Assembly (NCBI GenBank): GCA_964016885.1
Contig: OZ024743.1
Location: 235,600,001-235,664,000 of the forward strand
Length of the DNA: 64,000 nt
Reading direction: 5' to 3'
DNA from: Eledone cirrhosa
Taxonomy: Eukaryota
Below the pieces are notes generated by a model that was not told where the DNA came from, did not search any database, and saw nothing but the letters and a program-made list of their open reading frames with translations. The position numbers and the translations under genes were made by a program. This document shows, one piece after another, positions 1 through 64,000 of the stretch; within the stretch, counting starts at the first letter, position 1; each line of letters opens with the position of its first letter.

Positions 1-26
1 TTTAAAACTAACAATCAAAACTCTCT

Positions 27-300
27 GTTTGTGTGTGTGTGTGTGTGTGTGTAGGTGTGTGGGTGGGTGTGTATTGGTATGTGTGTGGGGGGGGTATGTG
101 TGTGTGTAAGGGGATGCATGTCAATATATGTATATATATGAATGCGTATGAGTAAGATTGTGTATGTGTACACATGTGTATGACTGTATGTGTGTGTATG
201 TAAATGTGTGGCTATATGTATGTGTATATGTGTGTATGTGTGTGTGTGTGTGGGGGGGTGTATGTGTGTGTGAGAGGATGCATGTCTGTATATGGATATA
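27..300. repeat. Degenerate (TG)n/(TATG)n simple repeat, continuing after the mariner at about 1199-1580
   Basis: Seen directly; the motif taag.ttgtg.atgtgtacacatgtgtatga occurs on both sides of the mariner. Confidence 0.9.
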
Positions 301-1196
301 CGAGGTGTGTCAGAAAAGTTCCAGGGCTGATGTCACAAAAGATTTATTTCAAACCCAAACTTCACACTAAGAGTTTTCTCCTTCAAAGTAATCCCCCTGG
401 AGTCTAATGCACTTTTCTATCCTTTTCTGTCATGCTTGCATGCACTCCTGGAAGGATTCTTCCGGGATCCTCCGTAGTTCCGTCGTCACGGCCTTTTTGA
501 TGTCGTCCACGTCTTTAAAACGGGTCCCCTCCGGGTCGTACTCGAAGATCCATGACTCATCACCAGTGATGACTGTCCCTAGCAAGTCTGGTTCGGTTTC
601 AAGACGCTCGAGGAGGTCCTGGCACACTTGCATGTGTCGACCCTTCTGGTCATCGTTCAGGAGTTTTGGCACCATCTTCGCGCAGACTTTCCGCTTGTCT
701 AAATCTTCAGTGAGAATCTTCCAGACGCTGTCCCGATTCATGTCCAGCTGATTTGCCATCAGTCGAACAGTCAGCCGACGATCGCTACGCACCATCTGCC
801 TGACGCTCTCAACGTTGACCTCAGTCCTGGTTGTTGAGAGCCTTCCGCTCCTGGGGTCGTCTTCCACGTCCTCGCGTCCTTCTTTAAACCTCTTGCACCA
901 CTCAAAAACACGCGAGAGTGACATCGTCTCATCTCCATACACTTGCTGCAGCAATCCCAGTGCTTCTGACGGAGTTTTCAAGTTTGTTCGTTGCTCTGTG
1001 CTCATTGCTTGACGACCTGAAACAGAGGACATGTATATAAAATTATGAAGAAAAAAGTTTGATCGCTGCAGAGAGCTAAGATTACAGTTACATACTCCAG
1101 GGGGATTATTTTGAAGGAGAAAACTTTTAGTGTGAAGTTTGGGTTTGAAATAAATCTTTTGTGACATCAGTCCTGGAACTTTTCTGACACACCTCG
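301..1196 (-). mobile_element. Mariner (Tc1/mariner) DNA transposon, internally deleted, non-autonomous
   Basis: About 105-bp terminal inverted repeats (CGAGGTGTGTCAGAAAAGTTCCAGG... / ...CCTGGAACTTTTCTGACACACCTCG) and TA target duplication at 299-300 and 1197-1198. The translation has mariner motifs (VFEWCKRFKEGREDVEDDPRSGR; VCAKMVPKLL; ITGDESWIFEYDPE) and then jumps to the C-terminal GTRFKDVDDIK, so most of the DDD domain is lost. Confidence 0.93.
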
Positions 1197-1580
1197 TATA
1201 TGTATGCATATTACTAAGCTTGTGCATGTGTACACATGTGTATGATTGTATGTGTGTGTATGTGTGTGTGTGTGTGGGGGGGGTATGTATATGTGTGTAT
1301 GTGTGTGGGGTGTCCGTATGTGTGTGTGAAGGGATGCATGTCTGTATGTGTGTATGTGTATGGATGTGTGTGGGTGTGTATGGATGGTAGTATATGTATA
1401 TATAAGTGTGTATATGTGTGCATATGAGTAAGCTTGTATATGTGTACTTGTTGATATACAAATCTGTATATGTTTATATATATATATATATATGAAATAT
1501 GCATGTATACGTATGTGTGGGCATGTCTGTATGGGGTGTGTATATATATATATGTTATATATATATATATATATATATAT

Positions 1581-1870
1581 TACTAGCAGCCATACCCGGC
1601 GTTGCCCGGGTGTAAGTCTACCATTAGTAAATCATTTTTTTAAAGAGAAAACAACGTAGCACGAACCCCCTAAAAACATTTATTTTTAACCATAAGAAGT
1701 ATGTGTTGTTCGATGTAAAAACGGTAAAATGTTATGGCATATGAAAGGTGAATGAGTGTAAAAGTGTGACGTTGACGCGGTGAAGCTCCAAACGCGAACT
1801 ATGCCACAAGGAAGTCAGCAGCCCAAAAGTGAGCCACATGGAATTTATGACAATAAATTACATCAGAGAT
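1581..1870. mobile_element. Probable Helentron/HINE-like non-autonomous element end
   Basis: TACTAGCAG followed by the GC hairpin ACCCGGCGTTGCCCGGGT, next to a (TA)n tract, resembles Helentron-associated element termini. The distal boundary is uncertain. Confidence 0.45.
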
Positions 1871-1881
1871 CCTGTTTTCGT

Positions 1882-1981
1882 ATTTTTTTTACACGCAGAA
1901 ATGCCCATTTGTAACGTCCTGTATTGTCCTAAACTGTCCTTAATGTCTACTTTATGTAAACCCTTGGGGTTAATAAAGAAA
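1882..1981 (+). mobile_element. Extremely 5'-truncated 3' end of the Tx1/L1-like LINE family
   Basis: Near-identical to about 16893-16990 (acacgcagaaatgcccatttgta...ttaataaagaaa). Confidence 0.85.
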
Positions 1982-2034
1982 GCATAATTATATATAGTTT
2001 ATATATAAGTATAAATATTATTATTATTATTATT

Positions 2035-2828
2035 CTTTGAGTCTCAGTCATTGATGTTAGTTAACTGGAAAGTTTGTTGAAATGAATATCAAGCCACTAC
2101 CTGCAGCCTCAGATATTCAGGACGTATCGGAGAGTTCTTGCTGTTCCCAGCAAGCATGCCTTTTGAAGTGTTCCAAAAAGCGGGGCGGGGCCAATTTTCT
2201 TTAACCATCCCTGAAAACTTTTTGAGATAGTACCTAGTGCGCCTATGACAATCGGGACCACTTTGACTTCATGGCAGTTCCAAATCCTTTTTACCTCCCA
2301 TTTTAAGTCCTGGTATCGGTTAATTTTCTCCCTCTCCTTCTCTTGCACTCTCGTGTCGAATGGGCAGGCCACATCCACAATCAGGCACGATCTTTTTTCC
2401 TTGTCCAAAACCACCAGGTCAGGTCTATTGTGTTCCAGTTTCTTGTCCGTCTGTATCCTAAAATCTCATAGCACCTTCACCTGATCGTTTTCTATAACCG
2501 ACTCTGGCTTATGCTCATACCACTTCTCAGAATGTGGTAAATTGTTTACTTTGCATAGGTGCCAGTGGATCACCCTGCCCATCACATCATGTCTCCAGCC
2601 TTTATAGTGAGTCTGGACTAGGTGTTTACACTCGGATACAATGTGAGCCACACTCTCCTCTCTCTCTCCACAGATCTTGCACAGTGGGCTAGCCTCCTCC
2701 TTGTAAATATGGTGTTTCAGCCACTTCGTTTTGAGGGCCTGCTCTTGCGTAGCCATTAGCATTCCTTCTGTAGCCTTTTTAAGGTCTCCTCTTCTCAACC
2801 AGTTCCATGTCTGTGGATCTCTGAATTC
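2035..2828 (-). mobile_element. R4/Dong-like RLE non-LTR retrotransposon, 5'-truncated (copy 1)
   Basis: CCHC knuckle ([18 protein letters not shown]) and restriction-like endonuclease (PD..D..K: RPDLVV...IVDVACPFD...EKINRY); flanked by (TTA)n on both sides. Confidence 0.9.
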
Positions 2829-2834
2829 CTATTA

Positions 2835-2866
<32 letters not shown>

Positions 2867-5800
2867 CCTTGAATCTCAGTCATTGATGTTGGTTAACTGG
2901 AAAGTCCGTTGGAATGAATATCAAGCCACTACCTGTAGCCTCAGATATTCAGGACGTATCGGAGGGTTCTTGCTGTTCCCAGCAAGCATGCCTTTTGAAG
3001 CGTTCCAAAAAGCGTGAAGGGGCCGATTTTCTTTAACCATCCCTGGAAACTTTTGGAGATAGTCCCCAGTGCGCCTATGACAATCGGGATCACTTTGACT
3101 TCATGGCAGTTCCAAATCTTTTTCACCTCCCACTTTAGGTCCTGGTATCGGTTAATTTTCTCCCTCTCCTTCTCTTGCACTCTCGAGTCGAATGGGCAGG
3201 CCACGTCCACAATCAGACACGATCTTTTTTCTTTGTCCACAACCACCAGGTCAGGTCTATTGTGTTCCAGTTTCTTGTCCGTCTGTATCCTAAAATCACA
3301 CAGCACCTTCACCTGATCGTTCTCCATCACCGCCTCTGGTCTATGCTCATACCATTTCTCAGAATGTGGCAGATTGTTTACTTTGCACAGGTGCCAGTGG
3401 ATCACCCTGCCCATCACATCATGTCTCCAGCCCTTATAGTGGGTCTGGGCTAGGTGTTTACACTCGGATACAATGTGAGCCACAGTCTCCTCTCTCTCTC
3501 TCCACAGATCCTGCACAGTGGGCTAGCCTCCTCCTTGTAAATATGGTGCTTCAACCACTTCGTTTTGAGGGCCTGTTCCTGCGCAGCCATTAGCATTCCT
3601 TCTGTAGCCTTTTTGAGGTCTCCTCTTCTCAACCAGTTCCATGTCTGTGGATCTCTGAATTCAGTTTTCTCAAAGAAGGTACTATGAAGGGATTTTCCCT
3701 GAAGGCTGCTCTTTCTCCTTGATGTTATTTCCTCCTTGGACATCCCCTGGCCTACTGTCCCCTCCTTCAGTACAGTTCTGAGCATTGGCTCCCTACAATC
3801 AGTCACGTATTTGTATAGGTTGTTTTTCTCCATCTGAACACAGTCCTCTATGCTGATAAGACCTCTTCCACCCTCAGATCTCCTTAGGTAGAGTCTATCG
3901 ACATCACTCCTCTTGTGGAACATGTTGTAGATAGTCAATACCTTCCTAGTCTTCCTATCCATTTCTTTTTGTTCAGCAACATTCCATCTCAGAATTCCCG
4001 CACTGTACCTAATAATAGACACAGCTCGGGAATTTACTGCGCTTATGGCATTTCTGCTGTTCAGATGTGACTTCAATACGCTCCTTACTCTCCGAATGTA
4101 TTCAGTTCTTAACAATTCCTTTATTTTTTTGTTCTTTATGCCATCAGCCTCCAGAACGCCCAAATACTTGTATCCTTCCTCAGAGTCAATTTCCTTTATC
4201 ATCTCACCTGTTGGGATCTGGATTCCGTTACTTCTGCTCAACCTACCCCTCCTCATCACAATGACTCCACATTTACTAATACCAAACTGCATACATATAT
4301 CAGTGCTGAAAATACGGACAGTGTCAACAAGCACATCCAACTCCTTCTCACTCTTCCCGAAGAGCTTAAGATCGTCCATGAAGAGGAGGTGATTGATGGT
4401 AAGCTCTCCCTTTCCCAACTTGTATCCTGCTCTCACTTTTCGCAGCATAATGGTCAAGGGCATCAGGGCAAGGACAAACAACAGAGGGGACAGGCTATCT
4501 CCCTGGAAGATACCTCTCTTGATCTTCACGCTTCCCAAGGATACTCCAGTTGATGTCAACTCTGTCTCCCAGGACCCCATACTCCTGCCCAGCAACTGTC
4601 TGATGTTATCTGCCACCTTGAAGATCTCCAGGCTTTTGGTGATTCAAGAATGAGGCACCATGTCAAATGCCTTTCTGTAGTCTATCCATCCCATGGCAAG
4701 ACCAGTGTGTCTCCTCCTGCAATTCCCCATTACCATCTTATCAATAAGTAACTGGTCCTTTGTACCACGTGACTTCTTTCGGCATCCTTTCTGTTCGTCC
4801 GGTAACAAGTTGTTTATGTGGAGGTGATGGTAGATTTCCTCAGACACAATGCTCGTCAACAGTTTCCACATTACGGACAGACATGTGATAGGTCTATAGT
4901 TGGTAACATCATTACCCTTGATTCGGTCTTTCATTATCAGAACTGTGGTACCTTTTGTTAACCACTCTGGCACCTCACCCGACACCAAGCAGTCATTGAA
5001 CATGGCCGTCAGCTTCGGGTGGAGGGATGTTAAATTTTTAATTCAATACCCCTGCACACCATCTGGGCCTGGCGATTTCCAGTTGGTTAGTTTTTTGGCC
5101 TGCCCCTTGAGAGTTTCAACTGTGATACTCAAATCAGTTTGTTGGTGTGCCTGCTCACCGATCTCCCTCTGTACTGTCTCAATCCACCCTGCCTGGTCAT
5201 TATGTCTAACATCCTGCTCCCATATTCCTCTCCAGAATGTTTTAGTTTGTTCCGCCCCAGGGATCAAGTCGTTGCCTCTTTCTTTCCCCTCAAACTGTCC
5301 AAACAGCATCTTCTGGTTGTTGTCGAACATGCGGTTCTGTTTATACTGACTGACTCTGTTCTTGTATCGCCTGATTTTTGCACTCTTTGCTACAATGCGT
5401 TGCTTCAGTTCCTCTATGATAATATTTAGCTTTTTCCTCCTAGTCTTGTACTTTATTTCCAGTCTATTTTTAGTGCCTATGTTTTTTAGTGTCCCATTCA
5501 GTAGTGACTCAAGCTTTCCTATGTCGTTTCTCATTTCCCTGATTTGACCACTCAGTCGTTTCTTCCACCAAGGCTCTGCTCTTTCTTTTCTGTTGTTTCC
5601 TCTCGCTTTTATACCAAGTAGTTTCCTCACCGTATTTGCTGTTGCTTTGAGGATATTGTTGCACTGGTGAAGGCTCCTCGCCTCAAGGTATAGGATGACT
5701 TTGTTTACCTTAGCTGTTGTTTCTTTTAACTTTTTCCTGTCTACAAATCTTAGGTTCATAGGTCTCCCACTATCATTGTTCAATTCATCTACCACTAAAT

Positions 5801-6576
5801 TTAGGATGTCAACCGAATCTTGTCCTAGCCCGTCAGCATTCATCTCCTCAGTGGCCGTATCTCTGTTCCAGGTATTATTTATCTCAGTATTCAGATCATT
5901 GTCTGCTTCGGGTGGTTCCTCCGTTCTCTCGACCTCTTCACCTTCATTTCCCACTGGCTCGTGTGTCTGGCATATTACACCCTCCATCTCCAAGCTATTC
6001 TCTCTGCTCAGTTCCTCCAGTTCCAGCTCGCTTATCCACCCATTAGTTCTTATTACCCGAGACTGCCCGGCCAATTTTTGTTCATCTAATTTAAATAGAC
6101 CAATCTCGTTCCAGATGTTATGCATCCGTTTCCTATTGCCTTTCTCCTTGGGGTTACTCTTCAGGTAACATTGCATAACAGTTCTATTCAATTCTTTCGT
6201 CCAGTTGGTTCTGGCCCTTTCTTTCTTCTCCTTCCTCCAACATCAGCAGTATTTGGTTGACAGTCAGGTTCCTGCTGCTAAGCCAGGGAGCACCTGTTGG
6301 GTGAGAGTCTGTCACATGACGTTCTAGTCTCCATTTCACCGTTATTCGAACTGTTTAGGTTCGATATTTAAACACTCTTATCGAGGATTGGCGAATGTAT
6401 GGTTACATAGCCATCTGTGGATTCACCGTCGCCGGTGTTTGCGCCGCTCCACTTGGCACTTGTGTGGCATTATCACCACGCTGTAGACGAACACAAATAA
6501 ACAAACAAACACACAGGCAGAAAAGACCCCAAAAATGAATAAGCATAAGTTTCATTGTAATCTAGTGTTCGAATGT

Positions 6577-6580
<4 letters not shown>
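2867..6580 (-). mobile_element. R4/Dong-like RLE non-LTR retrotransposon, near full length (copy 2)
   Basis: Single ORF remnant at about 6334..2941 with RT ([38 protein letters not shown]), CCHC and RLE domains, broken by stops and frameshifts; (TTA)n at both ends. Confidence 0.92.
2941..6334 (-). pseudogene. Disrupted RT-RLE polyprotein of copy 2
   Basis: ORF fragments 5043-6191, 4644-5003, 3450-4616 and 2941-3516 are collinear with copy 3; TGG>TGA stops at about 5043 and 4644. Confidence 0.88.
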
Positions 6581-6612
<32 letters not shown>

Positions 6613-6624
6613 GTTATTGTTATT

Positions 6625-9600
6625 CCTTGAATCTCAGTCATTGATGTTGGTTAACTGGAAAGTCCGTTGGATTGAATATCAAGCCACTACCTGCAGCCTC
6701 AGATATTCAGGACGTATCGGAGGGTTCTTGCTGTTCCAAGCAAGCATGCCTTTTGAAGCGTTCCAAAAAGCGTGAAGGGGCCGATTTTCTTTAACCATCC
6801 CTGGAAACCTTTGGAGATAGTCCCCAGTGCGCCTATCGGATCACTTTGACTTCATGGCAGTTCCAAATCCTTTTCACCTCCCACTTTAGGTCCTGGTATC
6901 GGTTAATTTTCTCCCTCTCCTTCTCTTGCACTCTCGTGTCGAACGGGCAGGCCACATCCACAATCAGGCACGATCTTTTTTCTTTGTCCACAACCACCAG
7001 GTCAGGTCTATTGTGTTCCAGTTTTTTGTCCGTCTGTATCCTAAAATCCCACAGCACCTTCACCTGACTGTTCTCCATCACCGCCTCTGGCCTATGCTCA
7101 TACCATTTCTCAGAATGTGGTAGATTGTTTACTTTGCACAGGTGCCAGTGGATCACCCTGCCCATCACATCGTGTCTCCAGCCCTTATAGTGGGTCTGGG
7201 CTAGGTGTTTACACTCGGACACAATGTGAGCCACAGTCTCCTCTCTCTCTCCACAGATCCTGCACAGTGGGCTAGCCTCCTCCTTGTAGATATGGTGCTT
7301 CAACCACTTCGTTTTGAGGGCCTGCTCCTGCGCAGCCATTAGCATTCCTTCTGTAGCCTTTTTGAGGTCTCCTCTTCTCAACCAGTTCCATGTCTGTGGA
7401 TCTCTAAATTCAGTTTTCTCAAAGAAGGTACTATGAAGGGATTTTCCCTTAAGGCTGCTCTTCCTCCTTGATGTTATTTCCTCCTTGGATATCCCCTGGC
7501 CTACTGTCCCCTCCTTCAGTACAGCTCTGAGCATTGGCTCCTTACTATAGGTCACGTATTTGTATAGGTTGTTTTTCTCCATATGAACACAGTCCTCTAT
7601 GCTGATAAGACCTCTTCCACCCTCAGATCTCCTTAGGTAGAGTCTATCGACATCACTCCTCTTGTGGAACATGTTGTAGATAGTCAATAGCTTCCTAGTC
7701 TTCCTATCCATTTCTTTTTGTTCAGCAACATTCCATCTCAGAATTCCCGCACTGTACCTAATAATAGACACAGCTCGGGAATTTACTGCGCTTATGGCAT
7801 TTCTGCTGTTCAGATGTGACTTCAATACGCTCCTTACTCTCCGAATGTATTCAGTTCTTAACAATTCCTTTATTTTTTTGTTCTTTATGCCATCAGCCTC
7901 CAGAACGCCCAAATACTTGTATCCTTCCTCAGAGTCAATTTCCTTTATCATCTCACCTGTTGGTATCTGGATCCCGTTACTTCTGCTCAACCTACCCCTC
8001 TTCATCACAATGACTCCACATTTACTAATACCAAACTGCATACATATATCACTGCTGAAAATACGGACAGTGTCAACAAGCACATCCAACTCCTTCTCAC
8101 TTTTCCCGAAGAGCTTAAGATCGTCCATGAAGAGGAGGTGATTGGTGGTAAGCTCTCCCCTTCCCAACTTGTATCCTGCTCTCACTTTTCGCAGCATAAT
8201 GGTCAAGGGCATCAGGGCAAGGACAAACAACAGAGGGGACAGGCTATCTCCCTGGAAGATACCTCTCTTGATCTTCACGCTTCCCAAGGATACTCCAGTT
8301 GATGTCAACTCTGTCTCCCAGGACCCCATACTCCTGCCCAGCAACTGTCTGATATTATCCGCCACCCTGAAGATCTCCAGGCTTTTGGTGATCCAGGAAT
8401 GAGGCACCATGTCAAATGCCTTTCTGTAGTCTATCCATCCCATGGCAAGATCAGTGTGTCTCCTCCTGCAATTCCCCATTACCATCTTATCAATAAGCAA
8501 CTGGTCCTTTGTACCACGTGACTTCTTTCGGCATCCTTTCTGTTCGTCCGGTAACAAGTTGTTTGTGTGGAGGTGATGGTAGATTTCCACATTACGGGCA
8601 GACATGTGATAGGTCTATAGTTGGTGACATCATTACCCTTGATTCGGTCTTTCATTATCAGAACTGTGGTACCTTTTGTCAACCACTCTGGCACCTCACC
8701 CGACACCAAGCAGTCATTGAACATGGCCGTCAGCTTCGGGTGGAGGGATGTTAAATGTTTAATCCAATACCCCTGCACACCATCTGGGCCTGGTGATTTC
8801 CAGTTGGTTAGTTTTTTGGCTTGCCCCTTAAGAGTTTCAACTGTGATACTCAAATCAGTCTGTTGCTGTGCCTGCTCACCGATCTCCCTCTGTACTGTCT
8901 CAATCCACCCTGCCTGGGCATTGTGTCTAACATCCTGCTCCCATATTCCTCTCCAGAATGTTTTAGCTTGTTCCACCCCAGGGATCAAGTCGTTGCCTCT
9001 TTCTTTCCCCTCAAGCTGTCCAAACAACATCTTCTGGTTGTTGTCGAACATGCGGTTCTGTTTATACTGACTGACTCTGTTCTCGTATCGCCTGATTTTG
9101 GCACTCTTTGCTACAATGCGTTGCTTCAATTCCTCTATGATAATATTTAGCTTTTTACTCCTAGTTTTGTATTTTATTTCCAGTCTATTTTTAGTGCCTA
9201 TGTTTTTTAGTGTCCCATTCAGTAGTGACTCAAGCTTTCCTATGTCATTTCTCATTTCCCCGATTTGCCCACTCAGTCGCTTCTTCCACCAAGGCTCTGC
9301 TCTTTCTTGTCTGTTGTTTCCTCTCGCTTTTATACCAAGTAGTTTCCTCACCGTATTTGCTGTTGCTTTGAGGATATTGTTGCACTGGTGAAGACTCCTC
9401 GCCTCAAGGTATGGGATGACTTTGTTTACCTTAGCTGTTGTTTCTTTTAACTTTTTCCTGTCTACAAATCTTAGGTTCATAGGTCTCCCACTATCATTGT
9501 TCAACTCATCTACCACTAAATTTAGGATGTCAACCGAATCTTGTCCTAGCCCGTCAGCATTCATCTCCTCAGTGGCCGTATCTCTGTTCCAGGTATTATT

Positions 9601-10280
9601 TATCTCAGTATTCAGATCATTGTCTGCTTCGGGTGGTTCCTCCGTTCTCAGGACCTCCTCACCTTCATTTCCCGCCGGCTCGCTTGTCTGGCATACTACA
9701 CCCGCCATCTCCAAGCTATTCTCTCTGCTCAGTTCCTCCAGTTCCAGCTCGCTTATCCACCCATTAGTTCTTATTACCCGAGCCTGCCCGGCCAATTTTT
9801 GTTCATCTAATTTAAATAAACCAATATCGTTCCAGATGTTATGCATCCGTCTCCTGTAGCCCCTCTCCTTGGGGTTACTTTTCAGGTAGCATTGCATAAC
9901 AGTTCTATTCAATTCTTTCGTCCAGTTGGTTCTGGCCCCTTTCCTTCTTCTTCTTCCTCCAACATCAGCAGTATTTGGTTGACAGTCAGGTTCCTGCTGC
10001 TGAGCCAGGGGGCACCTGTTGGGTGAGAGTCTGTCACATGACGTTCTAGTCTCCATTTCACCGTTATTCGAACTGTTTATGTTCGATATTTAAACACTCT
10101 TATCGAGGATTGGCGAATGTATGTTTACATAGCCATCTGTGGATCCGCCATCCCACTTGGCCCTTGTGTGGCATTATCACCACGCTGTATACGAACACAC
10201 ATAAACAAACAAACACACGGGCAGAAAGGGCCCCAAAAATGAATAAGCATAAGTTTCATTGTAATGTAGTATTCGAATGT
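6625..10280 (-). mobile_element. R4/Dong-like RLE non-LTR retrotransposon, near full length (copy 3)
   Basis: Highly similar to copy 2 over its whole length; 3' end abuts (TTA)n at 6581-6624. Confidence 0.92.
6699..10056 (-). pseudogene. RT-CCHC-RLE polyprotein of copy 3, broken by two small deletions
   Basis: 525-aa and 590-aa ORFs joined by a 28-bp frameshifting deletion at about 8588, plus a loss of about 7 bp at about 6836 relative to copy 2. Confidence 0.88.
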
Positions 10281-11116
10281 CTGACTTAGTTTTTGTTTTT
10301 TAAGTTTTACTTTTTCCCCCCTCTTCTCTGTCCGTCCGCCTGCTTCTCTCTTCATTCTTATTTTCTTTACGTTTTGGGGGTTTCTTTTTTTGTTTTTGTT
10401 TTTCTCTGTTTGTTTTTCTCGTTTTTTGCTGTTGTTGCTGTGCTGCTTTGGTTTTGTTGTTTGTTTTTTCTTTTTTCTTTTGAGTCTATCTATATATTTT
10501 GATGCCTTCCTCTTTGTTAGTAGTAGGAATTCTATAATGTGGAAGTGGCAGCCAGCAGAGACTGGCGGCGTTGGCGATACTGAGACAGTGGTGGTGGTGA
10601 TGTCGATACCGAGGCAGTGGTGGCGGTGATGCGACCGTATTACTGTAGTGATGGTGCTGTAGCGGTGGCAGCAGCAGTGAAGGAGTCAAGGGGTGGTGGC
10701 GGCGGTGATGGGATAGTGGTGGTAATGATGGCCGTAGTGAGCGGTGGCGGTGAAGGTGAAAATGCTGTTGTGTTTAGTGTACATAGATGATGGGGTGGGT
10801 GGTGTATCTAGTTTCTGGTGTTGGTGAGTTTAGCTGTCCTATATAGTGTAGCCAGAGGAGAGGAGGGGGGGGTCTTCTTCCATTTATAGCCATTTTTTTG
10901 GGGGGGATATACAGTGTACAATACAAAGTTGAATATTTGAATATTTGAGCCTTATAACAATATATTTTGGGTCCGAATTTTTTGGGGCTCAAGCCGGGTG
11001 CTTTACGTAGCATTTGTACTAAGAGTTGTTATTTCACAAATGATTTAAATATGTTAAAAATTCAAAACTTACGGGAGCGATTTCATGACCTCCATCACCT
11101 CGTGCGTCTTCTTCCC

Positions 11117-11139
11117 TATTATTATTATCATTATTATTA

Positions 11140-11204
<65 letters not shown>
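11117..11204. repeat. (ATT)n microsatellite
   Basis: Seen directly. Confidence 0.97.
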
Positions 11205-11657
11205 GGTGAGCTACGTAGTAAATCGTATCATCGTGAGCACCGCAAAGGTTTGTTATTTTCAGTTGTTTAAAATTGCTATTTATGGAAATTTTTTATTGTT
11301 AACTGTATATAAGTGCACATACATTGATTTCTGAAAAGGACACTCAAAAAGATTGGGGCTTTGAGCCCAAAATTTAAACTTTTTATAATTATCAAACAAA
11401 AAACTATCTTTGAAAAATCAGGGCCGACTCAGAGTCACATCTTCCTCACAAACTAACACCTCACACCGACACCACCATTGTAAATATTACTACGTTTTCC
11501 AACACTAAAAATATAACCAGTAGCAATATTTTAAATTTGTCTCAGGCAGACATTCATTTCCCGCCATTACCAATGACTGCAGGTGTTAAAGCCGCCACCC
11601 CACCACCACAGCGACAACAGAAACAAAAGAAAAAATAAATTAACTCGTGATATCGAA

Positions 11658-13308
11658 ATGAATTCAACCAAAATGAACTCTTCCACACCGAACACCACTG
11701 ACGCCACCACCACCACAACTGAAACAAAAATTAACAATAACAAAAATAACGATAACAGCAACAATGAAATTAAGAAAACCACCCTGAGTAGCAAAACAGT
11801 GCGAAGCATTCCAGGTAACTCAGGAGGAATTAGAAGAAGCCAAAAAAGTGTTAAAGAAAGATGGGTACAGGGTCAGCTTCACCCACCCACCTAATAAAAT
11901 GGAGCATCGGCGCCTATGCACCGTGCTTTATCGGACGATAAACATAAAATCGTGGAACGGGCATCCGAGTCCCAAATCCAAAAAGCTTTGGGACATGTGT
12001 GGGCAAAGAAAATCCACATCAGACGTGGGCAGAAATATGGAACCGTGGACGTGTTCTTTGAAACACCACAGGAGGCCAGAGAACACTCCATGGCCCCATT
12101 AAGAAGTGACGACTGTCCCAAGCTATTGTGGCCAGAGACTCATGAAGATCAGGGTGACCCACGTTCCACCGGCCATCTAAATTCCCTGGCTAATAGCTGC
12201 CGTCCTCGCCGGCGTCGAAGCCAACACCAAGATAATCGAAATAGCGAAAGAAAAGCAAGAGAACTGGTCCGGATCTGGGATGGAGCTCCTAATCCAAGCG
12301 GACCAAAAAAGCATTGAGGGGATCCCAGAAGTAATAGACCTCACTGACGGCAGCCACCTCACCGTAATCGTCGAGGGCAGAAGGCCTAGGTGTGTCGTTT
12401 GTGGTGAAGGAACCCACCTAAGGGCTTTCTGCCCTCAGGCTAAAAGGTTGAGGCCACCTCTCTTACCCACCCCAGTGACTCAACCATCAACACCACCAGC
12501 AGCAGAGATGGCAGCAACAACTGTAGCAGCAACAACAGAAGCAACTGTAACAGCAACAACCCCAGCAACAGTAACAAAACCAACACCACCACCACCCAAC
12601 ACGCCAGAACTAGCACCAGCGCCTACACCATCCACCACGCCACAACCAAAACCAACGCCTGTGGAGGATTTTCCACTCCCCGGCCTATCATAACTGGAGA
12701 CAGATTGTGACGATGAGGAGTGGGAAACGGTATCAGGAAAAAAGAAATAAAGAAACCAAAAAAGAAAAAATTCTCTTCCCTCCCCCTCCAAAAACAAAAT
12801 ACAAAGGGAAACAAATAAACTATCAAACAAAAATGTTAGGACAGATATGCTACCATCCACACCAGCATCACCAACCCCATTACCACAAACACCAACACCA
12901 TCACCATCATTAACCCCAACACCACCATCACCAATACCACAAAAGTCACCAAAAAGCGAAACAGAAACAAACCCACAACAAACGCAAACAAAACAAAACA
13001 ACCAAAACGATACACACTACACAGCATTAAATTTGAACAACAACCAATTATTACACTACATCCAACACAACACCAGCATCACAGAAAAAGACTACACAAC
13101 AACCCAAAAGTTCACACAACCTCCACACATACAAATCACTCGCATCACACAGAAAACGTACACGACACTAAAACAAAAATTCCCCAAAGACATCGGAGAC
13201 TTCCGACAAGCACTCTCCAGGAGGATTTATAAGGACATCCTTCCGGAGGAAGCCACAAGCAGTGAAAAGGATGGAGAAACCATCCTTCCTCTACGAGAAG
13301 TAAGGTAA
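11658..13308 (+). pseudogene. ORF1 (gag-like) remnant of the Tx1-like LINE
   Basis: Frameshifted pieces including VEGRRPRCVVCGEGTHLRAFCP (CX2CX4HX4C) followed by Pro/Thr-rich low-complexity sequence; boundaries are approximate. Confidence 0.65.
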
Positions 13309-13342
13309 GTCGTCTTTCCCATCTTTTCCACTCCATTTCAAT

Positions 13343-16300
13343 ATGACCTCACTCAGAATAGGCAGCATAAATTCGCGTGGCTTGGGATCGTCATAGAAGC
13401 AGGGCCACCTGCTCAACGACCTCAGGTCACTAAACATAGATGTAGTGGCCTTCAGCGAGACCAGAATCTCCAAAGCACGGGCCTTCGCACCTATCTTCGG
13501 CGGCTACGATGTGTACGCATCTCCCAGCCGTCCTGTATCAGGGGAGGAGTTGCTGTGCTTTTTCGGAGAGATTTGGATCTCGCCATACGGGCCATCTTCC
13601 TGGACCCAGAAGGTAAGTTGGTGGTGCTGGACGTGACCAGCGAAGACGGGCAAGCTTTCAGGCAAGTGGCCGTCTATGCCCCGACAGGAGCAGGACGGCC
13701 TGATTTCTTCCGGCGTCTGGAGACCTTTCTTGGAACGTCCCGCTTTTTAGTGTTAGTGGGCGACTGGAACGGGATCTTAGATGCACGCTGGGACTGTGTG
13801 GGATTAACGGATAGGGGAGGAGAGTGCAAGAGCCTCACCAACCTGCTCAGGCATTTTGAACTGTCTGAGAGTTACCGATTGGATTTCCCGAATGTGCCAA
13901 TGTGGACTTGGACAAATCGCGTAGGGTCATCTAGATCATATCTAGATAGAGTATTTTGTAGGGAAATAGATAGGTCTAGCATAGGCTGTCAACAATTCAA
14001 GATAGTCAGCTACACGGACCACAAATTCGTGATCTGTGTGCTTGACTTAGATAGGCTTCATAGACGAGGACCCGGCTACTGGAAGCTAAACGCGTCCTTA
14101 CCAGCGCGAAAGGCCTACAGAGACTGGATTCGAGAACTAGTTAAGCGGGCGTTGACGGGGGCCATCGTCAACAACAAGTGGTGGTTTGCTCTGAAAAGAG
14201 CGATTAGAATAGAGTCCATTAGGTTTAGTAAGGCTTTAGCAATAGAGAAAAATAGAGCAGAGGGAGAACTAGTTAGAAAATTAGACGAGGCACTTAGCAA
14301 AGGCATCGCGACCGACGTACTTGCGGCGAAATTGCCCCTTGACCAATTCTTCAATGCAAAGCACGAAGGCTGCGTTGTCAGAGCTAGGGTGCGTGCTCTC
14401 AGACACGAGGGGACGAAAGCCGTTCAACAGGCCCGAGTGGCGGAGGCGCGTCGTGGAAACAAAGCCACGATCCGGTCTTTGGTGGACCACGACGGGCGCT
14501 GCTACTCGATCCCGGGCAAATATGTGAAGCTTTTCAGCGACACTTCTCCCAGCTGTTCGCGGGCAGCGACGGGCCGAATCGAGGGATGGACTTTAGTGTC
14601 TACCTCGACGGACTGCCGCGGCTCTCGCCCACTGAGGCGGAGTGTTGCGAAAAGCCGATAACAGCCGCTGAAGTACGGGAGGTAATGACTGGCTGCACAA
14701 GGGGTAAATCGCCTGGTTTGGATGGTCTGCCCTATGAACTTTACGTACAGATGCCAGACTTGTTCGGAGGCCTCTTGGCGGACGTCTACTGCAACTGGCA
14801 ACAGAACGGGAGAATTCCCAGCTCTGTGAGCCGAGGAGCTGTGGCGCTGCTGAGAAAGGATCCGAACAAGGGGGATTACATAGATAATTTCCGGTCCATA
14901 ACTCTGCTAGACACAGAGTTCAAGATTTTGGCCAAGGTGCTAGCAAAGAGGTTGGCGCTTGTCGTTGGTGGTCTGGTGGGAGAGGCGCATACGTGCGCCA
15001 TTCCCGACAGATCCATCCACGACAACCTCCACCTCATGCGATACATCGTAGAGAGGGTAGCTAGGGAACCTGGCACGGGTGGGTCCTTGATCAATTTAGA
15101 TCAGTCGAAAGCTTTCGATAGGGTCGACCATCGTTACCTAGCGGCAGTCCTGAGGGCGGCTGGCTTTGGTCCCGTCTTCAGAGGTTGGATCGCTGCCATG
15201 CACAGCGAAATCTGTTCTTTGGTGAGAGTGAACGGTCACTTTTCGGAACCGTTCAACATCATGCACTCGGTCCGCCAAGGATGTCCCCTCTCGTCCCTCT
15301 TGTACGTATTGACTCTCGAGCCATTACTGCACAAACTGGAGACGTTGAGGGGGGTCCCGCGGGAACTAGGATGCGGAAGATCCGTGTCAGCATATGCGGA
15401 CGATGTCACCGTAGTGGTGTCGAGCGCCAAACACATCGAGGCAATCGGCACTACACTAAGAGAATACGAAGCGGTGACAGGAGCAATGATCAACCAGGAA
15501 AAGTCAGTGGGCCTGGAGCTCGGCACCTGGAGAGGCAGGTCCATGCTGTCCAACAGCGTCGTCGGGCGCTGGACGGACGGACCGGTTAAATTGCTAGGGG
15601 TCTGGTTCGGTCTGGACCGCCAGACGGACAAAAACTGGGACGAGGTGACGAGCAGGGTGGCTTCTCTCACCCAGAAATGGGCGGAGAGGAAGCTATCCCT
15701 GAAAGGTCGAGCGGAGGTGGCTAACGCGTACATCGCGTCCGTCATCTGCTACCGCCTGACCGTCGTACCTTGTCCTAAGCCCCGCCTGACTGCGCTGAAG
15801 CGTTTGCTCTTTCGCTTTTTGTGGAAGGGAGGCCATCTGCTGTCAACCCCCGCTACGTGGAGGGCTGGGCATGCCGTGGTTGATGATGCGCAGACACGCG
15901 CTCAGGCTACGACATCTCCACCTATTCCTCGACGGTGATCAGGTGTGGTCGCCGTTTGCTAGACACGTCCTTCCCCAGCTCGTCCCCTTGACGGAGCTGC
16001 AGTCCTGGGTCAAGCGAAGACCGAGAGGGAGCGCTTGGAGACTGGAATGTCTTCAGGCGCTCACAGCCCTCGACCAATCGGGCAATGTGATCGGTGGAAA
16101 CTCCACCTTGGCGTTCTATAGATGATTAGTGGAGGGGAAGAGCGACGACGTACTTGGAGAAACTCTAGGCGTCGACAAAAATCAACTAGCCTATCTCTTC
16201 GGAAGGACTTTCGGGCCGGGGCCTATGGACAACTTCCAGAAATCCCTGGCCTGGCAGTGCTACCGAGGAGCTTTGCCAGTTCGGGATAAACTCTACAGGC

Positions 16301-16740
16301 ATGGAGGTGCCGTCAGCCGGGCATGTCCGAGATGCGCGCAGGGCGACGAAACCGTCCTGCACGCACTCGTCCAGTGTCCGAGAATTACTGACTTGTGGGT
16401 TTATGTCGAACACCTGCTGTCGCGTGTAGGACGGATCCGGCTATCAGCTAAGTCCATCGTGAGGATTGCCCCGCCCTCTTCCTTTAGTCGGGAAGAACAG
16501 ACAGTTTTTATCTGTCTGGTGGGCATGGCGAAAGAGATAGTATGGTGGACACGTTTGAAAGGGCTGAAGACGAGCACTTACCTCTTCGGTGATGCCCTGA
16601 TTGACTTTTTCAAATTTCATTTGAAAAGGAAAATCAGAGTAGAGAGGGAAGTGCTCTCTTCCCATCATTTTGTTGAAAGATGGGTGAGAGAAGCAAGTAT
16701 GGCCCGAGTGAATGGGCCTACTCTGAGTATGTGTCTGTAA
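13343..16740 (+). pseudogene. ORF2 remnant: AP endonuclease, reverse transcriptase and zf-RVT
   Basis: MTSLRIGSINSRGL, VYAP, VGDWN, YLDRVF, YTDH, GYWKLN, KSPGLDGLP, DQSKAFDRV, VRQGCPLS, AYADD, CPRC..DETVLHALVQC; several frameshifts. Confidence 0.9.
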
Positions 16741-16989
16741 ATTAAAGGTGGAAAACTGGGAGAGGGCACTTGCCCTGGTGGTCAGGATCACTGTGGCCTT
16801 TTAATAGGCTTTCTCCACAAATGTCCCTCGGAAGTCTCCCCCCTATTGGGGAATTTTTCATTGTGTTTTTTTTGTTACATCCTCTGTTTTTGTTTTTTAC
16901 ACGCAGAAATGCCCATTTGTACTGTCCTGTATTGTCCTGCACTGTCCTTAATGTCTACTTTATGTAAACCCTTGTGGTTAATAAAGAAA

Positions 16990-17033
<44 letters not shown>

Positions 17034-17156
17034 ATCTTTACACACGGCACTAGACAAAATTGTTTCTTCATCATACACTCTCATCTCGGGAACAGTTCTG
17101 TATGGCGCCAGTTCGTGATTTGAACTCGGGAATTTTATATTCTCCGAGCGAGAAGA

Positions 17157-17240
17157 ACCCTCTGACGAAAGTCTTCTTCTCAATGGATTTCTGCATGGAT
17201 TATCCATTTATTTTGAAACTTGAAGCCGTACGGTAAGGGT
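17157..17240 (+). ncRNA. Type I hammerhead ribozyme motif (core variant GAAG)
   Basis: ACCCT-CTGACGA-AAGT...ACTT-GAAG-CCGTACGG-TA-AGGGT: stem I ACCCT/AGGGT, long stem II, palindromic stem III. Confidence 0.7.
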
Positions 17241-17633
17241 AATTACAGCAGGTATAGTGAACTTTTAAAAATTTATTTTAAAACTTTTTCTTATTTTCTA
17301 AACCTTGATTATATATGTTCTGCCTCGTTAATTTATTAACCTGCCATAGAACCACATTGGCATACGGTTGGATAATACATGTGTCCCTATATGCATTTTG
17401 CATGTAGGGAGATATACTTATTAATCTCCCCTGGTCGAGATAACATTTTGGTCGTTTTAACTGCTGCTATTTCTAGTGGCAGTACATTGACCTTTCCGCC
17501 CCTGCCTTCTATCTTTACACACGGCACTAGACAAAATTGTTTCTTCATCATACACTCTCATCTCGGGAACAGTTCTGTATGGCGCCAGTTCGTGATTTGA
17601 ACTCGGGAATTTTATATTCTCCGAGTGAGAAGA

Positions 17634-17717
17634 ACCCTCTGACGAAAGTCTTCTTCTCAATGGATTTCCGCATGGATTATCCATTTATTTTGAGACTTGA
17701 AACAGAACGGTAAGGGT
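17634..17717 (+). ncRNA. Type I hammerhead ribozyme motif
   Basis: ACCCT-CTGACGA-AAGTCT...AGACTT-GAAA-CAGAACGG-TA-AGGGT; intact core, mutated stem III. Confidence 0.7.
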
Positions 17718-17786
17718 AATTACAGCAGGTACAGTGAACTTTTAAAAATTTATTTTTAAACTTTTTCTTATTTGCTAAACCTTGAT

Positions 17787-17818
<32 letters not shown>

Positions 17819-17904
17819 ACAAAGAGGGTGTGGTAAGATACCAGGTGGACCATAACGTACCAGAGTACTCAATACTTAGGGTAGTAGAGTCGGTAATAGG
17901 AAAA

Positions 17905-18011
17905 GAGTCAGGACTACGACGGCTGAGCTCCGGCTGTTTCGACAGCTAGATCCGAACGGTTCGGATCTAGCAGTTGAAACGACCGGAGCTCAGCCGTCGG
18001 TGTCCTGACTC
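17905..18011. repeat. 107-bp near-perfect palindrome
   Basis: GAGTCAGGAC...GATCCGAAC-G-GTTCGGATC...GTCCTGACTC, centred at 17958; a single arm-like copy occurs at about 37529-37580. Confidence 0.9.
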
Positions 18012-18095
18012 GTTTCATATATGTATACGTATATATACCCTTTCAGTATACACCCTCTCACTATATATACACCCTCTTACTATACACCCTCTCAC

Positions 18096-18140
<45 letters not shown>

Positions 18141-18195
18141 TCTCTTACTATGCACCCTCTCACTATACACCCTATTATTATACGCCCTAGATCAT

Positions 18196-18422
18196 CTCTA
18201 CAAAGTGTACCCTCTAATACCAGTAATACCCCTCGATATATATCACCCTCGGCTAGCTCTACAAAGTGTGCCCTCTAATACCAGTAATACCCCTCGATAT
18301 ATATCACCCTCGGCTAGCTCTACAAAGTGTGCCCTCTAATACCAGTAATACCACTCGATATATATCACCCTCGGCTAGCTCTACAAAGTGTGCCCTCTTA
18401 TACCAGTAATACTACTCGATAT
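18196..18422. repeat. 61-bp minisatellite, about 3.7 copies
   Basis: Unit ctctacaaagtgtgccctctaataccagtaatacccctcgatatatatcaccctcggctag at 18196, 18257 and onward. Confidence 0.9.
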
Positions 18423-19467
18423 TTAGCGCCATAGGCTAATTATGCATCTGAGTACTTAGCTCTTTAGGCTAGAGCACTGCCTTCTTCCAAATATAATAAT
18501 TTCCACTTAAACGCTGACAAACTTAGTGTTTGACAATTACAAACTAACTAGAATTGGATCCGTTAAAGAGAAGACATTTCTGGCTTTGAAATCTTTCTAT
18601 TTACTTTAAATGGAATATCTAAGTTGCCGAAACTTGTGAAATTCAAGACTCTACAAAACAACTTTAAAATACTTTTCCAAAAAACTACAATGTTGACTTC
18701 TTGATTCACAAATAACTCCGTGTGATACGTGACAAAAATAACAATTCTATTGGTATATATAATTGTTTCTATGTTTGGCACAAGACCAGCAATTATCCCA
18801 GGGCATTACTGCTACTTTATTTTATCTATTGGTATACATAATATCGTCAGGATTGGCGCTACTATTAAAGGCAACTAGGTAGCCATATACGGCGCAGACC
18901 TTTGAGTGATGCATAACTGAACCTCTGAACCTTAAAAAATCATTAATGTTACCTGTCGTGTGTATAACAATATTTCTTACATGGAACTAGGACTTCTGAT
19001 AGAGTTGTAATGGCGTTGTCGTGATACATGGCATGTCTGGGGCATTTTAAACCTGATGGAGCCCATTCTCTCTCCAAGTATGAGCCGACTACTTCCAGAG
19101 GGAGAGAAGAGGAAGGCTCTATCCCAATGCTGGGCTAGTGCTTTATTTATGAACATCGAAAGGGTGACCTCATCGAGATTTGAACTCAGAGTGCAGAGGG
19201 TTGAAACGAACACCAGGATCCATCTTTTCCGATATTCTAATTACTCTGCCAAGAGAATTCCCTCATTTGTCAGACTTACCTTACACAGTTTGGTTTCAAT
19301 CTTTGTTTGACCTCCCTTTCTCAAAATTCCGGTAACTCATCCATCATTATAAATGAGAGAATATATTCACACTAGATATAATGTTGTTGTTGCTGTTGTT
19401 GCTGCCTTTAGAAAGAATTTTATACAGAGACTGGCTGTAAAATATATTTGTGGTTGTTACCTTTATA

Positions 19468-19630
19468 ACCTGTAGTGAGAATAATATATACACCAGCTGT
19501 AATGTTGTTACCTGTAGAGAGAATAATATATACACTAGCTGTAATGTTGTTACCTGTAGTGAGAATAATATATACACCAGCTGTAATGTTGTTACCTATA
19601 GAGAGAATAATATATACACTAGCTGTAAAT
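19468..19630. repeat. 42-bp minisatellite, about 4 copies
   Basis: Unit acctgtag(t/a)gagaataatatatacac(c/t)agctgtaatgttgtt. Confidence 0.9.
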
Positions 19631-19679
19631 TAATGTTGCTATTACCAGTAATTATCAAATAAATATATATTTTCCAGCA

Positions 19680-20140
19680 TGTGATGTTTGAGATGTTTGG
19701 TTGAGTTGGGCCGCTGACAGCAAAGTTCTTGTCATCGTTAGTGGCTTGCCTGAGGTGTCATGTGATACTCGTGAAGGTGCTTGGTTGTTTCAGCACCTTA
19801 GCCTCGCCATCACCTCACGTAACTGAGGTATCAGGTGATAGCCGTGAAGGTGTCTGGTTGTTTCAGCACCTTAGCCTCGCCATCACCTCACCTTACTGAG
19901 GTGTCAGGTGATACACATGAAAGTGCCTGGCTGTTTCAGGACCTTAGCCCTGCCATCACCTCATCTTACTGAGGTAGCAGGTGATGTCTGTGAGGGTGCC
20001 TGGTTGTTTCAGCTCCTTAGCCTCGCCATCACCAGGCCTTACTGAGGTGTCAGGTGATACCCATGAGGGTGCCTGGTTGTTTCAGCACCTTAGCCACACC
20101 ATCACCCGTGGCAATGCTGCCAGTGTGTTGATTGCCTCAA
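19680..20140 (+). mobile_element. CRE-clade-like non-LTR 3' remnant with a 73-bp internal tandem expansion (5 copies)
   Basis: Translates to SGDTHEGAWLFQHLSHTITRGNAASVL, resembling the CRE RLE C-terminus; units start at 19750, 19823, 19896, 19969 and 20042. Confidence 0.65.
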
Positions 20141-20269
20141 AACTTTCTGTTGACCCTTGTGGTGTTGAGTCTGACCGATTGTCGCATTTGGTGGGGAATT
20201 GATGGTTGTTTTCTGTGTTGTTTTTTCTTTCTCTCGCTTTCATCATATGTTTTTGTGCATCATATTTGA

Positions 20270-20580
20270 GATTACGCTCTCCGACAGGTTCGCGGTCGTG
20301 CGCTTGGCAATGGAGACTTCTGGTGTATTTGGCCCTAGGGCTACCTCCCTACTCACCACCGTAGGCGCTGAGCTGGCCAGCCGCAGGCGTGAGCCTCGCG
20401 AGTTGGAATGGCTCTTCCAGCGCATCTCCCTTACCATCCTCCGGAGAAACGCCATCTCCACCCTGTCCACCGGGGCTGTGGGGAGGCCAGCACGTGGGAC
20501 CCCATTTTCTCACCATACGGATTAATAGGCAAAGTTATAAACTATTGTAAATAAACCTATTTAATACTTTAAAAAAAAAT
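20270..20580 (+). mobile_element. CRE-clade-like non-LTR 3' fragment
   Basis: LAMETSGVFGPRATSLL...WLFQRISLTILRRNA followed by AATAAA and an A-rich tail. Confidence 0.65.
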
Positions 20581-21069
20581 TAATTGTATTCATCATATGT
20601 TTATATTTACATTCTGTAAGAATTATAAATAATCTATAATGTTATATATAAATAAATATATTTATACCTTCCCAATGGAAAAGCCTGAGAGAATATATTC
20701 CGACTGGTTGTAAATGGTGTAGTCATTAACTTTACAGAAAATATATTCTGGCTGGCTGCAAAAATATTGGTTTCAGATTTCAACAGAATGTCAGAAATAC
20801 CGTGGGGTAATGCACGATAATATCGATCCTTGGTGGATGAAATGTAGTTAACATTTGAGATATTTGAACGGAGAATGTAAAGATACACAAGTCAATGCCG
20901 CAAACTAATTTGTCTGTCGTCTTAACAATTTTACCAATCAGCCGGACTGAAAACCCTCTCAATTAACGTTGTGGGTGGTGTTACATTCACAAATAACATA
21001 TTTGATCTGGTTGTAAAATAATTCTATTGATGTTATTTTCACAGAAAATATATTCAGCTTGGCTTTAAA

Positions 21070-21240
21070 ATAATTGTTTCTACTTTTGGCACAAGGCCAG
21101 CAATTACTCAGTGCATTACTAGTACTTTATTTTATCGACCTCGTAAGGATGAAAGGCGGGATTTGAATTCAGAATGGCAAGGGCCGTAACTCTAAGCTGC
21201 AAAGCATGGTCTCCGACCCTCTACCGATACTGCCAATCCT
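21070..21240 (-). mobile_element. tRNA-derived SINE with a Meta-SINE-like core
   Basis: Reverse complement of the family copy at 43936-44121. Confidence 0.75.
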
Positions 21241-21559
21241 TTAAAATAATGTTATAGTTAAATGAATAAACATTGTTGTCTCTGATCGAGAAGAAGCGAG
21301 AGCGTATTTGAATTCATATAAAAATGAGAAAATCCATCGCTAGAACTGCCAAATGGAGTCAATGACAGCGATGGTCACAAATGTCTTCGAGGGCAGCGAC
21401 CAACGGCCAGTGGTCGACAGAGAGACAATCCGCAAGGTGAGTGACAGGCAGATAGAATATAGAAAAGATTGCGTTAAAGTGGTTATTAAAGTTATAAAAA
21501 ACATGTAGTTCACAGCACTGAAGGACCGCTATTTCGTTTGAATTCGTACGTACTATCAT

Positions 21560-21679
21560 ATGTGTGGAGTGTCTGACTCTGTATGTGTGTGAGTGTGTGT
21601 GTGTGTCTGTGCGTCTGTATGTGTGTGTCTGTGTGTGTGTGTCTGTGCCTCTGTGTGTGTCTGTCTGTGTGAGTGTGTA

Positions 21680-21723
<44 letters not shown>

Positions 21724-21955
21724 TGTCTGTATGTGTGCGTGTGTGTCTGTGTGTGTATGTGTCTGTGTGTGTATGTGTGTGTGTGTGTCTATGTGTATGC
21801 GTGTGTGTCTGTGTGTGTGTCTGTGTGTATCTGTGTGTCTGTGTGTGTGTGTGTGTGTGTCTGTCTGTGTCTGTGTCTGCGTGTGTGTGTGTGTCTGTGT
21901 GTGTGTGTGTGTCTGTGTGTGTGTTTGTCTGCCTGTGTGTGTGTATGTGTGTGTA
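21560..21955. repeat. Long degenerate (TG)n/(TCTG)n microsatellite
   Basis: Seen directly. Confidence 0.97.
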
Positions 21956-22173
21956 TTATGCTTCTATTCTAATTAGACAAAGTCTTCCTACAAGGAGTTG
22001 GTATTTACCGCCATTGCTAGAATTTAAAAGATGACTACTGAAAAATGTCTTATTCTCAACTTTAGAAAAGTCTCACAACAACGATGTTCTTGTACCTGTT
22101 CTGAGAGGAATATCTTTAAAGTATCTTAGTAATCAATACTAACTACATATGATTTATGTATAGGTTCCGGGTT

Positions 22174-22223
<50 letters not shown>

Positions 22224-22404
22224 TAAACGGAATAGAAAATGGTGACAAATTGTTCACAGTGAAAAATAGTTTAATTAGGAATAAGTGAGAATTAGTAATG
22301 GTATTGGTTAGTATTCAGTCTTGGTTTTTAGTTTTACCGGTTGCGCATTTCTAATGCTTTTCAAAAATAATTTTGAGATAGAACGTCCGTGATGTTTGCT
22401 CTGA

Positions 22405-22464
<60 letters not shown>

Positions 22465-22802
22465 AAGAATGAAGAGTAACATGGTTGGCTGTACAATAAG
22501 GGGCTTTATTTCAAGTACTGACAATTGTTTTGTTGATCAGGTGAGTCTAGAGGTCGCTAATCGCTTGAAGTTGCGTCACTCGATCTCCAATACATTATTT
22601 AAATTCTAATTATATATATATATATATATATAACTGAACAAAAAGGAAAAAACGAACACAGACATATATATATGTGTTCAAATCGTAATGGACCAAAATC
22701 GCTAAGGTGAAAAAAATACTAACTACCGACAATAGGGTTTGCTGGACTCAATTTAAGAATAAATTAAGAAAAATAAATACAAACCAGTGTTGTGGTAATT
22801 AC

Positions 22803-22889
22803 CATCACCAAGACGGTCTTTGTTAGAACCGTTTCGCAATATTATTTGTGAAGATAAATACCAAATTCCAGGCTCATCAGTGGGTGATG
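22803..22889 (-). ncRNA. Type I hammerhead ribozyme motif in a Penelope-like terminal remnant
   Basis: Minus strand: CATCACCCA-CTGATGA-GC...GC-GAAA-CGGTT..AGACCG-TC-TTGGTGATG; stem I has one mismatch; GUC cleavage triplet. Confidence 0.75.
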
Positions 22890-23141
22890 AAATTAGTATT
22901 CTCCTCACTTCTACTTCTAAATCAAATAGAACACTGGAAAGTGTGTGTATATATAACGCACATGGTTTTCCTTTTTGTTCAGTTATACACGACTCGGAAA
23001 AGCCTTTTTCCTAGAGCTAATTTACTGTAATGAGACTATTTTGAGTTTCTAACTCAATACAAGCTTTTGATATAATATATATATATATAATTAGAATTTT
23101 ATTTCTCGCCCTAGCACAGCATACTTACATTTATATATATA

Positions 23142-23232
<91 letters not shown>

Positions 23233-23244
23233 ATTATTATTATT

Positions 23245-23803
23245 CTTTGAGTCTCAGTCATTGATGTTATTTAACTGGAAAGTTTGTTGAAATGAACATC
23301 AAGCCGCTACCTACAGCCACAGATATTTCGGACGTATCGGAGCGTTCTTGCTGTTCCCAGCAAGCATGCCTTTTGAAGTGTTCCAAAAAACGGGGCTGGA
23401 CTAATCTTCTTTAACCATCCTTGAAAACTCTTTGAGATAGTACCTAGTGCTCCTATGACAATTGGAACGACCTTGATCTCATGGCAGTCCCAAGTCTTTT
23501 TAATGTTCTCCTTCTCCTTTCCTTTCGTGTCAAATGGGTAGGCTACATCTACAATCAGGCAGGATCTTTTTTCCTTGTCAAAAACCACCAGGTCAGACCT
23601 ATTGTGTTCTAATTTATTGTCCTAAATCCCATAGTACCTTCACCTGATCGTTTTCTATCACCAACTCTGGCTTATACTCATGCCACTTCTCAGAATGTGG
23701 TAAATTGTTTACTTTGCATAGATGCCAATGGATCACCCTGCCCATCACATCATGTCTCCAACCTTTATAGTGAGTCTGGGCTAGGTGTTTACACTCGGAT
23801 ACA
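23245..23803 (-). mobile_element. R4/Dong-like 3' fragment (copy 4)
   Basis: Homologous to 2035-2640 with small deletions; 3' end at (TTA)n/(TA)n. Confidence 0.88.
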
Positions 23804-26800
23804 TATTGCGACTTGTCTTGTCTGTATATCACCCCTTTTCTTCCGGGGCGTAAACAACCCCTGTATTTATAAGGGTTGAAGTTAGAAGGATAGATATATC
23901 CCCTGAACTTTGGTTAGAGTCTCCCAAGGGATTAGTTTGCCAAGCGTAAACAACTCAGAAAGATGGATATATCCTCTGACCTATTTTCTGTCAGGCGTAA
24001 ACACCTCTGACATGTGTTTAGCATCTCCCAAGGGGTTAGTCTTTTAGCAGGGTGGTTAGTCATGGTCGCCACTTTAGCAGTATGAAAGTTGAATAGTTGC
24101 TACTTTAACAGGGTAGATGATTGAAGGTCGTTAGTTGCCAGTGTGGTAAGTGATTGTATTATAGCGAAGATACTCGGGTTGTATGAATGTAACAAGGAGA
24201 CATGGTTTGTGTGTATAATATTTAATCAACAATTTAACAGTATAGTTGACATGTCAATGAATAAACGAAAGAATGAAGCAAAGTTAGTAGTTACCGTTTT
24301 GATTGCCAGGCAAACGCAGGCTGGCAGTAGACGCCTGGCGAAGGCCAGGCGCCGGAAGAGCAAAAGAGAGAATGAGAACTTAAAGTTGTTAGTTTTATAG
24401 GGTTCTGACCGGAAGTTACAGAAAGGGTTCTACTTCCCGTCTAGATGTTGTTCATCTATTGGGGTTGTGAGTCACAACAAGGGAGGCAACTGCTACATAA
24501 CCTCCCGCCAGAATTTTAGAATATAAAAATCGAATAAAATATGTAGCAAGTTGGCGAGAATATTGTAACAGGCATGAAAATTACGACAAAAGAATGTTTG
24601 CAAAAATCAATGATAGATATCAAGGTAGCCAACCGCTCTTGGCCAGAGAACGACTGGACATCTATCTATCCATCACCCAAAGATACAATGTAATAAAGTA
24701 AGAGAAGAGCTCAAAGTTCAAATGTACAAAATATAGTTCACAGGTGTGCAATCACATGACAGCAGGAAAGAAAGTGTGTTCCAGAGAATGAATGCAGGTG
24801 GTTTCTGTTCTGTGGTATATCGTGAAATTTCCAACCTCCGAATGGATTTTCTCACAGGAAGAGTGCTGCAAAAATAAATTCTCTGGCTTGTTCTGCTGGT
24901 TTTGGTTGTTGGTGAAGCTGTGTTGCTGTTGATGTTGTTGTCTCGCGGAGTGAGCGTATTCAGTGTTTAAATTCACAGTAAAAAAAATTTTTTCGGAAAA
25001 AATGAGTTGCGCAAAGTGTTAGAAATAACAGCCGAAGTTGATGGTCGATGTTGAGAATGCGTTCACCTGGAAGGGTCAAGAGGCCAGCGACCAAAGAAAT
25101 AAGCATTCTGAATAAATGCGCAGTTTTCAACGGCAAATTTACGTGGTAAATTTTTAAACCGGCAAATAGGAGAATATAGCTTAAGGCTGAAGAATCCTTG
25201 GCGAGAAACGTTATCTCTGGCGTGCGGCTATCTCTGTGAGTCGAGAATTTGTGCTGCCTACACGTGCCAATACAAGGCTAAGTTAGGTTTAAAAAATAAT
25301 ATTTCTAACGCGCGAGAAAATGATAGTGCAAGTGTGAAAGTGACAATGATGAAAAAGAAAGGCTTCACTTAGCATAATTATTGGTGTGAACTTTGGAAAA
25401 AAAAACTTGAACGATGAAGAAAACGATGAAAAAAAAAGGCAATGGTTCATCGAAAATAAATGTTCCTGTTGAAATGTTTTAAAAAAAATATCAAATTTCT
25501 TTTTTTTTTTGTTGTTTTGAAAGTGTTCGTTGTAAGAAACGAGAAACATATATATATCGTGAAATGCGACAGTTAGTTGATGCGTGAGGGAAAAAGTCTG
25601 TCTGAACGTGAATTTCACATGTGCGTGGTGTGTTCGTTTCTTTGACTGAGTATTTTCATAGTTTGTCAATAAATTTGCTGTGTATTCGTAATGTTACTCA
25701 CACAACACCAGATTCCGCTATTTTTTTCTTTTTTCGGGGTGACCACTTATAACAATGAACGGCTGCGTGTTCGTATCACGCCAGGGTTACCAATATAGCG
25801 AAGATACTCGGGTTGTATGAATATAACAAGGAGACATGGTTTGTGTGTATAATATTTAATCAACAATTTAACAGTATAGTTGACATGTCAATGAATAAAC
25901 GAAAGAATGAAGCAAAGTTAGTAGTTACCGTTTTGATTGCCAGGCAAACGCAAGCTGGCAGAAGACGCCTGGCGAAGGCCAGGCGCCGGAAGGGCAAAAG
26001 AGAGAATGAGAACTTAAAGTTGTTAGTTTTATAGGGTTCTGACCGGAAGTTACAGAAAGGGTTCTACTTCCCGTCTAGATGTTGTTCATCTATTGGGGTT
26101 GTGAGTCACAAGGGAGGCAACTGCTACAGTATCCTCGTTGGATTATCTTGTCGACATAGACGTGAGGGAAGGTCCCTCGATCTATTTACCATCTTTGTAT
26201 TTACAATATTCCTTTCGTCAGGTCGCCAATTCCAGCGGCATGGATTATAGATGTTATTGAGACACGAGCAACATAATAATGATTTCAACAGCAGAAATTA
26301 GAGAAGAAATGTATGTTTATTTTTGATGTAGCACAAACAATGTTTGTTAACTTATATGGTTGAAGTTACAGATAAAAAGAGGTTACAAAAGGGAATGTGC
26401 CATTGCGCCGGAAAGCCGGCGAGGCTAGGGTGCAATATCTCACCATTACATTATGCGTGTTGCTGACTCGAAGTTTCTGGTACCAGAGAGAGATTCTTCA
26501 AATCTTCGCGGGGAATTTCTTCCTCAGGGCGCGTAGGGATACATCCTCTTCTACTGGCGCTGATTGGCTGAACTGAGCCAAATCACGCACAGAGAATGTA
26601 TGTGAGCCCGCGGAATGTAGGTCACTACATCACCTCCGAGCAGATTTTCAGCCGAAAATCGATAACGAAGAAACCAAGGACCCACATATTATTGAATCAG
26701 CAAGAACAAATGCTGAAAGAGCACATCAGTGAAAAAATAATTGAGCAGAAAGATTCATGCAAGAACAAAAAAAATTAGGCGTGACGGGCCGTGTTGAGCC

Positions 26801-28865
26801 GCTGTCAAATGACTAGCTGTTTTGTAGTTTAAACAAGACCCTCAAGGGCCTACAAGAAAACAGATAAAGTCTGACATGGGCGAAGTTGCTGTTCTTGCAT
26901 TAAATGTTAATGGTAAGCCTTGTACCAGTAGCTGTGAACGAAGCTATTATAGTAGTTTACCAGTGCTGGCGAGAAAATGATGGCCCCCAGATGTATTGTC
27001 GAATGTGCTGTGGAGCCAGGAAAAAATGGCTGGTTGCTTTGTAAAGAAAAAAAAAGCAAGTTTAATATGTAGGTGGGTTGCAGAGTAAATTCCATAATTA
27101 GGGCGAATCCACAGAAGTGGCCGAAATGCTGACAAGTCCAGTTCAGTTTGTTGCTTTCCCAGCGAGTCGGGCAAAAACAACAAGACGGATGGCCGTCATG
27201 GACGATCAGTGTGCAACGAGATGCGAAGCTGTTTGAGTTCAGCTGCAATTAGTATTCTCGTGTTGCTGTGACTGTTTGAATCCAGTGGATTAAGCTCTGT
27301 GAGCTGCTAGCATGTGACAGCACCTCAATCAGGTGAAAAGGGACTCGCAGAATATTACGTTTGAAGAACATATACCAAGAACAACATGTTGGTGTGTGAC
27401 AAAAAAATGTATGCATATGCAGGCATGCAAAACAGCAAAGAATGTGAATGAACAAAAACCATGAGCAAGCAAATGGCACAAGAGCACAAAACAAGTAAAT
27501 GCATCCTACAAAGAAATATGTGAATGTAACAAACTAATAATTCAAAGTCAATCTAAGGGAGCAGAGAAATTGCTCAATGAAAAGTTCAAAGTTTTTCAAA
27601 GTCAAATAGTTCACACATCACCAGTGTACAGACACTAGTTCTATCTGAAAACTGAAAAAGAAGTGTGTTAATGCCGTTAGGGGTTAGATGTATGGTGTTT
27701 TTGTGAGTTTTCGTGGCCATTTTCCCGTCCTGCCACCTAGTGTGGCATAAGGTTGTGTTGCTTATTGTTAAAGCAAAGTCAAAAAATCTTCTGTAGAGTA
27801 GCAGTCACCAAACATGGCAGCCACGTCTGACGCCATAATGGTGAGAAAACTACTGTCTCAATTTCTCGAGTCCCTGTGGTAACGAGACAGAAGGTATGGT
27901 GGTTGCGTCGGTAAAGTTACAAGCCGTTTTGAAATTTCCGATGTGTGGTGGTTTGCGTCGGTAAGGCTATGAAGCTGCCACTCACTATTCCCTGTTTGGG
28001 TCAGTGGTTAAACAATGCTGTCGCTGCTGCTGCTGTCGTTGTTGTTGATTGTAGACAGGACCTGTCGGTAGCCATTTTGAAATTCCCTCGTGGCGAAAAG
28101 TTTTCTGAAATACTGCTAATTTTTCAAAAAAAAAAATTTTGAAAGGAATATATTGTATTTTCGCAAGTTGCGAAAAGGTTGGCAAAGTGGCAATAAAAGT
28201 TCAACTGAATGAAAAAGAAGGGCTGCGTTAAATTCTTACGTCGATCACCACTTTAGCAGGGTGGTTAGTCATGGTCGCCACTTTAGCAGTATGAAAGTTG
28301 AATAGTCGCCACTTTAACAGGGTAGATGATTGAAGGTCGTTAGTTGCCAGTGTGGTAAGTGATTGTATCCTCGTTGGATTATCTTGTCGACATAGACGTG
28401 AGGGAAGGTCCCTCGATCTATTTACCATTTTTGTATTTACAATATTCCTTTCGTCAGGTCGCCAATTCCAACAGCATGGATTATAGATGTTATTGAGACA
28501 CGAGCAATATAATAATGATTTCAACAGCAGAAATTAGAGAAGAAATGTATGTTTATTTTTGATGTAGCACAAACAATGTTTGTTAACTTATAAGGTTGAA
28601 GTTACAGATAAAAAGAGGTTACAAAAGGGAATGTGCCATTGCGCCGAAAAGCCGGCGAGGCTAGGGTGCAATATCTCACCGTTACATTATGCGTGTTGCT
28701 GACTCGAAGTTTCTGGTACCAGAGAGAGATTCTCCAAATCTTCGCGGGGAATTTCTTCCTCAGGACGCGTAGGGATACATCTTCTTCTACTGGCGCTGAT
28801 TGGTTGAACTGAGCCAAATCACGCACAGAGAATGTATGTGAGCCCGCGGAATGTAGGTCATTACA
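23804..28865 (-). mobile_element. Outer non-autonomous LTR element
   Basis: Direct repeats: 24043-24159 plus 26133-26629 match 28252-28865. On the minus strand both start TGTA(G/A)TGACC; a purine-rich GGAGGTGA precedes the 3' LTR; the interior is non-coding. The left boundary is inferred and no TSD was found. Confidence 0.7.
24160..26128 (-). mobile_element. Inner non-autonomous LTR element (TRIM/LARD-like) nested in the outer LTR
   Basis: LTRs 24160-24497 and 25794-26128 are nearly identical; 4-bp TSD GTAT, with the empty site visible at about 28364; PBS TGGTAACCCTGGCGTGAT resembles the tRNA-Trp PBS TGGTGACCCCGACGTGAT; PPT-like GGCGGGAGG. Confidence 0.9.
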
Positions 28866-29959
28866 GTCTCTTGAGCGTAAATAACTTACCACGGCTTGTC
28901 CCAGAGGCGAGAAAGCTCAGATTCGGTTTCGAATCTTCGCCGCCGTTATATATATATACAACCCTTATCAAGTACTCTTTCGATTCTGATCTTTGTGTCG
29001 ATAAAATAAAGTACCAGTAATGCACTGGGTAATTGCTGGCCTTGTGCCTAAAGTAGAGACAATTATTACTGTGTGTGTGTGTGTGTGTGTATGGTGTACT
29101 TACATGTAACATAATAAAATAAAATAACTAGAACTAGATATGACTCATTCCCTTCAAAATTGAAGGCCCAACATAACTGATGTACCTTCCACCCAACTCT
29201 GATTGTCATATAGAGAGTTGAGTTTTGACGAGCTTATTTCACGAATTGAAGTACCTTACATAGTTGCACTTAAGTATTTTCTTTTAATGTCATAAACTAT
29301 CGACTTTGTATTGTATGCAAGTTTATTTCTTTAACTGGCGCCATTATGGGGAAGACAAACGAAACGAGGTTAACCATACAACAAAATAGTGGGGCGTAAT
29401 AATTCCATCAACGTTGCATCTGATGTCTTTCGAAATAATTCACTTAGAAAATAGATCTCTTGTTTTTAAACAATGATTGGGTCATATATAAAAAGATCGT
29501 TGACTGAAAGAAGAGAGAAGTGAAGTATTTATTTAATTGTCAGATTCTGGTTTGACAATAAAACGAGTTGGTAATATATCAATCTAGGAAGAAACAAGAC
29601 ACCTTTCACCTTTTTCAAATAGAATTCTTTTATACATAAAAGATGAAATTTATTTCTAAGCTGATTTTCATACAGCCAATAGAGAGAATGAATGGCTGTT
29701 TTGTGTTGCTAGGAGTTGAATTAAACACAATTATTGCCACTAATCAACGAGAGAGGACCTAAATCAGCTGTTTCTAATACATTATATCGACACTCATTTC
29801 AGGAGATCAATAATACATTGTAGAAATATTTGAATAAAAAAACCCCAGCTTCCTTCTGATTGGTCCATTTCTTTAATGTTCATCAAGTACAGAAATATTC
29901 TCTCCTATATTTCGTGAAAAAATAATGGTTTCTAATTTAGGTATAATGCCAGCAGTTGA

Positions 29960-30210
29960 GGAAGGTCTCCTAGTGGTAAGTGTGCTGGGCTTACGATCAT
30001 AGTGTCGTGGGTTCGATTCCTGGGCTGAGTTGTGTGTTGTGTTCTTGAGAAAAACATTTCATTTCGCGTTGCTCCACCATTCTCTGAAAATGAGTACCAG
30101 CAATAGCTTGGTCGTTTAACCCAACGATGGAGTGGCGTCCTGTCCAGGAGGAAGTCTTGTACTCTCAGTCACTTCACGTTACGAAATCAGACTTAAAGAG
30201 CCTTCTGGAT
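29960..30210 (+). mobile_element. Decayed tRNA-derived SINE
   Basis: A-box-like TAGTGGTAAG and B-box GGTTCGATTCC, followed by a body typical of SINEs. Confidence 0.6.
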
Positions 30211-32020
30211 TGAGAGAGACTTTAGTCAGGAATTGGGAGAAGAAAGTTGATTAAATCGACCCTAGTACATGACAAGTACTTTTGTTTTATCAACCCTTGA
30301 AGGATGAATGGCAATATTGACCTAGGCGAGCTAAACCTACAAAATGTGAGGTGTAACAACATCAATATATAGTGTTGGACTGAGGCGTTTATCTGTAAAA
30401 CACTCAAGAAATCTGCAATGAGATGCAACCTTAAAGGATGTCGGTTAAACATACAAACTATGAGCCGTAACGTCAAGTTGCTTGTGTCGACATTACAGAC
30501 TATGTTTCCTATGAATTTATGGTATACAGATGATAAAAATCAATATTTAATATCTCTGTTGACCTACAACTAAATGTTAGCCAGAAAAATTTCTTTACTA
30601 ACAATTTTATTTAACAAATTTGACATTTTACTTTTAAAGTTCACATTTTTTATATTCTTGTCACAATAATTTATATTTAGAAAATTGAATTTATACCTAG
30701 CTTTCACCATCACCACCACTTCACGTCAGCTTTCCATGCCGGCAGGGTTTGGGCAGGTCGTAACGATTTTATGCTGGGAAGATATGGACCATTTGGCCGA
30801 GTCGTCAGAATTTTTCTGGGATGGTTTGGAGGTCGTAACGATTTTATGCTGGACAGATTGAAGAGCCTCGTCTTGCCAACCCATTCCTTATTTGGCATGC
30901 TTTCTACAATTGGATGTCCTTATGCCACCCAATTTACAGAGTGTACTGGATTCATTTTATCGTGGGACCATCGACGGGAATAAAGAAAACCTCGCATTGT
31001 CTCAATTCGGTCTTTCAACCTTAGAACGTATATTTTATTATGACACCAACATCAATGGCTTGGCTTTAATTCACAAGTGTAACTATTCAACGTTGTATCT
31101 CATCTTGTTATTGTGCTATAAATACGAATGTAAAACTCAGGAATATTTAAAACTAGCAGCAGTACCCGTTTTTGCCCAGGTTTATAAATATCTGAAGAAA
31201 TACGACCAAATTACTTCACTATATTTTTCATAAAATGGTTAAGAAAGTTGCTGACAGTCGCCAGTTGAACCTGGAATGTTGATTCACTCAATAAGAAAAC
31301 AATTTCACACAAACTTTACATTTTCAAAATTCTGAATTCAATTTCCTTTCTTTAGTCAATAATATTTATCAGTGAAGGTCATCCTTGGAATATTATACAA
31401 ACAGTTATAAAAGATGGCATATTGGCAGAGTCATTAGGTATTGGGGAGATGACTTGCAGTATTCCTTTAGGCCCTCTACTCACTGAGTTCAAATTCTGCA
31501 AAGATCAAATTTACCTTTCATATTTTTAGGGTTGATAAATTAAAATACCAGCCATGTTTGTTGGTGTATATCCGCGGCCGAATGGTTAGGACTATATTCT
31601 TGGACCAACTAGTACGCTGTATTCTTGAACAAAACACTTCATTTTTCATTGCTCCAGTCTACTTAGCTGAAAATGAATATAAGCTGATGGTTAAATCCTG
31701 TTAGAGACTAGCGTCCTATCCAGGGTGAAGTCTTCTACTGTCAATGCCAATGAAACCATAATAAGCACCCGTTTTACGATGTTCCATTCTTAAGACAGAG
31801 TTTTTAAATCAGGGTGTGGATTAGCAGAATTATTGAAGTCTCAGGTGAGATGTGATACATTATTTTTTCTAGCTCCTTGAATTATTATTTTCTGGGAGAC
31901 CCAATCCACTAGCTGCTCCTTAAGGGATTTTCAAGTTTGATGCTATAACCTCCTCTCCTTTCTACCAGTCTTAGAGTGAAACTAAAGTATCATGGCCAGT
32001 TCTTCATGACGGAGCTAGGA

Positions 32021-32243
32021 AATAATGGTTTCTGATTTAGACACCAGACCAACAATTTTGGGGGAGGGTAAAGTCGTTTAAATAGACCACAGTACATTAC
32101 TGGTACTTTATTTTATCGACTCCGTAAGGATGAAAGGCAAAACCAACCTCGACGGGATTTGAACTCAGACCTTAAAGGGTCATAACTCTATGCTGCAAAG
32201 CATGGTTTCCAATGCTCTACCGATTCTGCTAATCCACCGCCCT
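32021..32243 (-). mobile_element. tRNA-derived SINE with a Meta-like core
   Basis: Reverse-complement homologue of 43936-44121. Confidence 0.75.
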
Positions 32244-33112
32244 TTTAAAGAAATAATACTCATAATCATTTAACCTACGTTTGTCCATACTGGTATAGGC
32301 TGGATATGCTGTCACAGGCCATGTTAGTACTCAATTAAAGCTACTGTCCTCCTAGGATTAGGGGTCATGATTTCTACAATTGGAGGACCCTCCGCTCATC
32401 AACCACTTTACATTGTACACTGGGTGTATTATATTGTGAATGTAGCACGAGAGAATTAGTCATGTCTTAGAGAACTAAGAAACCCCTCAGCCCTTCATCT
32501 GCCATTGAGACCTCAGGCGTCCTTGGAAGCATCAGCAGCCCATCCGAGGAAGAAACCCGTGAGGTGGGGTGGCCATTGTCCGCGGGGTGCAGCTGAAACA
32601 CCGCCTCAACCTAGACACAGAGTCTGTCACCCTCTCCACTTCCTCTCTCTTCTGTAGCCTAATAGTCCTTGCTCTTCCCCTCCTTTTCTTCTCATTGATG
32701 GCATTTATAGTCCTTTCCTATACAGCCAGATCTGCCCTTCTTTACTTCTTCTGTCCATTTTTTACATTATTTATATCGTTAATTATGAAAACTTAATAAA
32801 TAATTTTTAAAAAATTGAAGGGAAATAATAATAACAAACAATTTCATTTTTTTTTGTAAAAACAAAATTTTATTCAAATATTCTGAATATGAAATTTGGC
32901 CAAAGCCCCAAAAGTAACTACATTTCTTGATGATTTCTAAATTTATACAAAGAGGAAATTTCTGCATTTCTATATGGATGAACGTCGTCAGTAGAGAAAG
33001 TTTAGCATTTCAAAGATTAAGAAAGACAGAAAGAAAGAACTAAGCTAACCATTATGTGTTAATGTTTTCATTCTAAACCTAAATCATGACATCTATTTTA
33101 AACAGATTTCCA

Positions 33113-33148
<36 letters not shown>

Positions 33149-34289
33149 AAATTGTTCTAATATCTGAAGGAAAAGAAGGGTGTTTTTAAAAATTGGCATT
33201 ATTTAGAATGGTTCTTTGAGGAGAAAAATGTTATTACAATGGAGTTTGATAAGAGGCTGTGAGAGAGAGAGAGAGGGGAGGGAGAGAGGTAGATAGATAG
33301 CTAGCCAGGCAGACAGATAGAAAGAAACTTTGATACTTTATGTGAATCTATAATGAAAAAATATTTCAAATTCAATTCTGTTCAAAACCTTTCTCAATGT
33401 ATTACAAACTAATCCCGTTTCGTGCTGTCTAAATAATCTGAAAATAATCATTACTAATATTAGGTGCAAGGCCTGATATTTTAGGGAGGGTTAGGTAGCT
33501 ATAGTTGATTATATTGAAGCCAGTATATCACTGGTATTTTTATTTTATCATCCTTATGAAGGGTGAAGGACAAAGTCAACCTTGGTGGTATATGAACTTA
33601 AAACTTAAAGAGAGAGAACAAATACTGGTACTCTACTCTCACAATTCTGTCAATTTGCCACTATCTAATGTTCAAATAACAATAATTATAATTTCGACCC
33701 CAGTACATCACTGGTACTATATTTTATTTTATTAAACACCTCAGGGCAAAAGACAAAACTGACTATGGATAACTAGTACTTTTATCAACCCTATAAATGT
33801 TGGGGGAAGGAAGTGGTTAGTTTAACCCCAGTACTTAACTAGTACTTCATTTTTGACCCCAACAATTTGAAGAGAGGGGTTAGTTGATTATAATTAACCT
33901 CAGTATATTACTGGTACTTCACTTTATCGACTATGGAAATATGAAAGACAAAGTAGACGTCGGTGGGATCCAAATAAAAAAACGTAAAGAGATGTAATTT
34001 AGTAGCAACCACAAGGTATTATATCAATCGATCCCTATACTGATTCCATCACCATTTCTTTCTTTGTTTCTAAAGAAAAGAACCCCACCCCACCCCAATA
34101 TCGTGATCAATATATTCATCTGATTGATTTCAAACTGTTCGACCAAGACTGAATTTGACCAATAATTTTCCAAAAAAGATTACTATAGAAGCAAAAATAT
34201 GTATGTACATGTATCTGCGTGTGTGTATATATCCATATGTGGTTGACGGCTGAGAGAAAAGAGTACTAAATACTGGAGCAGAGTGTTAA

Positions 34290-34440
34290 TATTCATTTTC
34301 TTAAGGCTGAGTAGTGAGTCTCGTTACTCAGGAGTTTCACCTGTTTATCACAGCGTCATCAGACAAATCTGATGACCCTGTGGTTAACAGTGAAACTCCA
34401 GAGCAACAAGACTCACTATTCAGCCTTAAGAAAATGAATA
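34290..34440. repeat. Fold-back palindrome (about 74-bp arms, 4-nt loop) with hammerhead cores in both arms
   Basis: TATTCATTTTCTTAAGGCTG...GTCATCAGA-CAAA-TCTGATGAC...CAGCCTTAAGAAAATGAATA; the minus strand reads CTGATGA...GAAA-CTCCTGAG-TA. Confidence 0.85.
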
Positions 34441-34829
34441 CACATACACATACACATTATATATATATATATATATATAAACACACACACACATATATAC
34501 ATATATGGATATGTTTGCCTAAGCAGGTCAAAACTTTTACTAATAGCGAAAACAAAAGTCTGTGGGTTCTTCAAAATAGAAGATAGAATTGTTTCTTGTA
34601 GTAAATTAGGACAAGCAGCTCTGGTTGTAGTTAATCAGCACAGGTTGTATGGCCTCCTCAACAAATAAGACAATATTATATCTAACTTATACAAATATTA
34701 GAGAGATGAGGATCTTAAAGTGACTTCTTATATAGCTAAGTTACGTTCAGCAGCATAGAAGATACAAATCAACTATAATACAAGCGGCCGAAATGGGGCT
34801 ACTCCGAGGGGTCTTTGGAGTAACGTTAC

Positions 34830-35400
34830 TCAATACAGTGTGTAGCTCGGAGATCAAAGAGTTGCTCGAGGTAGAGCCACTACTTCTCCGAATTGAGAGA
34901 TCACAGCTCTGATACTACAGACATGTGGTTAGAATGTCTCAGGAAAGAATCTCTGGATTGAGAGATCACAGCTCTGATACTACAGACATGTGGTTAGAAT
35001 GTCTCAGGAAAGAATCTCTGGATTGAGAGATCACAGCTCTGATACTACAGACATGTGGTTAGAATGTCTCAGGAAAGAATCTCCGAATTGAGAGATCACA
35101 GCTCTGATACTACAGACATGTGGTTAGAATGTCTCAGGAAAGAATCTCTGGATTGAGAGATCACAGCTCTGATACTACAGACATGTGGTTAAAATGGGGT
35201 TCCACTGAAGGGTCTTTAGAGTAATGTTATTTGATAATATCCTTGAGCTTGACTTGTCTCACTTGGGAATCCAGCTGGAGATGGTTGCTTCTGACAGGAC
35301 CCAGTGGAAGGAGGGTCTCTGCCCCTATGACCCTCTCAGAAATAAGTGGCCATGGAAGGAGTAGAAGGAGAAGAAGACAGTAGTAGTAGTAGTAGTATAG
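34830..35400 (+). mobile_element. RTE/Rex3-like LINE 3' remnant with a 65-bp tandem expansion (about 4.7 copies, 34892-35195)
   Basis: Translates SSEIKELLEVEPLLLRIERSQL*YYRHVVRMSQER; related fragments at about 41247-41490 and 55500-55640. Confidence 0.7.
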
Positions 35401-35712
35401 ATACAAATCAACCAATTAACTTGTATGAAGAAGGAGAGTTTACTTCAAGAACTCAGAAATAACATGGGACTTAAGAGATTACAAAGGCCAACAGAATGTA
35501 ATTCATTGGAAGATGGTAACTATGTTGGTACTCTGAGTTACTTGTATGTATTTGTTGAAGTAATCTGTTGGTCACAACAAATACCAGCCAACTACTTCAA
35601 GTTGCAATGAAGTGAATAATCAGCTTTGAAACTATCATGTATATTAAGTTCTTTTTTTCCCATGTGTAAACTCAACTGTGTGTATATATTAGTGTCAACA
35701 TCTCTGTGTGTC

Positions 35713-35743
<31 letters not shown>

Positions 35744-36185
35744 CATCATCATTGTTTTAACATCCAATTTTCCTGCTAGCAAGAGTTGGACTAATGTGCA
35801 TATATATATATATATACATACACACACAAATATATTAGTCCAATCCATGCTAGCAGGGAAAGTAGACATTAAAACGATATATACATGTGTATATATACAC
35901 ACATTGTTTTGTTTATTTTGTGATACAAAACCAAAGTGCTGAATACATTAGAGAGTGTGACATTGAAATGTTCTGTAAACCAGGTTCCATATCCTGTAAC
36001 TGAAAGACTTCTTTCAATTAACCTTATAGTCACCTGTACTTATGTCCTGGTGATTACCATTAATTGTACAAAACCTTCAGGACCGGATATGTAGCTCTGT
36101 TTACCTTACACTTGACAAACCTACACTTGTCAGGCCAACAGAAGACAGATCAATAAAGATATATTAGAAATGTTTAACCCATTAA

Positions 36186-36583
36186 CCCTTTAACATTGAC
36201 ATTACTCTATATATACTATTATATTTTTATTGTAAAGGCTTTACCTCACATAACATTTACATTACTCTATATATACTATTGTATTTTCACAGTAAAGGCT
36301 TTACCTCATAATATCTCACATAACATTTACATTACTCTATATATACTATTGTATTTTTACAGTAAAGTCTTTACCTCACACAACATTTACATTACTCTAT
36401 ATTTACTATTATATTTTTAAGGTAAAGGCTTTACCTCACATAATATCAAATCTATGAGATTTTGATATCATTTATTTTGAGAACAATACCTTAACGTAAG
36501 TATAAGCAGCCAGTTACAGTCAGTTTGTACAGAAAGAGGTGAGAAAATTCTGGCCAGATATGGCCAGTTTAAATGCTAAAGGG
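36186..36583. mobile_element. piggyBac-type MITE with a small internal tandem expansion
   Basis: TTAA-CCCTTTA...TAAATGCTAAAGGG-TCAA; about 3-4 copies of the 60-72-bp internal unit. Confidence 0.8.
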
Positions 36584-37252
36584 TCAAATATTCTTTGGAA
36601 AGTCAACAGAGCAATTATGTTCCATTACAATGAAGAATGTAATAGATATATTATAGAGCTTTAGAATAGATACACTGCATTGCTGTGTGTCATATGAAGC
36701 AACTTAAAGGTTAGTGTTAGCAAGAGGTTTTAATTGTAAAACATTCTCATAAATATGGATCCATGATAAATACAAAACCTACCATGGGGCCCACTAGGCT
36801 AGGACGTATTTTAGCATTTTAGCTGAGGAAATGACCTTGAGAGAGAGGGAGAGAGTGTGAGTGAGTGAGAGAGAGAGAGAAAGAAAGAGAGAGAGGGGGG
36901 AGAGAAGGGTTTAAGAATATGAAAAATATACAGTAGGAACAATATAGTATAGCTGTTTCTCCCTCCCAAGTAGGTTTCAAGGGGAGAGTTAAATACCTTG
37001 TTAGTTTTAAAGTAAATTCTTGTTTAGTGTAAGACAAGATTTCAGCCTCAAAGTTAGCAATAATAAACTATAAAGAAATCAATTATATCTATCAATATAT
37101 ATTGTCTAAGGTCGATGAGAGGATGTGTGATTAATTGATAGACCCTGGATAATAATGATAATAATAATAATGTGGCCAATCTTGAGTAGTAAGAATAAAA
37201 GAAGATTACTACGATACTGTGTTAGTGCTAAAGTCTAGTAAAGAAGTGTTAG

Positions 37253-37401
<149 letters not shown>

Positions 37402-37483
37402 AATGTTTACTTATATAGACTATTACATATATATCAACATCTTTTTAAGTCCAGTTTTTTTTTACCATGTTAGCATGGACTGG

Positions 37484-37526
<43 letters not shown>

Positions 37527-39879
37527 AAGAGTCAGGACCTGACGGTTGAGCTCTTGCTGTTTCAACAGCTAGTTCCAGACTTATATATATATCTGTATAT
37601 ATACAATATATATATATATATATATTTATATATCTGTATATATACAATATATATATTTATATATATCTGTATATATACAATATATATATTTATATATAAA
37701 ATCTACAATGATAACTACTTTATATGTATGTATGTACGTAACGTATGTTTGTATGTATGTATGTATTGTATTGTATACATATACATCGGATGTTTGTGTG
37801 GGTGATGTTGGTATGTACGTATGTATGTATATATATAAAAATGTAGTTAGTCAGAATATAATTAAAGTCAGAAATATTGTTTAGACTGTATACCTTTCTG
37901 TGGACTTCTGTGAATTTCAGACAAAAAAAAAACCAATATGATATGCTTCCACAGTAAACATTTTCAAATAAAATGATTTTGTTTTTCATACATATATTTA
38001 TTTTAATATATATATATATATATATACTATTTTAATATATATATATATATTTTATATCAACATCATTATCATCAACAATATCATCATTATATAAATTTTA
38101 TTTATATAAATGTTTTATTTTTAATATTTGGTTTCTTTGTTTATTTTTGTTGTGGGTAGGTGGGCGTGTGAGTTAGTTGGGGCTGGGGTTTACTATGGTT
38201 ACTATGATTACTTTGCAACAGTGATTAAAATTGATAGTGAATCGTTGATATTCTAGGGATAGTGGGAGTGGGTTGGTGGTGTGTATATAATGGCAGTGAT
38301 AACATAGCTTCATTATTGCTATGTAGATCAAAGCCATGGAAATTGATTTGAAAAGCCGAATCAGCTGCCAGTAATTTCTGTATTAACAATATGCTAGAAG
38401 AAGAATTAGAAAAAAAAAAAAAAAGTAAAAACTGAAAACAAAACCAACAAAAAAACAAAAAAAACCACCAACAAGACTCTACTGTTCAAAGCAAAGAGGG
38501 GAGGAAGGCAGAAGAAAATGACAAAAAGAACTTAAAGAGATTTTAAAAAAAAAAAGACCCACAAGTTACGAGAAAGATAAATTAAAAATTTAAATGATTA
38601 AATTCATGGTCTAAATAGAAATTAATGATTTGAAGAACTTGTAGATATATGTATATACACATATATACACCACACACACGCATATATATATATATGGAGT
38701 GTGTATATATATACATGCTGTATTTATTTGTAGATAACCCCAGTGATTTATGTACCAAACCTTGCTCTTATGTACAGAGTCAAAGGCTGAAGCTAAAATA
38801 AAATCCGCAAAGGGAGTGTGTGATTTATATATCTGGTCATCTTTCCTCCAGCCTAATGGCAACATGCCATGTGTTTTACATATGAGTGTACATTATATAA
38901 TATGTTTGTATAGGGGTTGATGGTTACAGGTAGTCAGCTGACCATGGGAGCACTTCATTCAGCCTGCATAGGTAGGCCTCGAACCAAGCATAGATACTGA
39001 GGTTTTATTCAACAGTGTATCGAAAACATCTGAATGCAATTATATATATATTTCTTGTAGTGTATTGTTTAAACTACACATGTAGCCATATATGTACATA
39101 TATATAATCTAGTAGAAGAATGTTTTAAGCAGAAAAAAATAGTAAATATTTTAATAATAATAATAAACAACTACAGTGGTGAAAACTTGTAAATATTCTC
39201 TTAATCCATACCAACAACAGTTGTAAAATTAGCAAGAAATTAACCGGTATATTTAAATCAACCGATATATTTTAGGGTAAGAATTTACAAGAGAAAGTTT
39301 CAAAATAGGGAAAAACAAAGTGAGAAAAAAACAACAAAAAAAAACAACAACATATATTTCAAGAAATTGTGAGAAAAGGAAAATAGTATAGAGGTAAGTT
39401 GAAAATTAAAATATTTTCTCTTTAAAAAAGGGGGGAAAAAAAGTATATTTTTAATAATATTTTCATATGAAATTTTTCAGTTTAAACTATGAATAATAAA
39501 GTTAAGAGGTTTTGTTTGTTTCTTCTACTGTCTCATTGTTAAATTTTATTATTATATTTATCAAGTTTCACCCATATTGAAGGCTTTTCAGGATCTTTTT
39601 CAGAGTGGATATATATATATATATATAAATCATTGTGATTTTGGTTTTAAGAAGAAAATGAAACCAGAGAGAATTTGGTAACTTTGAGGGTCAGTGAGAA
39701 GAGACAAGAGGTATGTGCAGTATTAAAGAAGAAAGAAGAGGTATTCTCTGTGTATATCAGAGAAGGAGAAAACAAAACAACTTTTCCAGTATATCATCAC
39801 TGGCACTAGATAACAATGAGTAGTAGTAGTAGTAGTAGTCTGTCTTTAGATATATTCTGTTGGCTTCACTGCAGAGACA

Positions 39880-39886
39880 TCAATAC
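39880..39886 (-). CDS. AHCYL1: Adenosylhomocysteinase-like protein, terminal coding exon (R-Y-stop)
   Basis: Polypyrimidine tract and tag|GTATTGA complete CG|G TAT TGA, giving the conserved NYYRY* end. An AT-rich 3' UTR probably extends toward lower coordinates. Confidence 0.75.
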
Positions 39887-40272
39887 CTATAACGAGAGAA
39901 ACAAAAATTATGGTTAAAACACAGCTTATAATAATATTAAATATTATAAATCATCATCATCTTTTAACGTCTATCTTCCACGCTAGCATGGGTTAGACGG
40001 GAATTGTCCCACTTGAGGCAAGATTGGTTGGGTGACCGTGTCTCGCTCGCATAGGACTATCTGGCAGGTTTTCTACGGCTGGATGCCCTTCCTAACACCA
40101 ACCACATTTACAGTGTGGACTGGGAGGTTTTTACCGTGTTACCTACATGGCCACATTACAGCAAGGACTGTGTTTTTATTGTCGTGACACCTATACAACC
40201 TCATTTATTTTGGACTGGATGTTGTGGTACCAACATAACTTTACAGAGAAAGGGTGTTGTTGGTGGGATATT

Positions 40273-40466
40273 AATAATAATTGTTTCTACTTTTGGCACA
40301 AGGCCAGCAATTACCCCAGTACATTACTGGTACTTTATTTTATCGCCCCGTTAAGGATGAAAGGCAAAGTTAACCTCGCCGGGATTTGAACTCAGATCAT
40401 AAAGGGTCGTAACTATGCTGCAAAGCATGGCGTCTAACGCTCTCCCGATACTGCCAATCCACCACC
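40273..40466 (-). mobile_element. tRNA-derived SINE inserted among RTE-related fragments (about 39950-40790)
   Basis: Homologous to 43936-44121; neighbours include a (CAT)n-tailed RTE-type 3' end and an LHGSETWALTVEDL remnant. Confidence 0.75.
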
Positions 40467-40904
40467 TAATATTTTTATTAGACAAACACCACCCAGTCCA
40501 CAATGTAAAGTGGTCGCATAGGTGTCGCAAAAAACACCCAGTCTGTTATAAGGCGTACATGTGAACTGTGTTACATGGCAGTGAGACATGGGCCTTGACT
40601 GTAGAAGACCTGGGCAGGCTAGAAAGAAAGGGGCCATGCTCCATGTTTAATGTCAATGTGCAGTATAACATAAGTGAGTTGGGAGAAAAACTATATAAGA
40701 CAGGTGTGATGCAGTGTGCAAGAGACAAGACTGCAATAGTAAGGACATGTGACAGGTATGGAAGATAACAGGTATATAAAGAAATGTATATATATATATA
40801 TATATTAATATTAAGTGTTTCCGTAGGAAATGTAAAGGAAAGGAGAGTGCTCTATGTATACTACAGAGCTATTTAGTTATGTAATTAACAACATAAGACA
40901 ATTA

Positions 40905-40977
40905 TTTCTTTTACCAAAGGTTTCACGAAGACAGACGAGCTTGACACAGACGTTTGAAATCGTTCGTCAGAACGAAA
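40905..40977 (-). ncRNA. Type I hammerhead ribozyme motif (inverted copy)
   Basis: TTTCGTT-CTGACGA-ACGA...TCGT-GAAA-CCTTTGG-TA-AAAGAAA; one stem I mismatch. Confidence 0.68.
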
Positions 40978-41111
40978 ATTTATTTAAAACGGATGTGAGA
41001 TATGGATTTCAAAACATTTATTATTTTCCTCTTTACATTACGTCCATTATTTTATTTCAGCCTCACTTAGACTGTTTTGAAATCCATATCTCACATCCGT
41101 TTCAAATAAAT

Positions 41112-41184
41112 TTTCGTTCTGACGAACGATTTCAGATGTATGTGCCAAGCTCATCTGCCTTCGTGAAACCTTTGGTAAATGAAA
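41112..41184 (+). ncRNA. Type I hammerhead ribozyme motif
   Basis: TTTCGTT-CTGACGA-ACGA(tttCAGATG...CATCTGcct)TCGT-GAAA-CCTTTGG-TA-AATGAAA; all three stems pair. Confidence 0.8.
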
Positions 41185-41678
41185 TAATTGTCTTATGTTG
41201 TTTATTACATAACTATATATATATATTTAGAGCTCCAATACTATAGTCATGTGGTCAGAATGTCTCAGGAAAGAATCAATGGTCATATTTTACAGGCAAA
41301 ACCAGCCGGCACAAGACCCAGAGGTAGACGCTAAGCAAGGATAACATCCATGAGCTTGGCTGGTTTTGCCCGGGGGATCCATCCAGGTCAGTTGGAGATG
41401 GTTGCTTCTGACAGGACCTGTTGGAAGGAGTGTTTGAGGACTCTGCCCCCACAACCCACTTAGGAATAAGTGGGCGAAGAAGAAGAAGCATACTTATTTA
41501 TCTATTTCATCATCATTTAACATCCACTTACCCTCCTAAATGTTGATGATATTTATATAAAATAATCAAACATTTAGAAGGGTTTAAAAATATAACTGCC
41601 TCATTATTAAGCTGGTTCTCACATGAAATTATGATTACAAACTTCCAGCTTTGTACCATAGCTTCAAAGATGGTTTAA

Positions 41679-41899
41679 CCCTTTAGCATTTACATTATTC
41701 TACATATATTATAGTATTTTTGTGGTAAAAGCTTTATCTTACATAATTATCTCATATAGTATCGAATCAACGAGATTTTAATGTCATTTATTTTGAGAAC
41801 AATGCCTTAACATCAGTATGAGCAGCCGGTTATGGCCAGTTTGAATAGAAAGAGGTGAGAGAATTCTGGCCGGATACAGCCGGGTTAAATGCTAAAGGG
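41679..41899. mobile_element. piggyBac-type MITE (221 bp)
   Basis: TTAA on both sides; TIR CCCTTTAGCATTTA / TAAATGCTAAAGGG. Confidence 0.88.
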
Positions 41900-42040
41900 T
41901 TAATATGAATATAGCTGAAATAAACAGTGAAGTACCATAGGCAATTTGGTATAAAAGGGGTTATATTTCTAAGCAAGACTGCCCCCAAACTCACCAGAAG
42001 GAAGAAGTCAGTTGAATAAAGAAGAGGTTAACATGACTTA

Positions 42041-42193
<153 letters not shown>

Positions 42194-43935
42194 TTATTAA
42201 AGGTTAATAAAAAGAAAGAAAAAAATAAAATCAATAATTTCTGTTTACTTCTTTAATCTGTTTAAGAGTCTGTTTAAAGCTGGTAAACTATGACAACACT
42301 GAAGTGTCATCATCATCATCTTCGTTGCCACCACTAATGTCTGTTTTCCCTGCTAGCAAGGGTTGGATGGGTTGTCACAGACTGAGTCAATACTCAAGTG
42401 AATCTACTGACCTCTCAGATGAGCTGGGGCATGCATCTCAGTTTCGTTTTTGCACTCTACCGGGTATTCAGATGGGCCAGGGGCCCACATCTCACAAACA
42501 AAGAGAGATGTGTATGTATGTATGTTTATGTCAGGTCGCTCGTCAATGCTATTGGTAACATGTAAACTAGTACAACCTGTACATGGTCAGGTCATTGGCA
42601 ACTAAACCAACAACCCCACCAAGTTTTCTTGATGAAGAGGGCAAATTTAGACACCCTGCGGGATGAAAAACAAGACCCATCAAAGGGCTGAGGAAATCTG
42701 GAGAGTCAACGACCATCCAATAAAGTTTTTTTTTTTTTCATTATTTTAATATTTTTGTGGCGCGAGAGATTTCTAGTCTTCATTAAGACATCTCTCTAGG
42801 AGAAGGCCACTCTGATATAAGACCTGCGACTTTGCTTTCATCCAATGATGTAGACCAGTTCTTTTTGGGTAAATTTATTCGATGTTCATGCAAAGCCGTT
42901 CCTCTCTTAAAAAAGCTTCAGGCACAGGCATCGCTTGATCTGTGACTTTTTTTGTTCCCACTGCATGTTATCTTAGGCAAATGTCCTTTGCCATAACGTT
43001 GGGTTAACCCATGCCTTCTGAGGGGAACTGGGTAGACAGAAACTGTTTGGAAGCCCATCAGATGGACTGTACCTATAATTCAAATGGTCAGACACATTGT
43101 ATCATGTTAAATCTCCCTGAGAATTATGTGAGGGTTACATGTGTCTGTGGAATGCTCAGCCACTTACACATTAATATCACAAGGAGGCTGTACCACTGAT
43201 AAAAAAATTGGAACACTCAGCATCGAAACTGACAGGTCCATTCCATCCATGTGTGTATGCGTGTGTTTATATATATGTGTGTGTCTGTTTATGCATGTGT
43301 TTATATGTGTATGTCTGTTTATGCGCGTGTGTATGTGTAAGCCTATTTAGATATTTAATCAATATAATCATTTGCTTGAAGCTGGCAGCCATGACAGACT
43401 GAGAAAAGTAAAAAACAAGAGAAGGAAATAAAAAAGAAAAAGAAAAAAAAAACAAGAAAAAACAGCAAAATGTTTCTATTGTTAAATGTTTTTGTAACCT
43501 TCATGAATTGGAAGATCTTACAACTGGCAGACCCTTCAAAATAAAATGTACCCCCAAACTGTGTAACCCTTCTAAGACCTGTCTTAGAGTTTCCCCTCTC
43601 TTAACCCTTTCATGACCACATTTAGAATGAAATATACTTTATTTCAATTAATTAATGAAAAATTTCAAAGGATTTACTAAAATTATTATTTATATCATTA
43701 CTCTTTCATCCTTACGCGGTTCAATAAACTAAAGTACCAGTAATACACTGGGGTCGATTTAATTGACTTTCCACTCCCCCCAAAAATTGCTGACCTTGTG
43801 CTTAAATCGGAAACCATTATTCATATCATTACTAAGGTAGTAACTTAATGTATGGTTCTTATATAAAATTACATTGGAAGATTTTAATGTAAATTGGAAG
43901 CCATTAAATGGGGTGACATTATTTCATAGAATCAG

Positions 43936-44121
43936 GGCGGTGGATTGGCAGTATCGGTAGAGGGTCGGACGCCATGCTTTGACGCATAGAGTTACGGCCC
44001 TTGCCATTCTGAGTTCAAATCCCGCCGAGGTTAACTTTGCCTTTCATCCTTATGGGGTCGATAAAATAAAGTACCAGTAATACACTGGGTAATTTCTGGC
44101 CTTGTGCCAAAAGTAGAAACA
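43936..44121 (+). mobile_element. tRNA-derived SINE with a Meta-like core and an 18-bp TSD
   Basis: B-box GAGTTCAAATCC; core GCCTTTCATCC..GGGGTCGATAAAATAAAGTACCAG; ATTATTTCATAGAATCAG duplicated at 43918-43935 and 44122-44139. Confidence 0.85.
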
Positions 44122-44689
44122 ATTATTTCATAGAATCAGATCCGGTTTTGGCCAGGTTGATAACTCAAAGGTTAAACTGATAACTTTTACATTAGAACAG
44201 ATAATAGTTTTTAATTTAGGCACAAGGCCAGCAATTTGAAGGGAGGGGAAAGTCTATATCAACCCCAGTACTAGATTGGTGTTTTATTTTATTGACTCTA
44301 AAAGTATAGTATAAAAGGTAAAGTTGACGTCAGCAAGAGTTGAACTTTGAATGTAAAAAACTGAAACAAGTTCTACACCAAAGTTCCACACTTCACCGAC
44401 TCTGCCTATCCTTAATCGAATAAATAATAATATAAAATTTCTTTGAAAAAAAAACATCAACATTGAAAGGAATAGAAAATCTTGAAATGTATTAACAAAT
44501 TCTATTCTTTTACTATTTCTAACCATTAGAGTGTGACCATGTTATATCACCATACTGAAGGGAGTTAATCAACCTCAGAACTAAACCATTAGACTGTGAC
44601 AATGTTATGTCACCACATTGAAGGGATTTAATCAACCATATCTACCTCAGAAGACATTGGCCAACCTGAGACTATAGTAAAATACATGC

Positions 44690-45272
44690 AAGGTGTCACA
44701 CAATAGGACTAAGACATTCTCCAAGGTGTCACACAACAGGACTGAGACATATTCCTCAAGATGTCACACAACGGGACTAAGACATTCTCCAAGATGTCAC
44801 AATAGGACTGAGATATTCTCCAAGATGTCACACAACAGGACTGTGATACATTCTCCAAGGTGTGACACAATGGGACTGTGACATTCTCTAAGATGTCACA
44901 ATAGGACTGTGACACATTCTCCAAGGTGTCACACAACTGGGCAGTGACATTCCTCAAGGTTTGACACAATGGGACTGTGACATTCTTCAAGGTGTCACAC
45001 AACAGGACTGACATTCCTCAAAGTGTCAAACAATGGGACTGTGACATTCTCCAAGGTGTCACACAACAGGACTGTAACATTCCTCAAGGTGTGACACAAT
45101 GGGACTGTGACATTCTCCAAGATGTCACAATAGGACTGTGACACATTCTCCAAGGTGTCACACAACAGGACTGTGACATTCCTCAAGGTGTGACACAATG
45201 TGACTGTGACATTCTCCAAGGTGTCACACAATAAGACTAAGACATTCCCCAAGGTGTCACACAACAGGACTG
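44690..45272. repeat. Minisatellite of about 30-34-bp units inside a minus-strand SINE
   Basis: Unit gacattctccaaggtgtcacacaacaggact; the array runs on into the SINE head (gactgaacctgaaaccac...). Confidence 0.85.
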
Positions 45273-45479
45273 AACCTGAAACCACAAGGTTGTGAAGTGA
45301 AGTCCTTAACCGCAATACCAATAGTTTATCAAGACAATAATTTGACTACAATTTCTGAAAGTCTAACATTTAGAAACGTCAATGGTTAAAGTTGTTTTGG
45401 GACATTTTTAGTTGATTCATTTTAAAATAAGATTAAATAAAACTATAATCAACTAAACCATCCTCATTACCAGTCAACA

Positions 45480-45915
45480 CCATCACTACCACCACCAACT
45501 ACTACCAGCAACTAAGTCATCATCACTACCACCATCAACTAAATCATTATCATCATCACCATCACTACCACCATCAACATCATCATCACCATCACAACCA
45601 CCACCAACTAAGTCATCATCACCATCACGACCACCACCACCACCAACTAAGTCATCATCATCACCACCACCAACAACTAAATCATCATCATCACCACGAC
45701 CAACAACTAAATCATCATCATCACCACGACCAACTAAATCATCATCACCATCACCACCACCAACTAAGTCATCATCATCATCATCACCACCAACTAAGTC
45801 ATCATCATCATCATCACCATCACCACCAACTAAGTCATCATCATCACCACCACCACCAACTAAGTCATCATCATCACCACCAACTAAGTCATCCTCCACC
45901 TTATCATCACAACTA
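45480..45915. repeat. (CAT/CAC)n compound repeat punctuated by CAACTAA
   Basis: Seen directly; the Gly/Asp ORF on the minus strand is an artefact of the repeat. Confidence 0.9.
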
Positions 45916-46009
45916 AATCTAAGTTAAATATATTTTCTTGCCTCTCTATAATGACACTGGCTTCTGCCATCTCAAACCCTTTTACATAGTATCACACACA
46001 TACACCACA

Positions 46010-48590
46010 TCATCATCATCATCAACGTTTAACGTCCGTGTTCCACGCTTGCATGGGTTTGGACGGGGGTTTTCCCACTTGAGGCAAGAGTGATTGTCTT
46101 GCTCGCATAGGACTTTCTGGCAGGTTTTCTACAGTTGGATGCCCTTCCTAACACCAACCATTTACAGTGTTGGTCTGGGAGGTTTTTACCGTGTTGCCTA
46201 CACAGCCACATTACAGCGTGGACTGTGTGTTTTTTTGTCGTGACACCTACACGATCTCACTTGTTTCGGCCTGGATGGTGTGGCACCAACATAACTTTAC
46301 ATAGAAGGGGGCGGTGTGGATGGGGTGGAGGGGGGGGGGGGGACGGGGGTGTATTTTGTTAGAGATGCCTACTGACTGTAGTAGGTTTTACTATGTATTT
46401 AGGTAAGGCGGGTCTTCTCTATTACTGAGTACCGCCAAAGGTCTCGGTCCAGTGACATTGTCTTGGAGAGGTGTAAGTGTGTGAGGTCGGAGTTTATCAG
46501 TTCGTCCCAGGTTTTTCTGGGTCTGCCTATTCCATGGCTACCGTCTATCTTTATTGCCCTGCACTTTGTTATACAGCCATCGTCTTTCATGCGCATCACG
46601 TGTCCATACCAACGTAGCCTTCTCTCGAGTAAACAACATCTGATCCCTCTTATTTCTAATTTTTTCCTTAGTTCGTTTATGCTTTGCCGTTCACGTATAT
46701 TACTATTACACATCCAGCGGAGCATGCAAGCTTCGTTCCTCTCTAGTCTGCGTATATCCTCTGCACACAATGCCCAGGTCTCACTGCCATGCAACATTGC
46801 TGTTCGTATGCAGGCATCATACAACCTGCCTTTCATTTATAGGGAGAACCCTTTAGCGGCTAATAGTGGTATAAGCTCTCTGAACTTTTTCCATCCAGTT
46901 CTGACTCTAGCTACTGTACTTTCAGAGCACCCTTCCCCACTGCTGATTTTGTCACCCAGGTAACGGAAGCTGTCCACTATTTCTATAGAGCCCTCTGCGC
47001 AGTTGAAAGAGCTAGTATTTTGTGGGCACTTGCTGCTACTTATTGCACCAGAGCACCGGCCACATGTGAAATCTATGTTCTTAGTTAGCTTACCTGTGAT
47101 CCCACTACATCTTTTATGCACCCATACTTTGCATTTCTGACACAAAATGGAGTTTCTACCTACGCCTTTCCTACACACTGAGCATGGCCACTTCCCGGAA
47201 GGGACCGCCGCCTTATTTTCTTTCCTACAAACTAGAACTTAGGTCTTAGCCAGATTAATTTTAAAGCCTTTTGATTCTAGGCCGTGCTTCCATGTTTGGA
47301 ATTTCTTCTTTAGCTCGGCCATTGATTCAGCTATGAGTGTTAGGTCGTCTGCGTATAGGAGTTCCCATGGGCAGCCGGTCTTGAACTCCTCTGTTATAGC
47401 CTGAAGGGCAATAATAAATAGTAGGGGGCTGAGAACAGAGCCCTGATGGACGCCAACTTTTACGCTAAACTCTTCACTATATTCGTTGTTAATTCTAACC
47501 TTGCTGACTGTTTCTTTATACATGGCTTGTATAGCTCTCACAAGCCATTCGTCGACACCTAGTTTTCTAAGGGCCCACCAGATAATGGAACGGGGGACTC
47601 TGTCGAAGGCTTTCTCCAAGTCGACAAAAGCTAAGTAGAGGGGTTTACTTTTAGCTAGGTACTTCTCCTGTAGTTGTCGTACAATGAAAAGAGCGTCTGT
47701 GGTACTTTTGCCTGACACAAACCCGAACTGCATTTCATCTAGGTCAATTCTCTCCCTGATTAGTTGCGCTATTACTTTTTCCGTGACCTTCATGACCTGG
47801 TCGATTAATTTAATGCCTCTATAGTTACTCCTATCTAGGGCATCTCCTTTACCCTTATAACAGTTAACGATGATGCTGCTATGCCAGTCCTTCGGAACAA
47901 CCCCATTCTGTACGACTTGGTTAACTATCCGGGTGACCCATGGTGTGACCCACCGTGCCAGATGCCTTCAGCATCTCAGCAACTATTTCCGAAGGCCCAG
48001 CCGCCTTACCCGTCTTCATATCCTTGATTGCCTTACTTATTATACTACCCTCGACTAACACTGCTGGTCCCTCTATTGGGTCGATGTGGGGTAGACTGTC
48101 TTTCTCCCATTTAATCTCCTCATTTAGTAGCCTTTCATAGTGACACTTCCAAGCTACCTTCTTATCAGCATCGGTGATGGCAAGTACGCCGTCATCATTA
48201 AGTACACACTTCTCCCCGACAATATCACGGTTTTCCTTGACACATTGCCTAACAATCCTGAACACCTCATGTTTTTGGTCCTCGCGTTGTAGAACATGCT
48301 TGAACTTTCTTTCCTCTGCTTCCCTTCTTACGAAGTACACTTGTCTCCTAGCTTCCCTCCTGGCCACTTGATAGTCTTCTCTACTTCCCCCATCCGGCCA
48401 TACTTTCCAAGCCTGCTTTTTGGCCTTAATTGACCCCTCCACCTTACTGTTCCACCACCATGTTACTCTCCTCCAGCCACAGACTTCGTCTGCCGCCATC
48501 AGCAGATTTGCTTTCAGGAATTCCCACTGTCCCTCTATATTGTCCGACTCTAAATGCTCTTCCTTACTGTCGAAAGCATCAAGTAATATT
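46010..48590 (-). mobile_element. RTE-clade LINE, 5'-truncated and decayed
   Basis: RT motifs (KAAGPS, QFGFVSGKST, FVDLEKAFD, GVHQGSVLSP, LLYADD), a Cys/His finger, RRLRWYGHVMRM, GRPRKTW and a (GAT)n tail. Confidence 0.92.
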
Positions 48591-48609
48591 ATATATGTAT
48601 ACATGTGTG

Positions 48610-50190
48610 TGTGCCAGGAAGAGGCACCACTGATGCCCTCTTCCTTGTGGGGCAGTTACAGGAAAAGTACCTAGTTAAAAGTAAGCCACTCTACCTGGCA
48701 TTCGTCGATCTCGAGAAAGCATTTGACAGAGTTCCCCGTGCTATAATCAGGTGGGCTCTTAGAAAACTAGGAGTAGATGAATTGCTTGTGAAAGCTGTAC
48801 AAGCCATGTATAGGGGAGCAGTCAGCAAAGTTAGGATTAGCAATGAGTATAGTGAAGATTTTAGTGTACAGGTCGGTGTCCACCAGGGCTCTGTTCTTAG
48901 CCCTATCCTGTTCATCATATTCCTGCAGGCAATAACGGAGGAGTTTAAGACCGGATGCCCATGGGAACTCCTCTATGCAGATGACCTCGCACTTATAGCT
49001 GAATCTATGTTAGAACTAGAGAAGAAATTCCAAACTTGGAAGCAGGGACTAGAAAGAAAGGGTCTCAAAGTCAACCTGACAAAGACTGAGGTCCTTGTAA
49101 GCAGACGAGAAAACAGAACCCAAATCCCCTCAGGGAAATGGCCTTGCTCAGTATGTAGGAACTCCATTCTCTTCCCCAAATGCAAACAATGGGTACACAA
49201 GAGATGTAGCAGGATCTCAGGAAGCTTAACTAAGAATGTAGGCTTCACATGTAGCAGATGTGCTGGGACAGCAAGCAGCAAACAGCCACAGGAAACAAGT
49301 ACCACCAATCTCTGGGAGGGCTCTGTAGAAACAGTAGACAGCTTCTGCTACTTAGGTGACCGAATTAGCAGCAGAGGTGGGTGTTCGGAAAGTACAATAA
49401 CAAGGGTAAGAACGGGATGGAAGAAGTTCAGGGAGCTACTGCCACTGCTAGCTGCAAAAGGCTTTTCCTTCAAAATGAAAAGCAGACTGTATGATGCATG
49501 TATACGAACAGCAATGTTACACGGTAGCAAGACCTGGGTGCTGACTGTGGAAGACTTGCGTAGATTAGAAAGAAACGAAGCCTGCATGCTCCGATGGATG
49601 TGTAATAGTAATATACATGAATGGCAAAGCATCAATGAATTGAGAGAGAGACTGAGCATAAGAGGAATCAAATGCTGTGTGCAGGAGAGGCGGTTGCGTT
49701 GGTATGGACATGTGATGCGTATGAAGGATGACAGCTGCATAAAAAGGTGCAGAGCACTAGAAGTCGATGGAAACCGCGGAGTGGGGAAACCCAAGAAGAC
49801 CTGGGATGAGGTGATAAAAGCCGACCTTACCCAATTACACCTCTCAAAGGCGATGACACACGACCGTGACCTCTGGTGTCACGCAGTAATGCAGAAGACC
49901 TGACCCCCCATGGGTACAAGCCAAAGCTGAAGCATATAGACAATATGCCCCACACCCTCCCACTCTGTAATGTGGATGTGTAGGCGCCACGGACAAAAAG
50001 CACCCAGCACTCACTGTAAATGAGGTTGGTGTTAGGAAGGGCATCCAGCTGTAGAAATCAAACCAGAATCAGTTCCCGTATGAGCAAGACAAGGTCAGCT
50101 GACCTGACACTGCCCACAACAGGACAACCCGTCTAACCCATTTTAGTGTGGAAGAACGGACGTAAAACGGTGATGATGATCATGATGATG
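48610..50190 (+). mobile_element. RTE-clade LINE, 5'-truncated, with a 432-aa open ORF remnant
   Basis: ORF 48605-49903 has the same motifs as the minus copy; (GAT)n tail. Confidence 0.92.
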
Positions 50191-50246
50191 TGTGTGTGTG
50201 TGCATGTGATAACATTTCACACACACACACACACATATATATAACC

Positions 50247-50467
50247 ACTGGGTAAAGAACTGCCAAGAAATCCCGGTGGAAGGAAGATGCAGTACAGGAA
50301 GACCACAAAAAACATGGGCAGAGGTGGTGAGAGCAGACCTTAGATTGCTGAAGCTCACGGTGGAGATGACAAAGGACCGTGACAAGTGGAGAGATGCTGT
50401 GCTGATTAGGACCCGTCCCACCCTTGCAAGCAGGGAAAAGCGGACGTAAAATGATGATGATGATGAT
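50247..50467 (+). mobile_element. Short RTE 3' fragment
   Basis: WVKNCQEIPVEGRCSTGRPQKTWAEVVRADL followed by (GAT)n. Confidence 0.8.
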
Positions 50468-51491
50468 ATATATACACATATATGATTTGCCTACCAGAAG
50501 CACCAGTTCTACCCATTCGTAATCAAAATAAATGGTATATATATAGACGTGTGTGTCTACAGACCATCATGTTATTGGTTATTAACAAAAGGTTACTATG
50601 CTATACTTATTAAGCCTATCTCTGACAGTGTTAAGATGGTTGTATTACATTAGAGAAACATATTGATGTTCCTCCTAATAACTGAACTTTAACATATAAA
50701 TGATGGATATTAGGTCACTTTCAACAGTCGGTAGTTAATTTCTGAATTAACATATAAGTGGCTGAGTATTCCACAAGCATGTGTATCATCATCATCATCA
50801 TTTAATATTCTTTTTTATTCTAGCATGGGTTGTCCCGTTGTGAGACAAGTCAGATCAGGTGACCATGTCTTGTTCATACAGAATTGTTTCTGGCTCAATT
50901 TCTATGACTGGATGCCCTTCCTAAAGCTAACTACATTTACAGTGTGGACGGGGTGCTTTTTGATGGCACCAAAACGATCAGCTGACAGGTTGGATTGGGT
51001 ACTTTTCATTGTCACCAACACTACCACCTTACACCCTGCAACGTGGTCGTGCTGGTGGCACGACAAAAAGCACCCAGCCGACCTTCTAAGGTAATTGTAT
51101 TGGTGACATGACAAAAAGTACCCAGTCTATTTTGTTGGTCATTTTGGTGCCACAATAAAAAGCACCTAGTTCACACTGGTGTTAGGAAGGGCTTCCAGCT
51201 GTAGAAACCAAACCAAAATATAGATCCATATGAGTTTGTTGTTTTCAGGACCTGACTTGTCTGAAAATCCTTCAAAACCTCCATGCTTCCTGAGATTCGC
51301 CAACACTACACCTAATACTCCCCCTCCATACACACGCACACATGTATATCATGACTCATACACTATTCACTTCCCTGATATTTGTACATTATTCTATGTA
51401 CTATACATGCACCTTTGATGAGTTCTAGTGCACCTGAGCACTGTACACAATAATTTCATTATTATTATTATAAAATGGGGCAACCAGTCTA

Positions 51492-51728
<237 letters not shown>

Positions 51729-53049
51729 TTATAGGGAGGGGAAATTGAATATATATATATATTCATAGGGAGAGAAATTGAATATATATTACAGTCTCCT
51801 TCTCAACAAGGAAGATGAAAAAAACTTACCTCAACACTTAATTCTTTTTAATTGTAATACTCAACATTTGATAAGATGAATTTTACTAATACATTGAAAC
51901 TGGTAATACTTTATATATTTATGTTGTCCCTCTCATTTTTTCAATAATGTCACTTCGACGAATCAAAGAAAGGGAAAAAAGAGAAAAACAAACCCTAAAA
52001 TATATTTTCCGTGCTATTTCCAACTTCGTCTTTTCTCTATATCCACTGTTTTGTATAGCACCTTACTTCCCTTTTCAAATATATATATATATATATATAT
52101 ATAGGGAGGGGAAATTGTAGAATATATGATGATGGTTATCAGGATGGAAAATGAGAAAATTTATTAAAAAATATATATTCAGGAAGGAGGGATGGGGAGT
52201 GATGGCCATGGTCCCTTTTAAGGGCCACAGAGACTGATGAGAAAGGAAGGTATCACCAAACTGGGGACCTGGTATGAGCCTTTGTATTTGCAATAGTATG
52301 GAATATGTTAAAGCCAGTGAAAGAGCAGGTAATGGTGTTAGACTGGGCGGGAATTGAACTCAGAATACAAACAACTGCAAAAAAGACCAGAAAACACCCA
52401 ACAATGAGTGTTACAGTTGTTTGATCAACTGATCAGTATGCTGGAGAAATTAACATGCAAGTGGCTGAGCATTCCACAGACATATGTACCTTTAATGTAT
52501 CAGGGAGATTCAGCATGGCAAGATTGGAGCGTTTAAATTACAGGTACAGTCCTTCCGATGGGCTTCGATCATGTTTCTGCCTACCCAATTTCACTGACCA
52601 GGCTTGAGTCAATCTGAGGCTATGGTAAATGAGACTTGCCTAAGATGATACACAGGACATTATGATTGTGAAGAGAACTTTTTATCTCTTCAGCTATACT
52701 GTGTCAACCTTCATTGAGGTTTGTATAGACAATACAGATATGGTACAACTGCAAAAGTTGTATCTTATAGAAGGTTGTTCTGTAGTGTTTTAATGATAGG
52801 AACCAAACCAAAACCTTATGATGAAACAACAGAAGGTAAAGTGTACTGACATCTGTTGAGGCTGTGATAGACACCACAAATGATGGGGTAATCTGTGTTA
52901 CTGGGGAGGGTTTAATAAGACAGATCACACGGTAAGGTGTAAGGTGTAAGGTAGGGTGTACTGATATCTGTTGAGGCTGTGATAGACACCACAAACGATG
53001 GGGTAACCTCAATTACTGAGGAAGGTTTAATAAGGTAGGGTGTACTGAC

Positions 53050-53118
53050 CTGTGTTGAGGCTGTGATAGACACCACAAATGATGGTACACTGGAGCAGCT
53101 TAAGTTAACCAATCGACC
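53050..53118 (-). CDS. AHCYL1: Adenosylhomocysteinase-like protein exon (69 bp)
   Basis: cag|...|gtcagt; GRLVNLSCSSVPSFVVSITASTQ. SCSSVP in place of the AHCY GCAxGHP marks the AHCYL/IRBIT subfamily; AHCYL1 and AHCYL2 cannot be told apart here. Confidence 0.95.
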
Positions 53119-53911
53119 CTGAAACAGTAAACACAGATTGTCTTAAGACATCTTCTGGGGAGAAGATATAAGTGGAGACATGACTCTTATCAGACACTTC
53201 CTTCACTATTTCACTACACGCTGTAAAACACACATATGTACACTCACACAGATACACATACAGACACATGTATATATAAACATGCACACAGAGATATGCA
53301 TAAGCATATACACACGTATATATATAAACATGCACACACACACAGAGATACACATATGCATACATACACACACGTATATATAAACATAGATACATACACA
53401 TGTATGTATATATATATAGACACGCATGCACACATGTATATAAACACACACACGTCTACATGTGTGTGTGAAAAGACATGCAAGTATAAAAAAAAATCAG
53501 CCATGAAAATGGCCATGATGACACATTAACACTTTGGCTTCCAAACCACCTGAAACAGCTCTGGTTTCTATGACAGAAATCTGTTTTCAAATACCAAACA
53601 AAAGGGTCAGGAGGACCCTAATTTATTTCAAAGACATGACAACCTCTCCTGAGTACTTGGTGGAGCTTTGACAGTAGATAAAGCAAGACACAGATCCCTG
53701 GCTTCTCTGGGAGATTAGTGGCTCCAATTCATAACTGACTTGATCTATGTAGACCTGTCCAACCCATGCTAGCTGGGAAAGTGGATGTTAAAATGATGAT
53801 GATGATGATTATATATGTCAAAGCCTTCCATCATAATTTTTACATTATTAAATTATTCGAAGTCCTTGATTATTTTCAAACTTATTTGAAAAGCACGGGT
53901 AGTGTCTTTAA

Positions 53912-54760
53912 ATTAGAAATATGGTAATGAAAGGGTTAAAGACAGAGACAGTGTCTTTCATTAGAAATATGGTAATGAAAGGGTTAAAGACAGAGACAGT
54001 GTCTTTCATTAGAAATATGGTAATGAAAGGGTTAAAGACAGAGACAGTGTCTTTCATTAGAAATATGGTAATGAAAGGGTTAAAGACAGAGACAGTGTCT
54101 TTCATTAGAAATATGGTAATGAAAGGGTTAAAGACAGAGACAGTGTCTTTCATTAGAAATATGGTAATGAAAAGGTTAATGACATAGACAGTGTCTTTCA
54201 TTAGAAATATGGTAATGAAAGGGTTAAAGACAGAGACAGTGTCTTTCATTAGAAATATGGTAATGAAAAGGTTAATGACATAGACAGTGTCTTTCATTAG
54301 AAATATGGTAATGAAAGGATTAAATACTCAGACAGTGTCTTTCATTAGAAATATGGTAATGAAAGGGTTAAAGACAGAGACAGTGTCTTTCATTAGAAAT
54401 ATGGTAATGAAAAGGTTAATGACATAGACAGTGTCTTTCATTAGAAATATGGTAATGAAAGGATTAAATACTCAGACAGTGTCTTTCATTAGAAATATGG
54501 TAATGAAAGGGTTAATGACATAGTCAGTGTCTTTTATTAGAAATATGGTAATGAAAGGGTTAATGGCATAGTCACTGTCTTTTATTAGAAATATGGTAAT
54601 GAAAGGGTTAAATACTCAGACAGTGTCTTTCATTAGTAATATGGTAATGACAGGGTTAATGGCTTAGTCAGTGTCTTTCATTAGTAATATGGTAATGAAA
54701 GGGTTAATGACATAGACAGTGTCTTTCATTAGAAATATGGTAATGAAAGAGTTAAAGACT
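53912..54760. repeat. 48-bp minisatellite, about 17-18 copies
   Basis: Unit attagaaatatggtaatgaaagggttaaagacagagacagtgtctttc; contains an AAAGGG-TTAA MITE-like end. Confidence 0.95.
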
Positions 54761-55860
54761 AAATAACATTGTAGATTTTACTATTTCAACAAACTGAAAT
54801 CTTCATCAATTAGCATTTTCTGAAATCATTAAATACATTTCAAAATATCAGTTTATAGTAGAGTGGTCTTTATTCCATCCAAACTAGTTGTTACAGCCAG
54901 TATGGCATATTGCCAACTGGCACCATTAGCTGGTCAATTCTGTAGTCCTTAAAGAACTTCTATTGGCTGAAAATCAAATCAATATGACAGTTTATGTTTT
55001 GCTCCCTGCTACATCAATACACAACCAATTGTAATGTTTCTCAACTTGAAGATTTAAAGAATACAGATGAGCAACCCCCCCCCCCAAAAAAAAAAACGAT
55101 TCTTGTTTGCAACAGATTCTCTCATTCTATTTGGTTTTAGAAAACAAACAAACCCCAAACAACCCCGTCTTCTGAAATAAAAAGAACCCCCACTCAAATT
55201 GGAAGATTTGGTAGAGAGGACTCATGCCAGTACCATAATAAAAACACCCAATACACTGTGAAGGGGTTGACATTAAGAATGGCATCCAGCTGTAGTAATG
55301 GTGTAAAAACCTGAACATATGAGAGTGAGATGTGGCCCTTAGCCCACCAATGAGAGGACAGGAACTCTGACTTGGTCAATAACAACCTAGCCTTCCCATG
55401 CAATATGTAAAAGTAGACATTACATGGTGATGATGATGAGAAACAAGCCTACACAGTAGGCTTACATAGTTTCCATCTCCCAAATTACACAAATGACAAG
55501 GTTAGAATGTCTCAGGAAAGAATAGCTGGAGTCGCTCCAGATAAAGCTGCTACTTCTCTGAATTGAGAGATAACAGATCCGATACTATGGACATGTGGTT
55601 AGAATGTCTAAGGAAAAATTGATGGACATATTTTACATATATATATATATATAAAATAATAATTGATGCTTTGAACCAAGGTCCATTGAGCTTATTTATT
55701 GAGAAACATGATCATCATATATATTAAATGTGTATTGATTTGTTAATGTAGTATATATATACATATACATCCACTCAGAAAAGAAAAAAAGAATTTACAT
55801 GTAGTTTCTGATCACCAAATATCCCGCTGAAGATATTGGTCAATTGAAGACTATAGTAGA

Positions 55861-56610
<750 letters not shown>

Positions 56611-56802
56611 TTATTACATTACTTAATCTCGGGTCCCAAATAATAGGGATGTGTGAAATAAGTGTATGTGTGTGTGTAGGGGGTTTGGAAAATCAGAATT
56701 AGTCGTTTAGTTTACATATTGAGACTCCAACCCATCCTATATATTTTATAAAGTATGACATTTCTAGTAATGTACTTTTTTGTCATGTATAATGATTTTT
56801 AA

Positions 56803-57022
56803 CTCTTTAGCATTTAAACCGGCCGTATCTGGCCAGAATTATCTCACCTTTTTCTGTTCAAACCAGCCATAACTGGCTGCTCATACTGATGTTAAGGTAT
56901 TGTTCTCAAAATAAATAATATAAAAATCTCATAATTCGATATTATGTGAGATAATTATGTGAAATAAAGTGTTTACCATGAAAATACAATAGTAAATATA
57001 GAGTAATGTAAATGCTAAAGGG
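56803..57022. mobile_element. piggyBac-type MITE (220 bp), opposite orientation to the 41679 copy
   Basis: TTAA flanks and the same TIR and body. Confidence 0.88.
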
Positions 57023-57421
57023 TTAATGTAAAAATAAAATTCAGAGACACCAACCAACCCACCTACCTACCCAGTTAATAACTGGTATTTCATTAATGTT
57101 CCACTAATATGCTGCTTGGTGGGAGGCCGCCAACTTTATGAGCTGAAGTACGTAACAGACACGGTAAACCTCATCAGTATAAAGTGAGCTACTGTTTATG
57201 TAAACAACTAATCTTTTAATAACAGTTTTTTTCTTCTTTTATGAGACTCATTCTGTTTTAACAAAGTCTGATGTTATATTTAATGTATAAATATAAACTT
57301 ATCTCTAACATGACTACCATCACCAGAAATATCACTATCTCTCTCTCTATATATATATGTGTGTGTGTATACAAAAAAGAAAATTTTCGCTCTACATGGC
57401 TGAATACAATAAATGTAATCC

Positions 57422-57750
57422 GAGTTTCTCGAATATTAATAATAACATTCGATTCGTTTGCAATTATGCAAACAAGCCTCAATTTTATAGCCATGTCAGT
57501 AGAATGAACCCTTCATTCTTGCTCTTGTGTTGGCATGTGAACAGAACTGCAGACACTAATGTTTCTGGGTATCACCCTTCATCAGTACAGCTCACTGTTC
57601 ACCTGCCAAGCTGTCAGAGCTAGTGATCGGTTCACATGCTAACAGAAGAGCAAGAATGAAGGGTTCATTCTACTGACATGGCTATAAAATTGAGGCTTGT
57701 TTGCATAATTGCAAACAAATCGAATGTTATTATTAATATTCGAGAAACTC
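57422..57750. repeat. Inverted repeat (121-bp arms, 87-bp spacer); Penelope pLTR-like
   Basis: 57422-57542 is the reverse complement of 57630-57750. Confidence 0.9.
57544..57593 (-). ncRNA. Minimal type I hammerhead ribozyme motif
   Basis: GAGCTGTA-CTGATGA-A-GGGT gat ACCC-A-GAAA-CATTAGTG-TC-TGCAGTTC; 8-bp stem I with GU pairs, GUC site; the stem II closing pair is non-canonical. Confidence 0.75.
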
Positions 57751-59740
57751 TGCTTTTGTTAGTAATTGCTTCAAATTTTGCTTTTGTTAGTAATTGCTTC
57801 AAATTTTTCGGCTGTCTTTTACTAAGAGTCAAAGATCGATCTGTGATTAAGCCTTTTAATTGATTACTTTGAGCAATGATCGGTAGGTTTGCTTTGGCAG
57901 TGTTGAAGATATTCTGGGACCATTATAAATGGTATGACCAGTTCTTGGTTTCTTCTTCCTTGGGTTGTCCTAAGTTGTTGTATAGGTATTTTTATAGCCC
58001 GCTGTATGCCATTTTCTATAAGTAGAGATGGGTATTTTTGTTTGAGCAAAAATTCTCTTAGTTCTGTTAGGTGTTTGTTCCTGGTATTCGTATCTTCTAC
58101 AAAGGTACAAATTCTTCTGGCTAGGCAGTATGGGATGTTGCGTTTTGTATGAGGCACGACTTAAAATTCAGATATTGATAGGTGTCTGTGTGTTTATAAT
58201 ATATATCAGTGGTAATGGTAGTGTCGTTTTTGATTACCATTATTTCTAGGAATGGTAATTTGGTACTACTCATCTCTTTTGTGAATTGGAGAGATGGGTG
58301 TAGGTTATTCAGGAGGATATAGAACTCATCCAGAGTATCTAGAGATTCTGTCCAGATGATGAAACAGTCGTCAAGGTATCTCTTCCAAGATTTTTCAATG
58401 TACTTTCTAAAGTTAGTACTATATTATTCCTCTATTTTTTGGTAGAGTTGTTGTTCTAAGTACCCCATTACAGAGTTCGCGTAAACGGGAGCAAACTTTG
58501 TTCCCATCGTTGTGCCTCTAATTTGGATGTAATTCTTTCCATTGAAGAAGAAAGTGTTGTTTTCCAGAATAAGTTTGACTGCGTCTAATATAAATGGTGC
58601 TGTGAATCTGGTGGGAATCACTTCTCTATGTTTTTCCACCCAGTATTTAACCGCCTTTATTCCTAAATCATGTGTAATGTTGGTGTAAAGGCTTTAGAAA
58701 GTACATTGAAAAATCTTGGAAGAGATACCTTGACGATCGATCTTTGACTCTTAGTAAAAGACAGCCGAAAAATTTGAAGCAATTACTAACAAAAGCAAAG
58801 TTTGACCTTAACAACAAAGACCAATCATTCACTTTATCTAATTGCAATGATAGTCGATGTGGCACATGTCAATCCATACACGCCGGTCAATATATGAAAA
58901 CAAAAACTGGAAAAATATTCCCAAATGCAAATATGAACTGCAAAAGCAGAAATCTAATTTACTGCATTAAATGCCCGAATTGTGAAGAACTATATGTCGG
59001 TCAAACTGGTCAAATGCACTATCGGAACGTGCATGGGTACACCGACAGCAAATCAGAGACCCAAATGTCCGCCAGATTCCCCTGAGTAACCATCTAGCAA
59101 CATGTGGTCAGAGAATATTTATATTTCCATTCTACAAATTACACAGCCCAAGTGAAATCAAAAGAAAAATCAAAGAAAAGAATTTTATTGATAAATTCCA
59201 ACCCAAGCTAAATGAACAATAATAATGGGGTATTAATCCTACCATGACTGACCACTAACAACAACAACAACAACAACAATAATAATAATTTAAAAAAGTG
59301 ATGTTGATGGTGATGATTACTAGAAAATGCTATTTTCATCATTTCTAAAAATAGCAAAACAATTGATGCTTTGGATAGGGTCAAATAGTAGTCGTTAGAC
59401 ATGCTCAACCAACCGTGATGCCTAAACCAATCAGCTTTAGTAATCCAGTGAAACTACACACCGATTGGTCGAAATACAGTTTGCAAGATTTAGCATTCTG
59501 TAGCCACTTTTCACTGTATATAAGGCACAAAATTAACCCATCTCATTACAGTTGAAAATTGCAAACTTGACTGTCACCACAGAATATGAACCTAAAGATT
59601 ACGAAAGCATGAAAGTACTTGTTCAATTAACACTTAATATTTAATATTCTACCATACTATTTCATTCTAATACCATTATATATTTTAAAGGATTGTAAAT
59701 AAAACGGAATTCCTTTTATTAATATAATCTTCTATACACA
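57751..59740. mobile_element. Rearranged Penelope-like element (RT on the minus strand, GIY-YIG on the plus strand)
   Basis: Minus: ILENNTFFFNGKNYIQIRGTTMGTKFAPVYAN, WKRYLDDCF, PFLEI, HTKRNIPYCLARRI. Plus: KRQPKNLKQLL, CNDSRCGTC, NCKSRNLIYCIKCPNCEELYVGQT. Short segments are present twice in inverted orientation at the junctions. Confidence 0.9.
59587..59625 (+). ncRNA. Degenerate minimal hammerhead in the Penelope 3' pLTR
   Basis: TGAAC-CTAAAGA-...-GAAA-GTAC-TT-GTTCA; the core has a G>A change, so it is probably inactive. Confidence 0.5.
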
Positions 59741-59811
59741 ATCATACACACCTGTGTATATTTATCTCTCTATATATATATAGTTATGTAATAAACAACA
59801 TAAGGCAATTA

Positions 59812-59872
59812 TTTCATTTACCAGTGGTTTCTTAAAAGCAAACAAATTTTGCTTTCAATCATCAGAATGAAA
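59812..59872 (-). ncRNA. Type I hammerhead ribozyme motif (mirror copy)
   Basis: Exact reverse complement of 59937-59997. Confidence 0.8.
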
Positions 59873-59936
59873 AAATCCTGGTGTATTTATTGGCATTGGT
59901 TTTTAAAATCCAATGCCAATAAATACACCAGGATTT

Positions 59937-59997
59937 TTTCATTCTGATGATTGAAAGCAAAATTTGTTTGCTTTTAAGAAACCACTGGTAAATGAAA
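59937..59997 (+). ncRNA. Type I hammerhead ribozyme motif
   Basis: TTTCATT-CTGATGA-TTGAAAGCAAA atttg TTTGCTTTTAA-GAAA-CCACTGG-TA-AATGAAA; 7-bp stem I, 11-bp stem II, short stem III; predicted cut after 59990. Confidence 0.82.
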
Positions 59998-60847
59998 TAA
60001 TTGCCTTATGTTGTTTATTACATAACTATTAAGCTGTTACCTACATAGAGCACTCTTTTTTCCTTGACTTTTCCAACGGAATTACTTCATTCACACACAT
60101 ATATATATATACACACACCAATTTTTGTATTAGAATGGCCCATATTACATACAGACACACCTGTACACACACACATATATACATAAGCTGCAACTGCAAT
60201 AAAGACCACTCTAACCTAGTTAGTCTGGAAAAGTGGACATAAAAACGATGGTGACAATATATATTTATTCTCTGAATTCTATCTTGAGATGTTTTTCCAG
60301 ACAAGACGTTTAATTTTGTATCATTCTTATATTAGTAAAATAAGTTGGATTACTTTGAATAAATAATGAATGAATATTACATAATTTATCTACTAAATTT
60401 TGTGGCTGTTCATTAAATATATTTTATTACTTATTTAAAATTTTCAAATGTCAACACTTCCGGTTAGCGATCGTTTAAATAAACATTCATATATTTCCGT
60501 AATTAATTTTCTCCTAATGCAGATTATATATAATATCGTCTTTTTTTAATGTATCATGGATTACATTACTGATTACATAAGACAGTGTAACACAGTCTTT
60601 GTTCAATTTCTGTGTATATTGTCAATTATGATTTTATTTGATGTATTATATCTACATGTGTATATATACCTGCGTATAATATCAATATACACACTACACA
60701 TGCTAGCAGAAAACCACCCTAAGGGTGGTTTTTCTGCTAGTAAGTAGTAATAATAATATATATATTCATTAATTTCTGTATTAGAATGAGCCATATTACA
60801 AACAGACATACATATATACCTGTACACATACACATACATATATATTA

Positions 60848-60994
<147 letters not shown>

Positions 60995-61570
60995 TTATAG
61001 ATCAACAACAAATGATAATATATAACAGGATATCATTAACTGATTAACCCTGTTGTCATTTTGAGGTCTACAAAGCAATATTCTCACGATTTTTCAAAAA
61101 CCTGCCAGTGTGACTATTTGGTTAGTTGTGCTATATCCGGGATGAAAACCACACAGTTCATCAGCTACATTGGACTCAACAACCTCCCTATGTCTCTCTG
61201 CCAAACATTTAGCATAGACTTTACTGAGGAGGCTTTACAAGGAGAATACCTCAGTTGTTTCTGACTGGACCTGCAGGAAGGAGTGTTTAAGGACCCTGCC
61301 CCTTCAACCCTCTCTGGAATAGATGAGAGGAGGAGAAGGGCATCCAGCCATAGAAACCAAGCCAGATACAGTTCTGTAAGGACAAGACACGCTCATCTGA
61401 TCTGGCTTATCTCACGACAGGACAAAACATCTAAGCCATGGATAAATGGACATTAAACGATGTGATGATGATGATGATGATACATATCTGTACACAGAAC
61501 AAGTTTTAGCTGAATCCACAAGAGATGGAAGTAACCATATCTTGTTTATGTGGAATGAGAAATAGCTTAA

Positions 61571-63810
61571 CCCTTTAGCATTGAAACCTGCCAGATCCGG
61601 CCAGAACTCTTTCACTTCTTTCTGTTCAAACCAGCCATATCTTGCTCTCAAAATAAATAATATCAAAATCTCATAGATTCAATACTATATGAAATAATTA
61701 TATGAGGTAAAGCCTTTACTGTGAAAATATAATAGTATATATAGAGTAATGTAATTGTTATGTGAGATATTACGTGAAGTAAAGCCTCTACTGTGAAAAT
61801 ACAATAGTATCATTCCATTTTATGTCCGCTTTTTCCCTGCTTGCAAGGGTGGGACCCAGTATATATAGAATAATGTAAATGTTATGCGAGATATTATGTG
61901 AGCTAAAGCCTTTACTGCGACAATACAATAGTATATATAGAGCAATGTAAATGTTATGTGAGATATTATGTGAGGTAAAGCCTTCACCGTGAAAACACAA
62001 TAGTATATATAGAGTAATGTAAATGTTATGTGAGATATGTGAGGTAAAGCCTTTACTGTGAAAATACAATAGTATATATAGAGCAATGTAAATGTTATGT
62101 GAGATATTATGTGAGCTAAAGCCTTTACTGTGACAATACAATAGTATATATAGAGCAATGTAAATGTTAAGTGAGATATTATGTAAGGTAAAACCTTCAC
62201 CGTGAAAACAATAGTATATGTAGAGTAATGCAAATGTTATGCGAGATATTATGTGACAATACAATAGTATATATAGAGTAATGTAATTGTTATGTGAGAT
62301 ATTACGTGAGGTAAAGCCTCTACTGTGAAAATACAATAATATATAGAGAGTAATGTAAATGTTATGCGAGATATTATGTGAGGTAAAGACTTTACTATAC
62401 AATAGTATATATATCGAAATGTAAATGGTATGTGAGGTAAAGCCTTTACTGTGAAAATACAATAGTATATATAGAGTAATATAAATGTTATGTGAGGTAT
62501 TATGTAAGGTAAAGCCTTTTACCATGAAAACACAATAGTATATATAGAGTAATGTAATTGTCATGTGAGATATTATGTGAGGTAAAGCCTTTACTGTGAA
62601 AATACAATAGTATATATAGAGTAATGTAAATGTTATGCGAGATATTATGTGAGGTAAAGACTTTACTATACAATAGTATATATAGAGAAATGTAAATGGT
62701 ATGTGAGGTATTATGTGAGGTAAAGCCTTCACCGTGAAAACACAATAGTATATATAGAGTAATGTAAATGTTATGTGAGATATGTGAGGTAAAGTCTTTA
62801 CTGTGAAAATACAATAGTATATATAGAGTAATGTAAATGTTATGTGAGATATTATGTGAGCTAAAGCCTTTACTGTGACAATACAATAGTATATATAGAG
62901 CAATGTAAATGTTATGTGAGATATTATGTAAGGTAAAACCTTCACCGTGAAAACAATAGTATATATAGAGTAATGTAAATGTTATGTGAGATATTATGTG
63001 AGGTAAAGCCTTTACTGTGACAATACAATAGTATATATAGAGTAATGTAATTGTTATGTGAGATATTATGTAAGGTAAAGCCTTTACTGTGAAAATACAA
63101 TAGTATATATAAAGTAATGTAATTGTTATGTGAGATATTACGTGAGGTAAAGCCTCTACTGTGAAAATACAATAGTATATATAGAGTAATGTAAATGTTA
63201 TGTGAGCTAAAGCCTTTACTGTGACAATACAATAGTATATATAGAGCAATGTAAATGTTATGTGAGATATTATATGAGGTCAAGCCTTCACCGTGAAAAA
63301 ACAATAGTATATATAGAGTAATGTAAATGTTATGTGAGATATTATGTGAGGTAAAGCCTTTACTGTGAAAATACAATAGTATATATAGAATAATGTAAAT
63401 GTTATGTGAGGTATTATGTAAGGTAAAGCCTTTACCGTGAAAACACAATAGTATATATAGAGTAATGTAATTGTTATGTGAGGTAAAGCCTTTACTGTGA
63501 AAATACAATAGTATATATAGAGTAATGTAAATGTTATGCGAGCTATTATGTGAGGTAAAGACTTTACTATACAATAGTATATATATCGAAATGTAAATGG
63601 TATGTGAGGTAAAGCCTTTACTGTGAAAATACAATAGTATATATAGAGTAATGTAAATGTTATGCGAGATATTATGCGAGGTAAAGACTTTACTATACAA
63701 TAGTATATATAGAGAAATGTAAATGGTATGTGAGGTATTATGTGAGGTAAAGCCTTTACTGTGAAAATACAATAGTATATATAGAGTAATGTAAATGTTA
63801 TGCGGGATAT
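61571..63810. repeat. piggyBac-type MITE whose internal 72-bp segment is amplified into a satellite of about 2.1 kb
   Basis: Starts TTAA-CCCTTTAGCATT with the MITE body, then about 30 copies of tatgtgagatattatgtgaggtaaagcctttactgtgaaaatacaatagtatatatagagtaatgtaaatgt and 60-bp variants; a short RTE tail is inserted at about 61811-61857. Confidence 0.92.
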
Positions 63811-64000
63811 TCATCATCATCATCATCGTTTAACGTCCATGTTCCATGCTTGCATGGGTTTGGACGGGAGTTTTCCCACTTGAGGCAAGAGTGGTTGTCT
63901 TGCTCGCATAGGACTGTCTGGCGGGTTTTCTACAGCTGGATGCCCTTCCTAACACCAACCACATTTACAGTGTGGGACTGGGAGGTTTTTACCGTGTTGC
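63811..64000 (-). mobile_element. RTE-related 3' end (LINE or SINE tail)
   Basis: (CAT)n followed by sequence nearly identical to 46010-46200. Confidence 0.85.

Follow-up and report, generated by a model that had tools for sequence, protein, structure and literature searches.

Penelope-like elements (PLEs) typically leave inverted, 5'-truncated copies with a tail on one side (PMC8557442). The closest described relatives of the feature analysed here belong to the Hydra clade of these elements, which is characterised by RWK and DKT motifs, a CxCX5C linker, CxxC and CxH motifs and no CCHH, and whose members are generally shorter than 3 kb, as a tendency only (PMC8557442). In the Hydra element Penelope-13_HM, a 5'-truncated inverted copy comes with a hammerhead on each strand (PMC8557442), and dual hammerheads on opposite strands, 100-700 bp apart, have been described elsewhere (PMC4209133). 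A single metazoan PLE hammerhead motif showed no cleavage and dimers showed low cleavage (PMC4209133). In vitro, the protein of the Poseidon element of Anolis carolinensis, a predicted dimer, cuts both strands of the target and extends them; reverse transcription starts on the sense RNA at two internal sites bounding the tail, and insertion proceeds without need for hammerhead cleavage (PMC11167929). The origin of PLE inverted repeats and one-sided tails is still treated as open in both PMC8557442 and PMC11167929.

We analysed a 64,000-nt stretch of the Eledone cirrhosa genome (assembly GCA_964016885.1, contig OZ024743.1, positions 235,600,001 to 235,664,000 of the forward strand; hereafter the window). 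An original prediction, made from the letters of this stretch, had described a spacerless 250-bp palindrome with a hammerhead ribozyme on each strand inside an AHCYL intron and had proposed it as a possible undescribed class of fold-back ambisense mini-elements. We are close to certain that the palindrome is a PLE inversion stump. Its arm is the hammerhead-bearing pLTR of a coding Penelope-like retrotransposon, whose motifs place it in the Hydra clade, and the palindrome is an ordinary insertion product of that known clade, in which the presence of ribozyme motifs on both strands follows from inversion. Coordinates are collected in Table 1.

Table 1. Features of the palindromic insertion, its host intron and a neighbouring sister-family pair (window coordinates).
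Feature	Position	Strand	Basis
Type I hammerhead motif, right arm: CTGATGA 59944-59950, GAAA 59978-59981, GTA 59988-59990	59937-59997	+	descriptor scan
Type I hammerhead motif, left arm: core 59865-59859, predicted cut 59819	59812-59872	-	descriptor scan
Left arm, inverted 5'-truncated pLTR copy, short end against (TA)n	59780-59899	-	sequence comparison with family copies
Right arm, pLTR copy	59900-60029	+	59905-60029 100% identical over 125 nt to 9 other loci among 40 candidates scored
Junction, native imperfect palindrome of the element around TTTTAAAA, hot spot for arm joining, holds the mismatch at 59900	59896-59913		family-copy comparison, folding
PLE tail, ~62 nt here (~64 nt in the family), right arm only	60030-60091	+	family-copy comparison
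(TA)n target remnant, left side	59767-59779		sequence
AHCYL exon upstream of the host intron	60866-60960	-	AG/GT borders
AHCYL exon downstream of the host intron	56488-56586	-	AG/GT borders
Two arms of a sister PLE family facing head to head across a 56-nt spacer; tail on the left arm, short end on the right	40810-41219		sequence comparison

The two arms (59780-59904 and 59905-60029) are reverse complements at 124 of 125 pairs, with the sole mismatch at 59900, in agreement with the near-perfect arms originally reported for a palindrome at 59780-60029. The unit as first delimited holds in its arm symmetry but not in its end at 60029 or its clean centre. Comparison with family copies showed that the left arm ends at the family's short end and that the right arm is the tailed one, the family tail extending the insert to ~60091. 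Likewise, the junction is not a clean centre, as the arms overlap across the element's own TTTTAAAA. The mismatched base at 59900 is the element's native upstream base, and both the missing spacer and the single mismatch are explained by the position of the junction at the native TTTTAAAA site. Compared with copies of the L002 type, the tail of the window's insertion carries a 2-nt deletion and two substitutions and its right arm carries no differences; the deletion motif was seen in no other fetched locus.

The host intron spans 56587-60865 (4.3 kb). AHCYL is read from the minus strand, on which AdoHcyase-family exons extend from C4:235,700,457 to window position 42041. Since the two minus-strand exons listed in Table 1 flank the palindrome, its predicted placement in an AHCYL intron is right, and the distance to the 5' splice site of this intron is ~775 nt. 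Both flanks were mostly (TA)n at the 50 pair loci examined. A target-site duplication is not definable, because the flanks are themselves (TA)n microsatellite.

The descriptor scan found a complete type I hammerhead motif on each strand, pointing outward as originally described. The CUGANGA and GAAA core, three stems and a NUH site are all present; on the plus strand, stems II, III and I measure 11, 3 and 7 bp and the cut is predicted after 59990. The strand of the left-arm hammerhead (minus) is the one read in the AHCYL pre-mRNA. An Rfam search, which had been proposed as a check, gave no match to a hammerhead model, returning only generic hairpin (miRNA-type) matches below the gathering score. 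The G10.1-C11.1 pair is absent and a U-A pair closes stem II; the same pair is missing from several of the Hydra motifs listed in PMC8557442. The stem III of the motif is self-complementary, as in Hydra-clade hammerheads, and by eye the motif differs from the listed Hydra motifs, including Hydra-1_oBim (PMC8557442). With the metazoan PLE hammerheads of PMC4209133 it shares the type I architecture, a long helix II, a weak palindromic helix III and predicted dimers; in contrast to them, its helix III, though short, is retained, and helix II is closed by U-A in place of G-C. Two common stem variants in the family (G-U/G-C and U-A/U-G) retain pairing, and a third (column 47) breaks the pair that closes stem II.

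In folding predictions, one arm adopted the hammerhead shape at -13.9 kcal/mol with a stem III pair probability of only ~0.4, and an arm dimer held by the self-complementary stem III reached -36.8 kcal/mol, versus 2 x -13.9 kcal/mol. The right-arm hammerhead is predicted to be of the dimer type, and the ribozyme of the parent element is likewise predicted to need a dimer. The full palindrome folded as one hairpin (-193 kcal/mol), and a long hairpin forms on either strand. As had been anticipated, a transcript from either direction makes the antisense arm first, and the predicted fold places the ribozyme in a duplex; the hammerhead of the palindrome would be buried in 125 bp and silent. Given this predicted burial, the insertion into the AHCYL intron would be nearly neutral. 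The protection of the host that this implies would follow from hairpin geometry and need not be selected. Two further, weaker descriptor matches in the window (17162-17235 and 17639-17712), which form a direct repeat 477 nt apart and have a poor stem II or III, are probably due to chance.

Other copies of the arm were sought in the 3.0-Gb assembly, in which all genome-wide counts were taken. The arm gave 1104 first-look candidates, 40 of which were scored (Table 1), and an exact 24-mer of the arm had 1350 matches genome-wide. Upstream of the arm, longer copies contain a microsatellite-rich 3' UTR and, before it, a frame with YRDD and a GIY-YIG-type motif, by which 20 ORF loci were picked (10 for long open frames and 10 from the top of the list). 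Locus L084 has a 711-aa frame with YRDD and VVY..YVG. Arm and tail lie downstream of RT/GIY-YIG ORF pieces in most of these loci, and directly upstream of the ORF in L085, L098 and L100 (the tail only in L084). As arm and tail precede the ORF in tandems, we identify the arm as the pLTR and the tail as the beginning of the unit that follows. The Penelope-like origin suggested at the outset is therefore confirmed, with arm and tail adjoining an RT/GIY-YIG ORF.

The L084 ORF carries RWK at 41, DKT at 118, CxCX5C at 556, CxxC at 659 and CxH at 690. Its endonuclease is C-terminal and it has no CCHH, there being no cysteine between the GIY and YIG halves. The frame had 789 relatives at E <= 1e-30 (cluster representatives); among 25 aligned sequences, D118, K119, C556, C558 and C564 were invariant, RVT_1 was matched by four and GIY-YIG by two. 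The L084 ORF itself had no significant Pfam or PDB match, and a PDB profile search gave only non-significant RT matches. The C-terminal GIY-YIG, RWK, DKT, the CxCX5C linker, the lack of CCHH and the (TA)n target are all shared with Hydra-clade PLEs (PMC8557442), which points to this clade on the evidence of motifs. The preference for (TA)n is seen in the outer flanks of nearly all 50 loci, which are TA repeats. The ORF and 3' region of L084 alone cover 1904-5980, ~4 kb, which exceeds the usual length in the clade because the 3' UTR is long. The parent also differs from described Hydra PLEs in the microsatellite content of this UTR, in a second hammerhead with mostly a GUG site and in a tail of ~64 nt, compared to 30-40 nt (PMC8557442). 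The family may already be catalogued in the supplement of that study (PMC8557442).

This second, internal hammerhead of the parent element precedes the terminal copy by ~1.1-1.5 kb, or in one case by 2.4 kb (L068, 2894-2967; L084, L085, L087, L088, L090, L092, L094, L095 and L097-L103). After removal of five spurious pattern hits, the cleavage site was GTG in 21 of 24 inner copies versus GTA in 28 of 28 terminal copies, all of them related and not independent. Inner and terminal hammerheads co-folded through stem III at -43.5 kcal/mol, and the internal GUG-site hammerhead may, on this model, be an uncut dimer partner. Two other leads were set aside. A GIY-YIG remnant at 58678-59220 of the window, at first a candidate for the parent, was not matched by the L084 ORF in tblastn and belongs to a different PLE. 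Four 3-11 kb pairs on C1, considered as possible direct pLTRs flanking a 10.7-kb element, turned out to consist of copies that were separate or inverted.

Copies of the family end in (TA)n at two places, either directly past the arm (short) or ~64 nt further on (long). Genome-wide, we counted 461 close head-to-head pairs with an exact core 12-mer in both arms, compared to 0 in controls; gaps of 24-54, 55-85 and 86-116 nt accounted for 113, 250 and 98 places, respectively, some of the listed rows being sister families. The 68-nt gap of the window was the commonest among the first 50 of the 250-pair class (14 of 50). These 50 loci comprised 42 short+long pairs, two short+short pairs (one borderline), one long+long pair and five unclassed pairs, the like-ended ones being L122, L136 and the borderline L120. 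After one duplicate (L147/L148) was dropped, 41 of 44 pairs had mixed ends (P = 8e-10 versus 50:50). In a second set of 64 loci, which overlaps the first in that it includes the window and three first-set loci, 36 head-to-head pairs within 1.2 kb were found, with 31 mixed, 0 alike and five unclassed. The sister-family pair at 40810-41219 and L173 were also mixed-ended. The duplicate loci L147 and L148 (C2:68.21 and 68.61 Mb) lie 400 kb apart and hold the same palindromic insertion between the same flanks, one being inverted relative to the other; a segmental duplication or a duplication in the assembly is the likely cause.

Longer inversions extend to kilobases. Where both ends were visible, they were mixed in L086, L087, L090, L091, L095 and L103 and long+long in L084 and L092. 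The arm extending further 5' may have either type of end; it is the short-ended one in L015, L017, L025, L039, L086 and L087, and the inverted arm consists of the tail alone in L010, L014 and L050. A second, inverted piece was present within 1.5 kb in 11 of 28 distinct position-ordered loci (L031-L060), and 18 of the 20 ORF loci had an opposite-strand element piece within 8.5 kb. Inversion is the normal landing form of the family, and palindromes are largely no commoner than ordinary Penelope inversion would yield, which counts against the class first proposed.

The arms of one locus resembled each other more than they resembled the arms of other loci, with a divergence of 2.8% versus 7.0%, and minority letters were shared by the two arms 139 times, compared to 40 times on average and 70 at most in permutations. 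Rare variants were mostly confined to one arm (90 vs 12), the pattern expected of arms that started out identical or nearly so and diverged after insertion. The same one-armed rare variants, together with a modest difference between arm and tail in the share of rare variants (1.2% vs 2.1%), led us to reject repair-driven homogenisation of the arms as a main force. The 47 scored palindromes fell into 17 haplotypes, and for 26 of the 47 the haplotype also occurred among UTR-attached arms, in a sample biased to the subfamily of the window. The asymmetric junction base was on the short arm in L006, L128 and L152 and on the tailed arm in the window, L123 and L160. The many haplotypes, the varied junctions and the presence of the junction base on either arm indicate that palindromes were made repeatedly and did not spread as a unit.

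In uninterrupted copies, a U-rich tract runs into the first bases of the arm and forms the native TTTTAAAA within an 18-nt imperfect palindrome. In copy L002, this was the only such centre inside the arm or up to 99 nt upstream. Junctions vary but cluster at this site. A clean overlap of at least 7 nt was found at 10 of 50 junctions versus 8 of 400 random joins, many of the other junctions having been mis-measured by the script; the automatic microhomology measure is confounded by subfamily variants and homopolymer slippage, and its values (32 of 50 negative) are not trusted. Many junctions contain short extra bases. Many of the listed junctions also hold short repeated pieces of neighbouring sequence, which resemble polymerase theta-type end joining.

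With good confidence, we interpret the feature as a minimal head-to-head insertion of a Hydra-clade PLE pLTR, that is, of the 3' end of the element, likely formed at integration. For the route, the end products incline us moderately towards double priming with joining of the cDNAs by microhomology. The RT-endonuclease would nick both strands of a (TA)n target, and each target end would prime a cDNA, one at the short start site and the other ~64 nt downstream at the tail end, both probably copied from the same RNA. Synthesis of the two cDNAs would end prematurely, in many cases close to the U-rich tract that immediately precedes the pLTR, where weak rU:dA pairing is a possible reason for such stops. 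Microhomology would then join them, self-complementary sequence offering the easiest site; since two same-sense cDNAs can anneal only at such a sequence, this would explain the junction hot spot. Long cDNA runs would give kilobase inversions and short runs would give palindromes such as that of the window. In L1 twin priming, a second priming at the other target end likewise leads to an inversion joined by microhomology; however, the two L1 parts do not overlap, whereas here both arms copy the same 3' stretch from starts ~64 nt apart.

Poseidon is the described system nearest to this route, sharing two 3' ends that bound the tail of the pLTR-ORF junction, AT-rich targets and a hammerhead upstream of the start sites (PMC11167929). 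It differs in belonging to another clade, in the location of the start sites (inside the ORF, versus ~119 nt before the first ATG seen here, in L085) and in that inverted insertions are left unexplained in the accessible parts of PMC11167929. Start-site choice in that assay was equal between the strands (PMC11167929), so the assay alone does not predict one short and one long end. Against double priming, the shared haplotype could stem from two RNAs of the one subfamily active at the time rather than from one RNA, and like-ended pairs exist. The PLE insertions of PMC3846280 resemble those described here in the head-to-head inverted pLTRs with a tail on one, the junction palindrome and the microhomology joins. 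Beyond that study, the whole insert here can be two pLTR ends only, the rule of one short and one tailed end is counted, and double priming fits our data better than the antisense self-priming proposed in PMC3846280. Neither a counted short+long rule nor a model of PLE inversion by double priming was found in the non-subscription literature searched.

The main competitor, which we consider unlikely, assumes the same parent, with the inversion arising by fold-back: an antisense template or the first cDNA would prime itself at the palindromic site, and the endonuclease would later trim the two ends. It would fit the junction hot spot at the palindrome, where 14 of 50 pairs have the gap of the window, as well as the haplotype shared by the arms; PMC3846280 interprets junction palindromes in this way, and PMC8557442 ascribes the tail to endonuclease resolution. 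However, the short arm often reaches further 5' than the tailed one, and in some pairs the inverted arm consists of tail alone, so a cDNA started at the short site cannot have been the template for the tail. To yield the end rule and such tail-only arms, trimming at two exact sites would additionally be needed, and PMC11167929 places the tail ends at RT start sites on the sense RNA.

That the host has co-opted the hairpin, whether as a substrate of ADAR or Dicer or as a ribozyme switch regulating AHCYL, is very improbable. While the intronic position ~775 nt from the 5' splice site and the predicted 125-bp duplex would suit such a function, the insertion is recent, given that its arm is 100% identical to other dispersed copies, and nothing distinguishes the window's pair from other pairs or gives evidence of conservation.

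We find it harder still to credit a self-propagating, viroid-like fold-back ambisense ribozyme element that is mobilised as a palindromic unit, a proposal that the data have already largely refuted. Ambisense viroid-like RNAs have ribozyme motifs on both strands; in contrast, both polarities in the stump derive from DNA inversion. The near-spacerless copies, which number in the hundreds and carry an exact core 12-mer in each arm, and the recurrent junction would be expected of such a unit, but the spacing runs from 24-nt gaps to kilobases, the haplotypes are many, the asymmetric junction base switches between short and tailed arms, and outward cuts by one sense hammerhead per strand cannot release a unit. 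With the arm identified as the pLTR of a coding PLE, junctions and haplotypes varied and inversion normal, the undescribed class first proposed is not supported. Non-LTR retrozymes (PMC7229834; bioRxiv 10.64898/2026.07.22.740005) share with the stump the type I hammerhead, the small size and the link to PLEs; however, they are head-to-tail tandem repeats giving circular RNA, whereas the stump is head-to-head with one sense ribozyme per strand. No head-to-tail tandems of this type (150-400 nt, a hammerhead each) were present among loci L001-L060 and L106-L112. As a caution for genomic and transcript data, a rod-like fold with ribozymes on both strands need not be a viroid-like RNA and can instead be a PLE inversion stump.

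The least probable explanation, an assembly or library fold-back artefact, could draw on the fact that chimeric reads can produce near-perfect palindromes and on three contig sets and one RAD-seq run that gave family-level pile-ups and, with flanking-repeat rows dropped, no record across the locus, but the symmetry ends at a biological boundary (short end versus tail), the lone mismatch is the element's own base, and dozens of differently flanked loci, as well as the sister family, follow the same end rule.

Returning to double priming, the stumps may constitute a genome-scale record of PLE integration, a broader proposal on which we are evenly divided. One enzyme dimer would use one RNA and prime both target ends, one from each of the start sites bounding the tail, with the cDNAs annealing at a self-complementary site; in addition, the internal GUG hammerhead would be a dimer partner that is not itself cut, which would restrict cleavage to the terminal GUA site. 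If this is true, a single step without an antisense template would explain why the pLTR is inverted, why the tail is on one side only and why a palindrome lies at the junction. The family is young, its minimal insertions number in the hundreds and follow the short+long rule almost strictly, and their junction hot spot is mapped, all of which allows exact predictions in vitro. Ordinary as an element, the stump has its value as a test bed for PLE integration.

Other mobile elements surround the insertion. The sister family of the 40810-41219 pair had 1158 first-look candidates; it has the same hammerhead core, a different and longer stem II and a related tail hairpin. The pair lies ~800 nt past the last AHCYL coding exon, possibly in the AHCYL 3' UTR. 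Positions 57417-59779, in the same intron as the palindrome, hold a remnant of a different PLE, with minus-strand RT fragments, a Neptune-like plus-strand GIY-YIG piece that has Zn-finger-like cysteines, and internal inversions at 57422-57750 and 58692-58805. The palindrome is located in a TA repeat at the end of this remnant, and its insertion therefore looks nested. Several non-LTR retrotransposon RT frames (RVT_1, zf-RVT, endonuclease) occur at 430-16740 and 46403-49903 of the window, one set forming a long inverted repeat (46411-49900), and a Mos1-like HTH fragment lies at 430-1473. Elsewhere in the genome, locus L130 (C6:28870581-28871507) contains an AHCY copy, possibly a retrocopy, with an uninterrupted 320-aa frame that seems to be without part of its C-terminal half, and a multi-exon AHCY copy is present on C1.
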